Assembly: GCA_965218585.1 (NCBI GenBank)
Contig: CBDCLE010000001.1
Coordinates: forward strand, 96,001-160,000
DNA: 64,000 nt
Direction of reading: 5' to 3'
Origin: Terriglobia bacterium
GTDB taxonomy: Bacteria; Acidobacteriota; Terriglobia; 20CM-2-55-15
Part shown: positions 1 to 64,000 of the stretch, in pieces
How positions within the stretch are numbered: the first letter of the stretch is position 1
Layout: the number at the start of each line of letters is the position of its first letter
Position numbers and translations under genes: made by a program
Notes under the pieces: model-generated
Told to the model about the DNA's origin: nothing
The model's database searches: none
Seen by the model: only the letters and a program-made list of their open reading frames with translations

Positions 1-344
1 TTGTGGCGACAGATTGGGATGCACCTTCACCGGGCTTCCGGTTGTTTGCCGTGGGGCACTGGGTTCTGTTCAACATCCCTACGAACCTGACTGAGATTCC
101 CCAGGACGCCGGGACCGGCTCGCTTACAGCCCAGGGTGTCATTGTCGGAACCGGAATGGGTGGATCCCAGGGATACAATCCGCCCTGTCCTCCCCTGGGG
201 CAGCACCAGTATCACTTCCGCGTTTACGCATTAGACGTCGAGATGATCCAGCCCGAATCGACCGGCAGGACCGACGTTCTGGCGGCGATAGACGGACACA
301 TTCTGGCGTACGGCGATCTGATCGGGTTGCGAACGACGGGCTAG
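1..344 (+). CDS. YbhB/YbcL (PEBP/Raf kinase inhibitor-like) family protein, 5'-partial
   Basis: Motifs D-W-D-A-P, HWVLFNIP, GYNPPCPP-x-GQHQYHFRVYALD typical of bacterial PEBP proteins. Confidence 0.9.
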   Translation, partial: VATDWDAPSPGFRLFAVGHWVLFNIPTNLTEIPQDAGTGSLTAQGVIVGTGMGGSQGYNPPCPPLGQHQYHFRVYALDVEMIQPESTGRTDVLAAIDGHILAYGDLIGLRTTG

Positions 345-375
345 TTTGGAGCCCGCATCCGATTTTTCCTGACAC

Positions 376-1033
376 ATGCCATCCAACGGAATCCCGCCAC
401 AATCCAGGGTCCGCGATATCTGGGACCGGCGGTACGTCCGGAAAGAGACCTTCGAACCCGATAGCTGGCTGAGACGCAGGGAGACGCTGCTTGGGAACAT
501 CAAAGGAAGTCGGCCCTCGACGTGGGTTGTGGCGGTGGCTGGGACAGTCAGTTCTTGAGGAATTCGGAGTTTGATGTTGTCTCTCTGGATTTCTCGATCC
601 GAGCGCTCAGACAAGCGAGGGAATCCGGCCTCAACCCGGGGCGGCTGGTTCAGGCGGATATAACCGAGGGGGTCCCCCTCCGGTCGCGCTCGTTTGGTTT
701 GATCGTCGCGAACTTGGTCCTTCACTACTTCAGATGGGACACAACAATGAGGATCATGGACGAACTGGCTAGATGCCTGAAGACCGGTGGGAAGATCCTC
801 GTCCGTGTGAATTCGACCGAAGATATCGAGTTTGGTGCAACAGGTAATCCCGAAATCGACCCGGGCCTCTACCTCGTCGCAGGCGTGGCCAAGCGTTTCT
901 TTGACCGCGAGTCGGTGAGTCGCCTGTTCGATGACAAATGGAATGTTCTGGATGTCTGTGAAAGGACTTCCGAGAGAGGTTCGCGAACGAAACGGTTATG
1001 GGAAGTCTTGGCCGAACGGCGCATTTCCGAGGG
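376..1033 (+). CDS. Class I SAM-dependent methyltransferase; one-base frameshift near 511; IS256 inserted in the last codons
   Basis: ORF 376-558 joins ORF 522-1118 to give (RA)LDVGCGGG if one G is added; LDFS and ANLVLHYF motifs; removing the IS restores ...RISEG-TGA. Confidence 0.8.
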
Positions 1034-2412
1034 GAGGTCATTACAAAAGGTGTGTAAAAGTCATCAGGCGGCGGCCTTCGATTTCATCACGACTCTGATG
1101 CCGTCAGCGAATTGCTGACCATCATAGACCTCTTGTAAGAGTTCGGATCCTTTTAAGTGTCGCCAATTAAGTGTCGCCAAGCCTTCTCAGCGACACGTAG
1201 TAGCTTCCAGATCATTGCCGTTGCATTCTCGACACGCTTGAATCGGCGAGCGGCGTTGGTACGGAGGCGAACCATGTCGAAGGGCGATTCGACGATGTTG
1301 GTCGTTCTCAGATGCACCCAGTGTTGTTTCGGGAACTCATAGAAAGTAATCATCCGGTCCCAGTCCCGCAACAGCGTCTCACCCGCTTTGGGATAGTTCT
1401 TCTCATATCGGCGGACGAACTGATCCCGCTTTCGTTCGCAGGCCGCGCGGGAGTTCGCGAAGGCCATCCCATGAAGCAGCTGTCTGGCCGCGGGCTGCTC
1501 GGTCTTCGGCAGATGATCGACCACGTTGATCGACTTGTGGTTCCAGCAGCGTTGTTCCTGGCCCTGGGGCTGTTGCTCGGCCAGCGCGGACCAGATGCCC
1601 AGGTGACCGTCCGCGACAGTCAGCCGTCCCAGCTTCAGGCCCCGTCTCTGGAGATTGCGCAGAATGCGGCTCCAGGACTCCTTGCTTTCCCGCTGCCCGC
1701 TCTCACAGGCCAACAGCACTTTGCGCCCGTCTGACAAGGCTCCGATGATCACCAGCAATGCCGCTCGCTCTTTCGCGATCCCCGCTTTCACGTACAAGCC
1801 GTCTGCCCACTGGTACACGACCTCGAGGCCGGACAGGTCCTGCTGGACCCACTCGTCATACTCCAACTGCCAGGTCGATTTCAGTCGTTGGATCGATGCT
1901 CGCGACAACGGAGCGCCAGCGCCAAGCAGTCCGCGCATGGCCTGCTCGAAGTCCCCTGTGGCCAGACCGTGGAGGTAGAGATCGGGAAGTAGCTCGCCCA
2001 GCTGTTTCGATTTCCGTCGAAAATACGGCAGGATCTGACTCTCGAACCGCTCGGCGGTGTTTCGAACCCGAGGTCGTCGAACCTCCATCGTACCGTTCAT
2101 CATTGCGAAGCGTCGCGGCTTCCCGTGACCGTTCCGGTATCCTCGTCGATTCGGACTCCGCTCCAACTTTTCCCGACCCAGAAATTGAGTGACTTCGTCC
2201 TCGAGCAGCTCCTGTAGCCAGACTTGGACCCGGGATCGCGCCCAGTCCTCCAAACCTTCATACGCGTTCGTTGACGCCACTGATGCCGGTATGTTCTTCT
2301 TCTTCATGGGTGGTGTACCTTTCTCCCGATTGCTGCCGGGATTGCTTACGGTTTCGAATTCACCGAAAGCGTACACCGCCTTCTCTTTTTACACACCGAT
2401 TGGAACGACCTC
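1034..2412 (-). mobile_element. IS256-family element, copy 1 (transposase C-terminus truncated by a 14-bp duplication)
   Basis: Transposase motifs YRNG, WADGLY, ADGHLG, QRCWNHK, RTTNIVES; imperfect IRs GAGGTC(A/G)TT..CAA..GGTGTGTAAAA; 8-bp target duplication TCCGAGGG at 1026-1033 and 2413-2420; TTAAGTGTCGCCAA duplicated at ~1153-1180. Confidence 0.95.
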
Positions 2413-2515
2413 TCCGAGGGTTGACCCAGCCCTAGGTTGACGCTTCAATTTGCTTACAACTTCAATCTGTAGTTAGATCACCGAGATTCTGCCGCCGCTG
2501 CCTAAGGAGTGCAAC

Positions 2516-2977
2516 ATGTCAGATGTTTCTGTTCCCGATCATCTCCCGGACTGGATAAAAGACCACCTCCGTCGATACCTTGAGAGCGATGGGGCCGACG
2601 GGTACTTCTGGGACTCTTCGGTTGCGGGTGGTCCCGGACCTCTTGCGACGCTTCTGTTGACGACTACGGGCCGGAAATCCGGGCAGCCCCGTATTCTTCC
2701 CTTACTCTTCGGGGAAGCTGATGGTAACTACGCGATCGTAGCGTCGAAGGGTGGAGCTCCGTCGCATCCGGGCTGGTATCTGAACCTTGCGGCCGAACCG
2801 GATGTCGAAGTACAGATCAAAGAGAAGCGGTTCCGGGCAAAGGCCCGGACGTCGACTGGAGAAGAGCGATCGAAGCTCTGGAACCAGATGGTTGGCATCT
2901 ATCCTCCGTATGCGGACTATCAGAAGAAGACCGATCGCGAGATTCCTGTCGTTGTTCTGGAGCCGGCCGAAGATTGA
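2516..2977 (+). CDS. Deazaflavin (F420)-dependent nitroreductase/quinone reductase, Ddn family
   Basis: LLLTTTGRKSGQPR, ASKGGAPSHPGWYLNL, YADYQKKTDREIPVV; RBS AAGGAG. Confidence 0.92.
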   Translation: MSDVSVPDHLPDWIKDHLRRYLESDGADGYFWDSSVAGGPGPLATLLLTTTGRKSGQPRILPLLFGEADGNYAIVASKGGAPSHPGWYLNLAAEPDVEVQIKEKRFRAKARTSTGEERSKLWNQMVGIYPPYADYQKKTDREIPVVVLEPAED

Positions 2978-3243
2978 GCTGTCGCCTCCGCTGGTCACCC
3001 ACTTCTTCTTCGTCCTCGCTTGGGGCTGAAAAACTCTGACCAGCCGCCATCTCCAATGAGTTGCGCCTTCGCATCCGATCGACTATCCTCAGACGTGTCC
3101 TGCCTTCTTTCAACTTCCGTCAGTTCTCGAGTACAGACGTCTACGCTACTTCGCTAGGCGACTGTTTCCCTGGTAGGCTAACTGAGACGGGACTCACTAG
3201 AGGTTGTTTCCTGTTCCCGCCTCTTTCAATGAGGTTCAAATAA

Positions 3244-4263
3244 ATGAAAATCCGAGTGTTTGATAACGACATCGAACTGCCGGACTTCGAACCGCCAAGG
3301 TTCAGATCCGGCCCGGTTCTGATGATCGTCGCGGTCATTTTCGGGCTGGCAATGCTCTGGGGGACGTTGTACCAGATCGCGCCGGAAGAGGCGGGCGTGG
3401 TGCTCCGTCTCGGGCGCTACGATCGGACGACGGATCCCGGTCTCCGCTTCAAGATCCCCCTTGTCGAACAAGTTCAGAAAGTGCCGGTCGAACGGCAGCT
3501 CAAGCAGGAGTTCGGCTTCCGGACCGTCACCGCTGGAGTTCAGAGTAATTTCACCACCGCGGGCCTGGACGATGAGTCGCTGATGTTGACCGGCGACCTG
3601 AACGTAGCCGTCGTGGAGTGGATCGTCCAGTATCGTGTGGCCGACGCCTACAACTACCTCTTCAAGGTACGGAATGTCGAAGACACATTCCGTGACATGA
3701 ACGAAGCCGTAATGCGAGAAGTCGTGGGTGATCGCACGGTGACCGAGGTGCTCACGATTGGAAGGCAGGATATCGAGGTCACTGCGCAGATCAGGCTTCA
3801 GGAGCTGTGCGATCGGTATGAGAACGGGATCCGTATCGAGCAGGTTGTGCTGCAAGACGTCAACCCACCGGACCCGGTTAAGCCTTCCTGGGACGAAGTG
3901 AACCAGGCCCAGCAGCAACGAGACAGGCTGATCAACGAAGCGCTGACCGATTACAACAGCGTCATTCCCAGGGCCCGAGGCGAAGCCGAACAGGTGATTC
4001 TTCAGGCGGAAGGATACGCCGTGAACCGGGTCAATCGAGCAGAGGGCGACGCGGCCCGCTTTGTGTCCGTTTATGACGAGTATCGCCAGGCTCCTGACGT
4101 GACTCGCCAACGGATGTACCTGGAGACCATGTCGACGATGATGGCCCGCGTTCCGGGAAAGGTGATTCTGGATAGCAACGCGCAGGGCATCCTTCCGTTG
4201 CTCCCCCTCGATGGCATTGGCAACCGACTGACAGGCTCCGCTGCGGGCCAAGGAGGCAACTGA
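3244..4263 (+). CDS. hflK: FtsH protease modulator HflK
   Basis: SPFH domain; MLTGDLN, DVNPPDPV, IPRARGEA, APDVTRQRMYLETM. Confidence 0.95.
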   Translation: MKIRVFDNDIELPDFEPPRFRSGPVLMIVAVIFGLAMLWGTLYQIAPEEAGVVLRLGRYDRTTDPGLRFKIPLVEQVQKVPVERQLKQEFGFRTVTAGVQSNFTTAGLDDESLMLTGDLNVAVVEWIVQYRVADAYNYLFKVRNVEDTFRDMNEAVMREVVGDRTVTEVLTIGRQDIEVTAQIRLQELCDRYENGIRIEQVVLQDVNPPDPVKPSWDEVNQAQQQRDRLINEALTDYNSVIPRARGEAEQVILQAEGYAVNRVNRAEGDAARFVSVYDEYRQAPDVTRQRMYLETMSTMMARVPGKVILDSNAQGILPLLPLDGIGNRLTGSAAGQGGN

Positions 4264-5201
4264 TGTTAGGCATGGCCAAAGTTCCACTTTTGATTTCGGC
4301 CGGTATTGTTGTACTGATTCTCCTGGTCAACGGACTCTACATTGTTGACGAAACCGAACAGGTGATCGTCACCCAATTCGGGCAACCCGTCGGTGACGCT
4401 GTCACGACGCCCGGACTGAAGGTCAAGATACCGTTGATCCAGGTGGCCAACTACTTCGACAAGCGCTTTCTGGAGTGGGACGGTGATCCGAATCAGGTGC
4501 CGACACGCGACAAACGGTTCGTCTGGGTGGATGCATATGCACGCTGGCGGATCAGTAACCCACTGACGTACCTGGAAAGACTCCGCGGGGATGAGAACAC
4601 GGCCCAGTCGCGTCTGGACGACATTCTGGATGGGGAAACCCGCAACGCTATTGCACGGAATGATCTGCTCCAGGTCGTTCGGACCGTGAACCGTCAACCC
4701 GACACCGTCGAAGGCGATCAGGAGGAAACCGGAGTCCTGGACCCGATCGAAACCGGGAGGTCCGACATCACGGCGGATATCCGGGAGACGGCTGCGCCAC
4801 GACTGGAGGAGCTGGGAATCGAACTCGTCGACTTTCAGCTCAAGCGGATCAACTATGTCGCAGAAGTGCAGCAGGATGTGTTCGCGCGAATGATCGCCGA
4901 ACGGCAGCGAATCGCGCAGCAGTACCGTTCAGAAGGTGAAGGAGAGGCGGCCCGCATCAGGGGCGAGAGGGAGCGCGACCTTCAGGCTATCCAGTCGGAA
5001 GCCTATCGGCAGGCCCAGGAAACTCAGGGCGTGGCCGACGGCGAAGCCACACGCATTTACGCTGATGCCTACACTCGCGACGGTTCTTTCTATGCGTTCA
5101 TGAAGAGCATGGAGACGTTCGAGACGGCGATCGATCCCAATACGCTTTTGGTTCTGACCACAGACGGGGAGTTGTTTCAGTATCTCAACGAACCTCAATA
5201 A
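4263..5201 (+). CDS. hflC: FtsH protease modulator HflC
   Basis: IVTQFGQP, FDKRFLEWD, RMIAERQRIAQQYRSEGEGEA; start overlaps the hflK stop. Confidence 0.95.
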   Translation: MLGMAKVPLLISAGIVVLILLVNGLYIVDETEQVIVTQFGQPVGDAVTTPGLKVKIPLIQVANYFDKRFLEWDGDPNQVPTRDKRFVWVDAYARWRISNPLTYLERLRGDENTAQSRLDDILDGETRNAIARNDLLQVVRTVNRQPDTVEGDQEETGVLDPIETGRSDITADIRETAAPRLEELGIELVDFQLKRINYVAEVQQDVFARMIAERQRIAQQYRSEGEGEAARIRGERERDLQAIQSEAYRQAQETQGVADGEATRIYADAYTRDGSFYAFMKSMETFETAIDPNTLLVLTTDGELFQYLNEPQ

Positions 5202-5431
5202 CGGTCGGTAGGGGGTCGTATATAGATCAGCAATGGGCGAAGAGATCGATGTGACGGTAACGCCGGTTGTCGGGAGTTTAGACTTTGATTACGTCTAGTT
5301 CCCTGTGGCAGTACTCCGAGGAGATGTATGGGTTCGCTGCGTGCCGACCCGATGTCGAAGGGGTCTCACTCCTGAATCGGAGGGGGTGATACAATGACGT
5401 AAAACGTGTAACAACCTATTAGGAGGCAGAT

Positions 5432-6283
5432 ATGCTGAGACCAAGAGCTATTTGCGGCGGATTCGTCACTCTCCTTTTCGTTTTGGCAACGATTCCGGTT
5501 GCCGAGGGCCAGGAAGCATTGGTCGCTCCAGCGGAATGGACGGATGCCGAAAAGGAAAGTTTCCTTCAGAATGCTGAACTCCTCTCGATCGAAGACATCG
5601 GCATCGGATCCACTGACGCTCAACGCACGACCCTGAGCGACGGCAGCTTCACGCATGACGCTCAGATCCAGGCTGTCGATATATTTCGGCGCGGCATAAC
5701 GCAACTGGATGGCGCAGTCGAGGTCAATTTCAGGGACAGTTACAAGTTCAACATTGCAGGATACCGTCTGGACCGATTGCTCGGCCTCAACATGGTTCCG
5801 GTATCCGTAGAGCGAAGAGTGCGACGCGAACCAGCGGCTGTGACATGGTGGGTGGACGACGTTCAGATGATGGAGCTGGACCGTTTGAACAACGGGATCG
5901 AACCTCCCGATGTCGAGGCGTGGAACGATCAGATGAGCACGTGTCGGATTTTCACCGAGCTGATTTACAACACCGACGCCAACCTCGGAAACTTCCTGAT
6001 CACCAGCGACTGGCAACTCCACCTCATCGACTTCACGCGCGCATTCCGGCTGTTCGATAGCCTTCGAGAGCCCGAAAACGTCACGCCACGCATCGAACGA
6101 CACTTCTACGAAGGTCTTCAGGGGCTGGATAAGGAGCGCCTCGAGGAGGTTATGGAGGGACTGCTGGGCGGCAGCGAGATCGACGGCATTCTCTCTCGGC
6201 GGGATGTCATTCTGGAGATTCTGGACACGCACATCGCTGAGAAAGGCGAGGCCGCGGTCGTTTACGACGTGGCCGGGCAGTGA
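5432..6283 (+). CDS. Secreted atypical kinase-fold protein (Fam20C/Four-jointed/PI3-PI4K-like)
   Basis: Sec-type signal peptide; NIAGYRLDRLLGLNMVPVSVER, FTELIYNTDANLGN (catalytic D, N), LIDFTRAF (metal-binding D); RBS AGGAGG. Confidence 0.7.
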   Translation: MLRPRAICGGFVTLLFVLATIPVAEGQEALVAPAEWTDAEKESFLQNAELLSIEDIGIGSTDAQRTTLSDGSFTHDAQIQAVDIFRRGITQLDGAVEVNFRDSYKFNIAGYRLDRLLGLNMVPVSVERRVRREPAAVTWWVDDVQMMELDRLNNGIEPPDVEAWNDQMSTCRIFTELIYNTDANLGNFLITSDWQLHLIDFTRAFRLFDSLREPENVTPRIERHFYEGLQGLDKERLEEVMEGLLGGSEIDGILSRRDVILEILDTHIAEKGEAAVVYDVAGQ

Positions 6284-6289
6284 GGTGGT

Positions 6290-7579
6290 TTGACGGAGCC
6301 ACACATGCGCCGCGCTAAGCCGGGTCTCGAAATCGGAACGTTGCTTCTGGCGACCACCCTCACGCTGGTTCCGCTATCCCTGGTTTGGAGCCAGGACACC
6401 GACCGAATTCTTGTGATGGCTGACATCCACGGTGACTTTGCGGCGGCAACCGCCATGCTCGAGCGGACGGGCATCGTGGATGACGAACTCGGTTGGATGG
6501 GCAGCGACGCGACGTTCGTGCAAACGGGAGACTCTACCGATCGAGGGCCTGAAGTCCGGCGCGTGCTGGATCTTCTGATGTCGCTGGACCGGGACGCCCC
6601 TGACGACCAGGTGGTTGTCCTCCTGGGCAATCACGAGCATTCAAACATCATTGGGAACCTGGTCGACGTGACGGGGGCCGACTATGAGAGTTTTGCCGAT
6701 TCGGAGTCCGAGAGTCGCCGGCAGGAGGCTTTCCTGGAATTCGTCGATTACCAGGAGCGACGCGCTGAAAGGCTCGGGAGCGAGCCCATGGCCCCAACAG
6801 CAGAATCCGAGCAAGCCTGGATGGACGCACATCCTCTAGGTTTCATAGAACACCGGGAAGCGTTTGGTCCCGACGGCGAATATGGTCGGTGGCTTCGCGA
6901 CCGACCCACGGTGGCAAAGCTGGGCGAAACGCTATTCCTCCACGCAGGAATCTCTCCCGCGCTCGCCGAGCTTTCGATCGATGAGATCAATGCCCGAGTT
7001 CGTGACGAGATTCGTGCCTTCGATCAGTCTTTCCAGTATCTGGTCTCCAGGGGGATGGCACTGCCTTTTTTCACTCTTCAGGAACTACTCGAGGCAGCGC
7101 GCGAGGCGCTTGAGGTCCTGAACGGGACGACCGATCCGGAAAAACGCGATTCAGAAGAGCAACGCGACGTTCAAGTCATGGGGGGTCTGTTAAGTCTCGG
7201 AGGCTGGTTGACGATTCACCCTGAAGGCGTTCTCTGGTACAGGGGATACAACAACTGGTCCGACGAGGAGGGAGCAGTCCAGATCGAACAGTTGCTCGAA
7301 CGCTACGACGTCGAACACATCGTTGTCGGCCACACACCCCAGCTTCCGGCCCAGATTCGAGTCCGTTTCGGTGGAAGCCTCTACCTGGCAGATACGGGGA
7401 TGCTTTCGAGCTACTACCGGGGAGGGCGCGCCTCGATGTTGGAGATCCGGGGTGACGTCTTTCGTGCCATCTACCTGGATGAAGGTGCGCGGCTAATCGA
7501 GCCACCTCGAGTGGGCAGTGTACCTATCCCGTTTGGGCCAGCCGCTCGCTCTCCACTCACATCGATCCCGGCACCCTAA
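6290..7579 (+). CDS. Secreted metallophosphoesterase, Shewanella-like PPP phosphatase type
   Basis: DIHGD, GDSTDRG, GNHE, HAG, GHT, ADTG motifs; N-terminal hydrophobic signal. Confidence 0.88.
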   Translation: MTEPHMRRAKPGLEIGTLLLATTLTLVPLSLVWSQDTDRILVMADIHGDFAAATAMLERTGIVDDELGWMGSDATFVQTGDSTDRGPEVRRVLDLLMSLDRDAPDDQVVVLLGNHEHSNIIGNLVDVTGADYESFADSESESRRQEAFLEFVDYQERRAERLGSEPMAPTAESEQAWMDAHPLGFIEHREAFGPDGEYGRWLRDRPTVAKLGETLFLHAGISPALAELSIDEINARVRDEIRAFDQSFQYLVSRGMALPFFTLQELLEAAREALEVLNGTTDPEKRDSEEQRDVQVMGGLLSLGGWLTIHPEGVLWYRGYNNWSDEEGAVQIEQLLERYDVEHIVVGHTPQLPAQIRVRFGGSLYLADTGMLSSYYRGGRASMLEIRGDVFRAIYLDEGARLIEPPRVGSVPIPFGPAARSPLTSIPAP

Positions 7580-7588
7580 CCCCCATCC

Positions 7589-10342
7589 ATGTCCCACTGG
7601 ATCGAGCGTCTCCTGAATCTGCGGCGGGGAGAACTTCCTGGCGGACTCCTGTTCTTCGCGTACTACTTTCTGATCATATCGTCCTATGTCGTCGGCCAGG
7701 TCGCCCGTGACGCCCTGTTTCTCGATCGCTTCGCGGCCGATCAGTTGCCATACGTCGACGTGGCGATAGCTGCGACTGTAGGTCTGGTCGTGGCGGCCTA
7801 TATCCGGGCTGGGCGCTGGGTCAAACTGCGGGAGTTGCTGACGGGAGCGTTAGGCCTTTTCGCGGCCATGGCCCTGTTTTTCTGGTGGGGGGTTCGGACC
7901 GTTCAATGGGCCTGGCTGTTCCCGGCTCTCTATATCTGGATCGGAATCTTTGGTGTTCTGGCAATCGCTCAGGTCTGGACCCTGGCGAATTTCATGCTGA
8001 CAACTCGCGAAGCCAAAAGGGTGTTTGGACTTGTCGGCGCCGGCGGAATCCTGGGCGGCATCTTTGGGGGATTCCTCTCCGTTGGAATAGCGCGCAACCT
8101 CGGCACCGAGAGTCTCTTGCTTGTGGTCGCAACGTTCCCTGCAATCTGCATGATGCTCGTGAGGTGGATCTGGCGGCGAGAGGGCAAGGAGGCTGGCTTT
8201 GGAGTCGAGCACAAGGCAACAGGTCTGGAGAGTTCCTGGAGTCTTTCAGGGACTCTTCAAATCATCCGTTCTTCTGCCCAGCTGAAATCCATAGCAATGC
8301 TCATCTGCATCACCTCGATCGTTACCACCGCGGCGGGCTGGCAGTTCAAGGCGATTGCTAAGGAAACCATCATCGAAACCGACGCGCTGGCTGCATTTCT
8401 GGGTTCTTTTCAAGGCTAACGCGGGGATTCTGTCGCTCGTGGCACAACTCCTATTGACAACCAGGGTGCTGCAACGATTCGGTGTGGGTTCTGCTCTGTT
8501 TATCCTTCCTGTCGCTCTGGTTCTGGGTAGTGCGGGTGTTCTCGTCTTCGGGGGCGTAGCGGCCGTGGTTGCGTTCAAGGGGAGCGATAAGGTCTTGCGC
8601 TATTCGATCGACACCTCGGCACTTCAGCTGCTCTACCTGCCAGTGCCGACCGGTATCAAGGTCCAGGTCAAATCTTTCATCGATACAGTCGTCTTGCGCC
8701 TTGGTGACGGTCTGGCAGGAGTTACGTTGCTGGTCTTCGTGACATATCTTCAGTTCACTCCCCGACAAGTGGCCTGGATCAATCTCATTGGTCTCGTGGC
8801 CTGGCTTTTCGTTGCGAACCGTGCGCGGCGACAGTACCTTGCGACTCTCGGCGAACGCGTTCAGGAACACCGGATCGACATCGAGCGCACGTCGGTTCCG
8901 GTTCTTGATCGATCCACAACTTCTATTCTGGCCACCAAACTCGATTCCGGCGATTCCCAGGAGATCCTTTACGGACTCCGCCTGTTCGAGCTCGGCGATC
9001 ACCGCACCGCTCATCCTTCGATCCAGGGCCGCATACGGCACGATTCTCCGGAGGTCCGGGCCAAGGCCGTGGCGATTCTAAACACCACGGGCAACCTGGC
9101 GGTGAACGATGAGATCGAAGAACTGCTCAACGATGGTGATCTGGGTGTGCGCACGGAAGCTCTGTTGTACTTGACGCAGCATACCGACATCGACCCCCTG
9201 GCTCGGATCCGCGAGTTGGGAGACTTTCCGGATTTCACGATTCGGTCGGCGATCGTGGCTTTCCTGAGTCAACCTGGAAACGCCCAGAACCTGGCGGTCG
9301 CAGAACTCATGCTGGACATGATGTTGGACGAGACAGGGCCAGCTGGACGGCTTACCCGGCTGGAGGCTGGACGGCTGATTGGACTCCTACCCGATGCCTT
9401 CGAAAACCAGGTGTCGAGGCTTCTGGCAGATCCCGATCCGGAAATTGCCCGCTATGGAATATCCGCGGCCGGAAACCTCCGTCGGCCGAAGTTCGTCTCT
9501 GCATTGCTGGACCGGCTGGGCGATCCCAACAATGTTCAGGAAGCGGCAACCGCGCTTGGAAACTTCGGAGATCGGATCGTAGGTACGCTGGGCGACTACG
9601 TGAAAGATCCCGAAGTTTCTATTGCCGTTCGCCTTGAAATTCCAGCAGTGCTTGCCAAAATCGGCGCACCCGGCGTTCAGGAGTCATTGGCCGAGTGCCT
9701 TCTGGAGGGAAACACGACGCTTCGCCACCGGATCCTTTCAGCAATGAACAAGTACCAGCAATCGAACCCGCAGGTCAGCATCGATCCGCAATGGATCGAA
9801 ACAGTTCTGGCCGCCAAAATCCTGGGGCATTACCGTTCCTACCAGGCTCTGGACTTACTTGGCGGCGCGTTGGAGGGGAGCGACCCATCGCTGGCAGCGC
9901 TCACCGAATCCATGGGTCATGAACGGGAGCGGATTTTCCGTCTGCTGGCAATTTTTTTCCGGAACACGACATGCACGCGGCCTACCTGGCACTCGATTCG
10001 ACGAACTCTCGAATGCGCGACAACACGCTGGAGTTCCTCGACAACATGCTACGCCCTGAACTGCGCTCTCTGCTTATCCCGCTCGTCGACGATGGTGTAA
10101 CCGTCCAAGATCGGGTTCGACTCGCCAATGATGTCGTGGGCACGGGTGTGGAAACATCGGAGGAAGCTGTCGCGATGTTGATGCACACTGGCGATCCCTG
10201 GTTGAAATCATGTGCTGCCTACGCCATCGGTGCACTGGGGCTGAAGTCGCTCGAAAGCGAAATGGACACTTGGCAAGACGACCAGGATCCGCTCCTGGCG
10301 GAAGCCGTCCGACAGGCAAAACTGCGGCTGGCCAAGATCTAA
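7589..10342 (+). CDS. NTT/TLC (Npt1/Npt2-like) nucleotide translocase-family MFS protein with C-terminal HEAT repeats; two frameshifts (~8416, ~9955)
   Basis: ARDALFL, QVWTLAN..TREAKRVFGLVGAGGILGG, RYSID..LQLLYLPVP..K.FID..RLGDG; HEAT repeats (DPEVR/DLGVR/DPWL) across three overlapping ORFs (7589-8419, 8355-10100, 9971-10342). Confidence 0.8.
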
Positions 10343-10354
10343 GGACGTACGCTT

Positions 10355-10747
10355 ATGGACCGGGAGAACTTTTCCAGTGGAACGCCATGGGAACACCTGG
10401 CCAGCTATTCGCGTGCGGTTCGAGTGGGCAATCAGGTCTGGGTATCGGGTACAACGGCAACCGACGAGAAGGGTGAGATCGTCGGGACTGGCGACGCCTA
10501 CGCTCAGACTATCCAGGCGCTGAAGAACATCGAATCTGGCCTGGGACAGGCTGGCGCGAGTCTCCGTGATGTGGTTCGCACGAGAATGTATGTCGTGAAT
10601 ATCAAGTCGGATTGGGAGAAGGTGGCCCAGGCTCACAAGGAAGTGTTCAGAGAGATCAGGCCGACAACAGCCATGGTCGAGGTTAGTGGTTTGATCGATC
10701 CGTCCATGCTCGTTGAGATCGAGGTGGACGCTGTCATTGTTGACTGA
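10355..10747 (+). CDS. RidA/YjgF/UK114 family protein
   Basis: [31 protein letters not shown]. Confidence 0.92.
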
Positions 10748-11025
10748 AGGCGTGCGGTTAAGCCGGCTCTTCCCCCTGCGCTACGACCGCGGTCCAGGAG
10801 TGATCTCTGCAGGTGAAGCTGTCGGCTAAGACGAACGCAGCGAAGCTAACCCAAGGGGTGTGACGCTGCTCGCGTCTGCACGCGTCGCATGGGAGGAAAC
10901 CACCGCACATGGTGCAGACGAGCATATTACCCATACCGGCAGCAGCGGCGGCTGTGGGGCGAACAGGGGTTCATGCTTGGCTTAGAGAAGCTGTTCTGCA
11001 CCAAGGCAAAACAGGAGAAAATACA

Positions 11026-13347
11026 ATGAAAACATCATGCGCATCGTAGTCCTTGTTGTGGCATCAAGTAGCATTGTTCTAGCCCGCATATTTCACCGAT
11101 AGGACCAGAAAAGGCCGCCCTGTCTGGCATAAAGCGTTTTGAAATAAACGTTTAACAAGCCAAACGGAGACGGCCCTTATGAGAACAGAGTGTAACCAAA
11201 CGACGTTCGAATTTCACGGACTTCTTCAACGAAAAGTGAAGGCGCGTTTTGACGGCGGAAAGATCATCTCCGACGCTGGGGTTCTGCTGTTGAGGGAAGT
11301 GGAAAAGCGAACGGGTCTGATCGCCGGACTGGCCGAGTGTTTCAGGGATTACCGGGACGCGAGGTTGATCGAACACACGGTGAGCGAGTTATTGGGGCAG
11401 CGCGTCTACGGACTCTGTCTGGGCTACGAGGATCTGAACGATCATGACCAACTGCGGACCGATCCGATGCTGGCCGTGGCGGTGGATAAGGCCGATCCAC
11501 TGGGGGAGAAGCGGCGGCAGGCCCGAGACCGGGGAAAAGCGTTGGCGGGCAAGTGTACGCTGAACCGGTTGGAACTGACCGGGGAGCAAGTCGATGGGAA
11601 GGAGCGGTACAAGAAGATTGCCATGGACCCGGACAAGATCGACCGCTGGATGGTGGATGCATTTGTGGCGGCTCACGGATCGGCGCCCGAGGAGATTGTT
11701 CTGGACCTGGATGCGACCGATGATCCGATCCATGGCCATCAGGAAGGACGGTTCTTTCACGGCTACTATGGCAACTACTGTTATCTGCCGCTCTACATCT
11801 TTTCGGGAGAGCATCTGCTATGCGCCCGGTTGCGGTGCTCCAATGTCGACGGTGCGGACGGCGCCGTCGAGGAATTGAACCGCATCATCGGCCAGATCCG
11901 GCAGAGCTGGCCGGAGGTGTCGATTATCATCCGGGCCGACTCGGGCTTTTGCCGGGATGAATTGCTGAGTTGGTGCGAGGCCCACCAGGTCGATTACGTG
12001 GTGGGTCTGGCCAAGAACGATCGGCTCAAGCGCGAGATCGCTGAATCGATGAGTCAGGCCGAAGCCGAGTTTAACGACACCGGGAAACCGGCGCGGGTGT
12101 TTAACGATTTCCGGTATCGCACTCGGAAGAGCTGGACCTGCACCCGACGCGTCATCGGCAAGGCCGAGTTCCTGGAGAAAGGCGCCAATCCTCGATTCGT
12201 TGTGACCTCACTGTCGCCGGAACGCCTGGACGCCCGCGCCCTCTATGAAGACTTTTACTGTGCGCGGGGCGACATGGAAAATCGCATCAAGGAACAGCAG
12301 TTGGATCTATTCGCCGACCGGACCAGCGCGGCAACCATGCGCGCCAATCAACTCCGGCTCTATCTGTCCTCGGCCGCCTACATGCTCCTGCACGCGTTAC
12401 GCCGTCTGGGACTGAAGAATACCGATCTGGCCCGCGCTCAGTGCCAGACGATCCGCTTGAAGCTCCTCAAGATCGGAGCTCAAGTCCGTCTGACGGTTCG
12501 CAACATCTGGATCTCCATGTCGGAAGCCTATCCCTACGCCGAGGTCTTTGCCCTCGTCCATCGAAACCTGCAGGCGCTTCCTCTGCGCTGCTGAGAACCG
12601 ACCCGATCCCCTGCGCCAAAATCGACTCGCTCTTTTCGGCTCCGCCGAGGTTTGTCTCAGTGCGTTTCGTCACCCTCTTCTGAACCCGAAAACGCAGCAA
12701 CTCCCGCTTGTCGACACCGCCGAGTCACGCCACACATGCCCAATTCGAACCCAGATCCTCCCGAATCCGATTCTTACTGCCCAAATCCCCCTGATCGCCG
12801 GACTGGTGAAACATGCGGGCTAGGCGTTCACCCCACGATGGCCCAGGACTGGGGGCAAGACCGATCCATCGATCAGCTATCAGAAAGCGTATATCGCTGG
12901 GGTTCTCGCGGCGAGAATAGTGCGTTCATCGTGACGTCCGAGGGGATTATCGTCATCGACGGTAGTCCGTGCGCGTCGGGGGACACCGAATGGATCAAGG
13001 GCGAGCTCGACCAGCGATACGATGTTCCTGTCAAACTCGTCGTACTAAGCCATGACCATGCGAGTCACATCTGTGGGACGGAAATATTCAGTGACACAGC
13101 CATGACGATAAGCCACCGCCAAACTTCGGCCGCATATTCTCAGAGAGAGTCGCGCTTCAGCCGTGCCGAATATCACGTTTGAAGATTCCATGGACATTCA
13201 TCTGGGTGGGCTCAAGGTGGTCTTGATCTATAACGGCCCGACTCATAGCGATAACCTGATCCAGGTTCATATTCCGGAGGAGGGAGTCCTTATTGCGGTG
13301 GACCTGTCGCGTGCTGGAAGGAGTCTGGTATTTCCGGATTTTCGTGA
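11026..13347 (+). pseudogene. Secreted MBL-fold metallo-hydrolase, split by IS1380 and truncated by IS256
   Basis: Signal peptide MRIVVLVVASSSIVL (11037-11082) rejoins GVHPTMAQ (12824 onward) in frame once the IS is removed; SHDHASH and THSDN motifs; frameshift ~13120; ends at the IS256 boundary. Confidence 0.8.
11083..12819 (+). mobile_element. IS1380-family element, apparently intact (transposase 11179-12594)
   Basis: FDGGKIISDAG, LDLDATDD, RADSGF, YCARGDMENRIKE; 15-bp IRs CCCGCAT(A/G)TTTCACC; CTAG duplicated at 11079-11082 and 12820-12823. Confidence 0.95.
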
Positions 13348-14713
13348 GAGGTCATTACAAAAGGTGTGTAAAAGTCATCAGGCGGCGGCCTTCGATTTCA
13401 TCACGACTCTGATGCCGTCAGCGAATTGCTGGCCATCATAGACCTCTTGTAAGAGTTCGGATCCTTTTAAGTGTCGCCAAGCCTTCTCAGCGACACGTAG
13501 TAGCTTCCAGATCATTGCCGTTGCATTCTCGACACGCTTGAATCGGCGAGCGGCGTTGGTGCGGAGGCGAACCATGTCGAAGGGCGATTCGACGATGTTG
13601 GTCGTTCTAAGATGCACCCAGTGTTGTTTCGGGAACTCATAGAAAGTAATCATCCGGTCCCAGTCCCGCAAACAGCGTCTCACCCGCTTTGGGATAGTTC
13701 TTCTCATATCGGCGGACGAACTGATCCCGCTTTCGTTCGCAGGCCGCGCGGGAGTTCGCGAAGGCCATCCCATGAAGCAGCTGTCTGGCCGCGGGCTGCT
13801 CGGTCTTCGGCAGATGATCGACCACGTTGATCGACTTGTGGTTCCAGCAGCGTTGTTCCTGGCCCTGGGGCTGTTGCTCGGCCAGCGCGGACCAGATGCC
13901 CAGGTGACCGTCCGCGACAGTCAGTCGTCCCAGCTTCAGGCCCCGTCTCTGGAGATTGCGCAGAATGCGGCTCCAGGACTCCTTGCTTTCCCGCTGCCCG
14001 CTCTCACAGGCCAACAGCACTTTGCGCCCGTCTGACAAGGCTCCGATGATCACCAGCAATGCCGCTCGCTCTTTCGCGATCCCCGCTTTCACGTACAAGC
14101 CGTCTGCCCACTGGTACACGACCTCGAGGCCGGACAGGTCCTGCTGGACCCACTCGTCATACTCCAACTGCCAGGTCGATTTCAGTCGTTGGATCGATGC
14201 TCGCGACAACGGAGCGCCAGCGCCAAGCAGTCCGCGCATGGCCTGCTCGAAGTCCCCTGTGGCCAGACCGTGGAGGTAGAGATCGGGAAGTAGCTCGCCC
14301 AGCTGTTTCGATTTCCGTCGAAAATACGGCAGGATCTGACTCTCGAACCGCTCGGCGGTGTTTCGAACCCGAGGTCGTCGAACCTCCATCGTACCGTTCA
14401 TCATTGCGAAGCGTCGCGGCTTCCCGTGACCGTTCCGGTATCCTCGTCGATTCGGACTCCGCTCCGACTTTTCCCGACCCAGAAATTGAGTGACTTCGTC
14501 CTCGAGCAGCTCCTGTAGCCAGACTTGGACCCGGGATCGCGCCCAGTCCTCCAAACCTTCATACGCGTTCGTTGACGCCACTGATGCCGGTATGTTCTTC
14601 TTCTTCATGGGTGGTGTACCTTTCTCCCGGTTGCTGCCGGGATTGCTTAGGGTTTCGGATTCACCGAAAGCGTACACCGCCTTCTCTTTTTACACACCGA
14701 TTGGAACGACCTC
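13348..14713 (-). mobile_element. IS256-family element, copy 2 (+1 frameshift ~13670; no matching target duplication)
   Basis: Near-identical to copy 1 with the same IRs; flanks TTTCGTGA / TCCTTCTC do not match. Confidence 0.95.
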
Positions 14714-14767
14714 TCCTTCTCGGTAGTCCTATACTTGAGGTTGGTTGTAAAGGAGACGTAGACGCCA

Positions 14768-15289
14768 ATGTCGAGATTCACAGAACGCATGATTCGCGCT
14801 GCGAAGTTAGATGTGAACCTTTATGAAGAGGTGGAAGCCGATAAGACGGCCATGGGCCAGGCGATGGGCGTGGTGGTGTTGTCCTCTCTTGCCGCCGGCA
14901 TCGGCAGTATATCCATGGGTGGCAGAAATTTAATTCTCGTGACCATTGCCGCTTTAGTGGGATGGTATATCTGGGCGTATCTCACTTATTTTATCGGCAC
15001 CAAATTTCTGCCCGAAACGCAAACAAAGGCCGATCACGGAGAACTGTTAAGAACGATCGGATTTTCTAGCTCGCCGGGGCTGATACGGATTTTGGGAATC
15101 ATTCCAGGGTTCACCAACTTAGTCTTCTCGGTGGCCGGAATCTGGATGCTCATTGCGATGGTCATTGCGGTGCGTCAGGCATTGGACTATACAAGCACCC
15201 TGCGAGCGGTGGGTGTGTGCTTGATCGGCTGGATCATTCAGAGCATCTTTGTAGGGCTCTTATTGTTGTTTGCGCAGGGTGGCGCTTGA
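14768..15289 (+). CDS. YIP1-family membrane protein
   Basis: YEEVEAD..AMGQA, LLRTIGFSSSPG, AVRQALDY; about 5 TM segments. Confidence 0.8.
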   Translation: MSRFTERMIRAAKLDVNLYEEVEADKTAMGQAMGVVVLSSLAAGIGSISMGGRNLILVTIAALVGWYIWAYLTYFIGTKFLPETQTKADHGELLRTIGFSSSPGLIRILGIIPGFTNLVFSVAGIWMLIAMVIAVRQALDYTSTLRAVGVCLIGWIIQSIFVGLLLLFAQGGA

Positions 15290-15434
15290 AAAACCCGCTG
15301 ATACCTCCGTCTACGCTTCGAGCGCAACTTCACGATGCCGCCCGCAAGACTCAACGAGGCCAGAATGGATTCGCTACATTCTTTTCTGTACGGCTCTTTC
15401 ATCCCCTACAACGTGCTGGTTTATCCTGGCGCTT
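15290..15434 (-). ncRNA. Degenerate 5' fragment (domain I) of a group II intron
   Basis: Minus strand reads (AA)GCGCCAGGATAAAACCAGCACGTTGTAGGGGATGAAAGAGCCGTAC...GTAGCGAATCCATTCTG..., resembling from memory bacterial group II intron 5' ends (GTGCGCCGGGATAAACCGGCATGTTGTAGGGGATGAAAGAG); no RT ORF. Confidence 0.6.
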
Positions 15435-15467
15435 TCCCTGATAGATCATCTTCCCGGACGTTGAGAA
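15434..15467 (+). repeat. ATCATC-core dyad site, copy A
   Basis: TTCCCTGATAG-ATCATC-TTCCCGGACGT-TGAGAA; matches four copies at 43.9-46.4 kb. Confidence 0.85.
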
Positions 15468-15506
15468 ATCCACCAGGGGGTTAAGTGGCCCCCTCAGGAG
15501 GTCGAG

Positions 15507-15668
15507 GTGAAAGCGAAAAAAGAGACGACCCCCGATGTTCGCGTCTGGTGTCAACACTGTCGCGTTCGAATCTCACCCAATGAAGACCAGGTTGCTGCCG
15601 GTGACAAGGTCTACCATAGGCAGTGCTTTCCCAAGCGGCCCTCCGTCAAGAGAGCTAAGAAGAAGTAG
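15507..15668 (+). CDS. 53-aa basic zinc-finger protein (half-LIM-like CxxC-x18-HxxCF), below the ORF-track cutoff
   Basis: RBS AGGAGG, GTG start: VKAKKETTPDVRVWCQHCRVRISPNEDQVAAGDKVYHRQCFPKRPSVKRAKKK*. Confidence 0.65.
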   Translation: MKAKKETTPDVRVWCQHCRVRISPNEDQVAAGDKVYHRQCFPKRPSVKRAKKK

Positions 15669-15814
15669 CCGCTGTTTCTGAATGAGTGCCCACCGCAAGT
15701 GAGCCACCATCCATTAGCGAATCTGGAACGAAAGCGAGGTCAAGCCCTGAATTTCAGCGAACGAAAACCCTCCTCTCGCCTGCCGTACCCCGATTGGCCA
15801 CCAATGGGATGTAT

Positions 15815-16062
15815 CTACCATTGTTTCAATGGATTACTGTGACAATCGAAGCTCTCAGCGGTTCAGCCAACACGTAGTCCGTCTCGCTACCCTTCCTGCC
15901 CGTAACAGCATCCAGTAGCCAACACAGCGGCATGTCGGCTTCGTCCGTGCAGTGTTCACAGCCGAGGATCTGACTCTGTACTTGAAGGGCTGCGGTTCGG
16001 CTGACGGCAACGAGGGTTTTGATTGTTCTTGCGCCCAAACTTCCATAGCATTGGCGATGCAC
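15815..16062 (-). pseudogene. Small Cys-rich (CxxC...CxxC) putative zinc-binding protein, frameshifted
   Basis: ILGCEHC...LDAVTGRKGSETDYVLAEPLR; adding one base near 15852 gives a second CFDC motif. Confidence 0.4.
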
Positions 16063-16092
16063 TCACGAAATCAACAAAGCAACCTCTGAGAA

Positions 16093-18640
16093 CCTCGGCG
16101 GTCACCCAAAACCGGCCAATGGTGGTCACCTGAAAACCGGCCAACGATAGAGGCCCGGGACATTGACAGCAGGCGGAGTAATCTCCGTCGGCATGAGCAA
16201 TGTCTTGAGCACAGAAAAGAGAGAACAAGTTGTTGCATTGGGGCGGCTTGGATGGCCGCTGCGTCGGATTGAACAGACCACTGGCGTTCGCCGTGAGACG
16301 GCCAGTGGGTATCTGAGAGCGGCCGGAATCCCCGTACGGCCGCCCGGTAGCTGGGGCCGGCGACCGGCAAAACCGGCCAACGAGGTGACCACCGACCCGG
16401 ACGGCGTAAGTGGTGTCGTTGAAAGGGTTGGCGATTCCGATATTTCAAAACCGGCCAACGAAGTGACCACCGACTCGGAGGCCGAGAATCCGGTCCCGGC
16501 AGAGTCGTCGAGCCCACCGTCGAGCAGTTCCTGCGAGCCGTACCGGGAGACGATCGAACAGGCGCTGGAGCGTGGCCGCAACGCGATGGCGATCTGGCAG
16601 GACCTGGTTACGGATCATGGCTTTGCCAGCAGCTACGAAGCGGTCAAGCGGTTCGTTCGCAAACTCCGGGGCGTGCGGTCTCCCGTAGCGGTCGGCATCA
16701 TCCAAACCGACCCTGGAGAAGAAGCCCAGGTCGACTACGGAACCGGACCCATGGTTCGGGATCCGAAGACCGGCAAGTACCGGCGGACCCGGCTGTTCGT
16801 GATGACGCTGGGCTACAGCCGCAAATCCGTGCGGTTGCTGAGCTTCAAATCCAGTTCCCTTATCTGGGCCCAGCTGCACGAGACCGCGTTCCGGCGCCTG
16901 GGTGGCAGTCCCCGTCTCATGATCCTGGACAACCTGCGCGAGGGTGTGATCGACCCGGAGTATTACGACCCCACGCTGAATCCGCTGTTCCGGGATGTGC
17001 TGGCTCACTACGGCGTGGTGGCCCTGCCATGCCGGGTGCGCGACCCAGACCGCAAAGGGAAAGTGGAGTCCGGGGTGGGACACGCCCAGAAGACCCCACT
17101 GAAGGGACAGCGCTTCGAGAGCCTCGAGGAGGCTCAGGCGTATCTGGACCGGTGGGCCGACACCCGCATCCACGGCACGACCAAGCGGCAGGTGGGGGCC
17201 ATGTTCGCTGAAGAGAAGCCGTCGCTAAAGCGGCTGCCGATCGAACCCTTCCGCTACTACAAGTACGGGCAGCGTGTCGTCCATCTCGACGGTTGTGTGG
17301 AAGTCGAAGCGGCCTATTACGGTTTACCGCCCGGTTGGATCGGACGAACGGTCAAAGTGCAGTGGGACACTCTCCACGTCCGGATCCTCGACCCGAACAC
17401 CTATCAACTCCTGCGGGAGCATGTCCGTCAAAAACGCGGTGGATATCGTGTCCGCCCCGAAGACAATCCCAAAAAGACGCCCCTAACTACCGTGCAACTG
17501 CTCGCCCGCGCCCGCCGCGCCGGAACCCATATCGGCACGCTATGTGAGGGGATTCATCGCCGACAGGGGAAGGCTGCGGTCCGCCGCATCCTGGGTGTAC
17601 TCTCCCTGGCCAAGAGGTACGGTGTGTCCGCCGTCGAGGATGCTTCGGCTGTGGCACTGGAACTCCACGTCTACGAGTATCGTTTCCTCCGCCGCTATCT
17701 GGAGCGGCGACCTCCACTCGCACTCCGTCAGGTCGATCCTCTCATTCGTGAACTGACCCAGTATCGCGATCTCATCAACCTCAAGATCCAGGAGCAGGAA
17801 CAATCATGAATCTCATTGAACTCCAGCGGGCTCTCCGACAACTCCGTCTCGGCGGCATCGCCGAGGTCCTGGAAACACGACTCCACCAGGCCCAGACCGA
17901 ACCCATGGCGCCGATCGATCTGGTCTCCCGCCTAGTCTCCGACGAACTGGACCGTCGCAGCATCCGACTGCTGGAACGCCGGCGGAAGCAAGCCCGGTTC
18001 CGCGATCCCCACAAGACGCTGGACAGCTTCGACTTCACTTTCAACAAGAAGATGAATCGCAGTCTGGTCTTCGATCTGGCCACGGCCGCATTCATCTCCA
18101 GACACGAAGACGCCTTGTTTCTCGGTCCACCCGGCACCGGCAAGAGTCATCTGGCTCAGGCCATCGGTCTGGCCGCCATCGAGCAAGGCTATCGGGTCGT
18201 CTACCGTGAAACCCATGCCCTTCTCGACGACATCGCCGAAGCCACCATCGACGGGACCCGTAAGGAGTTTATGGAGGCTCTGGCCACGGTCCCGTTGCTG
18301 ATCATCGACGACCTGGGGATACGGAAGCTCCCCCCGACTGCAGCAGAGGAACTTCTCGAGATCGTTATGCGACGGTATGAACGAACCAGCACGTTACTGA
18401 CATCGAATCGGCCCGTCGAAGACTGGGGCAAACTACTCGGCGACAGCGCGGCTGTGACTGCGATGCTGGATCGGTTGCTCCATCACGGCCACATCCTCAA
18501 GTGCGGGCCTCGGAGTTGGCGCACCAAAACGGGCTTGCCGACTCCCCCACGAAAGGGGTAGAACTACACCGTCCCGGGCCATGCCCGTTGGCCGGTTTTG
18601 AAGTGACCATCGTTGGCCGGTTTTGAAGTGACCACTGAGG
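16093..18640 (+). mobile_element. IS21-family element with istA (16193-17809) and istB (17806-18561)
   Basis: IstA EAQVDYG, DNLREGV, KGKVESGV; IstB Walker A GPPGTGKS and Walker B LLIIDDLG; reiterated terminal repeats GGTCAC...AAAACCGGCCAA at both ends in inverted orientation. Confidence 0.95.
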
Positions 18641-18782
18641 CTTCAGCACGACGGGTGCGCTGGATTTCGAGAATGTCTCTTTGACTCTAAAGCCTGCGGA
18701 TGGTCCTCCCGCGACGCCAGCGTCCGACCACAGATCCTACGATGTCGGCGTCGGGAGCCTGCGGGATATCTGCCACGTTCAC

Positions 18783-18972
18783 GAGACGAGAGCAGTATTG
18801 TCGCATCGAGCCGGAACTGCCGCGTCAGCGGGGCAACGTCAGTCTTTCGAACCTGACGGTCTTGAACGCCATTTTGTATGTGGCTGAGCAGGGCTGCAAG
18901 TGGCGCGGTCTGCCCAAGCGCTTTGGCAACTGGCACACCATCTACACCCGGATGAACCGCTGGTCCAAGAAG
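18783..18972 (+). pseudogene. IS5-family transposase N-terminal fragment
   Basis: EQYCRIEPELPRQRGNV..LNAILYVAEQGCKWRGLPKRFGNWHTIYTRMNRW. Confidence 0.85.
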
Positions 18973-19372
18973 AGTGGGTCCCCTTTTTCACGAATCCGGT
19001 GTCGTCGACAATCCAGGCTTCAATCGGACCGTTGGCTTCCATCGCCCCCAGCGCGTACTGTCGAACTTCTGCCAACAGAGCCGCATCGTCCCAGGGCGCA
19101 TCCGCGACCAGATGATGTAGCGACTGGTGCATTCGGCGTACATTATCCGGAGCCAATCGTGCAGCCATCGGCTCCACACTCTTACGTTTGATCGGCAGCA
19201 ACAACCCGGTGCAGTACGACTTCAACGGTTCATGACGATCGGCGTGTCCTGCGGCCGACGCCAGGCGTTCCAAATAGGCCGCAAAACGTTTTTCCTGAGT
19301 GCCTGGCGCCTTCGATTTGGCGCTCATGACCGGATGCTAACATAAAATAGACCGTTTGTAACATAGTAGTAG
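18973..19372 (-). pseudogene. IS701-family transposase N-terminal fragment with probable element end
   Basis: GHADRHEPLKSYCTGLLLP..RKSVEPMAA, QSLHHLVADAPWD, IVDDTGFVKKGTHS. Confidence 0.85.
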
Positions 19373-19375
19373 TAG

Positions 19376-19458
19376 CCGGAGGGCCAATCATTCCGGTTCA
19401 CCTCATGAACGAGGTGGACAATGGCAGAGTCGTCTTCTTCTGCGGTGCGGGGATTTCA
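19376..19458 (+). pseudogene. N-terminal fragment of a SIR2-domain protein
   Basis: GGPIIPVHLMNEVDNGRVVFFCGAGIS, including the sirtuin GAGIS motif; similarity stops immediately after. Confidence 0.6.
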
Positions 19459-19832
19459 CGCTTCTTCGTCAGACGTAGAGGGTTCTGGCCCCGGGCCCCC
19501 ATTTCTGATATGAGAGAAAGGCATCCATCTGCCATCGTGACCAACGGCGCGTGCAGGCAGCTTCCGGGGCCTTCCTGCGGGAAATGGATCCGGACTGGAG
19601 CACCGCGTCCCGCCGTGCGGTCGAGGCGCTCCGGGATGCGGAGTAACTTCAGGGCGTCGCGACTCGGTCACCTCCGAACTGGTCAAAGAACTCAGCGTCG
19701 CCGTCCCGGGACTGAGCTGCGGACGGGTTGGAGATCCTTCGGATGCCGGTCCGGAGCGTAAAATGGTCTGCGCCCGCGTTCCGCGGCGAACCGCGGGCGC
19801 AGGTGCCGGTGGAAGTGCGATACTGTCATGCC

Positions 19833-19998
19833 ATGCGTATCGCAACCTGGAATGTCAACGGCCTGCGGGCGCGCATGGATTTCATCGCGCATTGGCTGAA
19901 GAGCCGCGCGCCCGACGTGGTGGGTCTCCAGGAAGTGAAGGTGAGCGACGAGGACTTCCCGCACGACGACTTCCGGGCCCTCGGCTATCACGCCGACT
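19833..19998 (+). pseudogene. xth: Exodeoxyribonuclease III N-terminal fragment
   Basis: MRIATWNVNGLRAR...PDVVGLQEVK..DEDFP. Confidence 0.85.
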
Positions 19999-20272
19999 GT
20001 CGAAGCGGTTCGGGCGCATAACAAGAAAGTATACGCGGCCCCTCGCTACAGAAGCTCAGCTTGCGTCGGTCACCAATTACTTTATTTCCTTGAACCGAGA
20101 GTGGTTCGATGACTGTCGTTACTAAGTATGCTGCTTGCCGTTTAACCAATGGTTATATGCACCGCTACGGCGCGGAGCGCCTTGAGCGTCCCGGCGCCCA
20201 CTCGTTGAAGGCTTCCCCGATGAAAGCTAACCCTCGTTTACGCCGCCAAAGATCCGTAGTTGGGACGTCGTT

Positions 20273-22483
20273 ATGAGTTTTCTTGATCGGTTGTTCGGAC
20301 GGAGACCGGCAGCACAGAGGCGGTCACCCGAAACGCCACCAACTGGCTCAACGCCTCTGCGAGATCCTAGAGGCTCAACCACCTTTGAGACAGCTAATCG
20401 GCGCCCATTCGACACTATCGCTGAGGCTGAAGAAGTGTGGCGGGCTGGCAACGCGTCGTTTGCCGAGAAACTATTCGAGCGTGGCATCGACGTGTACAGA
20501 CAGCGGGAGCCCGACGGTGTGGCCTTCGCGCTCGGGCGCTATGGCGCTTTCCTGATAGATCAAGGCCGCAAAGTCGCCGCTGCGCGCATCCTTGAAACTG
20601 GCGATTGAGCAGAATACCGATATCCCTGCGATCTGGTCTGACTATCTCAGCCTCGTCGCGGATCAGCGCGATATCGAGACGTTCAAGAGCATCGTTGAGC
20701 ACATGATTGCGTCGGTGAAGTACCAGGTTAAACCAGAATCTGTGCTGGCGTATGCACGGCGGACGGGCCGGGAGGGTGCGGTTGATTTCGCCGAAGCGGT
20801 CGCTCGCTGGGTCCTCGAGCGGACAAAGGGTGAAGGCGACAGGGAAGGACGTTGGGCAGCGATCGGAGACCTCGGACGGATTTTGGAACGCGACGATCGC
20901 CTGGATGAGGCCATGAGACTGTGGCGCGATGCGTTTGATGAGGGCAGCCGCGATCCAGAGTGATTTCGCTACTCTGAATTGGCCCACTTTGATCGTTTGA
21001 TTTGGCCCACCCCTGACAGCTGAACCGGGAAGGCTGTTCTGATCCAACAAGATCAGAACGGAGGGCCTGGTGTCGAGGAGATCGAAAGTGGACCTGTTCG
21101 AAGAGATTCGACGGGAGTACGAGTTTGGGGTGGGCACCATCCAGGGGGCGGCCCAGAAACTGGGCGTGCACCGGCGGATGGTGCGGCAGGCGTTGGCGGA
21201 CGCGAATCCGCCAGCGAGGAAACGACCGGAGCGGAAGAAGCCGCGGCTCGGGCCTGTGATGGAGTTCATCGACGCGATATTGGAGTCGGACCGGAAAGCC
21301 CCGCGAACGAATCGTCAACTCTCGTTGACATCGATTTCGCGACTGGTGCTGAGATTCGGCGCATCGAGAATCTGCCCCTCCTCGGAGACACGTTGTTCGA
21401 ACCGGGGGGGCAAGGCATCGGTATCCGCCGTACCGCCGCAGTGGGCCAAGGACCAACGCTACTCAAGTTTCTCGGCGCCGACGGGCGCATGGCCGCTGAA
21501 TCATCCGTACCCGACGCCACCTCGGAGATCGCTCTGGGACCCAACCTCTGGTACGTCGGTTGCCGAAACGGTTGTCTCTACGCGTTCGGATTCGACGGGA
21601 AGCAGCGCTGGGTGTGGGAAACCCCAGGTTCGAAGGACTTCGACAACAACGTCTACCTACGGCCATGCCCGTACTACGTGGCGTCGCGGCGCTCGTTTGC
21701 CGCCGTTGCGAGTATGGGAACATCTATGCTGTCTCATCCCGTGGAAAGACGCTGTGGCACGCCGCACTACCAAACGAAAGGCAAACGCGCTGGGAGTTCA
21801 CGATTCCGATCGAAGGCGGTGAAGGTAGAGAGCATGCTTACCGCGCGCTCGGTCTTCCGCCGGGTGCACCGCATAAGGACGTGAAGTCGGCCTACCGGCG
21901 TCTCGCGCTTGCGACTCACCCAGATCGCAACCCAGGAGACGAAGCCTCAGCGAAGTTCCGCCTGATCCAAGAGGCCTACGAACGCATCTTCGCGAGCCCC
22001 GCCACGACCGGAGCAACCTCAGCCGGAATGACCGTGAGCATGGAAATTCAGGGCTTTGGTCCTACGGCCAGCTTTCTTGTCGCTAACGCCGCAGGCGTCG
22101 TCGCTGGCTCGTCACAGGGGCGACTCTATGTCTTCGACGACAATGGTAGCTTGCGTGAGGCCCGCGTGCTCGGTGATGGGCCCGTGCGCGCGGCGCTTCG
22201 ATCCAACGGCACGGTTGGGGCTGCATGGTGTAACGATGCGTTGTTCTTCTTCAAAGAGAATAAGATCGTCAATGCGGCGGAGGCGATTGACTGGCCGCAT
22301 GCTCTCACGATGCTCGGTGACGACATCGTTCTGGCGCGGGGCAACGAGGTGCAAGCAATGGATACGTATGGTCGGTTGTTGTGGTCAGTGGAGTTCTCGA
22401 AGACCGTCACCGGAATTGCAGCGCACGGTGACACGCTTGTGTGCGCGGCCGGCGTGCTGACGGCGTTCCGACGTAAAGTGTAA
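20273..22483 (+). pseudogene. TPR + beta-propeller (PQQ-like/WD40) protein with an inserted DnaJ J-domain; interrupted by an IS21 fragment and frameshifted
   Basis: Helical TPR-like N-terminus (20273-20960); propeller motifs GCLYAF..DGKQRW, GKTLW, GRLLWS; J-domain AYRALGL..VKSAYRRLALATHPDRNPG..FRLIQEAYE. Confidence 0.65.
20960..21310 (+). mobile_element. Left end and truncated istA of a second IS21-family element
   Basis: Repeated TTGGCCCAC terminal motifs; [40 protein letters not shown], then an abrupt end. Confidence 0.8.
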
Positions 22484-22713
22484 GTCTTCAGACTCCATCT
22501 GATAGCGCCCGACGACAGCCAGAGTCGAGTTGTCAGTTACGCACTCTGTTGAAGCGCACCCGATAATAGCTTTTCTTTTGCCAAGGTCCAGCCAGCCGCT
22601 TCTCTACGACTGTAGTGTTTAGCCTTCGCTAAGCTGGTTGGCCAAATCCAAGTCCCGGCGAGATAACCCCATCCCCTGCAGACAGCTGGAAGGTGGCTGG
22701 GCAACTCTCATGG

Positions 22714-25339
22714 TCATCCTAACCGAACCACCGTTGCCTCACCGACGTTGTTGTACCGGTCTGGCACACAAGTGAGGACGATAATTTGGCATTCTTTCCC
22801 CGCCTTGGCGAGAACTGCTCCCATCAGTTTAAGCCGTTCGGGGTCTGTATATCCCAGAGCATCATCTAAGATGAGGGGAGCCCCACCGCCCTTTGAGACC
22901 GTCATCGCACATGCCAGATGAGATATCAGAGAAAGTTGTTCTTTGGTGCCCGCTCAGGGATTCAAAAGGGACATTGGAGCCATCCATCGCCCGACTGGCA
23001 ATCGACAGGTCCTCAGTTATTTCAACCTCAAAAGAATTGTTGAACACCAAACGTCCAAGCCTCTCGATTTTCTCTTTGAGGGGAGCGACATAGGTACGAC
23101 GCGCCTTGTCACGTTCCTCGCTTATGGTTACATACAACAGCTGGGCTGCTTGGGCCCTTCGGATCATCGCTGCGGTGTCTTGCGTTGTGTGAGCAAGATG
23201 ACTCTGGGCTGCATATAGCTTCTCATGCAAACCCTCTTCTCCGAAGATCTTGAGCCGCATCCGGACTTCTGTATCTTCTTCCTGCGCAGCCGCACGCTTT
23301 TTCTGTGCCGTTTCCAAAGAACCACTCGCCGTTTCCGCCAGAGCCCTTATTCGATCAGGTTCTTTGTCGCTGAGGTCTGCTTCAGCACTCTTTACCTTCG
23401 CCTCTTCTGTATGGACAAGCTTCGCGAATTTAGAATGCTCCGCTTCAAGGTCGTCATCGGCGGTGATCTTTCGGGACCGAGCAAGTTTGTCCTCAGCGTG
23501 GTTTAGTTCTTCAACCTTGAGGTCAAGTTTCACCCTCACCTGCTGGTGTCGCGCCCTCAGTCCATCACGCACCTTGCGGGCCGCATCCAGTTCCGTTCTG
23601 GCTTCTTCCCATACGTTATTGGTCTTTTCAAGATCGCCCTCAGCGTTTCGGAGTTTCTTCTTCGCGGCTTCCAGCGTTGCAGGAAGCTCGGGCTCCCGTA
23701 TTCGGGCCGCTGGATAAGCAGGGACACTTTTTCCTAGCCCTATGATTTTTCTTTTCAATTCCTCATAGGTCAGGTCGCGAAGATTCTCATTCTCGATATT
23801 CTTTTGTCTTGCTATCGACTTCAGCGCTTCCCCGCGCGCGTCATAGGATTGTCTTGCCTCATCCGCATTACTCACTCCGGCAACATTGCATAGGGCATCG
23901 AGCTTCTCAATTGCCTCTTCGACCTTTCTCGACAGATCAGAGGAGCTGGATCCGGTTGTCATTTCCATTTCTAAAGACCCGGGAATTGTCACACGGACCC
24001 GATCAGAGACAGACAGGCTGCGCTCCTCATGCTCTGAGATAGTGGTGTGCTCACCATCAAGCTGGAAATCGAAGTCGGCCAGCCCTCTCAGCAAACAGTC
24101 GGTGCACCAGTATCCAGCTTCGCCTGAGCTGTAATGAGCGAGCGTTCGGCTTTCTGGATTGTTTTCAGAGTATCTTCGTTTATGCTGTTTCCCGCCAACA
24201 ACTCATCAGCCGAGGCGCCTCTTCCCGAGCACGATCTATGCGGTCTTTGCGTTCCTTCATTTGCTCCAGGTGAAGCTTGTTGTTGAAGTAATCCGAATCC
24301 GCACGGTGGAGATTAAGAAGCGATTCGGCCTCTTTGCGCCCGGCTTCAGCTTTGGTCGCGTCCGATTGGGTCTCCTCCAGTTCGCTCTCCGCATTCTTGA
24401 CCGAGGCGGTTGATGATGTGCTGGATTCGTCGAGTTCCGCATGTGCTTTTCTAGTTTTGGATACCGCATCGATGAGGTCTTGGCGCACTTCCATGTCTCG
24501 TTTCGAGGCATTTCCGGATTTCTGTACCGACTCCAACTTAAGGCGGGCTGTTTCCAGAGCGGTCTCCAGCGCCATGATTTCACCGAGAGCCTTTGCGTGT
24601 CTAGAAACATCCCCCCGGAGATCCTCCTCTTGAATCTTCAAACTCTCCAATTCCCGACCGAGCTCCGCGGCGCGCACGATATCTTCCTCAAGGTTCCGAA
24701 TTTGCCTTTCCAGTGAAGCAACTTCAGTCTCTGCTTTGTCCCGAGCTTCTTGAGCGTCCTGCAATTCCTTTCTTTCGCCGCCCCGCTCCGTGAAATAGCG
24801 CCCATACTGCTTCCGCACCATATCGAAGAGACTTTCCTCCCGGGGATCCGCCTGGTGCCCTCCCGCAGCAGTATCGAGAGCAACTGACAATGATGTCTGG
24901 CTTGATAAGTCGGCCTGTCGGACTGCTTCACCTTGCTGAATGCAAAGTGCTTTCCACAAGTCGATGTCAATGGTTTCGCGCAAGATTTCTTCGGCGCGTT
25001 CATGAGCTTCACGTCCCGTATGGTTTTCTGGTGTGGGAGTTGTGATCGTAAAGGTCGTCTCTGGCTTCTTGTGAAACCTTTTGAAGTATGTGAAGACGTA
25101 GGGACCGCTCTCGGCCTCCAGCTCGATCTCCGGACCTGCATCCCTCGTTACAGGCTTAATTGCTTTGATGTTACTGTGCTTGCTCGAGTCGAGATAGTCA
25201 AAGAGAAGTCTGATTGCTTCACTCAGACAGGTTTTCCCGACTTCATTGGGTCCTTCCACGATGGTGAGCCCCTGGGCGCCGAATCGCACCTCGGATTCAT
25301 CAATTCCTCGGTAGTCGGCCAGACGGAGGCGGAGAAGTC

Positions 25340-25346
<7 letters not shown>
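22714..25346 (-). CDS. SbcC/Rad50-like (YhaN-type) coiled-coil ATPase, several frameshifts
   Basis: Walker A GPNEVGKT, long coiled coil, signature ESLSG, Walker B/D-loop LILDDALGYTD, TC motif; split over ORFs 24180-, 22862-24094 and 22714-22905. Confidence 0.8.
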
Positions 25347-27790
<2,444 letters not shown>

Positions 27791-27839
27791 GGTGTATTTC
27801 CCATCGATGGATTCTCGTGTTTGGTCATTCCGCCAGTCA

Positions 27840-28115
27840 CTAAGTCTTTTTGCTGGACTGATCTGACTGTGGAGTGAGGCCAAGATTGTTGTGCACGGTC
27901 ATCAGACGGGCGATGGTGAAGCTGTCAAGCTGCAGGTTGCGAATGCGGGTAACGTCCGCATGGCTGAGGCCGATGCGGCCCTCGGCCTGGCGCGTCGAAA
28001 GCCCTTCATCGTCAAGAATGCCGATAATGCGGGTGGCCAGAGTTGCCTTGGTCTGCTGTACGTCATTGGCAGCGCGGCCGAAGTCACGGAAGACATTGCT
28101 GCTGCCCCACACCAA
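27840..28115 (-). pseudogene. XRE/HigA-like HTH regulator fragment
   Basis: GSSNVFRDFG..KATLA..GLSTRQA..GLSHADVTRIRN..FTIARL. Confidence 0.7.
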
Positions 28116-28129
28116 CTCAAAACCGTCGT

Positions 28130-28470
28130 CCCGGAACGTCGGCGGATTTGGGAACGTGCTCTTCGGCCAATGTTCGTAATTTGATGTGGGCAGGCAGAGC
28201 GGCCCCCTCTCCCACGAACAGTGCTTCTTGCCTTGGTAGAGAAGAAAGCAAAGAGGTCATCGCGCCGAGGCTGTCAGGCAACATTTTGGCGACGTGGCTT
28301 TGATCGGACGAATTGGTAAGACGGAGCACAAGCCACGTGTTGCACTGGGACAGAACCGTCTCTTCAACGTCGGAAGGACGTTGCGATACGAGCATAAGGC
28401 CCAGCCCGTACTTTCTTCCCTCGCGTGCCAGCCGCCGTATGGCGGTTTGGGCCGCGGCGTACTGCGCTTC
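28130..28470 (-). pseudogene. HerA/FtsK-like ATPase C-terminal fragment
   Basis: RRLAREGRKYGLGLMLVSQRPSDVEETVLSQCNTW.VLRLTN..DQ, EALFVGE. Confidence 0.85.
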
Positions 28471-29570
28471 ACCTCGATTGGGGAGCCGGTTCGATTTCTT
28501 GCTTGTCGTTGGCGTGCGGGGTGACGGTTTCGGTGACCACCAGTAGGGTCTCGGTATCCACTCCGGCCTGCACATTGTAGGCTTGCTGGAAACTGCCTCC
28601 GCCCGCCGGCATGATGCGCGATTCCTCATCGGTCAGATTGATCTGATCGTTTGGGCGCACGCCCGGCTCGGGCGGTTCCGGTGGCTTCCCTCCCGGCCGT
28701 TTCCCCGTCTCTTTGGCCCGCGTCTCGCGTTTGGCCATCTTGGCCGCGTGCTCGGCCTGCTCGGCGGCATGCCGTTCCTCGGCCCGCGCTTCCAGCTTCG
28801 CCTTGGCCTCGGCAATCGCTTCCATGCGGTCTTCCCGCCGCTTCAATTCCTCCGGGATGTCCATCCCCTCGGGCACGTCCGCGTCCGCCGCCGCCGCCAT
28901 CTCCATCAACCGCGCCACTTCCGCCTTCAGTTGCTGTTCCAGTTCCGTCGCATGACCCCAACTCAACGCACTGTGCTTCGACGCATTCGCCTGAACCTTG
29001 CCCCATCCAGGCTGATCTTCCCCAGATTCAGAAAACCCATCGTTCGCGCCAACCACAATATCTGGACGAACAACGGCTTCAGCTGTTTCAGAAACCGTTT
29101 CCGGAACGTCGCGATCGTGTCGTGATCCGGATGCGTGTTCGCGGCAATATACCGTAACGCCAGCGAATCGTAGGTCGCCTCCTCCAGCTTCCGGCTCGCA
29201 AACACTCCCGTCGCGTATCCGTAAAACAGCAACGCCAACAGCATCTCCGGATGGTAGGCCTTCGATCCTCTCCCCGCGTAGGGCATCTCCAACTCATGCA
29301 GGTCCAGCTTCGACGCCACCTCCACGACAAACCGCGCCAAATGCTGTTCCGGAAGCCAATCCTGCACCGACGGTGGCAGCAAGTACGCTGTGTCTCGATC
29401 CACAGCTCGGAATCGTTCGCTCATGCTCCGATTCTTCCCACCCTCAACGGTCAACTCAGGTCCGGAAAGTCCTTTGTTTTCAACGACGGCCCTTTTCAGC
29501 TCGAAACTGTAAACACAGTCATATGAATGACTTAGATTTTCGATTTGGTGTTAGTCCGACAGGCTGCTAG
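28470..29570 (-). mobile_element. IS1182-family element, 3'-truncated and frameshifted
   Basis: LLPPSVQDWLPEQHLARFV, AYHPEMLL, PDHDTIATFR, ANASKH, QINLTDEESRIM, YNVQAGVD; end CTAGCAGCCTGTCGGACT. Confidence 0.9.
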
Positions 29571-29698
29571 GGTCTCGGTAGCCTGTCTTAATGTCGTCAC
29601 ACCGGATCCGTATTCATAAAGCGGGCCGTCCAGGCAGTTGAGCGGTCGCGGGTCCCCTTCGCTTAATGGCCGGCCGGGTTAGACTGGACCATCCCAGC

Positions 29699-32338
29699 AT
29701 GACTACCATAACCGCAACTACTCGACTCGCCCGCGAACTGCGGCAGGAATACGACCGGAAACAGGAGGCTATAGGCCTCTCCTCCTGGCCGACGCCCCAC
29801 ATCCTGCCATTGTCGGCCTGGCTGTCCGAGTTGTGGGCGAGCTGGTTGTATTCTGAGCCGACTGCGCTATCCCCGCGCCTGCTCCGGCCAGCAGAGGAAC
29901 TGTCTATCTGGCAAAGTATTGTTCGTTCAGGGGCTGAGAACTTGCTGCTGGAAGTGCCCGCAACTGCCGAAGCGGCCCTTGATGCCTGGAATCTTCTGTG
30001 TGCCTGGAACCTTCCGTTGGATGCCCCGGACTGGCGCGATTCTGCCGATTCCGAGACCTTCCACATGTGGGCTCAGGAGTTCCGTCGCCTGTGTCGCGAG
30101 AACGGCTGGTTGTGCGGCGCCGAGCTCCCGGCATTTGTTACAGATCTCATCGACGAGGGAGAAATACCAGTTCCTGAACACATTGAAATTGCGGGATTTC
30201 TCGAACCAACGTCTGTCCAGCAGCGATTCTTTGACTCACTGGTTCGGCGGGGTGCCGAAGTCCAGGAGCGCAAGCTCGCCGATTCCACGGGCAACGCCGT
30301 CCGCGTCGGTCTGATCGATGGCAACCGCGAAATCCGTGCTGCCGCCGAATGGGCGCGCCGCATTCTGGAAAGTGACCCGGCAGCGGCTGCCCCGGAGTTC
30401 CGGATCGGCGTCATCGTTCCCGATCTCGGTCGATGCCGCAGCCAAGTTGAGCGTGTTTTTGCCGAAGAATTCCATCCCCGCCGCCGCCTGCGGCCCGACC
30501 TGGACCCGCAGCGACTCTTCAACATCTCTCTCGGACTACCTCTCAGCGAATACCCGGTCATCGAGACGGCGTTTCTGGTCGTCGGAACTGACCCTAAGGA
30601 GATTCCAATCGAGATCGCGGGTCGATTTCTGCGATCCCCTTTCATTCATGGTGCTGAGGAGGAATTGACGAACCGGGCCCTCCTGGATGCGGATCTGCGC
30701 TCTTTGAGGGAGCCTGAAGTGTCGTTTGCAGACATCGTCGAGATGGCTGGCAGAGGCGATGTCTTGTATCCGTGTCCTATGCTCTCGTCACGACTCAGGT
30801 CGTGGTTAGAAGCGCGACAGAGTTTGCAGGCCTCGCAGATGCCCAGTGACTGGGCTCCTGCATTATCCCGGGTTCTGCAGGCGATCGGATGGCCCGGAGA
30901 CAGAGGCCTCAACAGCAGTGAGTACCAAACGCTGGAAGTGTGGAATGAGCTGCTCTCCGAACTGGCCGGCCTCGACAGCGTCACCGGACGTATCTCGCTG
31001 GACACCGCCGTCAGAATGCTGCGGCGCCTGGCTTCATCCAGGCAATTTCAGCCCGAGTCCGAGCCCGCGCCGGTCCAGATCCTGGGCGTGTTCGAATCCT
31101 CGGGCCTGCGGTTCGACCGGCTCTGGATTATGGGGATGCACGACAATGCGTGGCCGGCGGCGGCCGCTCCGGACCCCTTCCTGCCGTTTCGTCTGCAGCG
31201 CTGTTTCAACCTGCCTCGTTGCTCACCGGACCGGGAACTGGAGTTCACCCAGGTTCTCACTACACGGCTTCTGGCGAGCGCCCCCACCATCGTCGTGAGT
31301 TATCCCCAACGGGAAGACGATTCCGATTTAAGGGTCAGCCCGCTGTTTGGCGCGTTGCCTGAAGTTGCGGTTGGCGACCTAGGGGTCCTGGGCTCGGCCC
31401 GTTATGTCGAACAGCTTCACGGCTCGTCCCGGATGGAGACTCTGGAAGATCACAGTGGGCCTCCGTGCGGCGATGCCGCACTCAAAGGGGGAACCTCCCT
31501 GTTCAAGCTTCAGGCCGCATGTCCGTTCAAAGCGTTTGCCGAATTACGACTTGGAGCGAGAGCGCTGGATCAGCCGGAACCGGGATTGAGCGTGCTTGAC
31601 CGCGGTCAACTGATTCACCGCATTCTCAAGCGGGTCTGGCAGCAATTGGAATCCCACGAGGGATTGCTTTCGACTCCTGAAGACCGTCTGGAGGACATCG
31701 TGCGCACAACCGCCGGCGCGGAGATTCAAAGCCTGTCCGAACGTCGCCGCGCCCTCCGAAGGCCTCGATTTGCCGCTATAGAACAGGCGCGCCTCAAGCG
31801 TGTCATTGGGGATTGGTTGCTCCTTGAAAAGGAACGGCAGCCTTTCACGATGCTCGAACAGGAAGAAAGTCGGCGTGTGACAGTGGGTGGCATCGATTTG
31901 CGTATCCGCGCCGACCGCGTGGATCGTCTCGAAGATGGAAGACTGGTCATCCTGGACTACAAGACCGGTGAGTGCAGCCCATCCGATTGGGATGGACCCA
32001 GGCCGGATGAACCGCAACTTCCCATCTACGCCGTCACGGCGGATTCTCCGGTGGCGGGGGTTTTCTTTGGCAGGCTCAAGACTGGGAAAGTCGGCTTCCG
32101 GGGCTTGGCCCACTCTGAGGGCATTGTTCCCGGCGTAAAGGTGTCCGACAACCAGCTGCCACTCGGCGACACGATTGAAGACTGGCGTGATGTCCTGGAT
32201 CGACTGGGCGACGACTTTCGGGCAGGACGCGCCGCGGTCGATCCGAAGGACCGCCACCTGACCTGCCGGTACTGTGCATTACCCACACTTTGCCGGATCA
32301 GTCAGGCCGACCGTCCGTCGGAGGGTGGCGATGCCTGA
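29699..32338 (+). CDS. addB: AddB-like PD-(D/E)xK nuclease subunit
   Basis: Degenerate helicase body; RADRVD..LDYKTG, QLPIYA; four Fe-S 'staple' cysteines (CPF...CRYC..LC). Confidence 0.85.
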   Translation: MTTITATTRLARELRQEYDRKQEAIGLSSWPTPHILPLSAWLSELWASWLYSEPTALSPRLLRPAEELSIWQSIVRSGAENLLLEVPATAEAALDAWNLLCAWNLPLDAPDWRDSADSETFHMWAQEFRRLCRENGWLCGAELPAFVTDLIDEGEIPVPEHIEIAGFLEPTSVQQRFFDSLVRRGAEVQERKLADSTGNAVRVGLIDGNREIRAAAEWARRILESDPAAAAPEFRIGVIVPDLGRCRSQVERVFAEEFHPRRRLRPDLDPQRLFNISLGLPLSEYPVIETAFLVVGTDPKEIPIEIAGRFLRSPFIHGAEEELTNRALLDADLRSLREPEVSFADIVEMAGRGDVLYPCPMLSSRLRSWLEARQSLQASQMPSDWAPALSRVLQAIGWPGDRGLNSSEYQTLEVWNELLSELAGLDSVTGRISLDTAVRMLRRLASSRQFQPESEPAPVQILGVFESSGLRFDRLWIMGMHDNAWPAAAAPDPFLPFRLQRCFNLPRCSPDRELEFTQVLTTRLLASAPTIVVSYPQREDDSDLRVSPLFGALPEVAVGDLGVLGSARYVEQLHGSSRMETLEDHSGPPCGDAALKGGTSLFKLQAACPFKAFAELRLGARALDQPEPGLSVLDRGQLIHRILKRVWQQLESHEGLLSTPEDRLEDIVRTTAGAEIQSLSERRRALRRPRFAAIEQARLKRVIGDWLLLEKERQPFTMLEQEESRRVTVGGIDLRIRADRVDRLEDGRLVILDYKTGECSPSDWDGPRPDEPQLPIYAVTADSPVAGVFFGRLKTGKVGFRGLAHSEGIVPGVKVSDNQLPLGDTIEDWRDVLDRLGDDFRAGRAAVDPKDRHLTCRYCALPTLCRISQADRPSEGGDA

Positions 32339-35300
32339 ACGCGTCGAGGACCAAGCGCAGCGTCTCCAGGCGCTCGACCCCACCCAATCGTTTATCGTGC
32401 AGGCGCCGGCGGGTTCCGGAAAGACCGAACTGCTCATCCAGCGATTCCTGACATTGCTGGGCCGAGTCGATCAACCGGAGGCCGTCGTTGCCATCACCTT
32501 CACACGGAAGGCAGCAGCCGAAATGCGTCACCGGGTGATCGCGGCCCTCCAGAGCGCCTCGGATCCGGACGCGGAATCGCCGCATGAAAAATACACGAGG
32601 AAACTCGCACAGGAAGCCCTCGCCCAAAACGACAGATTGAACTGGCGTTTGATTGAACATCCTTCGCGTCTACGAATTCAGACCATCGATTCCTTGTGCG
32701 CCACACTCGTTCGGCAAATGCCCTGGGTTTCCCGGATGGGTGCGCCACCGCGCCCGGAAGAGGACGTGCAGCATTTGTACCGTCAGGCGGCCCGCCGAAC
32801 GCTGGCGATGTTGGATTCCGGCGAGACTCGGATCGAGGTATCCGACGCGTTATCGCGACTTCTCTCCCATCTGGACAACCATGTTGGAACCGTCGAGAAA
32901 CTGGTGAGCACCATGCTTGGGAGTCGTGACCAGTGGTTGCGCCACGTGGTCGGACATCCCGAGTCCGCCACGCTGCGCGAGGAGCTGGAGTCTTCACTCA
33001 CCGAAGTCATCGAGCGCGCGATGGAACACCTCGCGACGACATTTCCCGAACGCTTCAAGGTGGAAACAGTCAAGTTGGCCCGCTTTGCGGCGGGGAACCT
33101 TGCGCGGGAAGGGCGCACGAGCGCCCTGGCTGCTTGCGTCGAACTGCGGGACTTCCCGGATGCTGCCCTCAAGTCGCTGCCTCATTGGCTGGGACTTGAG
33201 GAGATGTTCCTCACCGGGCAGGGAACGCCGCGCCGCCGGCTGACCAGGAATGAGGGATTTCCGGCAACTGATGCGGGACGTGCGGCTAAGGATCGGTTGA
33301 GTGCGATCGAACTCGATCCGGCCGTCGTTACTTCGTTGCACACATTGAGATCATTGCCGCCGGCGCGGTTTGGCGAAACACAGTGGGACATGCTGGGCGC
33401 CATGATGCTCCTGCTGCCGGTGGCCGTCGGCCAGCTCCGACTGGTCTTCCAGGAGGAGGGCCGGGTCGACTTTACAGAGATAGCGATCGGAGCACGAACC
33501 GCGCTGGGTTCGGACGAAGCCCCCACCGACCTTGCATTTGCTCTCGATTGTCGAATCCAGCATCTGCTGATTGACGAGTTCCAGGATACGTCCCAGAGTC
33601 AGTACGGCTTACTGACCCGGCTCATCGGCGACTGGCAGCCCGGAGACGGCCGCACGCTGTTTCTGGTCGGCGACCCCATGCAGTCGATCTACGGCTTTCG
33701 TGAAGCGGAGGTGGGACTCTTCTTGCGTGCCCGGGCCGAAGGCGTGGGCGGTTTCCCGCTGACGCCGCTCACACTCTCGGTGAACTTTCGTTCCAGTGCA
33801 GGAATCGTGGATTGGGTAAACCGCGCATTGAGTGACGCCTTCCCGGACATAAAGGATATGTTCACCGGGGCCGTGACTTACGAATCATCCGTGCCGTTCA
33901 AGACCGAACGTCTTAACGGTGCCGTTCGCGTATACCCGTTTCTCGTGAGGGGGCCGGGACTGGAAGCCGAGCGAGTTCTCGAAATCATCAATGAGACCCA
34001 ATCGACGAACCCCGGCGAAACGATCGCCGTGCTCGTGCGGGCCCGCAGTCACCTGTTCAGTATCGTCTCGGCGCTTCGTAGAGCCGGGAAGAAATTTCGT
34101 GCCGTGGAGATTGATGCCTTAGGCGAACGTCCAGTTGTCGAAGACTTGCTGGCGCTCACCCAGGCGCTCCTGCATCCCGGGGACCGGCTGGCCTGGCTGT
34201 CGATTCTTCGGGCGCCGTGGTGCGGCCTGAGGCTTGCGGATCTTGAAGGTCTGGTGAACGGCGACTCCGCGGCCGCAATTTGGGATCTCCTGCAGGATCC
34301 GGCGACCCGAGACCGGTTGTCTCCCAAAGGCAAAACCCGCATCAATCATCTGGTTCCCCTTCTCTCCGATGCCCTCGCTCGACGAGGAACGTTGCCTGTT
34401 CGCCGATGGGTGGAAGGCGTGTGGACCGACCTGGGCGGCCCGGCATGCCTCGAAACTCGCACGGAGTTGGAAGACGCCGCCGCCTATCTGGACCTCTTAG
34501 AGCAGTCCCTCGATGGGCTGGATATCCGGAACGAGAGAAAATTCGCCGATGATGTTGCCCGATTGTTCGCTCCTCCGGATGCGGAAGCCAGCGAAGAGCT
34601 GCAGTTACTGACGATTCACAAGGCCAAGGGGCTGGAATTCGATACCGTCATTCTGCCGGGATTAGGACGCCGCACACGGCCGGACGACCTGCGCTTGCTG
34701 ATGTGGCTTGAATATATGGATGGCGGTCAGTCCCGGATGCTGCTGGCGCCCATCCATGAGGCCGGCGGCGACAAGGATTTGCTCTACGAGTATTTGCGAC
34801 AGGTTGACTCTGAAAAACGCGGTCATGAAAGTACGCGTCTCTTGTATGTGGCCGCCACCCGGGCTCGGAAACACCTGCATCTCCTGGGACACGCGAGCCT
34901 GGATCGTGAAGGTGCGGCTTTGAAAGCTCCCAATTCGCGGGCCCTGCTGGCAAAGATATGGGGGGCCGTCGAGCCGGAATTCGCGGCTGCGTTGGAGAGC
35001 CCGGGTATACCCCAAGACATCGAGGAATATACAGGTGCTGTGGAGCCCAAAGGGGTGCCGCTCCGACGCCTGGCTGCTGATTGGGTGCCTGTCCCTCCAC
35101 CCGACGATATCGTTTGGAAGCCGCAGAAACAGCCGTCCGAGACGGAATCCGGTGAAGCGCACCACCCGACTTTTGAGTGGGTGAGCGAACTGCAGCGCCG
35201 AGTGGGAATCGTCGTCCATCGAATGCTTCAGGAAATGCGAGTGCCGGATCGTCTGGACTTCAGCGAAGACATCCTCCGTATCGCGCTCCGGTCCGAGGGG

Positions 35301-35699
35301 CTGGACGGAGACAAGCTGGACGAAGCCGTGTCCCGGGCAGTATCGGCTCTGCAGAATACGATCGGGGACGCCCGCGGCCGCTGGATTCTTTCCCAACACG
35401 AAAACGACGAACGGGAGTACGCGCTCTCAGCAGTTGTCGAAGGACGGGTGCGGCGCTTTGTTCTGGATCGGACTTTTGTGGACGGGAACACACGTTGGAT
35501 CATCGACTATAAGACGGGAATGCATACCGGCGGGGCCCCGGATAGGTTCCTGGATAACGAGCAGGCACGGTATCGTGCTCAGCTGGAGCGCTACGGAAGC
35601 GTGATCCAGCCCATGGATTCCCGTCCTGTCCGGCTGGGTTTGTATTTTCCCATGCTCCGGGGCTGGAGGGAGTGGCCATTCGGGCACCAGCCCGTCTGA
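32331..35699 (+). CDS. addA: AddA-like UvrD helicase-nuclease
   Basis: APAGSGKT, IDEFQDTS, VGDPMQSIYGFR, TIHKAKGLEF, LYVAATRA, IIDYKTG. Confidence 0.9.
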   Translation: MPERVEDQAQRLQALDPTQSFIVQAPAGSGKTELLIQRFLTLLGRVDQPEAVVAITFTRKAAAEMRHRVIAALQSASDPDAESPHEKYTRKLAQEALAQNDRLNWRLIEHPSRLRIQTIDSLCATLVRQMPWVSRMGAPPRPEEDVQHLYRQAARRTLAMLDSGETRIEVSDALSRLLSHLDNHVGTVEKLVSTMLGSRDQWLRHVVGHPESATLREELESSLTEVIERAMEHLATTFPERFKVETVKLARFAAGNLAREGRTSALAACVELRDFPDAALKSLPHWLGLEEMFLTGQGTPRRRLTRNEGFPATDAGRAAKDRLSAIELDPAVVTSLHTLRSLPPARFGETQWDMLGAMMLLLPVAVGQLRLVFQEEGRVDFTEIAIGARTALGSDEAPTDLAFALDCRIQHLLIDEFQDTSQSQYGLLTRLIGDWQPGDGRTLFLVGDPMQSIYGFREAEVGLFLRARAEGVGGFPLTPLTLSVNFRSSAGIVDWVNRALSDAFPDIKDMFTGAVTYESSVPFKTERLNGAVRVYPFLVRGPGLEAERVLEIINETQSTNPGETIAVLVRARSHLFSIVSALRRAGKKFRAVEIDALGERPVVEDLLALTQALLHPGDRLAWLSILRAPWCGLRLADLEGLVNGDSAAAIWDLLQDPATRDRLSPKGKTRINHLVPLLSDALARRGTLPVRRWVEGVWTDLGGPACLETRTELEDAAAYLDLLEQSLDGLDIRNERKFADDVARLFAPPDAEASEELQLLTIHKAKGLEFDTVILPGLGRRTRPDDLRLLMWLEYMDGGQSRMLLAPIHEAGGDKDLLYEYLRQVDSEKRGHESTRLLYVAATRARKHLHLLGHASLDREGAALKAPNSRALLAKIWGAVEPEFAAALESPGIPQDIEEYTGAVEPKGVPLRRLAADWVPVPPPDDIVWKPQKQPSETESGEAHHPTFEWVSELQRRVGIVVHRMLQEMRVPDRLDFSEDILRIALRSEGLDGDKLDEAVSRAVSALQNTIGDARGRWILSQHENDEREYALSAVVEGRVRRFVLDRTFVDGNTRWIIDYKTGMHTGGAPDRFLDNEQARYRAQLERYGSVIQPMDSRPVRLGLYFPMLRGWREWPFGHQPV

Positions 35700-35839
35700 C
35701 ACTCCTCGGTGGACACGTTAGGAACGGCCACCACGGTGGCCGAGACAGCTGATCGCTTTTACTTGTGGCGGCTTCCTGCCGCAAGTCGGTCCAGACCTTG
35801 GTGCGACAGCGGTGCGGCCCGCACTTGGGCAGGCGATGG

Positions 35840-36032
35840 GGTCATGGCGGCCCGAGGCGTGGGTTCTGGCCATCGGCCGAATCCTGATGCAGCGGGTGGC
35901 AGATGCCTCAGCAGACAGCCTGCTCACGTTCATGTAGCACGCCGTGCTGCCTGCCTTGGTGGTGATCACCGACGGGCTCCAGAGCTACCGCCGCCTTCCC
36001 AAGCTCCGCTATCGCCACGACCGGAGAGTGCT
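35840..36032 (+). pseudogene. IS1595-family transposase fragment
   Basis: GRILMQRVADASADSLLTFM*..VVITDGLQSY with an internal stop. Confidence 0.6.
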
Positions 36033-36579
36033 CATGGAAAATCGCATCAAGGAACAGCAGTTGGATCTATTCGCCGACCGGACCAGCGCGGCAACCATGC
36101 GCGCCAATCAACTCCGGCTCTATCTGTCCTCGGCCGCCTACATGCTCCTGCACGCGTTACGCCGTCTGGGACTGAAGAATACCGATCTGGCCCGCGCTCA
36201 GTGCCAGACGATCCGCTTGAAGCTCCTCAAGATCGGAGCTCAAGTCCGTCTGACGGTTCGCAACATCTGGATCTCCATGTCGGAAGCCTATCCCTACGCC
36301 GAGGTCTTTGCCCTCGTCCATCGAAACCTGCAGGCGCTTCCTCTGCGCTGCTGAGAACCGACCCGATCCCCTGCGCCAAAATCGACTCGCTCTTTTCGGC
36401 TCCGCCGAGGTTTGTCTCAGTGCGTTTCGTCACCCTCTTCTGAACCCGAAAACGCAGCAACTCCCGCTTGTCGACACCGCCGAGTCACGCCACACATGCC
36501 CAATTCGAACCCAGATCCTCCCGAATCCGATTCTTACTGCCCAAATCCCCCTGATCGCCGGACTGGTGAAACATGCGGG
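36033..36579 (+). mobile_element. Right-hand 547 bp of the IS1380 element
   Basis: Appears identical by eye to 12273-12819, including the right IR and the following CTAG. Confidence 0.95.
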
Positions 36580-37078
36580 CTAGAGACACCGCCAGCGGTG
36601 GAGTCGCCGCTTCTCGAAACGGAAGGTAACTGCGCTGTAACGCGCCCAACTGGAAGAGCCGGATTAAGCATCTTAATATTAATAACTTGATCGTCGGATC
36701 TCTCGAGTTGCGGCGGCGATATTCTTGTCCCGGCATTTGCTTGTAATCCGGCACACACACCGACGTGGAGGAAGGGGAATTCTGAAAATTTTTTAGAAAT
36801 CCTCGACCAATTTCTTTCGTTCTTCGAACGCAAGGATAGGAAGAGGAGGGCGAGTGAAAGCTCAAGTCGGCGTTTTTGTCCAGCGATTTCGTCTGAAAAT
36901 AATTGAAATCAGCTCGTTTATCTCTTGACCCGAGTAGCGGCTATGGACAAAAATGGCGACTGAGCAATACTAAACTAATTAGACCCAGGATGACCTCTCT
37001 TGCTGTGACAATTTGTGAGGTGTACTGGATTTAAAGGGTGATCTGTATTTGAGCAGAGAGTTTAGGAGGGTTTGGTCG

Positions 37079-39544
37079 ATGAGAAGCAAGACTCTGTTCG
37101 TTTTGTTTACGTGCCTTGCCGTAGTACTGGTTGCGACTTCGAGCCGGCAGGATTTGACAGCATCGCCGCAGCAAGCCTCGGCGCAAACTGTTGCTGAGTA
37201 CGTACAGTTAATGGACTCCTACTGCGCTGCCTGCCACAGTGGCGGCCTCGCCGGTCAGACAAGCCTGGTCCCGGTGCCGCAGTTCATGGATGAGGTCGAG
37301 ACCGACCTTACCAACATTGGCGCCGAAGCCGAAATCTGGGAGACAGTGCTCAGAAAGCTGGGTGGCCGTATGATGCCCCCGCCGGGAATGCCCGCGCCCG
37401 CCGACGCTGACCTCGAAGCCTTCACGGCTTTCCTGGCCGACGAACTGAACAGTGCGGCGGCTGCCAATCCGAATCCTGGAACGAAGGCGCTGCATCGTAT
37501 CAACAGAGCCGAGTACGGCAACGCAGTCCGCGACCTGCTGGGTTTGCAGATCGACGCGGTGGAGTATTTGCCAGCTGACGTGGACGCTTTCGGTTTCGAC
37601 AACATCGCAGAAGTCATGGGTACGAATCCGGCGTTGATGGACCGTTACCTCAATGCGGCCTGGAAGATTACTGAGGTTGCCATCGGCGACGTCTCGATGA
37701 GTCCGACGTTTTTGACCGTCGTGAATTCCTCCGACCTGTCGCAGGACAATCACATCGAAGGTCTGCCGATCGGGACGCGCGGCGGAACTTACATCGAGTA
37801 CAACTTCCCCGTGGACGGCGAATACCTCGTCAAAACGGTGTTGTTCGAAAACACCGTTGACGTACCGCGCGGCCTGTCGCAAGAGCACGATCTGGAAGTC
37901 TCGTTTGACGGCGAGCGCGTGCACCTGGCCCGGTTCGGGGGTTTCGAAGACGAGGAACCCGCTTACCTGCGGCCGGCTTTGACTGCTGCAGAAATCTATA
38001 AACGTTTCGAAACGACTATTCAGGTCGAAGCGGGGCCCCACCGGGTAGGTGTGGCTTTCCTCAAGAAGAGCACGGCTTCCACACTGAACCTGCTTGAGCC
38101 GTTTTATCGGGAACATATCGATCCGATTTCGCCAATGGGAATCCCGTCCGTTGAAGCAGTGACGATCGAAGGTCCATTCAACGTCTCTGGCCCTGGCAAC
38201 TCCCCGAGCCGTCAGACAATCTTTACCTGTTATCCCAGTGCCGACGTAGCCGAGGCGACCTGTGCCGAGGAAATCCTCAAGGGGATAGCACGCAAGGCAT
38301 ACCGCCGGCCGTTGACGGATCAGGAAGTCGATACTGTCATGGGTTTCTATCGGACCGAGATCGATAACGGCGAGAACTTCGATACGGCGATTCAGACCGG
38401 CATTACTTACATCCTGGTTAGCCCCCAGTTCCTGTTCCGTTTCGAGCGGGATCCTGAAGGCGTCGAACCGGGCTCTGTTTATCCGATCAGCGACCTGGAG
38501 ATGGCCTCCCGGCTGTCGTTCTTTCTCTGGAGCAGTATTCCTGACGACGAGTTGATCGATCTGGCTACGGAGGGACGACTCCAGGAGCCGGAAGTTCTTG
38601 AGGGACAGGTTCGACGAATGCTGGCGGATGACCGTTCGGCTTCTCTTGGCGCCAACTTCGCAGGGCAATGGCTATACCTGAGAAACATTCCAAGCACGTC
38701 TCCGAACGCGGACATTTTCACCGATTTCGACGATAACCTTCGCCAGGGGCTTCTGCGTGAGACGGAAATGCTTTTTGAGAGCATCGTCCAGGAGGACCAG
38801 CCGATAGTTAACCTGCTCACCTCAGACTACACGTTTGTGAACGAGCGGTTAGCCAAGCACTACGAAATCGAGGGTATCTACGGTGACCAGATGCGTCGTG
38901 TTCCCGTTACAGAAGAGTACCGGAAGGGGTTGTTAGGTCAGGGCAGTGTCCATCTGATCAACTCCCTTGCCAACCGGACGAATGTGGTGACACGCGGCAA
39001 GTACATTATGACCAACATCCTGGGAACGCCGCCACCGCCACCACCGCCGAACGTACCACCGCTGGACGAAGAGCCGGACGTGCCGCAATCGATGCGTGAA
39101 CGTATGGAACAGCACCGGTCCAATCCAGCCTGTTTCGGTTGCCACTCCTACATGGATCCGATCGGCTTTGCTCTCGAAAACTATGACGCGATCGGCCGTT
39201 GGAGAACGGAAGAGAACGGTGTGGAGATCGATGCATCGGGAACAATCCCGGTCCTTCGTGAATTTGGAAACATTGCCGGTCCGGTGGCCCTTCGGGAAGC
39301 CATCGTGAGCCGTTCAGAACAGTTCGTCCGTACGGGCGTCGAAATGCTGATGACGTACGGACTCGGTAGAGGGCTAGAGGCGAGCGATATGCCGATAGTC
39401 CGTTCCATTATGAGAGATGCGGCTGCGGACGATCACCGCATCTCGTCTTTGGTTATCGGCATCGTAAACAGCGCGCCATTCCAGATGCGGGTAGCCCAGT
39501 CTGAAAGTAACGAAGCAATTGCTGAGAACGCTGACCTTAACTAA
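37079..39544 (+). CDS. DUF1592/DUF1588/DUF1587/DUF1595/DUF1585 c-type cytochrome domain protein
   Basis: Signal peptide; CAACH and CFGCH heme motifs; HRINRAEYGNAVRDLLG, EMASRLSFFLWSSIPD, DPIGFALENYD. Confidence 0.92.
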   Translation: MRSKTLFVLFTCLAVVLVATSSRQDLTASPQQASAQTVAEYVQLMDSYCAACHSGGLAGQTSLVPVPQFMDEVETDLTNIGAEAEIWETVLRKLGGRMMPPPGMPAPADADLEAFTAFLADELNSAAAANPNPGTKALHRINRAEYGNAVRDLLGLQIDAVEYLPADVDAFGFDNIAEVMGTNPALMDRYLNAAWKITEVAIGDVSMSPTFLTVVNSSDLSQDNHIEGLPIGTRGGTYIEYNFPVDGEYLVKTVLFENTVDVPRGLSQEHDLEVSFDGERVHLARFGGFEDEEPAYLRPALTAAEIYKRFETTIQVEAGPHRVGVAFLKKSTASTLNLLEPFYREHIDPISPMGIPSVEAVTIEGPFNVSGPGNSPSRQTIFTCYPSADVAEATCAEEILKGIARKAYRRPLTDQEVDTVMGFYRTEIDNGENFDTAIQTGITYILVSPQFLFRFERDPEGVEPGSVYPISDLEMASRLSFFLWSSIPDDELIDLATEGRLQEPEVLEGQVRRMLADDRSASLGANFAGQWLYLRNIPSTSPNADIFTDFDDNLRQGLLRETEMLFESIVQEDQPIVNLLTSDYTFVNERLAKHYEIEGIYGDQMRRVPVTEEYRKGLLGQGSVHLINSLANRTNVVTRGKYIMTNILGTPPPPPPPNVPPLDEEPDVPQSMRERMEQHRSNPACFGCHSYMDPIGFALENYDAIGRWRTEENGVEIDASGTIPVLREFGNIAGPVALREAIVSRSEQFVRTGVEMLMTYGLGRGLEASDMPIVRSIMRDAAADDHRISSLVIGIVNSAPFQMRVAQSESNEAIAENADLN

Positions 39545-39568
39545 CTAGCTAGGAGGAGGAGTACGTAC

Positions 39569-40942
39569 ATGTTCATTACCAAGAAGCACCTGTCGCGCCG
39601 GACGTTCCTACGCGGAACGGGGGCAGTCATGGCACTCCCGTTTTTGGAAGCCATGGTTCCGGCTCGTACTGCGCTAGCCCAGACGGCTGCGGTTGTGCCG
39701 CACCGTTACGGGTTTGTGTATGTCCCCATGGGGACGGTCATGAAGGAGTGGATGCCCACGACGGTTGGCCCGGACTTTGAGTTCTCGCCGATCCTGAAGT
39801 CTTTGGAGCCGTTCAGGGACAAGATGAACGTCATCTCCGGCGTCTACAATCCCGGAGCGAACGGACACTCTCCCAGTAGTGGAACCTTCATCAGTGGTGC
39901 TTTCCCGGCACGGGGAAGCACGATCCTGCTCAACACGACGGCCGACCAGGTCATCGCGCAGCATGTCGGTCAGGACACCACGTTCCCATCGTTGGAGTTC
40001 GCGACCGAAGATCACTCCAGCCACCTGGGAAGTTGCGCCGGAGATTTCCTGTGTTCCTACATGAGCACGGTTTCCTGGCGGACGCCGACACAGCCGTTGC
40101 CGATGGAGATCAATCCCCGCATCGTTTTCGAGATGATGTTCGGTGGTACCCAGTCCTCGCCCGAAGCGCGGCTGGCCCGCATGAATCAGAGCACGAGCAT
40201 CTTGGATGCGGTCGCCGCGAGCGTTAGCAGTCTGCGCCGCGATCTGGGCGCTGGCGACCAGGCCAAGCTCGATGAGTACATGGAGAACGTCCGCGAGATC
40301 GAGCGGCGTATCGTCCAGGGTGAGCAGCAGCGGAGCGAGGCAAATCTGGAAGCGCCGCCGACACCGGTGGGTGTTCCTGAAAATTGGGAAGAGCACGTGG
40401 ACCTGCTGTGGGAACTGGGTGCGCTTGCCTTCCAGGGGGACCTCACTCGAGTCATCACGTTCATGATGTCTGCTGAGTTGAGTACGCGAAGCTATCCGCA
40501 GATTGGTGTCGCGGATGGTCATCACCCGATTTCACACAACAACTTTGTTCCAGAGCAGATGGCGAAGAAGGCCAAAGTGGATGCCTACCATGTGCAGCGG
40601 GTTGCGAAGTTCCTCGGGCGGCTGGATTCGATTCCGGCGGGTGACGGCACCTCGCTCCTGGACAACTTCACGATGTTGTATGGCAGTGGCATGAGCAACT
40701 CCAACGCCCACGAGCACCACAACCTGCCTCTGTGGATTGTCAGTGGCGACCTGGGCGGCAATCTCCATATCAAAGCCGGCGTCGAGTCTGAAACCAGGGA
40801 TAACGAACTTATCCCGAAGTTTGAGACAGAAACGTTGATGTCCAACGTTCTCCTCTCGTTGATCCAGCATGCGGGAGTCGAGACGGACAGTTACGGCATT
40901 GGTGACGCGGAAAGCGACGGAGTGTTCGACTTCTCCGTATAG
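39569..40942 (+). CDS. DUF1552 protein with Tat signal
   Basis: LSRRTFLRG..LPFLEAM, PMEINPR, HHPISH, YGSGMSNSNAHEH. Confidence 0.92.
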   Translation: MFITKKHLSRRTFLRGTGAVMALPFLEAMVPARTALAQTAAVVPHRYGFVYVPMGTVMKEWMPTTVGPDFEFSPILKSLEPFRDKMNVISGVYNPGANGHSPSSGTFISGAFPARGSTILLNTTADQVIAQHVGQDTTFPSLEFATEDHSSHLGSCAGDFLCSYMSTVSWRTPTQPLPMEINPRIVFEMMFGGTQSSPEARLARMNQSTSILDAVAASVSSLRRDLGAGDQAKLDEYMENVREIERRIVQGEQQRSEANLEAPPTPVGVPENWEEHVDLLWELGALAFQGDLTRVITFMMSAELSTRSYPQIGVADGHHPISHNNFVPEQMAKKAKVDAYHVQRVAKFLGRLDSIPAGDGTSLLDNFTMLYGSGMSNSNAHEHHNLPLWIVSGDLGGNLHIKAGVESETRDNELIPKFETETLMSNVLLSLIQHAGVETDSYGIGDAESDGVFDFSV

Positions 40943-41063
40943 ATCAGTATAGATCAGTCGCTTGTTTAGTTGGTTTATTTAGGTCAGCGATTTGGACCTG
41001 GAACCGTTCGACGGCTAGGTCGGATGGTTCCGGGGCCATGGTCTTAATCTGTTTTTATCGAGG

Positions 41064-42503
41064 ATGAGGTACACGAAGATGCGCGTTCGACAAATGCTAG
41101 GTCTATTGGTGGTGCTGACACTGACCATTGGCAGCGCAGCGGCACAAACTGTCCAGAGTAGTAACGTCGATCTGGTTCGTGCGGTCAAGGATCAGGACAT
41201 GGCAGCGGCCCGCGAGTTGATTGCCGCCGGTGCAGACGTTACCGAGCAGGACAGTGAAACGATGACGGCGCTGCACTGGGCGGCCCACTGGGACGATCAG
41301 GAACTGGTGGAACTTCTTCTCAGCGAAGGTGCCACGGCAAACATTAGCAATCGCTATGGCGTCACACCGTTACATGAAGCGGGTCTGGTTGGCAACGTTG
41401 TGATGATCGAGGCGCTGGTCAATGCGGGCGCAGATCCGAACGCAGCGTTTGGTTCCGGTGAGACTCCTGTCATGACGGTTGCACGAACGGGTAACGTCGA
41501 TGCGATGCGCGTTTTGTTGTCGAGCGGCGGTGAGGTGAACGCTGCCGAAGAATGGCGAGGACAGACGCCGCTGATGTGGGCGGCCGGTGAAGGTCACACC
41601 GAGATGGCGCTCTTCCTGATAGATCAGGGTGCCACCGTCAGCCAGAGTTCTACGCTGATGGAGTTTGAAGAGCTGAAGAGCGGGAATGGTGGCGTTCTGG
41701 TGAATCGTCCCACGGGCGGTTTGTCGGCGCTGTTTTACGCCGCCCGAAGTGGTGCGGACGCCGTCGGCGAAGCTCTGATTGCCGCTGGCGCGGAACTGGA
41801 CAACGAGGAACCCCAGTATGGGTTCTCCGCTTTGGAGACCGCCATCATCAACGGCCACTACGACTTTGCGGCACTGCTGATCGAGGCCGGAGCCGAGACA
41901 GACAATGGCGCGCTGTTCACGGCGATTGAGGCAAAAAATACCGCAGCGTACACAAACAGGCCGGCGCCTCCACAGCAGGACGCGACTTACAACGCTCTCG
42001 ATATCATGGACATGCTGCTCAATGCTGGTGCGAACCCCAGCCGAGAGCATGATATGGCCGAAATGCCCGAACGCCAGGCCCAGGGAAGAGTCAACGTTGC
42101 TCCGGGCACGACGCCCCTGCTCAGAGCGACTTTTGCCTCGGACATGGAGTCGGTTGAACGTTTGGTTGCGTATGGTGCCAATGTCTCGGCTGCTGCCCGC
42201 GACGGTTCGACTCCGCTGATGGCGGCGGCCGGAATGAGATCTCGCGGTCGCAACGACGCCGCCCGGGGAAGTGGCGACGACGGAAGGCTGACGATGTTGA
42301 AGTTGTTCCTGGCGAACGGCGCCAGCATCGACGCTGTCCAGGGTCGGACAGGCAGCACGGCGGCGCACTACGCGGCTCAGGCCGGTGCCGAGCGTTTGCT
42401 GGATTATCTGGCGGCGATGGGTGCCGATATGAATTCCGAGAACGACGAAGGTGAAACTCCTCGTGACCTGGTCGCGGCGCGCGCGGCCCGTTTACTTCCC
42501 TAG
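41064..42503 (+). CDS. Secreted ankyrin-repeat protein
   Basis: Signal peptide; repeated TALHWAA/TPLHEA/TPLMWAA. Confidence 0.92.
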   Translation: MRYTKMRVRQMLGLLVVLTLTIGSAAAQTVQSSNVDLVRAVKDQDMAAARELIAAGADVTEQDSETMTALHWAAHWDDQELVELLLSEGATANISNRYGVTPLHEAGLVGNVVMIEALVNAGADPNAAFGSGETPVMTVARTGNVDAMRVLLSSGGEVNAAEEWRGQTPLMWAAGEGHTEMALFLIDQGATVSQSSTLMEFEELKSGNGGVLVNRPTGGLSALFYAARSGADAVGEALIAAGAELDNEEPQYGFSALETAIINGHYDFAALLIEAGAETDNGALFTAIEAKNTAAYTNRPAPPQQDATYNALDIMDMLLNAGANPSREHDMAEMPERQAQGRVNVAPGTTPLLRATFASDMESVERLVAYGANVSAAARDGSTPLMAAAGMRSRGRNDAARGSGDDGRLTMLKLFLANGASIDAVQGRTGSTAAHYAAQAGAERLLDYLAAMGADMNSENDEGETPRDLVAARAARLLP

Positions 42504-42510
42504 TTGGTTT

Positions 42511-42563
42511 AAAGGTGTCGTGCGCGTTGGCTAGTTCGCGCACGGCACGTCTTTTTTTGTTTT
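42511..42563 (+). terminator. Rho-independent terminator
   Basis: GTGTCGTGCGCG...CGCGCACGGCAC hairpin followed by a T-tract. Confidence 0.7.
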
Positions 42564-42781
42564 ACGCCCACCCGATTCCTCTCTGGACAATCTCCTCTTT
42601 CCAGGACACTTCTGCTCGCTGAAACACTCTCACGAACAACCTCGACCCGGTACGTGCTTGTACGTTTCTAATGTGGAGCAATTTTTTTCTCAGTCGATTT
42701 CTAGTAACATCCAATGCGGTCACCGGCTGACGGAGAGTTTCAAAGCGTATGTGCCGATTTGTGATCCAGAAGAGGAGAGCA

Positions 42782-43174
42782 ATGAAGAAACGTGATGTCA
42801 GGCGGGAACGGTCAGGGGCTCTTTTCTGCTTCCTGCTGACGTTCGCAGTGGCCGCCCTGGGCGCTGCGGTTTTAGAAATTCAGGCTTCGAGTCGTCAGCC
42901 CCTCGCCCCTGGACTGACCGAACTGCAAGAGGTGTCGACCCCGGATCCTGAGGATTTGGCTAGAGGTCAACGGATTGTCGAAAGTGCCTGCTCCATATGC
43001 CATGACTACCATCTCGTGGAAGAGCAGCGACTGAGCCGGGAAGACTGGGGCTACGTGATCCAGGCGATGCTCGCGAACGGGTCCGATCTGAGCGACCGCG
43101 AGATTCCGTTTGCTCTCGACTACCTGTCGACGGCGTTTTCACCTGGGAGCGGGGGAGAGTCTGAACAGGACTAG
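42782..43174 (+). CDS. Small monoheme cytochrome c
   Basis: Signal/TM segment; CSICH; W..VIQAM. Confidence 0.8.
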   Translation: MKKRDVRRERSGALFCFLLTFAVAALGAAVLEIQASSRQPLAPGLTELQEVSTPDPEDLARGQRIVESACSICHDYHLVEEQRLSREDWGYVIQAMLANGSDLSDREIPFALDYLSTAFSPGSGGESEQD

Positions 43175-43237
43175 TCCTGCTTAAGAGCTACCGGCTAAGT
43201 GAGGTAGAATAGGGAAATCTGAAGGAGGGTACGAGCG

Positions 43238-43633
43238 ATGAGATTCCGTCTAGCGTTCTTGCTGGCTGCTGTAATCCTAACGGGAATGATCTTCACGACA
43301 GGTGCTCCTGCTACCCTGGCCCATCATTCGCAGGCAGCTGCGTTCCAAATGGATCAGTGGGTTGAGATCGAAGGAGTTGTCCAACGTTGGCTTTTCAGGA
43401 ATCCACATCCTGTCCTTTTCGTTGAAGTCATTGCAGAGAACGACGAGCCGGTCACTTGGCAGATCGAGTTTCCTCCAGCTACGGTGTTGGCCAAGCGCGG
43501 CTGGACGCCGGAGACGTTTGTTCCAGGACAGGAAATCGCTGCCAGAGGTCATCCATCGAGGGCTCCCGGCACTTACGGCATGGCGGCCGGTGCACAGATC
43601 ACTCGTGAAGACGGGAGCCCGGTTGGATTTTAG
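43238..43633 (+). CDS. DUF6152 family secreted protein
   Basis: AHHS after the signal peptide; FRNPH, WQIE, RGWT...PG. Confidence 0.85.
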   Translation: MRFRLAFLLAAVILTGMIFTTGAPATLAHHSQAAAFQMDQWVEIEGVVQRWLFRNPHPVLFVEVIAENDEPVTWQIEFPPATVLAKRGWTPETFVPGQEIAARGHPSRAPGTYGMAAGAQITREDGSPVGF

Positions 43634-43685
43634 CTGAAACCCCTGCGAGCGACGAATATGAAGTTCTGTCTGCCTGCAGGGACTG

Positions 43686-43923
43686 CTAGCGTGCAGCAGA
43701 ACTCAATTCGTCTTTGAAGACCACACCGCCTTTCATCACGAACCCGGCCTTATTTGCCGGGTGGTGTAGGCCTCGGCCGTCCTTACGATGTCGATCCAGG
43801 GGCCGGCGCTTCCTTGCGATCAAGCCGATCACAGGAACTGCCGAGGTCAATACTCCAGCGTTACAGATCAACATCGTCCTGAACTGGTTTGAGGAACTGA
43901 AGGAACGAGTCCCTGTGCCCTGA
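43686..43923. pseudogene. Back-to-back gene fragments: amidohydrolase C-terminus (-) and Ser/Thr kinase-PD40 C-terminus (+)
   Basis: FVMKGGVVFKDEL on the minus strand; GRRFLAIK...INIVLNWFEELKERVP on the plus strand. Confidence 0.55.
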
Positions 43924-43932
43924 TTTTCGAGG

Positions 43933-43969
43933 TCAGGTCCTGAGAAATCATCTTCTCGGACGTTGAGAA
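43933..43969 (+). repeat. ATCATC-core dyad site, copy B
   Basis: TCA-GGTCCTGAGAA-ATCATC-TTCTCGGACGT-TGAGAA. Confidence 0.9.
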
Positions 43970-43989
43970 TTTCAGCGAACATTGGAGGA

Positions 43990-44388
43990 ATGATGAACAA
44001 GGACCACACTGCGTACCGATTCGCTGTCGGCGTCGCGCTTGCGACAGCATTCATTCTCGTCTGGGTGGCTGGTGCCGTTGGCATCATAGGGGCTGATGGT
44101 GACCCCGCCGACTTGATGTATGTCGGAGTGCTCGCCGTCGGAATCATCGGTGCCCTCATCGCGCGCTTCCAGCCACATGGAATGGCCCGCGCGTTGGTTG
44201 CAACGGCCCTCGCTCAGGCGTTAGTCGCCGTGATCGCGCTGGCCGCCGGGATGGTCCCCGCCTATAATTCTGCGTACGAAATCTTGGGCCTCAATGGGTT
44301 CTTCGTCGCGCTGTGGATCGGATCGGCCAGGCTGTTTCGGTCTGCTGCCGAGGAGCAACCTCGGGCGGGCCGAGCGCCGCAGGGTTGA
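43990..44388 (+). CDS. Four-TM membrane protein of unknown function
   Basis: RBS GGAGG; four hydrophobic segments; GAVGIIG..GDPA.LMY. Confidence 0.75.
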   Translation: MMNKDHTAYRFAVGVALATAFILVWVAGAVGIIGADGDPADLMYVGVLAVGIIGALIARFQPHGMARALVATALAQALVAVIALAAGMVPAYNSAYEILGLNGFFVALWIGSARLFRSAAEEQPRAGRAPQG

Positions 44389-44440
44389 CTCGACCGCCGT
44401 CGACGGGTGCCTGTGCCCTAGACGACGGTGAAAATGATTG

Positions 44441-44477
44441 TCAACGCCTGTTAAATCATCTTGTCGGACACTGAGAA
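44441..44477 (+). repeat. ATCATC-core dyad site, copy C
   Basis: TCA-ACGCCTGTTAA-ATCATC-TTGTCGGACAC-TGAGAA. Confidence 0.9.
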
Positions 44478-44488
44478 ATGGAGATGAA

Positions 44489-44929
44489 ATGCTGAAGAAG
44501 AACTCGAAAGACAAAGTCGCGTTCTGGAATTGGCTAGGCCGGTTGTTTGATCGTCGCCGCAGCTTGGGCATCCGGGTCCCGAAGGTCCGATTTCTGGCCA
44601 TCTCCGTTGCACTTATGGCAACGGGACTGATCTGCAGCGAGGTTCAGCTATTTGCCGTGGGCCAGGAGACGCCTGTCATTCGCAGGATCGGCTATCAAGG
44701 GCAGAATTTCGTTACCGTCACCGACATCCTGGACCGCTTGCGTGAACGGAACGTCGGGCTCAGTGTCGAGCAGGCCTATGACCCGGCGCGAGTCGAGCGC
44801 GCCCGGGATGTGATTGTTGACCTTTTGGACGAGAGAGGCCGTCAGAACGCGTCAGTAGAGGTCGAGGTGTATGACATCCCGCCGCGAGCGGTCGGAGTCA
44901 CGTTCCACATTGATGAAGGAGCGCCTTAA
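44489..44929 (+). CDS. Membrane-anchored single POTRA-domain protein
   Basis: IRRIGYQG..VTVTDILDRL..YDPARVERA..LLDERGRQNA.V..VTFHIDEG. Confidence 0.7.
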   Translation: MLKKNSKDKVAFWNWLGRLFDRRRSLGIRVPKVRFLAISVALMATGLICSEVQLFAVGQETPVIRRIGYQGQNFVTVTDILDRLRERNVGLSVEQAYDPARVERARDVIVDLLDERGRQNASVEVEVYDIPPRAVGVTFHIDEGAP

Positions 44930-44968
44930 CGCCGACCGCTGCAACTTCAAGAGAACTGAACGAAACGC

Positions 44969-45005
44969 TCAAGTTCTGAGAAATCATCTTCCCGGACTAT
45001 GAGAA
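44969..45005 (+). repeat. ATCATC-core dyad site, copy D
   Basis: TCA-AGTTCTGAGAA-ATCATC-TTCCCGGACTA-TGAGAA. Confidence 0.9.
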
Positions 45006-45418
45006 GTCGTACTCCGGTAAAAAGCCCTTCTTGAAGTCTCCCCGAATCACGCCACACGGCTTTCCCTTTGCGGACGTCTCCCCACAGCGGTTGACGGTCG
45101 ACCGGAGACTTCTGGCGAAAAAAAGGGCGCGCGGGCGGAGAGGTGCCGGTAAAATGCTTCCAGAATCGGGCGCTTCGGTGGATCGGCCCTTGATGCAGAG
45201 TGGCCGGTCGGCGTGTGGGAAGCCGGAAGAACGTGCGACGCAAAAATCTCGACTCTTGGGAGAGCCTCAGTGTACAAACGTTGGATCCGGGCATCAAAAA
45301 TGAAAATCTTAGATGAGATCGGGTGCGCGATCTCTTTGCGGGGAATCCGCCTACGAAGGCGGCATAGAATCAAAACCTTCATTTAACTGAAACTGCAAGG
45401 ATGGAACAGGAGTCCGTA

Positions 45419-46093
45419 ATGAAAATGTTCAAAGTAACAACAATGCTCGTAGCAGCGATCGTGATGGCAGGTTCGAGTGCAATGGCTCAGGAAATGAACT
45501 TCTTTGTCACTAGCGCTGGTTCGGGCTATGGAGGCAACCTGGGTGGTTTGGCTGGTGCCGATGCCCGCTGCCAGGCGTTGGCTTCAGTTGCCGGTGCCGG
45601 CGATAAAACCTGGCGTGCTTATCTGAGCACTCAGGGTCCTAACGCCGTCAATGCACGGGATCGCATCGGCTCCGGACCCTGGTACAACGCCAGTGGAGAC
45701 ATGATCGCGGAAAATCTTGATCAACTGCATCAGGAAGAAGGAAACAATATTAGTTTCGCGACCGCACTGGATGAACATGGCAACCCAGTCCCCTATGTAT
45801 CGATTGGTCCAGACGGCAATCCCTTGCCCCTAGCCTTGCAGATGGACGTGGAACACGATGTCTTGACCGGCTCTCAGCCGGACGGCACGGCATTTCCTGC
45901 CGGCGAAGATCGGACCTGCAATAATTGGATGTCGTCCGACGAAGGCGGCGCGATGCTCGGCCATCATGATCGCCGGGGTTTACAGCCGGGCCTGTCTCCC
46001 TGGAGCAATGCCCATCCTTCGCAGGGCTGTAGCCAACAGGGACTGATCAATACCGGTGGCGCCGGACGCTATTACTGCTTTGCTATCGATTGA
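45419..46093 (+). CDS. Secreted endostatin-like (C-type lectin fold) protein
   Basis: FFVTS..GGNLGGLAGADARCQ, WRAYLS, RIGSGPWYN, TCNNW, GRYYCFA. Confidence 0.8.
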   Translation: MKMFKVTTMLVAAIVMAGSSAMAQEMNFFVTSAGSGYGGNLGGLAGADARCQALASVAGAGDKTWRAYLSTQGPNAVNARDRIGSGPWYNASGDMIAENLDQLHQEEGNNISFATALDEHGNPVPYVSIGPDGNPLPLALQMDVEHDVLTGSQPDGTAFPAGEDRTCNNWMSSDEGGAMLGHHDRRGLQPGLSPWSNAHPSQGCSQQGLINTGGAGRYYCFAID

Positions 46094-46322
46094 CGTCCAT
46101 AGACTGTTGGTGCCAACAGCAAAATCCCCTTAAGGCGGCATGACAAACGGCTGAACCCGTCAGTCCTCCATGTCCTGCGGCGGCCTGTCGATTAGCCATC
46201 TATAGATCGGCATCGACCACGTAGGGCTGATGGCTTTTGCAAGGAGCCGGACCTTGCGTTTTCTTTTTTTTGATTCTGAGTCCTGGAGTTGTGAAGGCCA
46301 AACTAACCAAAGAATTGATGGC

Positions 46323-46359
46323 TCAAGTCCTGTTAAATCATCTTCGCGGACGTTGAGAA
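46323..46359 (+). repeat. ATCATC-core dyad site, copy E
   Basis: TCA-AGTCCTGTTAA-ATCATC-TTCGCGGACGT-TGAGAA. Confidence 0.9.
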
Positions 46360-46429
46360 TTGGCCTAAATACAAGCGTTGACCTTCTGATTGCTTACAAA
46401 CCCCTCTTAGTATTCTTTACCGAGTTTTT

Positions 46430-47794
46430 GAGGTCATTACAAAAGGTGTGTAAAAGTCATCAGGCGGCGGCCTTCGATTTCATCACGACTCTGATGCCGT
46501 CAGCGAATTGCTGACCATCATAGACCTCTTGTAAGAGTTCGGATCCTTTTAAGTGTCGCCAAGCCTTCTCAGCGACACGTAGTAGCTTCCAGATCATTGC
46601 CGTTGCATTCTCGACACGCTTGAATCGGCGAGCGGCGTTGGTGCGGAGACGAACCATGTCGAAGGGCGATTCGACGATGTTGGTCGTTCTCAGATGCACC
46701 CAGTGTTGTTTCGGGAACTCATAGAAAGTAATCATCCGGTCCCAGTCCCGCAACAGCGTCTCACCCGCTTTGGGATAGTTCTTCTCATATCGGCGGACGA
46801 ACTGATCCCGCTTTCGTTCGCAGGCCGCGCGGGAGTTCGCGAAGGCCATCCCATGAAGCAGCTGTCTGGCCGCGGGCTGCTCGGTCTTCGGCAGATGATC
46901 GACCACGTTGATCGACTTGTGGTTCCAGCAGCGTTGTTCCTGGCCCTGGGGCTGTTGCTCGGCCAGCGCGGACCAGATGCCCAGGTGACCGTCCGCGACA
47001 GTCAGCCGTCCCAGCTTCAGGCCCCGTCTCTGGAGATTGCGCAGAATGCGGCTCCAGGACTCCTTGCTTTCCCGCTGCCCGCTCTCACAGGCCAACAGCA
47101 CTTTGCGCCTGTCTGACAAGGCTCCGATGATCACCAGCAATGCCGCTCGCTCTTTCGCGATCCCCGCTTTCACGTACAAGCCGTCTGCCCACTGGTACAC
47201 GACCTCGAGGCCGGACAGGTCCTGCTGGACCCACTCGTCATACTCCAACTGCCAGGTCGATTTCAGTCGTTGGATCGATGCTCGCGACAACGGAGCGCCA
47301 GCGCCAAGCAGTCCGCGCATGGCCTGCTCGAAGTCCCCTGTGGCCAGACCGTGGAGGTAGAGATCGGGAAGTAGCTCGCCCAGCTGTTTCGATTTCCGTC
47401 GAAAATACGGCAGGATCTGACTCTCGAACCGCTCGGCGGTGTTTCGAACCCGAGGTCGTCGAACCTCCATCGTACCGTTCATCATTGCGAAGCGTCGCGG
47501 TTTCCCGTGACCGTTCCGGTATCCTCGTCGATTCGGACTCCGCTCCGACTTTTCCCGACCCAGAAATTGAGTGACTTCGTCCTCGAGCAGCTCCTGTAGC
47601 CAGACTTGGACCCGGGATCGTGCCCAGTCCTCCAAACCTTCATACGCGTTCGTTGACGCCACTGATGCCGGTATGTTCTTCTTCTTCATGGGTGGTGTAC
47701 CTTTCTCCCGATTGCTGCCGGGATTGCTTAGGGTTTCGGATTCACCGAAAGCGTACACCGCCTTCTCTTTTTACACACCGATTGGAACGACCTC
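46430..47794 (-). mobile_element. IS256-family element, copy 3 (intact transposase ORF 46460-47758; no matching target duplication)
   Basis: Near-identical to copies 1 and 2; flanks GAGTTTTT / TCCGTTGA. Confidence 0.95.
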
Positions 47795-48160
47795 TCCGTT
47801 GATGGCATAGCGCTCAAACTGATGGTGGACCGTTGGGCAGCCGCTTCGGGAGCCGACAAAGAAATCCTGTTCCTTGCCTCCGTCGCAGTGAGACAGATTG
47901 AGATCGGCCTTGCCAGCATCTTAGCTCTACTGTTTGGTATTACAGTGACTACTTACGGCGTAGCTCTTGTGTCGGATCGTAGCTTCCCGAAATGGCTGGG
48001 CTGGCTGGCAATCCTCGGCGGTATACCGATTGCGGTTGCCGGTCTCGCCATGGCTTACACTGGTTTCTCCGATCTGGGGATGACGATCAATTTGTCTGGA
48101 AGCTCTCTCGCACTTTTATGGATGCTTGTTGTCGGTGTATGGATGTGGCATCTGGTTACG
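47795..48160 (+). pseudogene. 5'-truncated membrane protein (DUF4386-like)
   Basis: VDGIALKLMVDRWA...FPKWLGWLAI; begins at the IS boundary. Confidence 0.55.
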
Positions 48161-48199
48161 CAACGAGTTCAGACGGAACTGTGGTCTGATCAAAGCTCA

Positions 48200-48504
48200 A
48201 CTTCGCTTCTGTCGCGGGTGCAGGAAGCGCGGGCCGTGCCGCCGCCACACTGTCGCGAACCGAGGCGGAGCGGGTCGAAGCGATTCAGGTCTTGCTCCAT
48301 GCGGGAGCCGACATCCATGCCGTCCGTACGAGGTCCGGCAATACAGCCGCACATTTCGCAGCCGAGGAAGGACTTGAACGCGCGGCGGATGTTCTGTTCG
48401 CATATGGCGCCGACTTCACGCTGAAGAACGCGGACGACCTGAGCGTAGAGGACCTGTTGACCCAGGCCGCTGGAGATACGGAAGACCCGCCTCCGGCAAG
48501 GTGA
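48200..48504 (+). pseudogene. C-terminal remnant of an ankyrin protein paralogous to 41064-42503
   Basis: LLHAGADIHAVRTRSGNTAAHFAAEEG versus LANGASIDAVQGRTGSTAAHYAAQAG. Confidence 0.7.
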
Positions 48505-48731
48505 GTTTCAGCAAATAATCACCCTTAGCCAACGCGTTACCAGATCGCTCATCGAGGACGTGGATTTCTGCCTTACCCCATCTCTCTTTCTTCCCTGAAT
48601 TCGCACATTGATCAAAGACGAGTGGTTGTTACAGGACACTCGTCGTAGCGCGTAAGGTACAATGCCGGAAAGTTCGGCGCCGCCCAGTCGAAATATTTCG
48701 GGTGCTTGCCATTAGACACAAGGAGGTTTTC

Positions 48732-50636
48732 ATGACTTTACGGTGGACCAGCATCTTGACTGTGGGACTCCTGGTAGCCGCCCTCCTCATACCGGCCGCT
48801 GAGGCTCAGAATCCGGCCGATTGGCCCATGTACAACAGAGACCTGAACGCGACGCGCTTTTCTCCTCTTAGTGAAATCAATACCGACAACGTAACTGATC
48901 TTGAGGTCGCCTGGACTTATTCGTTGGGAGAGAACAACGCGGGTGGCCTGAGTAACGGCTTCGAGTTCACTCCGATCGTTACGAATGGAATGCTGTATGC
49001 GGCCGCCGAGGGCCGGGTCGTCGCGATGGATCCGGCGACAGGCGAGGAACTCTGGCGCCACAGCGTTACCGGAGATGACCAGCCATCCCGCCGGGCTGTT
49101 GCTTTCTGGGTTGGGGACGAGCAGGAAGATGCGCGGATCTTTTTCACAGCCCGTCGCCGACTGATCGGACTGAGTGCTTTCACGGGCGAACCGGTGGCTC
49201 GCTTTGGAGACGGGGGCGAGGTCGATATGGGTCAGCCGTATGACTCAGCACCCACGGTCTACAGGAATCTACTCATCGTAGGAACGAACGGATTGCCTGG
49301 AAGCGTGCGTGCGTTTGATGCGATGACTGGAGAGAAGGCTTGGGAGTTCTTTTCCATACCGAAACCGGGCGAGCCCGGTAGCGAGAGCTGGGAGGGCGAG
49401 ATTTTCGAGAACGCCGAATCCGTGGCCTGGGCGTTTTCAATGAGTGTCGACACCGAACGGGGCCTGGTCTACGTGATGTTCGACAATCCCGGATACGACT
49501 ACTGGGGTGGAAACCGTCCGGGAAGTAATCTGTTTGGAAACTCCGTGGTGGCGTTGGACGCTGCGACCGGTGAGTACCGGTGGCATTTCCAGACCGTCCA
49601 TCACGATCTCTGGGATTTCGATCAGCCTGCACCCGCCGTCCTGCTGGACCTGAACGTCGACGGAGAAGACGTGCCGGGGCTGGCGATCGTCGGCAAGAGC
49701 GCCTACATGTTCATCCTCAACCGGGAGACGGGCGAACCGGTATTTGGTGTGGAGGAGACTCCCGTTCCTCGAAGTAACGTTCCTACTGAGCGTGCTTCGC
49801 CGACGCAGCCCATTCCCGTAAAGCCGCCGCCGCTGGCCCGTGTCAGCTTCAGCCCGGAGGACCTCGTGACGGCCGAGGACACGAACGCCGAGCATGCCGA
49901 CTTCTGCGCCAATCTCTTTGAGCGGAGCGGCGGTCTGGAGAATCAAGGTCCGTTCACACCTTACACCTATCGCGCTCCCGGCGCGGCGCCCTGCTCGACG
50001 ATTGTTTTTCCCGGCTCGATCGGAGGCGTGAACTGGGGCGGGACAGCTGCGGATCCGACGATCAACTACGTTTTCGCAAACACGATGAGCGAAGCCAGCA
50101 TCGGATGGGTCGAGAACAGTCCGGAAGGCGCGCGGACGCCTTTTCGCAGGGGCAGTATTGTTGGCAGGACTTCCCGATTCCAGTGGAACAATTCGCCGGA
50201 AGATTCGGGAGGGAATATTTCGGGTTCCGGTGAACAGGGCAGTTGGTTGTGTCAGAAGCCGCCCTGGGGTGAACTGGTCGCTGTCGACGCCAACACGGGC
50301 GACATCGCATGGAGAGTTCCCCTTGGGATCAACGAAGGCTTGCCGCCCGAGAAGCAGAGGACAGGCACGCTGAACATGGGCGGTCCCATGGCCACAGGGG
50401 GCGGGCTCGTCTTTATCGGCGCCTCTAATGACCGCAGGTTCCGCGCTTTCGACTCCCGGACCGGAGACCAGCTGTGGGTCACGCGTCTGGACATGAGTGC
50501 CCATGCAGTGCCGATCAGTTATGAGGCCGCCGGCAAGCAGTACGTGGTCATCGTTGCGGGCGGGCAGAGAGGCGACATGGATGACCCGGGACCGGACGGT
50601 TCAGAAGCGTTGGTCGTTTTTGCATTGCCCGAATAG
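48732..50636 (+). CDS. Soluble periplasmic PQQ-dependent dehydrogenase (glucose/quinate DH-like), paralog 1
   Basis: DWPMYN..RFSPL.EIN, WHFQTVHHDLWDFD, PPWGEL, GGLVFIGASND.RFRAFD; no N-terminal TM domain. Confidence 0.9.
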   Translation: MTLRWTSILTVGLLVAALLIPAAEAQNPADWPMYNRDLNATRFSPLSEINTDNVTDLEVAWTYSLGENNAGGLSNGFEFTPIVTNGMLYAAAEGRVVAMDPATGEELWRHSVTGDDQPSRRAVAFWVGDEQEDARIFFTARRRLIGLSAFTGEPVARFGDGGEVDMGQPYDSAPTVYRNLLIVGTNGLPGSVRAFDAMTGEKAWEFFSIPKPGEPGSESWEGEIFENAESVAWAFSMSVDTERGLVYVMFDNPGYDYWGGNRPGSNLFGNSVVALDAATGEYRWHFQTVHHDLWDFDQPAPAVLLDLNVDGEDVPGLAIVGKSAYMFILNRETGEPVFGVEETPVPRSNVPTERASPTQPIPVKPPPLARVSFSPEDLVTAEDTNAEHADFCANLFERSGGLENQGPFTPYTYRAPGAAPCSTIVFPGSIGGVNWGGTAADPTINYVFANTMSEASIGWVENSPEGARTPFRRGSIVGRTSRFQWNNSPEDSGGNISGSGEQGSWLCQKPPWGELVAVDANTGDIAWRVPLGINEGLPPEKQRTGTLNMGGPMATGGGLVFIGASNDRRFRAFDSRTGDQLWVTRLDMSAHAVPISYEAAGKQYVVIVAGGQRGDMDDPGPDGSEALVVFALPE

Positions 50637-50648
50637 AACAATTCTGTG

Positions 50649-50682
50649 AGAGCCCGGAGGCTCGGCTTCCGGGTTTTCTCTT
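50649..50682 (+). terminator. Rho-independent terminator
   Basis: GAGAGCCCGGAGGC..GCTTCCGGGTTTTCTC. Confidence 0.65.
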
Positions 50683-50819
50683 GGACTCGATCCCGTCCGG
50701 GGGCGAACTACTTTACATCTATTCTTCCCTCCGATACCATTTCTCCAGTTTTACGATTATTCGAATGGGGACAGTGTTTTGCCTGATCCTTTATAGATCC
50801 AAACAAGGAGTGACAAGAT

Positions 50820-51569
50820 ATGATCTGCTTAACCGAGGGGTTGCTTCGCCGCGGGATTGGAAGGGTGCTGGCGCTGGTAGTGTTCGCGCTGCTGATCCTC
50901 GGTTACATGCCGACCACCCTGCTGGCTCAGCTTCCGGATGCATCCAACGATGTGCCCGATCTGACGGGAGTTTGGGCAAGGGGCAGGAACAACTGCACCC
51001 CCAATGGCGTGACTTGTCCCTTCATTTTCAGTGAAATTCCGTTGAAAGCCCGTGCGATAGGATTCATGGCCACCTGGGATGAAGCAGCCGGGCCCAAGTA
51101 CGATTGCGTGCCGGCGACGTCACCGTCTGTTGTGGCAGATCCTTATTCCATTCAGATCGAGCAACAGGCAGATCGTGTCATCTTCACGTACGAGAAGGAT
51201 GACATCATTCGGACCGTCTGGCTGGAGGGCCACGGCCACCCCGAACCCATGCCTTACGACTTCACCGTGCAGGGGTACTCTACCGGCCTGTATGAGGATG
51301 GCAGCCTGGTCGTCGAAACAACTAAGTTTACATTCGATCCACATGGTCTGGACGATATGGCGAATGTGCCGTCCTCCACTCTGAAGCGGGTTGTTGAATC
51401 GTATTCATCGGACGGGGAAATGCTGAGAGCCAATGTCGTGACCGAAGATCCGGTCTTTCTGAACGCGCCGATCCAGTTTGCTATTGAATGGGTGCCCCAG
51501 GACGAACCCCGGTATGCGTGCCTGCCTGAGCTGGCCAGACAGCCGGCGCAGTTAGCATCGCTTTTCTAG
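50820..51569 (+). CDS. Secreted beta-rich hypothetical protein
   Basis: Signal peptide; PDLTGVW, GYSTGLYEDGSLVVETT, TEDP, YAC. Confidence 0.75.
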   Translation: MICLTEGLLRRGIGRVLALVVFALLILGYMPTTLLAQLPDASNDVPDLTGVWARGRNNCTPNGVTCPFIFSEIPLKARAIGFMATWDEAAGPKYDCVPATSPSVVADPYSIQIEQQADRVIFTYEKDDIIRTVWLEGHGHPEPMPYDFTVQGYSTGLYEDGSLVVETTKFTFDPHGLDDMANVPSSTLKRVVESYSSDGEMLRANVVTEDPVFLNAPIQFAIEWVPQDEPRYACLPELARQPAQLASLF

Positions 51570-51615
51570 AAACGCCATATCTAGGTACAGAGTACAGTTG
51601 TATAAAAGGAGACTT

Positions 51616-52632
51616 ATGATTCGAATCACTGGAGTCCTATTGTTATTGGTCCTTGTCGGGCTGATGGTTCAGCCTGCCGAAGCCCGTCCAGAGTACTTTA
51701 TGCTGTTCCAGTCTGACCCACTCAAGAGTACCCCGCTGGAGAACTGCTCGATCTGCCACGACAACCCGGCCGGGGGCGGTCCGCGAAACGAGTTTGGTCA
51801 GTCGTTCGAAGCCGGGGGGTATCAGATCACTCCATTATTGCGAGCGAGCTGGCCAAGCCGATTCGAGGTTCCGACTATCGAAACCGGGAATATACCGGTC
51901 ATAGATGGGCCGAGCGTTCTGACCAGGGTCTTCCTGTCGGATCCCGACAGCGAACTGATCGTAGCCGAGTTTCAGGAGGTGGAAGATGCCGGGAGTCTGG
52001 CGCCCCCCACGCTGCAACTCGTCAGTTTGTTGGGCGGTCCAGTCGCCGGTGAAGATGTTGTACCCGAGAACGCCATGAGCTTCTTTATCACCAGTGCCGG
52101 CCCCGGAAACGGAGCAGACCTGGGAGGTCTGGCGGGTGCCGACGCGCATTGCCAGATGCTGGCTGAAGCGGCAGGGCATATGGGCAAGACTTGGCGGGCA
52201 TACCTCAGCACCAGCTTTGAGGGCGAGCCGGCGATCAATGCGGGCGACCGCATTGGCGGCGGCCCCTGGTACAACGCCAGTGGAATTCTTGTCGCCCAGG
52301 GAGTTCTGGATCTGCACAGCGACAATAACCGGTTGAGCAAAATGGGTTCGTTGAACGAAAGAGGCGAGGTGGTCAACGGCAGGGGGGACGATCCCAACCG
52401 GCACGACATCCTGACGGGATCTCTCGTAACGGGACTGGCTGGGGTCGACATGAACTGCAACAACTGGACCAGCAGCGGCGAGGGCAGTGCTCTTGTGGGA
52501 CATCATGACCGCGAAGGCGGAGGGGACGATGGCAGTTCCTGGAACTCTGCGCATCCCTCCAGAGGATGCAGCCAGACAGATCTGCAGGGATCTGGCGGTG
52601 ACGGCCTGTTCTACTGCTTTGCAGCTGATTGA
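51616..52632 (+). CDS. Cytochrome c (CxxCH) + endostatin-like domain fusion
   Basis: CSICHDNPAGGGPRNEFG; C-terminal FFITS..GGLAGADAHCQ..GLFYCFA. Confidence 0.8.
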   Translation: MIRITGVLLLLVLVGLMVQPAEARPEYFMLFQSDPLKSTPLENCSICHDNPAGGGPRNEFGQSFEAGGYQITPLLRASWPSRFEVPTIETGNIPVIDGPSVLTRVFLSDPDSELIVAEFQEVEDAGSLAPPTLQLVSLLGGPVAGEDVVPENAMSFFITSAGPGNGADLGGLAGADAHCQMLAEAAGHMGKTWRAYLSTSFEGEPAINAGDRIGGGPWYNASGILVAQGVLDLHSDNNRLSKMGSLNERGEVVNGRGDDPNRHDILTGSLVTGLAGVDMNCNNWTSSGEGSALVGHHDREGGGDDGSSWNSAHPSRGCSQTDLQGSGGDGLFYCFAAD

Positions 52633-52657
52633 GTCGCCTTAACGCGACGTCTTTTCC

Positions 52658-52692
52658 AAAAAGTCCCTGACCGGCAGGTCAGGGACTTTTGT
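52658..52692 (+). terminator. Bidirectional-type terminator hairpin
   Basis: AAAAGTCCCTGACC..GGTCAGGGACTTTT. Confidence 0.75.
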
Positions 52693-52696
52693 CATT

Positions 52697-52784
52697 AAAA
52701 AGGGATCAGAGCCCTATTTCACCATTTTTTCGATACAGTTATTTCAATCTGGAAAATAGGGAAATAGGGCTCTGACCCCTTTTT
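52697..52784. repeat. REP/MITE-like inverted repeat, 24-bp arms with one mismatch
   Basis: AAAAAGGGATCAGAGCCCTATTTC ... GAAATAGGGCTCTGACCCCTTTTT. Confidence 0.75.
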
Positions 52785-52861
52785 CATACTGTGGTTGGAC
52801 CTACTAACCGGGATGCTGTTGCTCTGATACAATCCGGGGGCTTTGAACAGGGAGGCAGAGT

Positions 52862-53935
52862 GTGAAATTCGGATACTTTACGTTGAGCGACAACGCCTAC
52901 CCCGACAGTTCCCGTTCCCCCGAGCAGTTCATTACCGAGATTCGGGAACAGGCGATTTACGCCGATCAGTTGGGAATGAACTCGGCCTGGATCGGAGAGC
53001 ACCATTTCGATTCACTCGGCGTCAACTCGCGTCCCGGCACCCTGCTTGCCAGCATCGTCCCGATTACGAAGAGTATCCGGCTGGCGCCGGCCGTTGCCGT
53101 ACTCCCTCTGCATCATCCTTTGGATATAGCGGAGGAATGGGCCACGATCGATCTGATTTCAGGTGGCCGTGTGGACTTTGCTGCAGGACGGGGATATGAC
53201 ACCCGGGAGTACGATCCCTTCGGTGCACCTTTTATGGATTCAAAGGCGATATTCGCCGAGGGCATCGATGTCATCCAGAAGGCCTGGAACTCACCGGGGC
53301 CCTGGTCGCATGACGGCAAGTACTTCCAGATTCCCGAAATGGAGATTACACCCAAGCCCGTTCAGAAACCTGTTCCTTTCTATCTTGGGAGTTTTTCTGA
53401 GACCAGCGTTGATATGGCCGCCGAGCGTGGCCTGAACATTATCTATGCACCGTTTGCGGCTGCGATGGTGTTCGGGAGTCTCGACCGGGCCGTCGAGATG
53501 TACCGGGAGAAGTGTGAAAGACACGGCCACACTCCGGGTCGCACGATATGCAGCTACTTCGTTCACTTTGCGGACACGCCTGAAGAGGACGAGCGTGGCC
53601 GCGAGTTCCAGATATCCTATTTCAAGAACTGTGCGCTGCCCGCCTTTCCGAAGAACCCGAAGAAGATGCCGCCCACGATGCAGTACTTCATCAAGATGTG
53701 CGACATCCTCGAGAACATGAAGAAGGAAGACCTGACCGACAAATCGATCCTCATCGGCCCTTCATCCAAAGTCATCGAGACACTCAAGCGCGTCGAAGCT
53801 GCAGGGATCAGTGAGGTTATTCTGTATTTCAACGTCGGAAACAAACCCCACCAACTGGTGAAGGATCAGATGGCCAAATTCATGGAAGAGGTTGCGCCGG
53901 CGTTCAGTGCGGTCACTGAGACGGCGGCGCGTTGA
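52862..53935 (+). CDS. LLM-class (luciferase-like) flavin-dependent oxidoreductase
   Basis: WIGEHHF, HHPL.IAEEWATID.ISGGRVDF..GRGY, PKPVQKP. Confidence 0.92.
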   Translation: MKFGYFTLSDNAYPDSSRSPEQFITEIREQAIYADQLGMNSAWIGEHHFDSLGVNSRPGTLLASIVPITKSIRLAPAVAVLPLHHPLDIAEEWATIDLISGGRVDFAAGRGYDTREYDPFGAPFMDSKAIFAEGIDVIQKAWNSPGPWSHDGKYFQIPEMEITPKPVQKPVPFYLGSFSETSVDMAAERGLNIIYAPFAAAMVFGSLDRAVEMYREKCERHGHTPGRTICSYFVHFADTPEEDERGREFQISYFKNCALPAFPKNPKKMPPTMQYFIKMCDILENMKKEDLTDKSILIGPSSKVIETLKRVEAAGISEVILYFNVGNKPHQLVKDQMAKFMEEVAPAFSAVTETAAR

Positions 53936-53964
53936 ACAGCCGCCGCCCGTCAGACAGTGGTTTT

Positions 53965-54852
53965 TTAATCGATAGCGAAACAGTAGAACAATCCGTCTCC
54001 GCCCGTGCTTCTGAGATTTTCCTGACTGCAGCCTCTGGACGGATGGGCGGCGTTCCATTGGTCACGGTCGTGGTGGCCTACCATGGCCTGTCCCTCCTCG
54101 CCCCCGTTGGTCCAGTTTCCGCACGTTAAAGAATTGCCGTCGTCGTTCAGGTTTAACATATCCATCAATCCCCACGGCCACGCTGTCCCGTCGGTGCGTG
54201 TACCGGTCAGGATGTCGTGGCGGTTGACGTTGTCTCCGCCCCCGCTGACGATTTCACCGTTTTCGTCCAGTATCGTCTCTTTCCTGAGGTTATTGCTCGG
54301 GGAATGAAGCTGTTCGAGATTGTTAGAGATCATGATCCCCGCGGCGTTGTACCACGGTCCGATTCCGATCCGTTCGCGAGCGTGGACCGGTTCGGTTTCA
54401 CTCGAGATGCTCAGATAGGCGCGCCATGTCTTGTCGCCCGCGCTTACCGCCTGGGCCAACGTCTGACAGTGAGCATCGGCTCCCGTCAGACCGCCCAGGT
54501 CCCCTCCGCGACCGGGCCCTTCACTTGTCAGAAAGAAGCCGAAGCTTTCGGGAAGCGATCTTTCTGCATCGGTCCGCGCACCTGCTTCCGCAGCGGCGGC
54601 GACAAACATGTCGGGAAACTGTTCTCGCAGCTCGGGTGTTATGGAATAACCGGCGTTCTCGAAACCGCGACCGAATGCGTTGCGGGGGCCGCCACCTCCG
54701 GGATCCTGATGGCAGACGCTGCAACCGTCAATGCCTGGACGCCGCATGGGGTCGATCAAATACTCATCGAGGAATTCTGGAAACGCCGAGGCAGGGAGAG
54801 CCATCGACCCAAGAAAGAGCAGCAACATGAAAACCCGGCTTGTTCTAATCAT
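53965..54852 (-). CDS. Cytochrome c (CxxCH) + endostatin-like domain fusion, paralog
   Basis: CSVCHQDPGGGGPRNAFG; GGLTGADAHCQ, WRAYLS, GLFYCFAID. Confidence 0.8.
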   Translation of the reverse strand: MIRTSRVFMLLLFLGSMALPASAFPEFLDEYLIDPMRRPGIDGCSVCHQDPGGGGPRNAFGRGFENAGYSITPELREQFPDMFVAAAAEAGARTDAERSLPESFGFFLTSEGPGRGGDLGGLTGADAHCQTLAQAVSAGDKTWRAYLSISSETEPVHARERIGIGPWYNAAGIMISNNLEQLHSPSNNLRKETILDENGEIVSGGGDNVNRHDILTGTRTDGTAWPWGLMDMLNLNDDGNSLTCGNWTNGGEEGQAMVGHHDRDQWNAAHPSRGCSQENLRSTGGDGLFYCFAID

Positions 54853-55046
54853 TTAGTCACCTTCATTAAGTAATCGCCCAGTGCCGTTTTCTAAAGACGT
54901 AGTTTACGTCCCTATGAGAACGGAGGCAACAGACTGCCAATTCCTCTATTCAATCCGTTGTTGGATTTGAGGTATAGATCGTGCAGGATAGCCTCACAGG
55001 AATCGAAGACAGGGGCTATCGGACCATCTCGAAGGTGACCTGGCGA

Positions 55047-56141
55047 ATGAAAAAAACGTGTCTTTTTGTCGTGCTGATTTTGAGCACGGGCCAGTTCGTG
55101 CCCACCGGGGCCCAGGAAGGCGGGCCGCCTCCTCTCGGGTTACCTCAGGTCGCAGATATCAATACCCGTCTGGTCGAAGCTGCAACTCGCGGAGAGAGCG
55201 CAGAGGTGGCCCAGCTGCTGGCGGATGGGGCCGGGGTCAACTCGCTGAATCCGAGCGGTTACACCGTACTCCTGCTGACTGCTCTGGAAGGCCACACCGA
55301 AACCATGCAGGTGTTGATTGACGCCGGTGCCGATCTCGAAGCCCGGGATGACAACGGATCGACCTTGCTGATTCCGCTGGTTGCCGAAGGTCGGATCGAT
55401 TCGATCCAGACGCTTCTCAACGCTGGAGCCAAAGTGGATGCTCCCGATGCGAACGGTGCGACGGCCCTGATGGTTGCGTCATTCCACGGGTTCTCCGATG
55501 TAGTGGAGGTCCTGCTCGACGCCGGGGCAAGTGTCGAGGTCGAAGACTTCAATGAAGCAACGCCGTTGTTATGGGCTGCGTCACGGGGTGAGGCGAAGAC
55601 GATCCGTTTGTTGCTTGATGGCGGTTCCAACATCGACGAAGCCGATGTCTATGGCTGGACGGCTGCAATGGTCACGGCGATTCAAGGTCGGACGGAAGGC
55701 CTTCAACTCCTGATCGATGGAGGTGCTGATCTCGGCATTCGAAACAACGGTGGAGGTACGGCTCTGATGGGTGCTGCTCTGGAGGGCCTTGCAGACTCCC
55801 TTCAGACACTCCTCGATGCAGGCGTCGACCCGAACGTGGCTGACGAGGATGGGATCACTGCATTGATGTGGTCTGCTTCGGAAGGGCACCTCGAGAGCCT
55901 CGACTTGCTGCTTGGCGCCAGTGCGAACGCAAACGCGGTTGCGGCGGACGGCGGGACGGCAATGGTGATGGCTGCAGCCGAAGGACATACGGAAGTGGTC
56001 GGGCGACTGCTGGGTGCCGGAGCCGATGTCAATGCCCGAACTCGGGACGGCGGGACGGCGCTGGGCGCGGCCCTGGCGGGTGGGTACACGGAGATCGTGA
56101 TCATGTTGCGGCGTTCCGGAGCCACCCAGCCGGCACGATAG
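55047..56141 (+). CDS. Secreted ankyrin-repeat protein
   Basis: Signal peptide MKKTCLFVVL...; about 9 repeats G.TALM.AA..G. Confidence 0.92.
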   Translation: MKKTCLFVVLILSTGQFVPTGAQEGGPPPLGLPQVADINTRLVEAATRGESAEVAQLLADGAGVNSLNPSGYTVLLLTALEGHTETMQVLIDAGADLEARDDNGSTLLIPLVAEGRIDSIQTLLNAGAKVDAPDANGATALMVASFHGFSDVVEVLLDAGASVEVEDFNEATPLLWAASRGEAKTIRLLLDGGSNIDEADVYGWTAAMVTAIQGRTEGLQLLIDGGADLGIRNNGGGTALMGAALEGLADSLQTLLDAGVDPNVADEDGITALMWSASEGHLESLDLLLGASANANAVAADGGTAMVMAAAEGHTEVVGRLLGAGADVNARTRDGGTALGAALAGGYTEIVIMLRRSGATQPAR

Positions 56142-56230
56142 TTGACAGTGCTGCCGGTGTAAATCGAAGAGTTTCGTTATTCTTTCACGAAAAGAGCAAC
56201 TGCACGACCTGATATTAAGGAGATTAAGTC

Positions 56231-58135
56231 ATGAGTTTACGATGGACCCCTATCCTGATCCTCGCTGTCACGTTGACAGCCTTGAACCCCGGATCAGGTC
56301 AGGCGCAAAATTTCGATTGGCCGATGTACAACTTCGACCTTTCCGGTACTCGGCATTCCCCTCTAAGGGAAATCAATACGGGCAACGTCGGAGACCTGGA
56401 GCAAGTCTGGTCTTTTAACATCGGCCGGGCCGCCAGCACGGGCGGACTGACGGGAGGTTCAGAGGTGACTCCCATCGTCGTGGATGGCGTGATGTTCCTG
56501 CCAATGGCAGATTCTGTCGTTGCGCTGGATGCGGAAACCGGGGACGAGGTATGGACGTACCAGATGTCGATCGATGAGCCGCCCTCGCGTCGCGGAGTGG
56601 CTTACTGGGGCGGCGATGGCGATGCTGCTGCCCGGATCTACGTGACTTCGGGGAGCCGACTGATCGGGCTGAGTGCATTCACGGGCGAACCCACCGCAAA
56701 TTTTGGTGACGGTGGCATCGTGGATATGGTCCAGGCCTACAACGGCGTTCCCGCCGTTTTCGAAAACCGCATGCTCGTGGGCACCAACGGTGTTCCGGGA
56801 GCGGTCCGCACCTTTGATGCCGTCACCGGAGATCTGGTCTGGGAATTCCGTTCTGTTCCGCAGCCGGGTGAGTTCGGAAACGATACCTGGGAAAACGAGA
56901 GTTGGCGGGATCGGACGGGCACCTATGCTTGGGCTTTTGCTCCGACCATGGACCTTGAGAGAGGTATATACTACGCGCCGTTCGAGACGGCGGGACCTAT
57001 CGATTACTGGGGCGGGGACCGCCATGGCGACAACCTGTTCGCAGGTTCGATCGTGGCGCTGGACATTCGAACCGGAGAACGCTTGTGGCATTTCCAGCAT
57101 GTGCACCACGATCTCTGGGATTACGACCTGCCGTCGTCTCCCACGCTCCTCGATGTGATCGTCGATGGAGAAGTCGTCCCGATTCTCGCGCAGACCGCCA
57201 AGACCGGCTACATGTACATCCTGAATCGAGTGACGGGTGAACCTGTATTCGGCATCGAGGAAGTTCCGATGCCCCCGACATCGGTTCCCGAAGACCTGGC
57301 TTCTCTGACGCAGCCGATTCCGGTGAAACCGCCACCATTGGCGCGGGTCAGCTACAGTCCCGAAGATCTCGTGACGGCCGAGGACACCAACGCCGAGCAT
57401 GCTGCTTTCTGTGCGGAGTTGGTGGAACGCAGCGGAGGGTTCTATAACGTAGGGCCGTTCACGCCATACGTGTTTCGCGAAGACGGCGCACCCCCTTATT
57501 CCACCGTCATTTTCCCCGGTTCGGTCGGTGGAGCCAACTGGGGAGGTAATACTGCAGATCCTGGACTGGGTTACGTCATCGTTAACACGATGAGTGAAGC
57601 CAGCTTTGGGTGGATTGAAAGGAGTCCCGAAGGCGCTCGCGTGCCCTATCGGCGGAACAGCATCGTCGGCCGGACTTCACGGTTCCAGTGGTTCGACAAT
57701 ACGCCCGACTCGGGCGGCAACATCGTCGGGGCAGGGGAGATGGGCTGGCCGTGCCAGAAGCCACCCTGGGGTGAACTCGTTGCTGTCGATGCCAACACAG
57801 GCGACATCGCGTGGAGAGTTCCGCTGGGTATCACCGAGGAGCTCGAAGGCGATAAGCAGAAGACGGGCCGATTGAATTTCGGTGGTCCGATGTCTACCGC
57901 GGGCGGCCTCGTGTTCATCGGGGCCAGTAACGACCGGCGCTTCCGGGCGTTCGACACCCGCACAGGAGAAGAACTCTGGACCCAGTCTCTTGTGATGAGT
58001 GCCCACGCTGTTCCGATCTCCTACGCCGTTAACGGCAAACAGTACGTGGCCGTTGTCGCCGGCGGGCAACGAGGCGACGTGGATGACCCCGGCCCGGAAG
58101 GGGCCGAGGCGGTCGTCGTTTTCGCACTGCCCTAA
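56231..58135 (+). CDS. Soluble periplasmic PQQ-dependent dehydrogenase, paralog 2
   Basis: Colinear with 48732-50636; WHFQHVHHDLWDYD. Confidence 0.9.
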   Translation: MSLRWTPILILAVTLTALNPGSGQAQNFDWPMYNFDLSGTRHSPLREINTGNVGDLEQVWSFNIGRAASTGGLTGGSEVTPIVVDGVMFLPMADSVVALDAETGDEVWTYQMSIDEPPSRRGVAYWGGDGDAAARIYVTSGSRLIGLSAFTGEPTANFGDGGIVDMVQAYNGVPAVFENRMLVGTNGVPGAVRTFDAVTGDLVWEFRSVPQPGEFGNDTWENESWRDRTGTYAWAFAPTMDLERGIYYAPFETAGPIDYWGGDRHGDNLFAGSIVALDIRTGERLWHFQHVHHDLWDYDLPSSPTLLDVIVDGEVVPILAQTAKTGYMYILNRVTGEPVFGIEEVPMPPTSVPEDLASLTQPIPVKPPPLARVSYSPEDLVTAEDTNAEHAAFCAELVERSGGFYNVGPFTPYVFREDGAPPYSTVIFPGSVGGANWGGNTADPGLGYVIVNTMSEASFGWIERSPEGARVPYRRNSIVGRTSRFQWFDNTPDSGGNIVGAGEMGWPCQKPPWGELVAVDANTGDIAWRVPLGITEELEGDKQKTGRLNFGGPMSTAGGLVFIGASNDRRFRAFDTRTGEELWTQSLVMSAHAVPISYAVNGKQYVAVVAGGQRGDVDDPGPEGAEAVVVFALP

Positions 58136-58193
58136 CTACCGGACTCAGAAGAGGGAGAGACGTCGTCTCTCCCTTTTTCTTTGGAACACCTTT

Positions 58194-59228
58194 ATGGGCG
58201 CGACTCTCTTCCCAACATCCCTGGTCGGATCGTACGCGCAACCGGATTGGTTGATCGATCGCGAGAAGCTGGCCGGACGTTTCCCTCCCCGGGTCCGAGC
58301 CTCTGAGCTCTGGCGTGTGGATCCGAAGTGGCTTGAAGAGGCTCAGGACGATGCGACGCTGCTGGCGATCCGTGACCAGGAACGTGCGGGCCTCGACATC
58401 ATCACGGACGGCGAGATGCGGCGGGAAAGCTACTCGAACCGTTTTGCAACAGCGTTGGAAGGCGTCGACATAGATAATCCGGGGACTGCTCTCGACAGAA
58501 GAGGCCATCCCAATCCTGTCCCCCGAGTGACGGGGAAGATCCGAAGAAAGCATCCTGTCCAGCTTCGTGACGTTCGATTCTTGAGAGCCAATACTGATCG
58601 CATGGTGAAAGCGACCGTGCCCGGTCCGTTTACGATGTCGCAGCAGGCCCAGAACGACTTCTACCCAAGCAAAGAAGAAATGTCCCTGGATTATGCCGCT
58701 GCCGTGAACGAAGAGATCAATGATCTTTTCGAAAGCGGTGCCGACGTGGTCCAGATTGACGATCCTTACATGCAGGCCCGTCCGGACGAGGCCCGTGAGT
58801 ATGGTCTGAGCGCGCTCAATCGAGCCCTGGACGGTGTGAAGGGGAAGACGGCGGTCCATCTCTGCTTTGGCTATGCGGCGATCATCCATGAGAGGCCGGA
58901 AGGTTATTCTTTTCTACCGGAGCTGGCCGGGGCGAGGGCAGATCAGATCTCGATCGAAACGGCGCAGTCTTCTCTGGACTGCAAGGTCCTGCGGACCCTC
59001 CCAGAAAAGACGATCATCCTGGGAGTGATTGATCTTTCGACCCAGGAAGTTGAAACGCCTGAGGTTGTCCGAGGACGCATCCGCCGGGCTTTGCCTTACG
59101 TGGACAGCGACCGCCTCATCGTGGCTCCGGATTGTGGAATGAAGTATCTGGGGCGAGCATCCGCTTTTGCGAAGATGCAGGCGATGGTCGCCGGTCGGAA
59201 CCTTGTCCGGTCCGAACTGGGCGGCTAG
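58194..59228 (+). CDS. Cobalamin-independent methionine synthase II family (single-domain MetE-like)
   Basis: TSLVGSY, TDGEMRRESY, VHLCFGY, APDCGM (Zn ligands H/C/C). Confidence 0.88.
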   Translation: MGATLFPTSLVGSYAQPDWLIDREKLAGRFPPRVRASELWRVDPKWLEEAQDDATLLAIRDQERAGLDIITDGEMRRESYSNRFATALEGVDIDNPGTALDRRGHPNPVPRVTGKIRRKHPVQLRDVRFLRANTDRMVKATVPGPFTMSQQAQNDFYPSKEEMSLDYAAAVNEEINDLFESGADVVQIDDPYMQARPDEAREYGLSALNRALDGVKGKTAVHLCFGYAAIIHERPEGYSFLPELAGARADQISIETAQSSLDCKVLRTLPEKTIILGVIDLSTQEVETPEVVRGRIRRALPYVDSDRLIVAPDCGMKYLGRASAFAKMQAMVAGRNLVRSELGG

Positions 59229-59245
59229 ATTCAGGACACTGGAAT

Positions 59246-60214
59246 CTACTCTGGAGGCGCGACGTTGTATCGTCGCGCGCGCTCCAGGATTTCCTCGTTG
59301 CGGGTGATCTGTCGGCCGATCTCACGTGGCAACTGATTTTGTCCCACGGTTTCCGCCATAGTTCCCGTCGTCTTCAACTCTTCGAGCGCGTTGTGCATAG
59401 CTCCCCGTGCGATGTTCTGCAGGAAGTTTGCGTACAGGGCAATCGTGACGCCGGCGTCGGCAGCGGCCGACATGGGTGTGTTAGCCCCCATTGGACCCAT
59501 CATCGCCGTATCGATCGCGTTTACCGCGCGGCCATAGTCGGCCAGCCCCAGGCCCGCAAGGAACAATGCCTCGGCACCCGCTTCGGCATAGGCCGCTCCC
59601 CGGTCGAATGCTTCCGTCTCAGATCTTCCCGCAGCTAGCGCATCCGAGCGGGCGACGATCACCATATCGGAACGCGCGTCGACGGCGGCTCGAATCCGGT
59701 CCACCATCTCCCCCGTCGGAATGACATCGGCGCTCTGGCCGATTCTTTTGGCCCGAATCCGATCCTCGAACATTACGGCTCCGACTCCGGCTCGTTCGAA
59801 CTCACGCGTGGTGCGGTACACGGTGAGCGGACTGCCTCCTCCGTTATCAGCGTCGGCCAGCATCGGAATGTCGATCTGGTCCACGGCGCGCGAGGCGTAC
59901 TCGATGAGTTCGGTAAAAGAGGTCAGGCCCCAATCCGGATAACCGTTCTCGATGCCGGCCGCTGTCCCGCCCACGAATACGGAAGGGAAGCCCGCGATAT
60001 CGACCAGGCGCGCCGATTGGCCATCGTAGACGGCGATGCATTCGAACGGAGCGTTTCTGCCAAGCAGCTGGCGAAACCGGCCGCCCATCGATGTTGCCCG
60101 GTCCGCTTGAGGATGCGGTCCGAAACGGGCCTCTGAGATGCGTGGAATGGCGGCTATCGCCGCAGCGATTCCACTCAATTGAATGAAGTCTCGCCTGCTT
60201 TTCTTCTGACTCAT
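59246..60214 (-). CDS. Isocitrate lyase/PEP mutase superfamily protein with Tat signal
   Basis: SRRDFI leader; YDGQSAR, ADADNGGG, FED, ARSDA, AYAEAGAE. Confidence 0.85.
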   Translation of the reverse strand: MSQKKSRRDFIQLSGIAAAIAAIPRISEARFGPHPQADRATSMGGRFRQLLGRNAPFECIAVYDGQSARLVDIAGFPSVFVGGTAAGIENGYPDWGLTSFTELIEYASRAVDQIDIPMLADADNGGGSPLTVYRTTREFERAGVGAVMFEDRIRAKRIGQSADVIPTGEMVDRIRAAVDARSDMVIVARSDALAAGRSETEAFDRGAAYAEAGAEALFLAGLGLADYGRAVNAIDTAMMGPMGANTPMSAAADAGVTIALYANFLQNIARGAMHNALEELKTTGTMAETVGQNQLPREIGRQITRNEEILERARRYNVAPPE

Positions 60215-60216
60215 GG

Positions 60217-61017
60217 TTACGGTCCCTCCGTTAATAAGAGATGTGCCTCGACCTCAAGCCGGACCATCCTAACATGGCTCCTGCCCGCTTCATCCAGGGG
60301 GACAGTTTCCAGATATGCGTCGACGCATTCAGCGACAAACCTGTCCCGGAGTTCCTCAGGGACCTGTTGTGTATAAGGGATCCACGTCGTCCGGATCCAT
60401 CCCGCCAGGCCGTCGCGGCCGGGATGGGTCATGTCCTTTTCGACAAGATCTAAATGTGTCGCTGTGAAACCTGCTTGAGCCAGCCAGTGTTCATAGTCTG
60501 TTGTCGAATAGAAGTAGTACGGGAAGGTAAAACTCTCGAAGTAGTTCGTCCATGGTTCACTTTGGACGATCTCCTCTATTACTGCGGCAACGCCTGACGC
60601 ATTTCCTTCTCCTCCACACGAAACAATCAGTCTGCCTGCCGGTCCGAGGAGGCGAGCAACTCCTTCGAGAAACGCCGTGTGGTCGTCCACCCAGTGGAGT
60701 GCGGCGTTAGAGAACACGACGTCAAACCTTCGATCGGAGGCCAGGTTGCGAGCATCCATCTGTTCGAAGCGAAGATTGGAAAAAGCTTCGGGCGGATAGT
60801 GCTCCGTGGCGTACCGAACGAAGGCCGAACTGCGATCGATTCCGAGAACGAAACCCTCAGGTACGGCTTCGGCAAGTTCGGACGTTACGCCTCCGTTTCC
60901 ACACCCAACGTCCAGGACCGTTTCATTTCCAGAGAGTTGAAGACGGGAAATGAGTTCTCGTGCCCATTCCATCTGGGCACGGGAATTTCGGGCGTAGTCT
61001 TCAGGGTTCCACTCCAC
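60217..61017 (-). CDS. SAM methyltransferase (trans-aconitate methyltransferase-like)
   Basis: WNPEDY, LDVGCGNG, FSNAALHWV, MVRLEV. Confidence 0.85.
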   Translation of the reverse strand: MEWNPEDYARNSRAQMEWARELISRLQLSGNETVLDVGCGNGGVTSELAEAVPEGFVLGIDRSSAFVRYATEHYPPEAFSNLRFEQMDARNLASDRRFDVVFSNAALHWVDDHTAFLEGVARLLGPAGRLIVSCGGEGNASGVAAVIEEIVQSEPWTNYFESFTFPYYFYSTTDYEHWLAQAGFTATHLDLVEKDMTHPGRDGLAGWIRTTWIPYTQQVPEELRDRFVAECVDAYLETVPLDEAGRSHVRMVRLEVEAHLLLTEGP

Positions 61018-61032
61018 GTTGCGAGATTATGG

Positions 61033-61122
61033 AAAAAGTGGGGACAGGTCACTCTTTTTGCGTTTCCCTCGGACACCAACCAGATCCCGTCGGGCAAAAA
61101 GAGTGACCTGTCCCCACTTTTT
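61033..61122. repeat. REP/MITE-like perfect 29-bp inverted repeat
   Basis: AAAAAGTGGGGACAGGTCACTCTTTTTGC (61033-61061) and its exact reverse complement (61094-61122). Confidence 0.85.
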
Positions 61123-61223
61123 GTGTGGCCCGTGACCCTGCCATATTCCCATCCGAGGTTGACGCAAGTTATACTCGACGACTGCGTTACACGTCGTATT
61201 CGTAGTGTGTTGGGAGAGTCCAG

Positions 61224-62303
61224 GTGTCCCGTTACGAGAAGGCCGAAGCCACTCTGCTCCGTTACAAACTCGACAAGCCCGTTGGTGGATCGGGAGTGTC
61301 CGCGATTGACGTCGTGCTGGTCGAACTGAGGGACTCGGACGGCGCGACCGGTCTGGGCTTCAGCTATGTGATTGGTGGTGTAGGCGGCGAGATTGTTCTG
61401 GCTGCCGCACGTTCCCAGTTGGAGAGACTCGTCGAAAACCACCCCGTGGTGGGGCCTCCCTCACTGTGGCAGACGATTGCAGCCAGCTTCAACAGAATGG
61501 GTTTAGGTCCCAACATGCTGGCACTTGCTGCTATCGACGTCGCTGCCTGGGATCTGGAGGCGAATCGCCGGGGTGTGCCTCTGGTTGTTGCGATGGGAGG
61601 AGTCTCTCGAGCGGTACCTGTTTACGGGAGCGGGGGTTTTACGGCCAACCAGACGCCGGAGGAAGCGGCCGAGACGGCGGCGGCACATGCGGCGCGCGGA
61701 CTTTCAGCCGTTAAACCAAGGGTCCGCGGTGAGTCCCGAGACGCGGGATTGATGGCTGCCGTCAGGGATGTGCTTCCCGATGACGTCGGCATGATGTTTG
61801 ACGCCAACGAGAAGTGCGACCTTCCTCGGGCGCGTCGACTCCTGGCCTCTGCCCGTGACCATGGAGCTCTGTTTGTTGAAGAGCCTCTGCCGGCGGACTC
61901 GGTAGAGGATTACCGTTCGTTAACAGAATCCGGTGGGGCGATTGTTGCCGGGGGCGAGCACCTGCAGGGGCGAGCCGCGTTTTTCTTTTTCGTTTCAGAG
62001 CACCTGCTGGGACTCGTTCAGCCTGACCTGGCCATGGCAGGGGGGCTTACGCCGGCGTTGGAGATCGCGGCCCTGGCCGATACCTTCAACGTGTCGATGT
62101 CCCCGCATTTCCTGCCTGGACTCTTTGTTCACGTTGCGGGTGTTTCGCCGGCCGTCACCTGGCTCGAAGAATTTCCCTTGCTGGAGCCCTTGTTTGAGGG
62201 TTGGCCTCGGCTGGGGCCCGATGGTTCGATGGAACCAAGGGATGTTCCCGGGCACGGATTGCGGGTAGAAGAAGATATCCGACAGAAGTTTGCGGCGTCC
62301 TAA
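61224..62303 (+). CDS. Mandelate racemase/muconate lactonizing enzyme (enolase superfamily)
   Basis: AIDVAAWDL, FDANE, EEPL, GGEH, QPD, PH. Confidence 0.9.
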   Translation: MSRYEKAEATLLRYKLDKPVGGSGVSAIDVVLVELRDSDGATGLGFSYVIGGVGGEIVLAAARSQLERLVENHPVVGPPSLWQTIAASFNRMGLGPNMLALAAIDVAAWDLEANRRGVPLVVAMGGVSRAVPVYGSGGFTANQTPEEAAETAAAHAARGLSAVKPRVRGESRDAGLMAAVRDVLPDDVGMMFDANEKCDLPRARRLLASARDHGALFVEEPLPADSVEDYRSLTESGGAIVAGGEHLQGRAAFFFFVSEHLLGLVQPDLAMAGGLTPALEIAALADTFNVSMSPHFLPGLFVHVAGVSPAVTWLEEFPLLEPLFEGWPRLGPDGSMEPRDVPGHGLRVEEDIRQKFAAS

Positions 62304-62386
62304 TGTATTATTTTCTCCCTGCGGTGTGACAGAGCAAAGGGTACCGCGACCCCTGAGAGGTGGGCCTGCGGTTGGGTGATTAAAAT

Positions 62387-63268
62387 ATGGCAAATCTTGG
62401 GTATGTAGGCTTGGGTGAGATGGGTGCCCTTATGGCGAAGCGGTTGATGGACAAGGGGCACACCGTGACAGGTTACAATCGGACAAAGTCAAGGGCCCAG
62501 TGGCTGATCGACGAGGGCATGGGTTGGGCCGATTCTCCGCGCGAAGTTTGTGAAGCTGCTGACGTAACGTTCTCGATGGTCAGCAATTCAAAGGCTCTTA
62601 CAGAAGTTGTCGATGGGCCGGACGGCTGGTTGGCAGGAGTCCGCGACGGCAAGATGCTCGTCGAGATGAGCACTGTCAGCCCCGCGGTGAGCATGGCCAT
62701 AGCCGAGCGTGTTCGAGAGAAGGGTGGGGATATGGTCGATTCACCCGTGTCGGGCAGCTTGAGTACGCTCAAGGAGGGAAAGCTCACGATGATGGTCGGG
62801 GGAAACCCCGAGACCTTCGAGAAGATAAAGCCCATCCTGGCTGACATTGGGCCACGGGCGACGTACATGGGTGCAAATGGTCGCGGGCTGGTCATGAAAC
62901 TCGCGACAAACATCAGCGTTGCGGTGCAGATTCTGGCCTTCTCCGAAGGTGTCCTGCTTGCAGAGAAGCACGGCATCGATCGGGAGACGGCGCTGGAGGT
63001 TTTCACCCACAGTGTGCTGGGATCACCGCTGGTGAAATACCGGGCTCCATTTTTTATGGAGATGCCGGAAAAAGCCTGGCACAACGTGAATATGATGCAG
63101 AAGGATCTGCTTCTTGCGCTGGAAATCGGGCGTGAAGTCGACGCCATGCTGCCGACGACAACGGCAGCGAACGACTTTATGACGGTTGCAAGGGGCATGG
63201 GTTTCGCCGATCAGGATTTCGCCGTCGTTTTTAAGGCGTTACAAAGAATGTCTGGAGTTACCGAATGA
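62387..63268 (+). CDS. NAD(P)-dependent beta-hydroxyacid dehydrogenase (3-hydroxyisobutyrate DH family)
   Basis: GLGEMG, EMSTVSP, DSPVSG, MKLATN, KDL. Confidence 0.92.
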   Translation: MANLGYVGLGEMGALMAKRLMDKGHTVTGYNRTKSRAQWLIDEGMGWADSPREVCEAADVTFSMVSNSKALTEVVDGPDGWLAGVRDGKMLVEMSTVSPAVSMAIAERVREKGGDMVDSPVSGSLSTLKEGKLTMMVGGNPETFEKIKPILADIGPRATYMGANGRGLVMKLATNISVAVQILAFSEGVLLAEKHGIDRETALEVFTHSVLGSPLVKYRAPFFMEMPEKAWHNVNMMQKDLLLALEIGREVDAMLPTTTAANDFMTVARGMGFADQDFAVVFKALQRMSGVTE

Positions 63269-64000
63269 CAAAATCTGCAAGTTCCCACACCGATGTTGAA
63301 ATCGAGCAATGGCTCCGAATGTATCGGACTATGCAAAAAATCCGATGCTTTGAGGATGCGGCCAACGAACTCTATACCTCGGCGATCATGCCGGGGTTGA
63401 CACATCTCTATTCGGGTGAGGAAGCGATCGCTGTAGGTGTGTGTGAAGCGCTTCGCAAGGACGATTACGTCACCAGCACGCACCGTGGACATGGACATTG
63501 CGTTGCAAAGGGAGCGGCCCTGGATCGCATGTTTGCTGAACTCCTGGGCAAGCGGGCCGGCTACTGCAAGGGCAAGGGCGGGTCGATGCACATTGCCGAT
63601 CCCGAGACGGGCAACCTGGGCGCCAATGCCATTGTCGGTGGAAGTGCCGGCATTGCCACGGGTGCAGCGTTCTCAGCCAAGCGGCTCGGCACGGATCAGG
63701 TGGCGGTCTGCTTCTTCGGCGACGGCGCACTTGGACAGGGATTGCTTTACGAGGTCATGAACATGGCCGCCCTCTGGAAGCTGCCCGTGATCTACGTCTG
63801 CGAGAACAATCTGTACAACGAGTACACGCACAATTCGGAAACCCTCGCCGGTGACATCGTCGAACGCGGTGCGGCGTTCGGGGTTCCCGGTCATCATGTG
63901 GATGGCCAGGACGTACGCGCCGTTCACGACATTACGGCCGGTCTTGTGGGCCGAGCCCGCAATGGAGAGGGGCCGTCCTACCTTGTTGCCGATACCTATC
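63265..64000 (+). CDS. TPP-dependent dehydrogenase E1 alpha subunit (acetoin/pyruvate DH type), 3'-partial
   Basis: HLYSGEEA, STHRGHGH, GKGGSMH, FGDGA, CENN; ATGA overlap with the upstream gene. Confidence 0.92.
   Translation, partial: MTKSASSHTDVEIEQWLRMYRTMQKIRCFEDAANELYTSAIMPGLTHLYSGEEAIAVGVCEALRKDDYVTSTHRGHGHCVAKGAALDRMFAELLGKRAGYCKGKGGSMHIADPETGNLGANAIVGGSAGIATGAAFSAKRLGTDQVAVCFFGDGALGQGLLYEVMNMAALWKLPVIYVCENNLYNEYTHNSETLAGDIVERGAAFGVPGHHVDGQDVRAVHDITAGLVGRARNGEGPSYLVADTY

Follow-up and report, generated by a model that had tools for sequence, protein, structure and literature searches.

Secretory kinases of eukaryotes draw on luminal ATP of the ER and Golgi, which depends on the ER ATP/ADP exchanger SLC35B1/AXER. 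The Fam20 proteins comprise the Golgi casein kinase Fam20C, the xylosylkinase Fam20B and the pseudokinase Fam20A. In the sections of a kinome survey that deal with it, the FAM20 cluster is treated as eukaryote- or Metazoa-specific (PMC9758233). The NTT-HEAT and NTT-HEAT-cNBD carriers consist of a TLC domain followed by HEAT repeats (Major, Embley and Williams 2017, PMC5381601). The parts of the same work that concern function describe all characterised NTTs as importing nucleotides into parasites or plastids, and we found in its passages on NTT-HEAT carriers no mention of a link with exported kinases or phosphatases.

The locus and its three genes

The window, a stretch of 64,000 nucleotides from a soil-type Acidobacteriota bacterium, carries at 5432-10342 a kinase-like gene, a phosphatase gene and a carrier gene, all on one strand (Table 1). 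A preliminary description had identified a signal-peptide Fam20-like protein, a signal-peptide Shewanella-like PPP phosphatase and an NTT/TLC protein with HEAT repeats. These identities are borne out by fold, Pfam and PDB matches, while the interpretation given to them, an ATP-fed writer/eraser pair in the periplasm, is partly supported. The intergenic gaps of 6 and 9 bp given there are right when the phosphatase starts at TTG 6290; ATG 6305, with GGAG upstream, is an equally likely start. We are inclined, by a small margin over the contrary, to see in the trio a copy of a module that is conserved in bacteria and acts outside the cytoplasmic membrane. This module seems to be unpublished.

Table 1. 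Features of the kinase-like, phosphatase and carrier locus (window positions).
Feature	Position	Strand	Remarks
Shine-Dalgarno AGGAGG	5421..5426	+	5 nt upstream of the kinase-like gene ATG; sequence read directly
Kinase-like ORF	5432..6283	+	283 aa; exported Fam20-like kinase fold, Gln/Asn ("N-type") clade
Phosphatase ORF	6290..7579	+	exported Shewanella-like PPP family; 429 aa from TTG 6290, 424 aa from ATG 6305
Carrier ORF	7589..10342	+	three frames: 7589-8419, 8355-10100, 9971-10342
Carrier TLC/NTT membrane domain	7589..8870	+	frame broken at 8417-8419 in the window
Carrier HEAT-repeat domain	8925..10342	+	predicted cytoplasmic; cNMP-binding domain absent
Frameshift site 1	8414..8419	+	GGCTAA, one extra A relative to three same-genus orthologs
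Frameshift site 2	9952..9958	+	T7 run, lacking one base relative to the frame of the orthologs

The kinase-like protein

The AF2 model of the kinase-like protein (pLDDT 86.5, pTM 0.83) has a kinase fold, for which Fam20C, CotH and HipA had been named as points of comparison, and its nearest relatives are the Fam20 proteins. Fam20 chains fill ranks 1 to 25 of the Foldseek search (best E 7.4e-9, TMq 0.61-0.65), and VIA-align superposes the model on Fam20 with Z 19.1-21.2 (rmsd 3.0-4.3 Å, 234-246 residues aligned), against 16.6-17.4 for type II phosphatidylinositol 4-kinases (PI4K), 15-15.5 for CtkA, 11.5 for CotH and 10-11.3 for HipA. In the PDB, the family profile of the window clade matches only FAM20A, FAM20B and FAM20C (E 1.4e-4). 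A profile of 24 kinase domains from the class fused to a phosphatase finds Fam20B (5XOM, E 2e-10), FAM20A (2.7e-9) and FAM20C (1.9e-7), with alignments that span the beta-3 Lys, the E-AAY-LDR helix, the FDxLIxNxDR loop and the DFG-like Asp. In Pfam, the Fam20C model gave no match for protein P0001 and 17.1 bits for a fused relative, under the cut-off of 26.8; fused relatives also show sub-threshold matches to PI3_PI4_kinase and HipA_2.

Export signals, also proposed earlier, are present on both soluble proteins, whose N-termini are charged and then hydrophobic, with no hydrophobic segment further on; the signal peptide of the kinase-like protein covers about residues 1-26. A hydrophobic N-terminus occurs in 117 of 121 members of the kinase family, and a Tat-like RR motif in 15.

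The invariant residues are H75, D76, Q80, D102, N107, D114, R115, N180, D182, N187, D200 and R203. Profile-profile alignment with the fused class places Q80 at the beta-3 Lys, N107 at the alpha-C Glu and A183 at the Arg of "DR". This confirms the Gln and the DA for DR pointed out in the preliminary description, and the caveat reaches further: the Glu partner too is replaced, and each of the 39 aligned members of the clade has Q80 and N107 where the ion pair would be. This clade, which in a FastTree phylogeny (SH 98, midpoint root only) branches from within the K/E-type fusions as a derived group, keeps the Asp of the catalytic loop, the Asn that binds metal and the DFG-like Asp. Because the Lys/Glu pair that anchors ATP is Gln/Asn, the window kinase may be non-canonical or non-catalytic; we take it to bind nucleotide in a non-canonical way, phosphate transfer being uncertain. 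It is also the sole family member in the source genome which, since this one copy is devoid of the Lys-Glu pair, may be without any active kinase of the family.

The kinase-like gene may instead encode a sensor or pseudokinase, since its ion pair is lost and domains of this type also make up the extracellular portion of Hanks-type receptor kinases. The Gln/Asn domain would then transfer no phosphate but bind a periplasmic ligand (nucleotide or phosphorylated molecule) as a regulator or receptor, in the manner of Fam20A for Fam20C, the phosphatase and the carrier setting the ligand level. Five of the 13 longer relatives have the order Hanks kinase, TM, N-type domain, and in P0127 and P0130 the N-type domain lies outside the membrane, an arrangement typical of ligand sensors. 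Furthermore, 68 of the 82 N-type domains in the fetched loci have no partner, the clade is derived, and the best single PDB match of its profile is the pseudokinase FAM20A. We nevertheless consider this role unlikely for the window gene: the catalytic and metal-binding D182, N187 and D200 are invariant, the new invariant H75 and D76 adjoin Q80, the genome has no K/E-type partner for a pseudokinase to regulate, and PPP and TLC-HEAT neighbours are kept in several separate sub-clades of the N-type clade.

The phosphatase

The second protein matches Pfam Metallophos with 48.6 bits, and its best PDB match is a cold-active protein-tyrosine phosphatase from Shewanella (E 1e-24). Its motifs ADIHGD, GDSTDRG and GNHEH are conserved together with H218 and H348, and all the PPP metal ligands are invariant across 18 sequences. 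The predicted complex of the split kinase-like protein and phosphatase scores 0.45, against 0.09 for the best of three controls; of 80 solved complexes, 58 attain the mark used for this score, 7 of them at or below 0.60, and of 110 mismatched pairs 2 do, both in that lower range. At least 80% of contacts agree between runs and the partner pLDDT is at least 88. Complex prediction lends weak support to a pairing of the two proteins.

Nucleotide hydrolases such as ApaH have the PPP fold as well, and NCBIfam reports weak matches to them (E 1.5e-5). The locus could serve scavenging: the carrier would import nucleotides, while the phosphatase would trim external nucleotides or organophosphates and the kinase fold would bind or re-phosphorylate them, feeding import or sensing extracellular ATP. 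The NTTs characterised in the relevant sections of PMC5381601 are importers or uptake-serving exchangers, and the recurrence of cNMP regulators and a CHASE2 cyclase near fused genes would fit. We regard scavenging as improbable, given that, among solved structures, a protein-tyrosine phosphatase and not a nucleotidase comes nearest to the phosphatase, that a kinase exported with its catalytic signature complete requires a source of phosphate beyond the cell, which uptake by itself leaves unexplained, and that dependence on external ATP would be unexpected in free-living hosts with genomes of 4.5-8.8 Mb.

Recurrence of the module

The conserved co-occurrence and the kinase-phosphatase fusions to which the preliminary description had looked were both found, the former in distant bacteria and in several gene orders. 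The kinase, PPP and TLC/HEAT cluster is intact in all three same-genus genomes that hold the kinase; the HflK/C and RidA genes that flank it in the window were not found at two of the three same-genus loci. Fusions are abundant and their family is large: the kinase part of a single fusion finds at least 356 proteins, and among the matches listed PF00149 is present in 108 of 120. These fusions begin with signal peptides. Among 13 longer matches, 8 carry Metallophos; loci L084-L099 were chosen for long open frames, which biases the fusion rate there.

A TLC gene accompanies 32 of 80 metagenome fusion loci (25 of them within 600 nt) and 22 of the 33 with at least 1.5 kb of flank on both sides. 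Among 401 Acidobacteriota genomes, the kinase family occurs in 102 and TLC-HEAT in 179, the latter in 101 of the 102 genomes with the kinase family versus 78 of the 299 without (counts that ignore shared ancestry). Since TLC-HEAT is present in these 78 genomes, the carrier is not dedicated to the kinase family. Kinase and TLC-HEAT genes lie within 10 kb of each other in at least 18 genomes from at least 12 families; in the first locus set, neither partner was found within 7 kb at 66 of 79 kinase loci.

The three genes might only be co-located, as co-regulated envelope functions with a TLC-type carrier that moves another solute. The literature on NTT-HEAT proteins, in the parts that bear on function, gives no known substrate for any of them, and the Pfam TLC matches are modest (24.8 bits for the window carrier, 41.7 for the TLC neighbour of a fusion). 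However, the linkage persists where gene order, strand, fusion state or phylum differs and even where the HEAT domain is lost, and the carrier is specifically related to structurally solved ATP/ADP carriers (its intact ortholog matches plastid NTT1, 9J3J, with E 1.6e-11), which makes co-location alone highly improbable.

Other genes also recur around these loci. cNMP regulators and a CHASE2 cyclase are found repeatedly near fused genes, and the TLC-HEAT gene of Bryobacterales loci is followed by a separate ORF for a cNMP-binding protein.

The carrier and its frameshifts

The carrier exceeds the Pfam TLC cut-off of 21 bits and matches HEAT_2 (E 8.8e-22); by homology, its HEAT domain would sit in the cytoplasm. 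Pfam found no cNMP domain in it, in agreement with the earlier reading. The two frameshifts reported there are both in the window and differ in standing. The first is probably an assembly error, an independent short-read Logan contig of run X1 lacking the extra base at 8418, whereas the second is genuine, with T7 unchanged in contigs of X1, X2 and X3 (three runs, two studies). It comes late in the HEAT domain, close to its end, with the membrane domain and the majority of the repeats already read, and sits on T_TTT_TTC, in register as a -1 slippery-type heptamer; a -1 slip there would yield a product of ortholog length.

The module could instead be in the course of loss in the source strain, the kinase-like and phosphatase genes being remnants in an IS-rich region because the carrier is broken. 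The T7 frameshift fits this reading, as do the IS256 and IS1380 transposase genes that flank the region and the state of the genome's one other TLC-like ORF, a truncated piece of 296 aa. We find such decay rather doubtful, since the genes for the two soluble proteins are intact, with 72-93% identity to their orthologs, the first frameshift is absent from the independent contig, and the second lies late in the gene on a site where slippage might restore the product.

Proposed mechanism

The trio and its recurrence suggest, without proving it, nucleotide-driven phosphorylation outside the cytoplasm. From gene linkage and family membership only, we infer that the carrier may export ATP or recycle ADP for a periplasmic writer/eraser pair. 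Its role would be to carry a nucleotide through the inner membrane, in the simplest case ATP outward against ADP (plus phosphate); with this nucleotide the exported kinase-fold protein would phosphorylate a target in the periplasm or envelope (protein, glycan or lipid). The phosphatase would reverse or complete the modification, and the HEAT domain, joined elsewhere by a cNMP-binding partner, could gate the flux from the cell interior. The ancestral and commonest form is a single exported polypeptide joining phosphatase and kinase, with the full K/E/D/N/D signature, and the window kinase belongs to a derived Acidobacteriota clade in which Lys-Glu became Gln-Asn.

Comparison with known systems

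The separate cNMP-binding ORF of the Bryobacterales loci matches what the corresponding part of PMC5381601 describes for NTT-HEAT carriers. Compared with NTT-HEAT-cNBD carriers, the window gene has no cNBD and is frameshifted.

The best solved relatives of the phosphatase are Shewanella-like PPPs, the cold-active protein-tyrosine phosphatase (1V73/2Z72, E 1e-24) and a Rhizobiales-like one (5VJV, E 5e-7), with which it shares the GDxHG, GDxxDRG and GNHE motifs. It differs from them by a helical insert about 90 residues longer (429 versus 336-342 aa) and, unlike them, this type of phosphatase occurs beside, or in one chain with, a kinase domain.

Type II phosphatidylinositol 4-kinases, H. pylori CtkA, CotH and HipA have the atypical kinase fold in common with the kinase-like protein, with scores below those of Fam20; to our knowledge, none of them combines an N-terminal signal peptide with a PPP and TLC context. 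Fam20 offers the nearest fold (Z 19-21) and is likewise exported to a non-cytosolic compartment. The E-x-AAY/F-x-LDR-x-LG helix, a DRxxxN-type catalytic loop and the DFG-like Asp are common to both families, and in each the ion-pair residues are lost in one sub-branch, the bacterial Gln/Asn clade and Fam20A. In contrast, the bacterial domains have about 250 residues whereas solved Fam20 chains have 350-390, they are often fused to a PPP phosphatase, and the window clade has Gln/Asn for Lys/Glu.

Although AXER and the TLC carrier belong to unrelated families, the proposed bacterial system would follow the same logic as the ATP supply of the ER and Golgi: a kinase works where no ATP is made, and a nucleotide exchanger sits in the membrane around it.

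Organization and surroundings of the gene trio

The kinase-like, phosphatase and carrier genes follow each other closely on the same strand, and an AGGAGG motif lies 5 nt ahead of the ATG of the kinase-like gene. The intergenic gaps of 6 and 9 bp given in the preliminary description are right for the longest ORFs, with the TTG start of the phosphatase. A scan for promoters and terminators from 5100 to 10900 yielded one promoter-like and one terminator-like site, which is not above shuffled sequence.

Insertion sequences are numerous in this region. Two of the flanking transposases belong to the IS256 family (407 aa and a shorter copy of 346 aa) and one to the IS1380 family; a 176-aa fragment adjoining transposase genes has a weak similarity to the metallo-beta-lactamase fold. 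The product of another ORF belongs to the F420H2-dependent quinone reductase family (Pfam E 6e-43), which is better known from Actinomycetota.

Features of the trio and its surroundings in the window
Feature	Position	Strand	Remarks
IS256 and IS1380 transposase genes	1153-2376, 11179-12594, 13637-14677		flanking the trio
F420H2-dependent quinone reductase family ORF	2516-2977		
hflK and hflC	3244-5201		upstream of the trio
Kinase-like ORF	5432-6283	+	283 aa
Phosphatase ORF	6290-7579	+	429 aa from TTG; alternative start ATG 6305 behind GGAG
Carrier ORF	7589-10342	+	readable in three frames only: 7589-8419, 8355-10100, 9971-10342
Frameshift site 1	8414-8419		GGCTAA with an extra A
Weak terminator-like hairpin	9928-9946		simple scan
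Frameshift site 2	9952-9958		T7 run
RidA-family gene	10355-10747		downstream of the trio
176-aa fragment	12652-13182		

A Fam20-like fold for the kinase-like protein

The kinase-like protein of the window (P0001) gives no match to Pfam PF06702 (Fam20C) at E <= 0.01, the gathering threshold of this profile being 26.8 bits; its sole Pfam match (ABC1) and its NCBIfam match (SCO1664) are both sub-threshold. P0132, a relative fused to a phosphatase, reaches 17.1 bits against PF06702, also under the threshold. P0001 belongs to a large unnamed family: out of 2525 candidates of similar length that were scored, 1470 proteins match at E <= 1e-3, nearly all of them about 280 aa long and annotated as "hypothetical". 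In the genome collection, this family is almost entirely restricted to Acidobacteriota, often with several copies per genome; the genome of the window harbours a single member. One MAG that bears the label Acidimicrobiia (Actinomycetota) has three copies on its contigs (L014, L029, L032), which may be due to mis-binning or gene transfer.

The preliminary description called this gene Fam20C-like, and both sequence profile and fold back this call. When a profile of 39 members of the window-type family (A1) was compared with 177,635 PDB sequences, only FAM20A, Fam20B and FAM20C matched, FAM20A being the best (E 1.4e-4). The AlphaFold2 model of P0001 built on A1 has a pLDDT of 86.5 and a pTM of 0.83, with values below 50 only at residues 1-27. 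With this model, Foldseek ranks 1-25 are all taken by Fam20 chains (best E 7.4e-9, TMq 0.61-0.65), and type II PI4-kinases come next. In the same way, VIA-align places Fam20 first (Z 19.1-21.2; rmsd 3.0-4.3 A over 234-246 aligned residues), before PI4KII (Z 16.6-17.4), H. pylori CtkA (Z 15-15.5) and the two other folds proposed at the outset for comparison, CotH (Z 11.5) and HipA (Z 10-11.3). Since profile and fold agree, the window protein is counted as Fam20-like.

Two kinds of kinase domain

Thirteen positions are invariant in A1: H75, D76, Q80, D102, N107, D114, R115, N180, D182, N184, N187, D200 and R203. They include the catalytic-loop D182, the metal-binding N187 and the DFG-like D200, whose counterparts in the fused class are D551, N556 and D570. 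This class, in which the kinase is joined to a phosphatase (A2, 32 sequences), has a full kinase signature: K450 of the A-x-F-K motif never varies, the residue ahead of AAY is mostly E or D, and D551-R-N-x-x-N556 and I-D570-H are present. Its PPP motifs are intact. Furthermore, a profile of 24 fused-class kinase domains (A3) matches Fam20B (E 2e-10), FAM20A (E 2.7e-9) and FAM20C (E 1.9e-7), and these alignments extend from the Lys over the alpha-C helix and the catalytic loop to the DFG-like Asp.

The two alignments are closely related (hhalign of A1 versus A2: probability 100, E 3e-57). Q80 of A1 is aligned with K450, N107 with the alpha-C Glu, D182 with D551, A183 with R552, N187 with N556 and D200 with D570. 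The Gln at the beta-3 Lys position and the DA in place of DR, both pointed out initially as signs of a possible pseudokinase, are thus real features of the protein. The beta-3 Lys/alpha-C Glu ion pair is absent from the clade of the window, Q80 and N107 being invariant instead in the 39 sequences. A third state of the beta-3 site, Arg (AAFR or AIFR), is seen in L084:3890-4765 and L085:3848-4777, two class-level relatives that carry a phosphatase::kinase fusion beside a TLC-HEAT gene, i.e., a gene for an ATP/ADP-translocase-type carrier with a C-terminal HEAT domain.

Of the 184 kinase domains of all fetched loci, 82 carry N at the alpha-C position, 71 carry E and 19 carry D. The N-type domains mostly have no partner in their locus (68 of 82). 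The E/D-type domains number 90; 84 of them form a fusion with a phosphatase, two more adjoin one, and 42 of the 90 have a TLC gene within 5 kb. The locus sets having been chosen differently, these figures describe the sample and not nature. In a FastTree phylogeny, the N-type sequences, 91 in number, fall into a single clade (SH-like support 98) that lies within the E/D-type fusions, and the window protein groups inside it with three same-genus orthologs (support 100). The N-type clade may therefore be derived, a provisional reading since the tree is rooted at its midpoint only.

The phosphatase and its fusions with the kinase

The second protein (P0002) had been described as a PPP/Shewanella-like phosphatase, and this identity is well founded. 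It matches Pfam Metallophos with 48.6 bits (cut-off 21.5) and carries ADIHGD, GDSTDRG and GNHEH, i.e., the GDxHG, GDxxDRG and GNHE motifs, as well as the later His ligands. Its closest solved relatives are the structures of the Shewanella cold-active protein-tyrosine phosphatase (1V73, 2Z72 and 2ZBM; E about 1e-24), and it also matches the Rhizobiales-like phosphatase 5VJV (E 5e-7). In 18 linked or fused homologs, none of the PPP ligands D45, H47, D81, R85, N114, H115, H218 and H348 varies.

The kinase-phosphatase fusions that the preliminary description proposed to look for turned out to be abundant. In an unbiased search, Metallophos is found on 8 of 13 longer relatives of P0001. The kinase part of P0132 matches 356 of 8000 scored candidates, and 108 of the 120 matches listed carry Metallophos; the few named ones include Acidobacteriota, Steroidobacteraceae, other Gammaproteobacteria and Parahaliea mediterranea. 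The A3 profile retrieves 7642 cluster representatives at E <= 1e-3 from 1.84 billion proteins, 1125 of them at E <= 1e-30; of the best 150 matches, 86 have the domain beginning no earlier than residue 200, and 51 are stand-alone. Sixteen loci were also picked for a kinase match in a long open frame, and are hence a biased choice. L084, L085, L086, L087, L089, L090, L092 and L093 of this set encode one-frame fusions, phosphatase first, each with a signal peptide; a TLC-HEAT gene adjoins in L084, L085, L086, L088, L092, L093 and L097.

It should be added that complex prediction for a split kinase-phosphatase pair gives a score of 0.45, versus 0.09 for the best of three controls. Of 80 solved complexes, 58 reach this mark, as do 2 of 110 mismatched pairs, but only 7 of the 80 solved complexes, and both mismatches, reach it with a score <= 0.60. 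At least 80% of the contacts agree between runs, with a pLDDT of the partner of at least 88. These predictions lend weak support to a complex of the split proteins. For the whole fusion P0132, the AF2 model has a pLDDT of 87.8 and a pTM of 0.65, with a low-confidence linker (396-400), so that the relative placement of the domains is not firm.

Predicted export of the kinase and of the phosphatase

Export signals had been ascribed to both proteins, and hydropathy agrees with this. The N-termini of P0001 and P0002 consist of a short charged stretch followed by a hydrophobic one (12-residue maxima of 2.57 and 2.09), and no later membrane-like segment is seen by hydropathy in either protein. Among 121 members of the kinase family, 117 have a hydrophobic N-terminus of the export type and the remaining four look N-terminally truncated; a Tat-type motif (RR-x-hydrophobic) occurs in 15 of the 121, e.g., P0031, P0078 and P0096. 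All these calls are hydropathy-based.

Five longer relatives (P0127-P0131) are receptor kinases, made of a Hanks Ser/Thr kinase, a transmembrane helix and an extracellular Fam20-like domain of the Gln/Asn type. Extracellular receptor domains usually follow a kinase and a transmembrane helix in this order. Since it places the Fam20-like domain outside, this architecture supports export.

The carrier and its frameshifts

The assignment of the third gene to NTT/TLC carriers with HEAT repeats is confirmed by several matches. Its N-terminal piece (P0003) matches Pfam TLC (PF03219) with 24.8 bits (cut-off 21) and its middle piece matches HEAT_2 (E 8.8e-22, 77.6 bits). In the same-genus orthologs, the gene is one continuous frame of 919 aa, with the C-terminal HEAT domain on the same polypeptide. 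Residues 108-442 of the intact ortholog from locus L002 match the structure of the plastid carrier NTT1 (AtNTT1, 9J3J; E 1.6e-11) and its C-terminal half matches designed HEAT-like repeat proteins. A crude hydropathy scan of residues 1-415 of the ortholog detects nine clear hydrophobic segments and misses weaker ones, for about 12 transmembrane helices in NTT/TLC proteins. As initially stated, Pfam finds no cNMP-binding domain in the carrier of the window.

Across its three consecutive frames, the carrier gene of the window is 70-78% identical to the L002 ortholog. Of the two frameshifts reported initially, one stood and the other is probably not real. At site 1, three same-genus orthologs have one base fewer, and the only independent contig bridging the site (sequencing run X1, 3414 nt record) also lacks one letter, at 8418; because of this contig, the frameshift is probably an assembly error or a minor variant. 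Site 2, a T7 run one base short of the frame of the orthologs, is genuine, since the sequence of the window recurs unchanged in contigs of runs X1, X2 and X3, which stem from two studies; in run X4, a contig about 93% identical has one letter more. Site 2 lies 3' of the membrane domain and of most HEAT repeats. It overlaps a T_TTT_TTC heptamer in the -1 register, so that a -1 slip would restore the frame of the orthologs and yield a product of their length. A simple scan finds a weak terminator-like hairpin immediately 5' of the T run.

The only other TLC-like ORF of this genome (G000 contig 26, L183:4409-7898) encodes 296 aa and directly follows a gene for a Hanks Ser/Thr kinase-TPR protein. 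It matches Pfam TLC with 34 bits up to profile position 361 of 491 and looks truncated.

Linkage of the three genes in other genomes

The kinase gene is present in three of the four other genomes of the genus, and at all three loci it is followed by the phosphatase gene and then by an uninterrupted TLC-HEAT gene. The co-occurrence on which the preliminary description made its proposal depend is thus found within the genus, and linkage to TLC-HEAT exists elsewhere too. The HflK, HflC and RidA genes flanking the trio in the window were not found by tblastn (E 1e-5) beside two of the same-genus clusters. In one same-genus MAG (L002:7001-9175), no stop separates kinase and phosphatase, giving a 724-aa frame whose domain order, kinase then phosphatase, is opposite to that of the common fusions and which keeps the signal-like hydrophobic stretch of the phosphatase mid-protein; the stop may have been lost by mutation or through faulty assembly.

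In a first set of 79 genome loci found with A1 patterns, partners were sought within 7 kb of the kinase gene. All three genes occur at one locus (L002), kinase and TLC-HEAT at seven (L026, L035, L037, L039, L041, L044, L059), kinase and phosphatase at five (L015, L038, L042, L056, L069), and neither partner at 66. Most of the seven have a histidine-kinase gene in between and a cNMP-binding ORF after. For example, in the Bryobacterales/Solibacteraceae loci L026, L035, L039, L041 and L044, the order is conserved: the kinase-like gene is followed by an opposite-strand histidine-kinase gene, TLC-HEAT and, at the end, two further histidine-kinase-related ORFs; in L035, L039 and L044, the cNMP-binding ORF after TLC-HEAT encodes 140 aa.

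At the genome level, the kinase family was found in 102 of 401 Acidobacteriota genomes and a TLC-HEAT homolog in 179, including the unpublished genome G077. TLC-HEAT is present in 101 of the 102 kinase-bearing genomes, whereas it is present in only 78 of the 299 kinase-lacking ones; these are raw counts, in which shared ancestry is ignored. Among the matches listed (150 of 287 and 150 of 299 places), the two genes lie within 10 kb of each other in at least 18 genomes of at least 12 families, and at least 17 of these genomes have them at most 4 kb apart, in several orders and orientations. By our own arithmetic, if a 5-Mb genome carries either gene a few times, such closeness would arise by chance in about 2% of genomes.

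Fusions have similar neighbours. Of 80 metagenome loci with a fusion, 32 have a TLC gene, 25 of them within 600 nt; one is present in 22 of the 33 fusion loci whose flanks both reach 1.5 kb or more. This TLC neighbour (Pfam TLC 41.7 bits) usually has about 480 aa and is devoid of a HEAT domain. Genes for a Crp-type cNMP regulator and for a TPR protein also recur as neighbours, at 10 loci each, as do those for a CHASE2 cyclase, at 4 loci. Control by cyclic nucleotides seems to be a common theme of the module.

A possible extracytoplasmic phosphorylation system

The strongest facts are the fold, the export signals, the Rosetta-stone phosphatase-kinase fusion and the persistent TLC-family neighbour, found across phyla, gene orders and strands, with or without a HEAT domain. 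Textbooks hold the periplasm to be free of ATP, and we know of no ATP-dependent protein kinase system there. A kinase that is exported and has its catalytic signature complete needs a phosphate donor outside the cytoplasm. Its only recurrent membrane partner belongs to TLC/NTT, to our knowledge the one bacterial family known for ATP/ADP exchange, which suggests that the carrier would supply the nucleotide. This mechanism, already proposed in the preliminary description, appears to be the most economical one. The carrier would work in the direction of export and the donor would be ATP. The phosphorylated target may be a protein rather than a glycan or a lipid; Fam20B and PI4KII illustrate that both of the latter occur in this fold group. 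Kinase and phosphatase would act as writer and eraser rather than sequentially.

The odds that the copy in the window is a working kinase system are lower, because its kinase is of the Gln/Asn type, which also serves as an extracellular receptor domain, and its carrier is genuinely frameshifted. The full proposal would be that free-living Gram-negatives carry ATP into the periplasm via NTT/TLC exchangers, driving a Fam20-type kinase/PPP phosphatase cycle on envelope or secreted targets, that animal secretory Fam20 kinases descend from this exported bacterial family, and that the Gln/Asn clade of the window is a Fam20A-like regulatory or sensor offshoot. Taken together, this remains tentative, being possible rather than probable.

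If this is true, the NTT-HEAT and TLC carriers that are widespread but uncharacterised in free-living bacteria would acquire a role, and reversible phosphorylation would extend to the bacterial envelope. Fam20 kinases, so far regarded as eukaryotic, would be joined by a bacterial relative that follows their "luminal" logic. The idea is directly testable, since fusions occur in named, probably culturable bacteria such as P. mediterranea.

Comparison with known systems

The component superfamilies and the NTT-HEAT clade are already known. The Gln/Asn clade and its position in the tree, the receptor-kinase fusions, the counts in genome samples and the read-level check of the frameshifts are new here. 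In the literature, no paper was found on exported bacterial Fam20-like kinases, on carrier-fed periplasmic kinase systems or on a link between the kinase, phosphatase and NTT-HEAT parts, nor any functional study of NTT-HEAT. The accessible text of a kinome survey treats the FAM20 cluster as specific to eukaryotes or Metazoa (PMC9758233). The carrier of the window has the same architecture as the NTT-HEAT carriers described by Major and co-workers, whose function is given as unknown in the part of that article available (PMC5381601). As for the kinase-like protein, it shares the two-lobed atypical kinase fold of Fam20 kinases, which are its closest relatives among solved structures.

Follow-up and report, generated by a model that had tools for sequence, protein, structure and literature searches.

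Two-armed repeats with a fixed 6-bp centre around single genes of a Terriglobia bacterium: candidate recombination sites of a putative gene-cassette system

The window, i.e. the whole stretch of 64,000 nucleotides analysed here, belongs to the 4.55 Mb genome of a Terriglobia bacterium (G000) and contains five copies of a short repeat (Table 1), which share 77-100% identity with the reference copy and are spaced 28502, 508, 528 and 1354 bp apart in a repeat-family search. The core pattern AAATCATCTTNNCGGAC, allowing up to two mismatches, is matched five times in the window versus 0.14 times in shuffled sequence, and none of 100 shuffles reached five matches. This confirms the observation of the original prediction, which had been made from the sequence alone. 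As it had also stated, the three intervals between sites A, B, C and D hold exactly one plus-strand gene each. These genes encode a hydrophobic protein, a POTRA-domain protein and a DUF1554 protein. The next gene, said to begin 10-40 bp downstream of the repeat, does so after site A (about 19 bp) and site B (about 10 bp), but not after site C, where about 400 bp separate the site from a credible start. The DUF1554 protein has a signal-peptide-like N-terminus, and its gene is preceded by these approximately 400 bp of non-coding DNA and followed by another 230 bp or so. Downstream of site D a right-flank module is truncated by an abutting IS256-family element, which is a later insertion and stands outside the cassette system. 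The fifth site, 28 kb upstream, lies where a conserved gene end on its upstream side gives way to variable DNA on the other; in the alignment of this locus with metagenome contigs (alignment A3), two contigs agree with the window over the site and the 250 nt preceding it and then diverge completely past GGACGTT. No recombinase gene is present within the window.

Table 1. Features of the window, numbered from its first nucleotide; the centre of each site is the hexamer ATCATC.
Feature	Position	Strand	Remarks
Fifth site	15431..15469	+	Degenerate left arm (GCTTTCCCTGATAG), centre 15445-15450, right arm normal
Remnant ORF, 69 aa, ending ...INIVLNWFEELKERVPVP-stop	43714..43923	+	Conserved left extension of the repeat unit
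Site A	43933..43971	+	Centre 43947-43952
Cassette 1 gene, 132-aa hydrophobic protein	43990..44388	+	No Pfam family
Short remnant, ...VPVP-stop	~44400-44422		After cassette 1 gene
Site B	44441..44479	+	Centre 44455-44460
Cassette 2 gene, 146-aa POTRA-domain protein	44489..44929	+	PF07244, E 1.4e-7
Site C	44969..45007	+	Centre 44983-44988
Cassette 3 gene, 230-aa DUF1554 protein	45401..46093	+	PF07588, E 9.7e-7
Site D	46323..46361	+	Centre 46337-46342
Shared right-flank module (TTGGCC..GTTGACCTTCTGATTGC..TAGTATTCTTTACCGAG)	46362..46429	+	68 bp, promoter-like look
IS256-family insertion sequence, 432-aa Mutator-type transposase	46430..47794	-	PF00872, E 3.5e-58

The site measures about 40 bp; its two arms, each about 17 bp long, are imperfect inverted repeats of each other and enclose an invariant AA-ATCATC-TT. 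The left-arm consensus is ATTCTCAAG-TCC-T-GAnAA; the right-arm consensus, TTnTC-GGAC-G-TTGAGAAT, is an imperfect inverted copy of it. In the alignment of site copies (A1) the inner symmetry GAnAA / ATCATC / TTnTC is accompanied by symmetric outer parts and by two conserved one-base asymmetries, a T after GTCC in the left arm and an extra base in GGACG in the right arm, which are found with two different left-arm sequences. The 11-6-11 layout originally proposed is correct as to two inverted arms around a 6-bp centre, but in many copies the arm symmetry reaches about 17 bp, and the real repeated unit exceeds 39 bp and has upstream and downstream extensions. The left extension, often found upstream of the sites, comprises about 65 bp which read as the 3' end of a gene (...LNWFEELKERVPVP-stop), and the approximately 105 bp at 43864-43971 recur many times in the congeners G001 and G003 with 85-93% identity. 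A full-length protein of 520 amino acids bearing this ending is a PD40 protein, and the extension is derived from the C-terminus of PD40-type proteins. On the other side, related right flanks are common to 26 of 72 sites in G000, and the module of site D recurs in G001 and G003. The same arms are also found around other centres, the classes being ATCATC (46 sites), ACGATC (8), ACGACA (7), ACGACC (4) and ATCCCC (4); one cassette has ATCCCC sites on both sides, which account for two of the four. The sites matched no known RNA family; the only two Rfam hits were far below the gathering scores and lay elsewhere in the stretch.

The genome-wide scan for which the original prediction had called places the window copies in a family of about 81 sites. 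An nhmmer profile search of G000 gave 89 matches at E<=0.01 and 81 at E<=1e-3, and 39 exact core matches occur genome-wide. Seventeen clusters contain 68 of the 81 sites, with a median spacing of 1.76 kb and 42 of 51 adjacent pairs in the same orientation, while some sites occur as inverted pairs. The large contigs C26 (378 kb), C3 (350 kb) and C17 (269 kb) carry no more than one site each, and these are weak matches only (E 0.0066 in C3, E 0.0046 in C17). Only six of 72 sites are located within crude long ORFs. The downstream gene is co-oriented with the site in 54 of 71 cases; the distance from the site to the next start ranges from -8 to 1043 bp, and that from the previous stop to the site from 10 to 1463 bp. 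A promoter or operator at fixed distance, the alternative named at the outset, is rejected because these distances to the flanking genes vary so widely. The genes between sites encode unrelated accessory functions, including methyltransferases, a glyoxalase, a metallo-beta-lactamase fold protein, an amidohydrolase, an esterase, ankyrin proteins and DUF proteins. In metagenome and viral collections a full site (nhmmer E<=1e-9) is present in 15 of 25 loci, the remaining loci being chance matches to the right half. The lineage is a marine one; four public runs also carry marine labels, with shares that are mostly small, and we base no claim on habitat on these runs. In the Logan contigs of the four runs, which are short and whose joints stem from repeat copies elsewhere, no circles or excision products were seen.

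Comparison with the four congeners (G001 to G004) showed three cassettes that are 90-95% identical between species, while syntenic flanking genes are 67-80% identical; to judge from these identities, cassettes have probably been exchanged horizontally between species. The DUF3024 cassette is conserved at 92-95% identity across G000, G001 and G003. At its 5' end one right arm is combined with three different left arms and upstream flanks, and at its 3' end the reverse holds, a single left arm being followed by right arms and genes that differ in all three genomes; in the alignment of the borders (A2), identity begins and stops at the site centre. The same breakpoint pattern is found at the 5' end of the PCMT cassette in three genomes and at the 3' end of the cyclase cassette in two, and homology breakpoints fall between columns 26 and 35 of A1. 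G001 has the DUF3024 and PCMT cassettes side by side; in G000 they lie in separate arrays (contigs C4 and C2). The predicted variation of gene content and order, with breakpoints at ATCATC, is seen when other arrays of G000 are compared with two congeners, but not for the three cassettes of the window, of which no near-identical copy was found in another site-bounded context in G001-G004. Homologues of the cassette 1 gene in four congeners (75-81% DNA identity) have no flanking sites, and the last 160 bp of the POTRA gene recur with 94% identity in G003, where they form a fragment that precedes another site. At the syntenic locus of G001, G002 and G003 the sites are absent and different genes are present, which speaks for an insertion at this place. 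Glyoxalase-gene homologues were found at three other loci and have no clear flanking sites.

The two halves of a site behave independently. Among 120 distinct sites, eight pairs share far-downstream DNA, eight share far-upstream DNA and only one pair shares both. The arm beside the shared flank is the more similar one in 12 of 14 one-sided pairs; of the two opposite cases one has an IS91-type insertion and the other a 1-nt arm deletion. Over the variable columns of 60 sites of G000, linkage is strong left of the centre (mean z 1.71, 23% above 3) and absent across it (mean z -0.12, 1% above 3). Columns 24 and 35 of A1, next to the centre, show an association in the complementary sense (z about 6), with counts of G-C 13, C-G 6 and T-G 21 as against G-G 4, C-C 3 and T-C 11. 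A pure double-strand model does not predict the association of these two columns.

Cassette genes found in different places in related species and joined inside a fixed centre point to a gene-cassette system other than the integron. The repeats are probably double-strand site-specific recombination sites which bound small mobile gene cassettes and are distinct from integrons; the cassette shuffling originally proposed is in this respect partly supported. A cassette extends between the centres of two consecutive sites. Its right arm comes first, in many cases followed by a promoter-like module; then comes a single gene, or occasionally a few, in many cases with a short gene 3'-end remnant behind it, and the left arm closes the unit. 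If two direct sites recombined, the excised DNA would be a circle carrying one complete site, which could integrate at any resident site with the same centre and so rebuild two hybrid sites, and repeated integration would build up co-oriented arrays. The enzyme would act in trans and would most likely be a tyrosine recombinase exchanging strands within the 6-bp centre, and identical arms around another centre would constitute separate compatibility classes. Recombination of this kind may be going on in G000 at present. For the genus as a whole we consider it an even bet that a second, integron-independent cassette system is in operation, in which a putative trans-acting recombinase excises, inserts and reshuffles single-gene cassettes at dozens of chromosomal loci by means of lox-like sites of about 40 bp, whose 6-bp centre is fixed and occurs in heterospecific classes, the cassettes passing between species. 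To our knowledge, integrons are the only well-understood system storing and shuffling single promoterless genes as cassettes. If the above holds, cassette-based gene capture would have evolved more than once, and with a different site logic, i.e. crossover at a double-strand site whose centre is fixed, with several classes of centre, and with arrays numbering in the dozens in each genome. A new family of natural recombination sites, with an enzyme to look for, would also be gained, and some of the gene flux in this poorly known marine acidobacterial lineage would be accounted for. A full-text literature search, covering article listings and abstract openings, returned no description of such sites.

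It is unlikely that the repeats are REP- or MITE-like selfish or structural palindromes which spread as whole units and became mosaics by homologous or illegitimate recombination, with no dedicated recombinase. The resemblance consists in short, imperfect, extragenic palindromes in tens to more than one hundred copies with genus-specific expansion, in the inverted pairs and in the targeting of sites by an IS110-family RNA-guided transposase, which occupies the same in-site position at three places (once in G000, twice in G001); IS110-family targeting is known for REPs. As the centre is invariant, exchange within it by homologous, illegitimate or site-specific recombination would give the same breakpoint picture. 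Yet the arms of a site are as independent of each other as in shuffles, which copying of whole units does not predict, and the sites are grouped in variable regions instead of being dispersed. When the arms of two partner sites are of different subtypes, no more than about 10-17 bases are identical between them, which is too short for RecA-dependent exchange to be efficient; homology is far more extensive in the 65-bp left extension, but it is at the centre that linkage is lost and not within this extension. G000 has two Y1_Tnp genes (RAYT-like, PF01797), but neither is flanked by sites, the nearest site being 2 kb from one gene, and an association with RAYT was rejected. The ATCATC-class sites are not the ends of the IS256, IS21, IS110 or IS91 elements seen, which are themselves inserted in or near sites. 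Quite improbable is also an assignment to regulatory DNA, i.e. operators of dimeric regulators, insulators or terminators, with the intergenic position reflecting regulation and not mobility. Dyad symmetry typical of dimer binding, the prevailing co-orientation of the downstream gene and the promoter-like module following 26 of the 72 sites agree with such a role, but the variable distances to starts and stops, the lack of functional relationship between the genes and the absence of the sites from the syntenic locus in three congeners do not, and the chimeric sites at cassette borders would be left unexplained. No T-run follows the dyad, on which ground an intrinsic terminator was rejected.

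Two further readings retain a recombination function for the sites and assign it to another type of enzyme. That the sites act as folded single strands, with a hairpin loop nicked by an HUH-type or other single-strand recombinase and with single-stranded circles, is very unlikely. The loop-like centre is the most conserved part, the one-base asymmetries are kept with both left-arm sequences, columns 24 and 35 favour complementary bases, and Y2 transposases of the IS91 family, which insert near sites, are numerous in the genus. Against this stand an arm-to-arm pairing of 77.7% versus 77.3% in shuffles, with no covariation over 17 pairs, and weak predicted hairpins (-2.4 to -6.1 kcal/mol), the four window copies folding no better than shuffles (z -0.81 to +0.69), with folding z-scores that range overall from -1.10 to +0.69; the IS91-type transposase is wholly absent from G000, and the Y1 genes are not associated with sites. 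We regard as highly improbable an interpretation of the repeats as atypical attC sites of very short length on which the genus's integron integrase acts, with arrays that would be integrase-free attC clusters. The outer boxes TCTCAAC / GTTGAGA of one left-arm subtype each fit six of seven positions of the attC consensus RYYYAAC / GTTRRRY, while the other subtype reads GGTCAAG at the outer box; three of four congeners have a full-length intI, and the genes are cassette-like and co-oriented. However, G000 has no intI (best TIGR02249 score 83.7 bits, cut-off 265), no site occurs in the 160 kb around intI genes or fragments of G001-G004, or within 20 kb on either side of the intI genes of G001-G003, and the integrons of the congeners possess ordinary attC arrays of another sequence. 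Site number does not follow intI either, as G002 has intI and 10 sites, while G000 has 61 sites in the same cross-genome count and no intI. Crossover at attC takes place between the G and the TT of the outer right box; here the right arm internal to the GTT box stays linked to the downstream cassette, which places the crossover elsewhere than at the outer box. A conserved fold with variable sequence is also missing, the sequence of the site being itself highly conserved. The statement of the original prediction that the sites are neither attC nor dif was sustained, XerCD/dif being rejected on sequence: the one exact match to a dif-like consensus in G000 (CGCATAA-TGAGTA-TTATGTCAAGT, at about position 37516 of contig C10), a canonical dif-like site, is unlike the family in both arms and centre.

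As probable recombination sites bounding cassettes, the repeats can be compared with several known systems. With integron arrays and attC clusters they share co-oriented single genes of unrelated accessory function, each with an imperfect palindrome as its boundary, cassettes running from site to site, gene orders differing between genomes, and IS elements targeting the sites. They differ in having no intI beside the arrays, a sequence-conserved site of about 40 bp, a crossover in the centre, no structural covariation and a promoter-like module in many cassettes, and the genus also has ordinary integrons, whose attC sites are different. The pdif (Xer) modules of Acinetobacter plasmids and dif-integrating elements have sites with two arms around a 6-bp centre; pdif sites bound gene modules, and the enzyme acts in trans because no recombinase is encoded in the module. 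The sites described here differ from pdif in being unlike the dif-like site of the host, chromosomal and about 80 in number, with arms of about 17 bp, and in being mostly co-oriented, whereas pdif sites alternate in orientation. Lox and FRT sites with heterospecific spacers likewise have inverted arms, a short asymmetric centre and variants with the same arms and other centres, but here the sites are natural, multicopy and bound cassettes, with a candidate enzyme only. REP/BIME sequences with RAYT and the Neisseria intergenic mosaic elements are also short, extragenic, imperfect palindromes of high copy number, targeted by IS110-family elements and found in variable regions; in our case no RAYT gene is flanked, the sites are clustered and co-oriented, and half-sites segregate with the flanking cassettes. 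Tandem SCC-type islands resemble the arrays in their direct-repeat-bounded units, which include a 3'-end remnant of the target gene, and in recombinase-less units moved in trans; they occupy one locus instead of many, while here the units are single genes and no serine recombinase is associated.

The original prediction placed a tyrosine recombinase outside the window and suggested that it might be found next to site clusters. The first part agrees with the window, but no cognate enzyme was found in G000: a full site lies beside none of the 13 PF00589 and nine PF00239 matches of this genome, and 20 of its tyrosine or serine recombinase genes or fragments have no full site within 4 kb, with one exception, a fragment of 77 amino acids at C9:66292-66435 which adjoins an ACGATC-class site. 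Serine recombinases were rejected, none being near arrays in the five genomes. Also rejected was a multicopy Xer/IntI-like recombinase of 293-306 amino acids (G001, G002 and G003), which is part of an IS91-family element (Y2_Tnp) inserted after GAAC in the conserved right flank and not at the site, and of which there is no trace in G000. The only lead is a 316-amino acid Xer-like protein (G001, C5:52192-53139), the sole recombinase seen flanked by such sites and the only candidate enzyme, not shared across the genus. It scores below all NCBIfam cut-offs, and its gene is intact in one of the five genus genomes, broken in one and not found in three (G000, G003 and G004); G000 and G003 are site-rich though they do not have it. 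In G001 the gene lies between inverted ends made up of ACGACA-class sites plus a 75-nt module.

Evidence for recombination at the site centre is seen in three cassettes, a cassette being the DNA from one centre to the next. In the three-genome alignment of the DUF3024 cassette (G000, the assembly containing the window, and G001 and G003, two of four congeneric species, G001-G004), identity starts inside ..TCATCTTCTCGGACGTTGACATG and stops inside ATTCTCAGGTCCTGAGAAA.CATCTT. The left arm before the first centre is of a different kind in each genome, with unrelated flanks; past the second centre the right arms likewise differ in all three, as do the genes that follow. The same break pattern is present at the 3' end of the cyclase cassette and at the 5' end of the PCMT cassette, where a rare right-arm variant (GGAAGT) and the cassette are common to G001 and G003 and the left arms are unlike. 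The DUF3024 and PCMT cassettes are neighbours in G001 and lie in arrays on separate contigs in G000. Gene contexts differing with breakpoints at the centre, which the original prediction proposed to look for among strains, are found for these three cassettes between species. The three are 90-95% identical whereas the syntenic genes flanking the window array are 67-80% identical in the same genomes, which means that the cassettes have passed from one species to another.

Flank sharing was counted for 120 distinct sites with full context (downstream, +100 to +250; upstream, -220 to -70). Eight pairs have common DNA downstream and eight upstream, some as a result of IS insertions, and only one pair has both (a duplicated region in G001). 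The right arm is more alike than the left in 5/7 downstream-sharing pairs, and the left more alike than the right in 7/7 upstream-sharing pairs. In G000 there is tight linkage among variable alignment columns on the left side of the centre (mean z 1.71, 23% >3); column pairs straddling the centre at equal distances are unlinked (mean z -0.12, 1% >3). We infer that an enzyme acting in trans, most likely a tyrosine recombinase, carries out site-specific recombination inside the centre of the sites. The cassette reading of the original prediction is largely supported at the level of the site family, by evidence from outside the window's own three cassettes.

All five expected site copies are present in the window (15431, 43933, 44441, 44969 and 46323; repeat family D7), with start-to-start spacings of 28502, 508, 528 and 1354. 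The core pattern AAATCATCTTNNCGGAC, at up to 2 mismatches, occurs five times in the window against 0.14 in shuffles, and 0/100 shuffles reach five. The G000 assembly (4.55 Mb, 26 contigs; the window is C1:96001-160000) contains 39 exact matches, and a profile from 54 copies gives 89 matches at E<=0.01; tightening the cut-off to E<=1e-3 leaves 81, of which 68 fall into 17 clusters. Neighbouring sites point the same way in 42 of 51 pairs, and their median spacing is 1.76 kb. Pattern counts (<=2 mismatches) are 61 in G000, 153 in G001, 109 in G003, 10 in G002, 3 in G004 and 0-3 in each of 36 further genomes of the family and class, and a reversed control pattern has zero matches in all genomes searched.

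In an ungapped alignment of 44 copies the left arm reads ATTCTCAAG-TCC-T-GAnAA (other subtype ..CAACGCC..), ten bases in the middle are invariant or almost so (AAATCATCTT), and the right arm, nnCGGAC-G-TTGAGAAT, repeats the left arm imperfectly in inverted orientation. Many copies carry a left extension of ~65 bp reading ...LNWFEELKERVPVP-stop, which is the genuine C-terminus of a long protein in some cassettes (e.g. a 520-aa PD40 beta-propeller protein) and elsewhere a 9-25-codon remnant after an unrelated gene, as upstream of the copies at 43933 and 44441. An amidohydrolase ends in the ...LLNWFEELKEGVPFP motif in G001 and stops early (...LLNWFWGT) in G000; the PD40-type ending has therefore been joined to unrelated enzymes. 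A promoter-like module right of the site is common to 26/72 sites; at the 46323 copy it occupies 46362-46429 and is interrupted by an IS256-family element.

Coordinates of the features (L-numbers, stretches cut from genomes)
Feature	Location	Strand	Remarks
DUF3024 cassette	G000 C4:188843-189302		95% to G003:C2:4081275-4081722; 92% to G001:C9:1146024-1146483
Amidohydrolase cassette	G000 C4:186620-188443; L076:2921-4741 (G001)		554 aa; 94% identical
Interval gene 1		+	132-aa hydrophobic protein without Pfam family
Interval gene 2		+	POTRA protein
Interval gene 3		+	DUF1554 protein
316-aa recombinase unit	L098:8058-9273 (G001:C5:52057-53272)		two inverted sites, each with outward-facing 75-nt promoter-like module
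IS110-family element	G000 C10:1475-2625; L096:13224-14723 and L098:3852-5351 (both G001)		
~2.5-kb IS91-family element	L054:1394-3519, L063-L070 (G001, G003); L071-L073 (G002)		
IS256-family element	window 1034-2398, 13348-14712, 46430-47794		
IS21-like pair	window 16163-18561		548-aa IstA-like and 251-aa IstB-like ATPase
Zinc-ribbon-like ORF	window 15507-15668		53 aa; flank in common with G000 C11:1709
PQQ-dependent dehydrogenase genes	window 48702-50636, ~56200-58135		two paralogues, ~7.5 kb apart
D4 repeat	window 12273-12572, 36033-36332		300 nt, 100% identity, 23.8 kb apart
Ordinary integron with full-length intI	G001:C9:714608-715549		also in G002, G003
Integron stretches	L059, L061 (G002:C41:5403000-5422999, G003:C2:190000-209999)		
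dif-like site	G000 C10:~37490-37516		CGCATAA-TGAGTA-TTATGTCAAGT
XerC/XerD-like genes	G000 C10:73443-73943, C3:185319-185840		

Besides ATCATC (46 sites), G000 has other 6-bp centres between the same arms, namely ACGATC (8), ACGACA (7), ACGACC (4) and ATCCCC (4), as found with a loose pattern that also gives 212 singletons as background. The PCMT cassette is bounded by two of the four ATCCCC sites, which is only suggestive because ~0.09 adjacent pairs are expected by chance (a rough estimate). The ACGA.. sites have a conserved 75-nt flank, the reverse of the promoter-like module, and are often found inverted where an array begins on its upstream side; in G000, ~19 module-plus-site units occur singly at scattered places.

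None of the recombinase genes of G000 adjoins a full site, and its arrays may be fossil. G001 has a gene for a 316-aa Xer-like tyrosine recombinase that scores under every NCBIfam cut-off; a pair of inverted ACGACA-class sites with modules encloses it, and the unit could be invertible or transposon-like. The gene is intact in G001 only, broken in G002 and without a match in G000, G003 and G004 at E<=1e-25.

The arrays resemble an integron in single-gene cassettes, direct sites and shuffling, but the site family fails the tests of integron membership. G000 is without an integron integrase (best 83.7 bits against a cut-off of 265). Three of the four other species have full-length intI (440-458 bits), and eight 20-kb stretches around intI genes and fragments contain 0 sites of this family; the arrays adjoining intI have ordinary attC-like repeats unlike the sites in sequence. 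The view that the sites are not attC is borne out by both the absence of intI in G000 and its site-free surroundings in the congeners. On the 3' side of intI, small ORFs in a common orientation form arrays with GCCTAAC...GTTAGGC-type attC repeats; G003 has a second, interrupted intI and G004 a fragment with stop codons. With dif, pdif and lox sites the family shares the arm-centre-arm logic but neither sequence nor arrangement; a dif-like consensus has one exact match in G000 (C10:~37516), a single canonical dif-like site, and this is unlike the family, as had been predicted. REPs are similar in copy number and IS110 targeting but not in dispersal or RAYT association, the sites not flanking a RAYT gene. 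No known RNA family matches, and an element at fixed distance from genes is rejected, since the next start lies -8 to 1043 bp away and the preceding stop 10 to 1463 bp away. The literature open to full-text search yielded no description of such a site system.

A selected fold would be an alternative source of the dyad symmetry. In the 17 pairs proposed, 77.7% of cells are paired, and shuffling gives 77.3% (166/500 shuffles equal or better); as single-stranded DNA the copies at 43933, 44441, 44969 and 46323 give -2.4 to -6.0 kcal/mol (z -0.81 to +0.69), and minus-strand folds give -6.1 kcal/mol (z -1.10) at 43933 and -4.5 kcal/mol (z -0.53) at 46323. As pairing and folding are at the level of shuffles, the symmetry arises because each arm keeps close to a common consensus, and a protein-bound double-strand site fits better than a selected fold. 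The exception is variable columns 24 and 35 beside the centre, associated in the complementary sense (z ~6; G-C 13, C-G 6, T-G 21 vs G-G 4, C-C 3, T-C 11).

Several insertion sequences are found around the sites. Three sites with different flanks carry an element with an IS110-family RNA-guided transposase (380 aa; NF033542, 316 bits) at the identical position, immediately left of AAATCATC; the element appears to target the site centre. A multicopy ~2.5-kb element encodes a 293-306-aa Xer/IntI-like tyrosine recombinase and then an IS91-family transposase (Y2_Tnp + Zn_Tnp_IS91). Its insertions in G001 and G003 follow a GAAC in a conserved flank, within ~25-60 nt of a site (4/6 copies examined in G001); G002 has >20 copies and G000 none. 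The IS256-family element, with three copies in the window, recurs in other site arrays, and its G003 and G004 copies (98%) and one G002 copy (95%) are far above core-genome identity.

Within the window, one plus-strand gene lies in each of the three intervals, as predicted. The gene start expected close downstream of the 44969 copy was not confirmed, the next credible start being ~400 bp away. The left flank and degenerate left arm of the 15431 copy are ~96% identical to two metagenome contigs, and all sequence past GGACGTT differs from them. The syntenic locus in G001, G002 and G003 (DUF6152 gene to PQQ dehydrogenase gene) is without sites and has other genes. An IS21-like pair, its translations judged by eye, lies downstream of the 15431 site. 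Repeat families D6, D9, D11 and D12 are the PQQ dehydrogenase paralogues (71-86% identity), and the D4 repeat probably belongs to some other mobile element.
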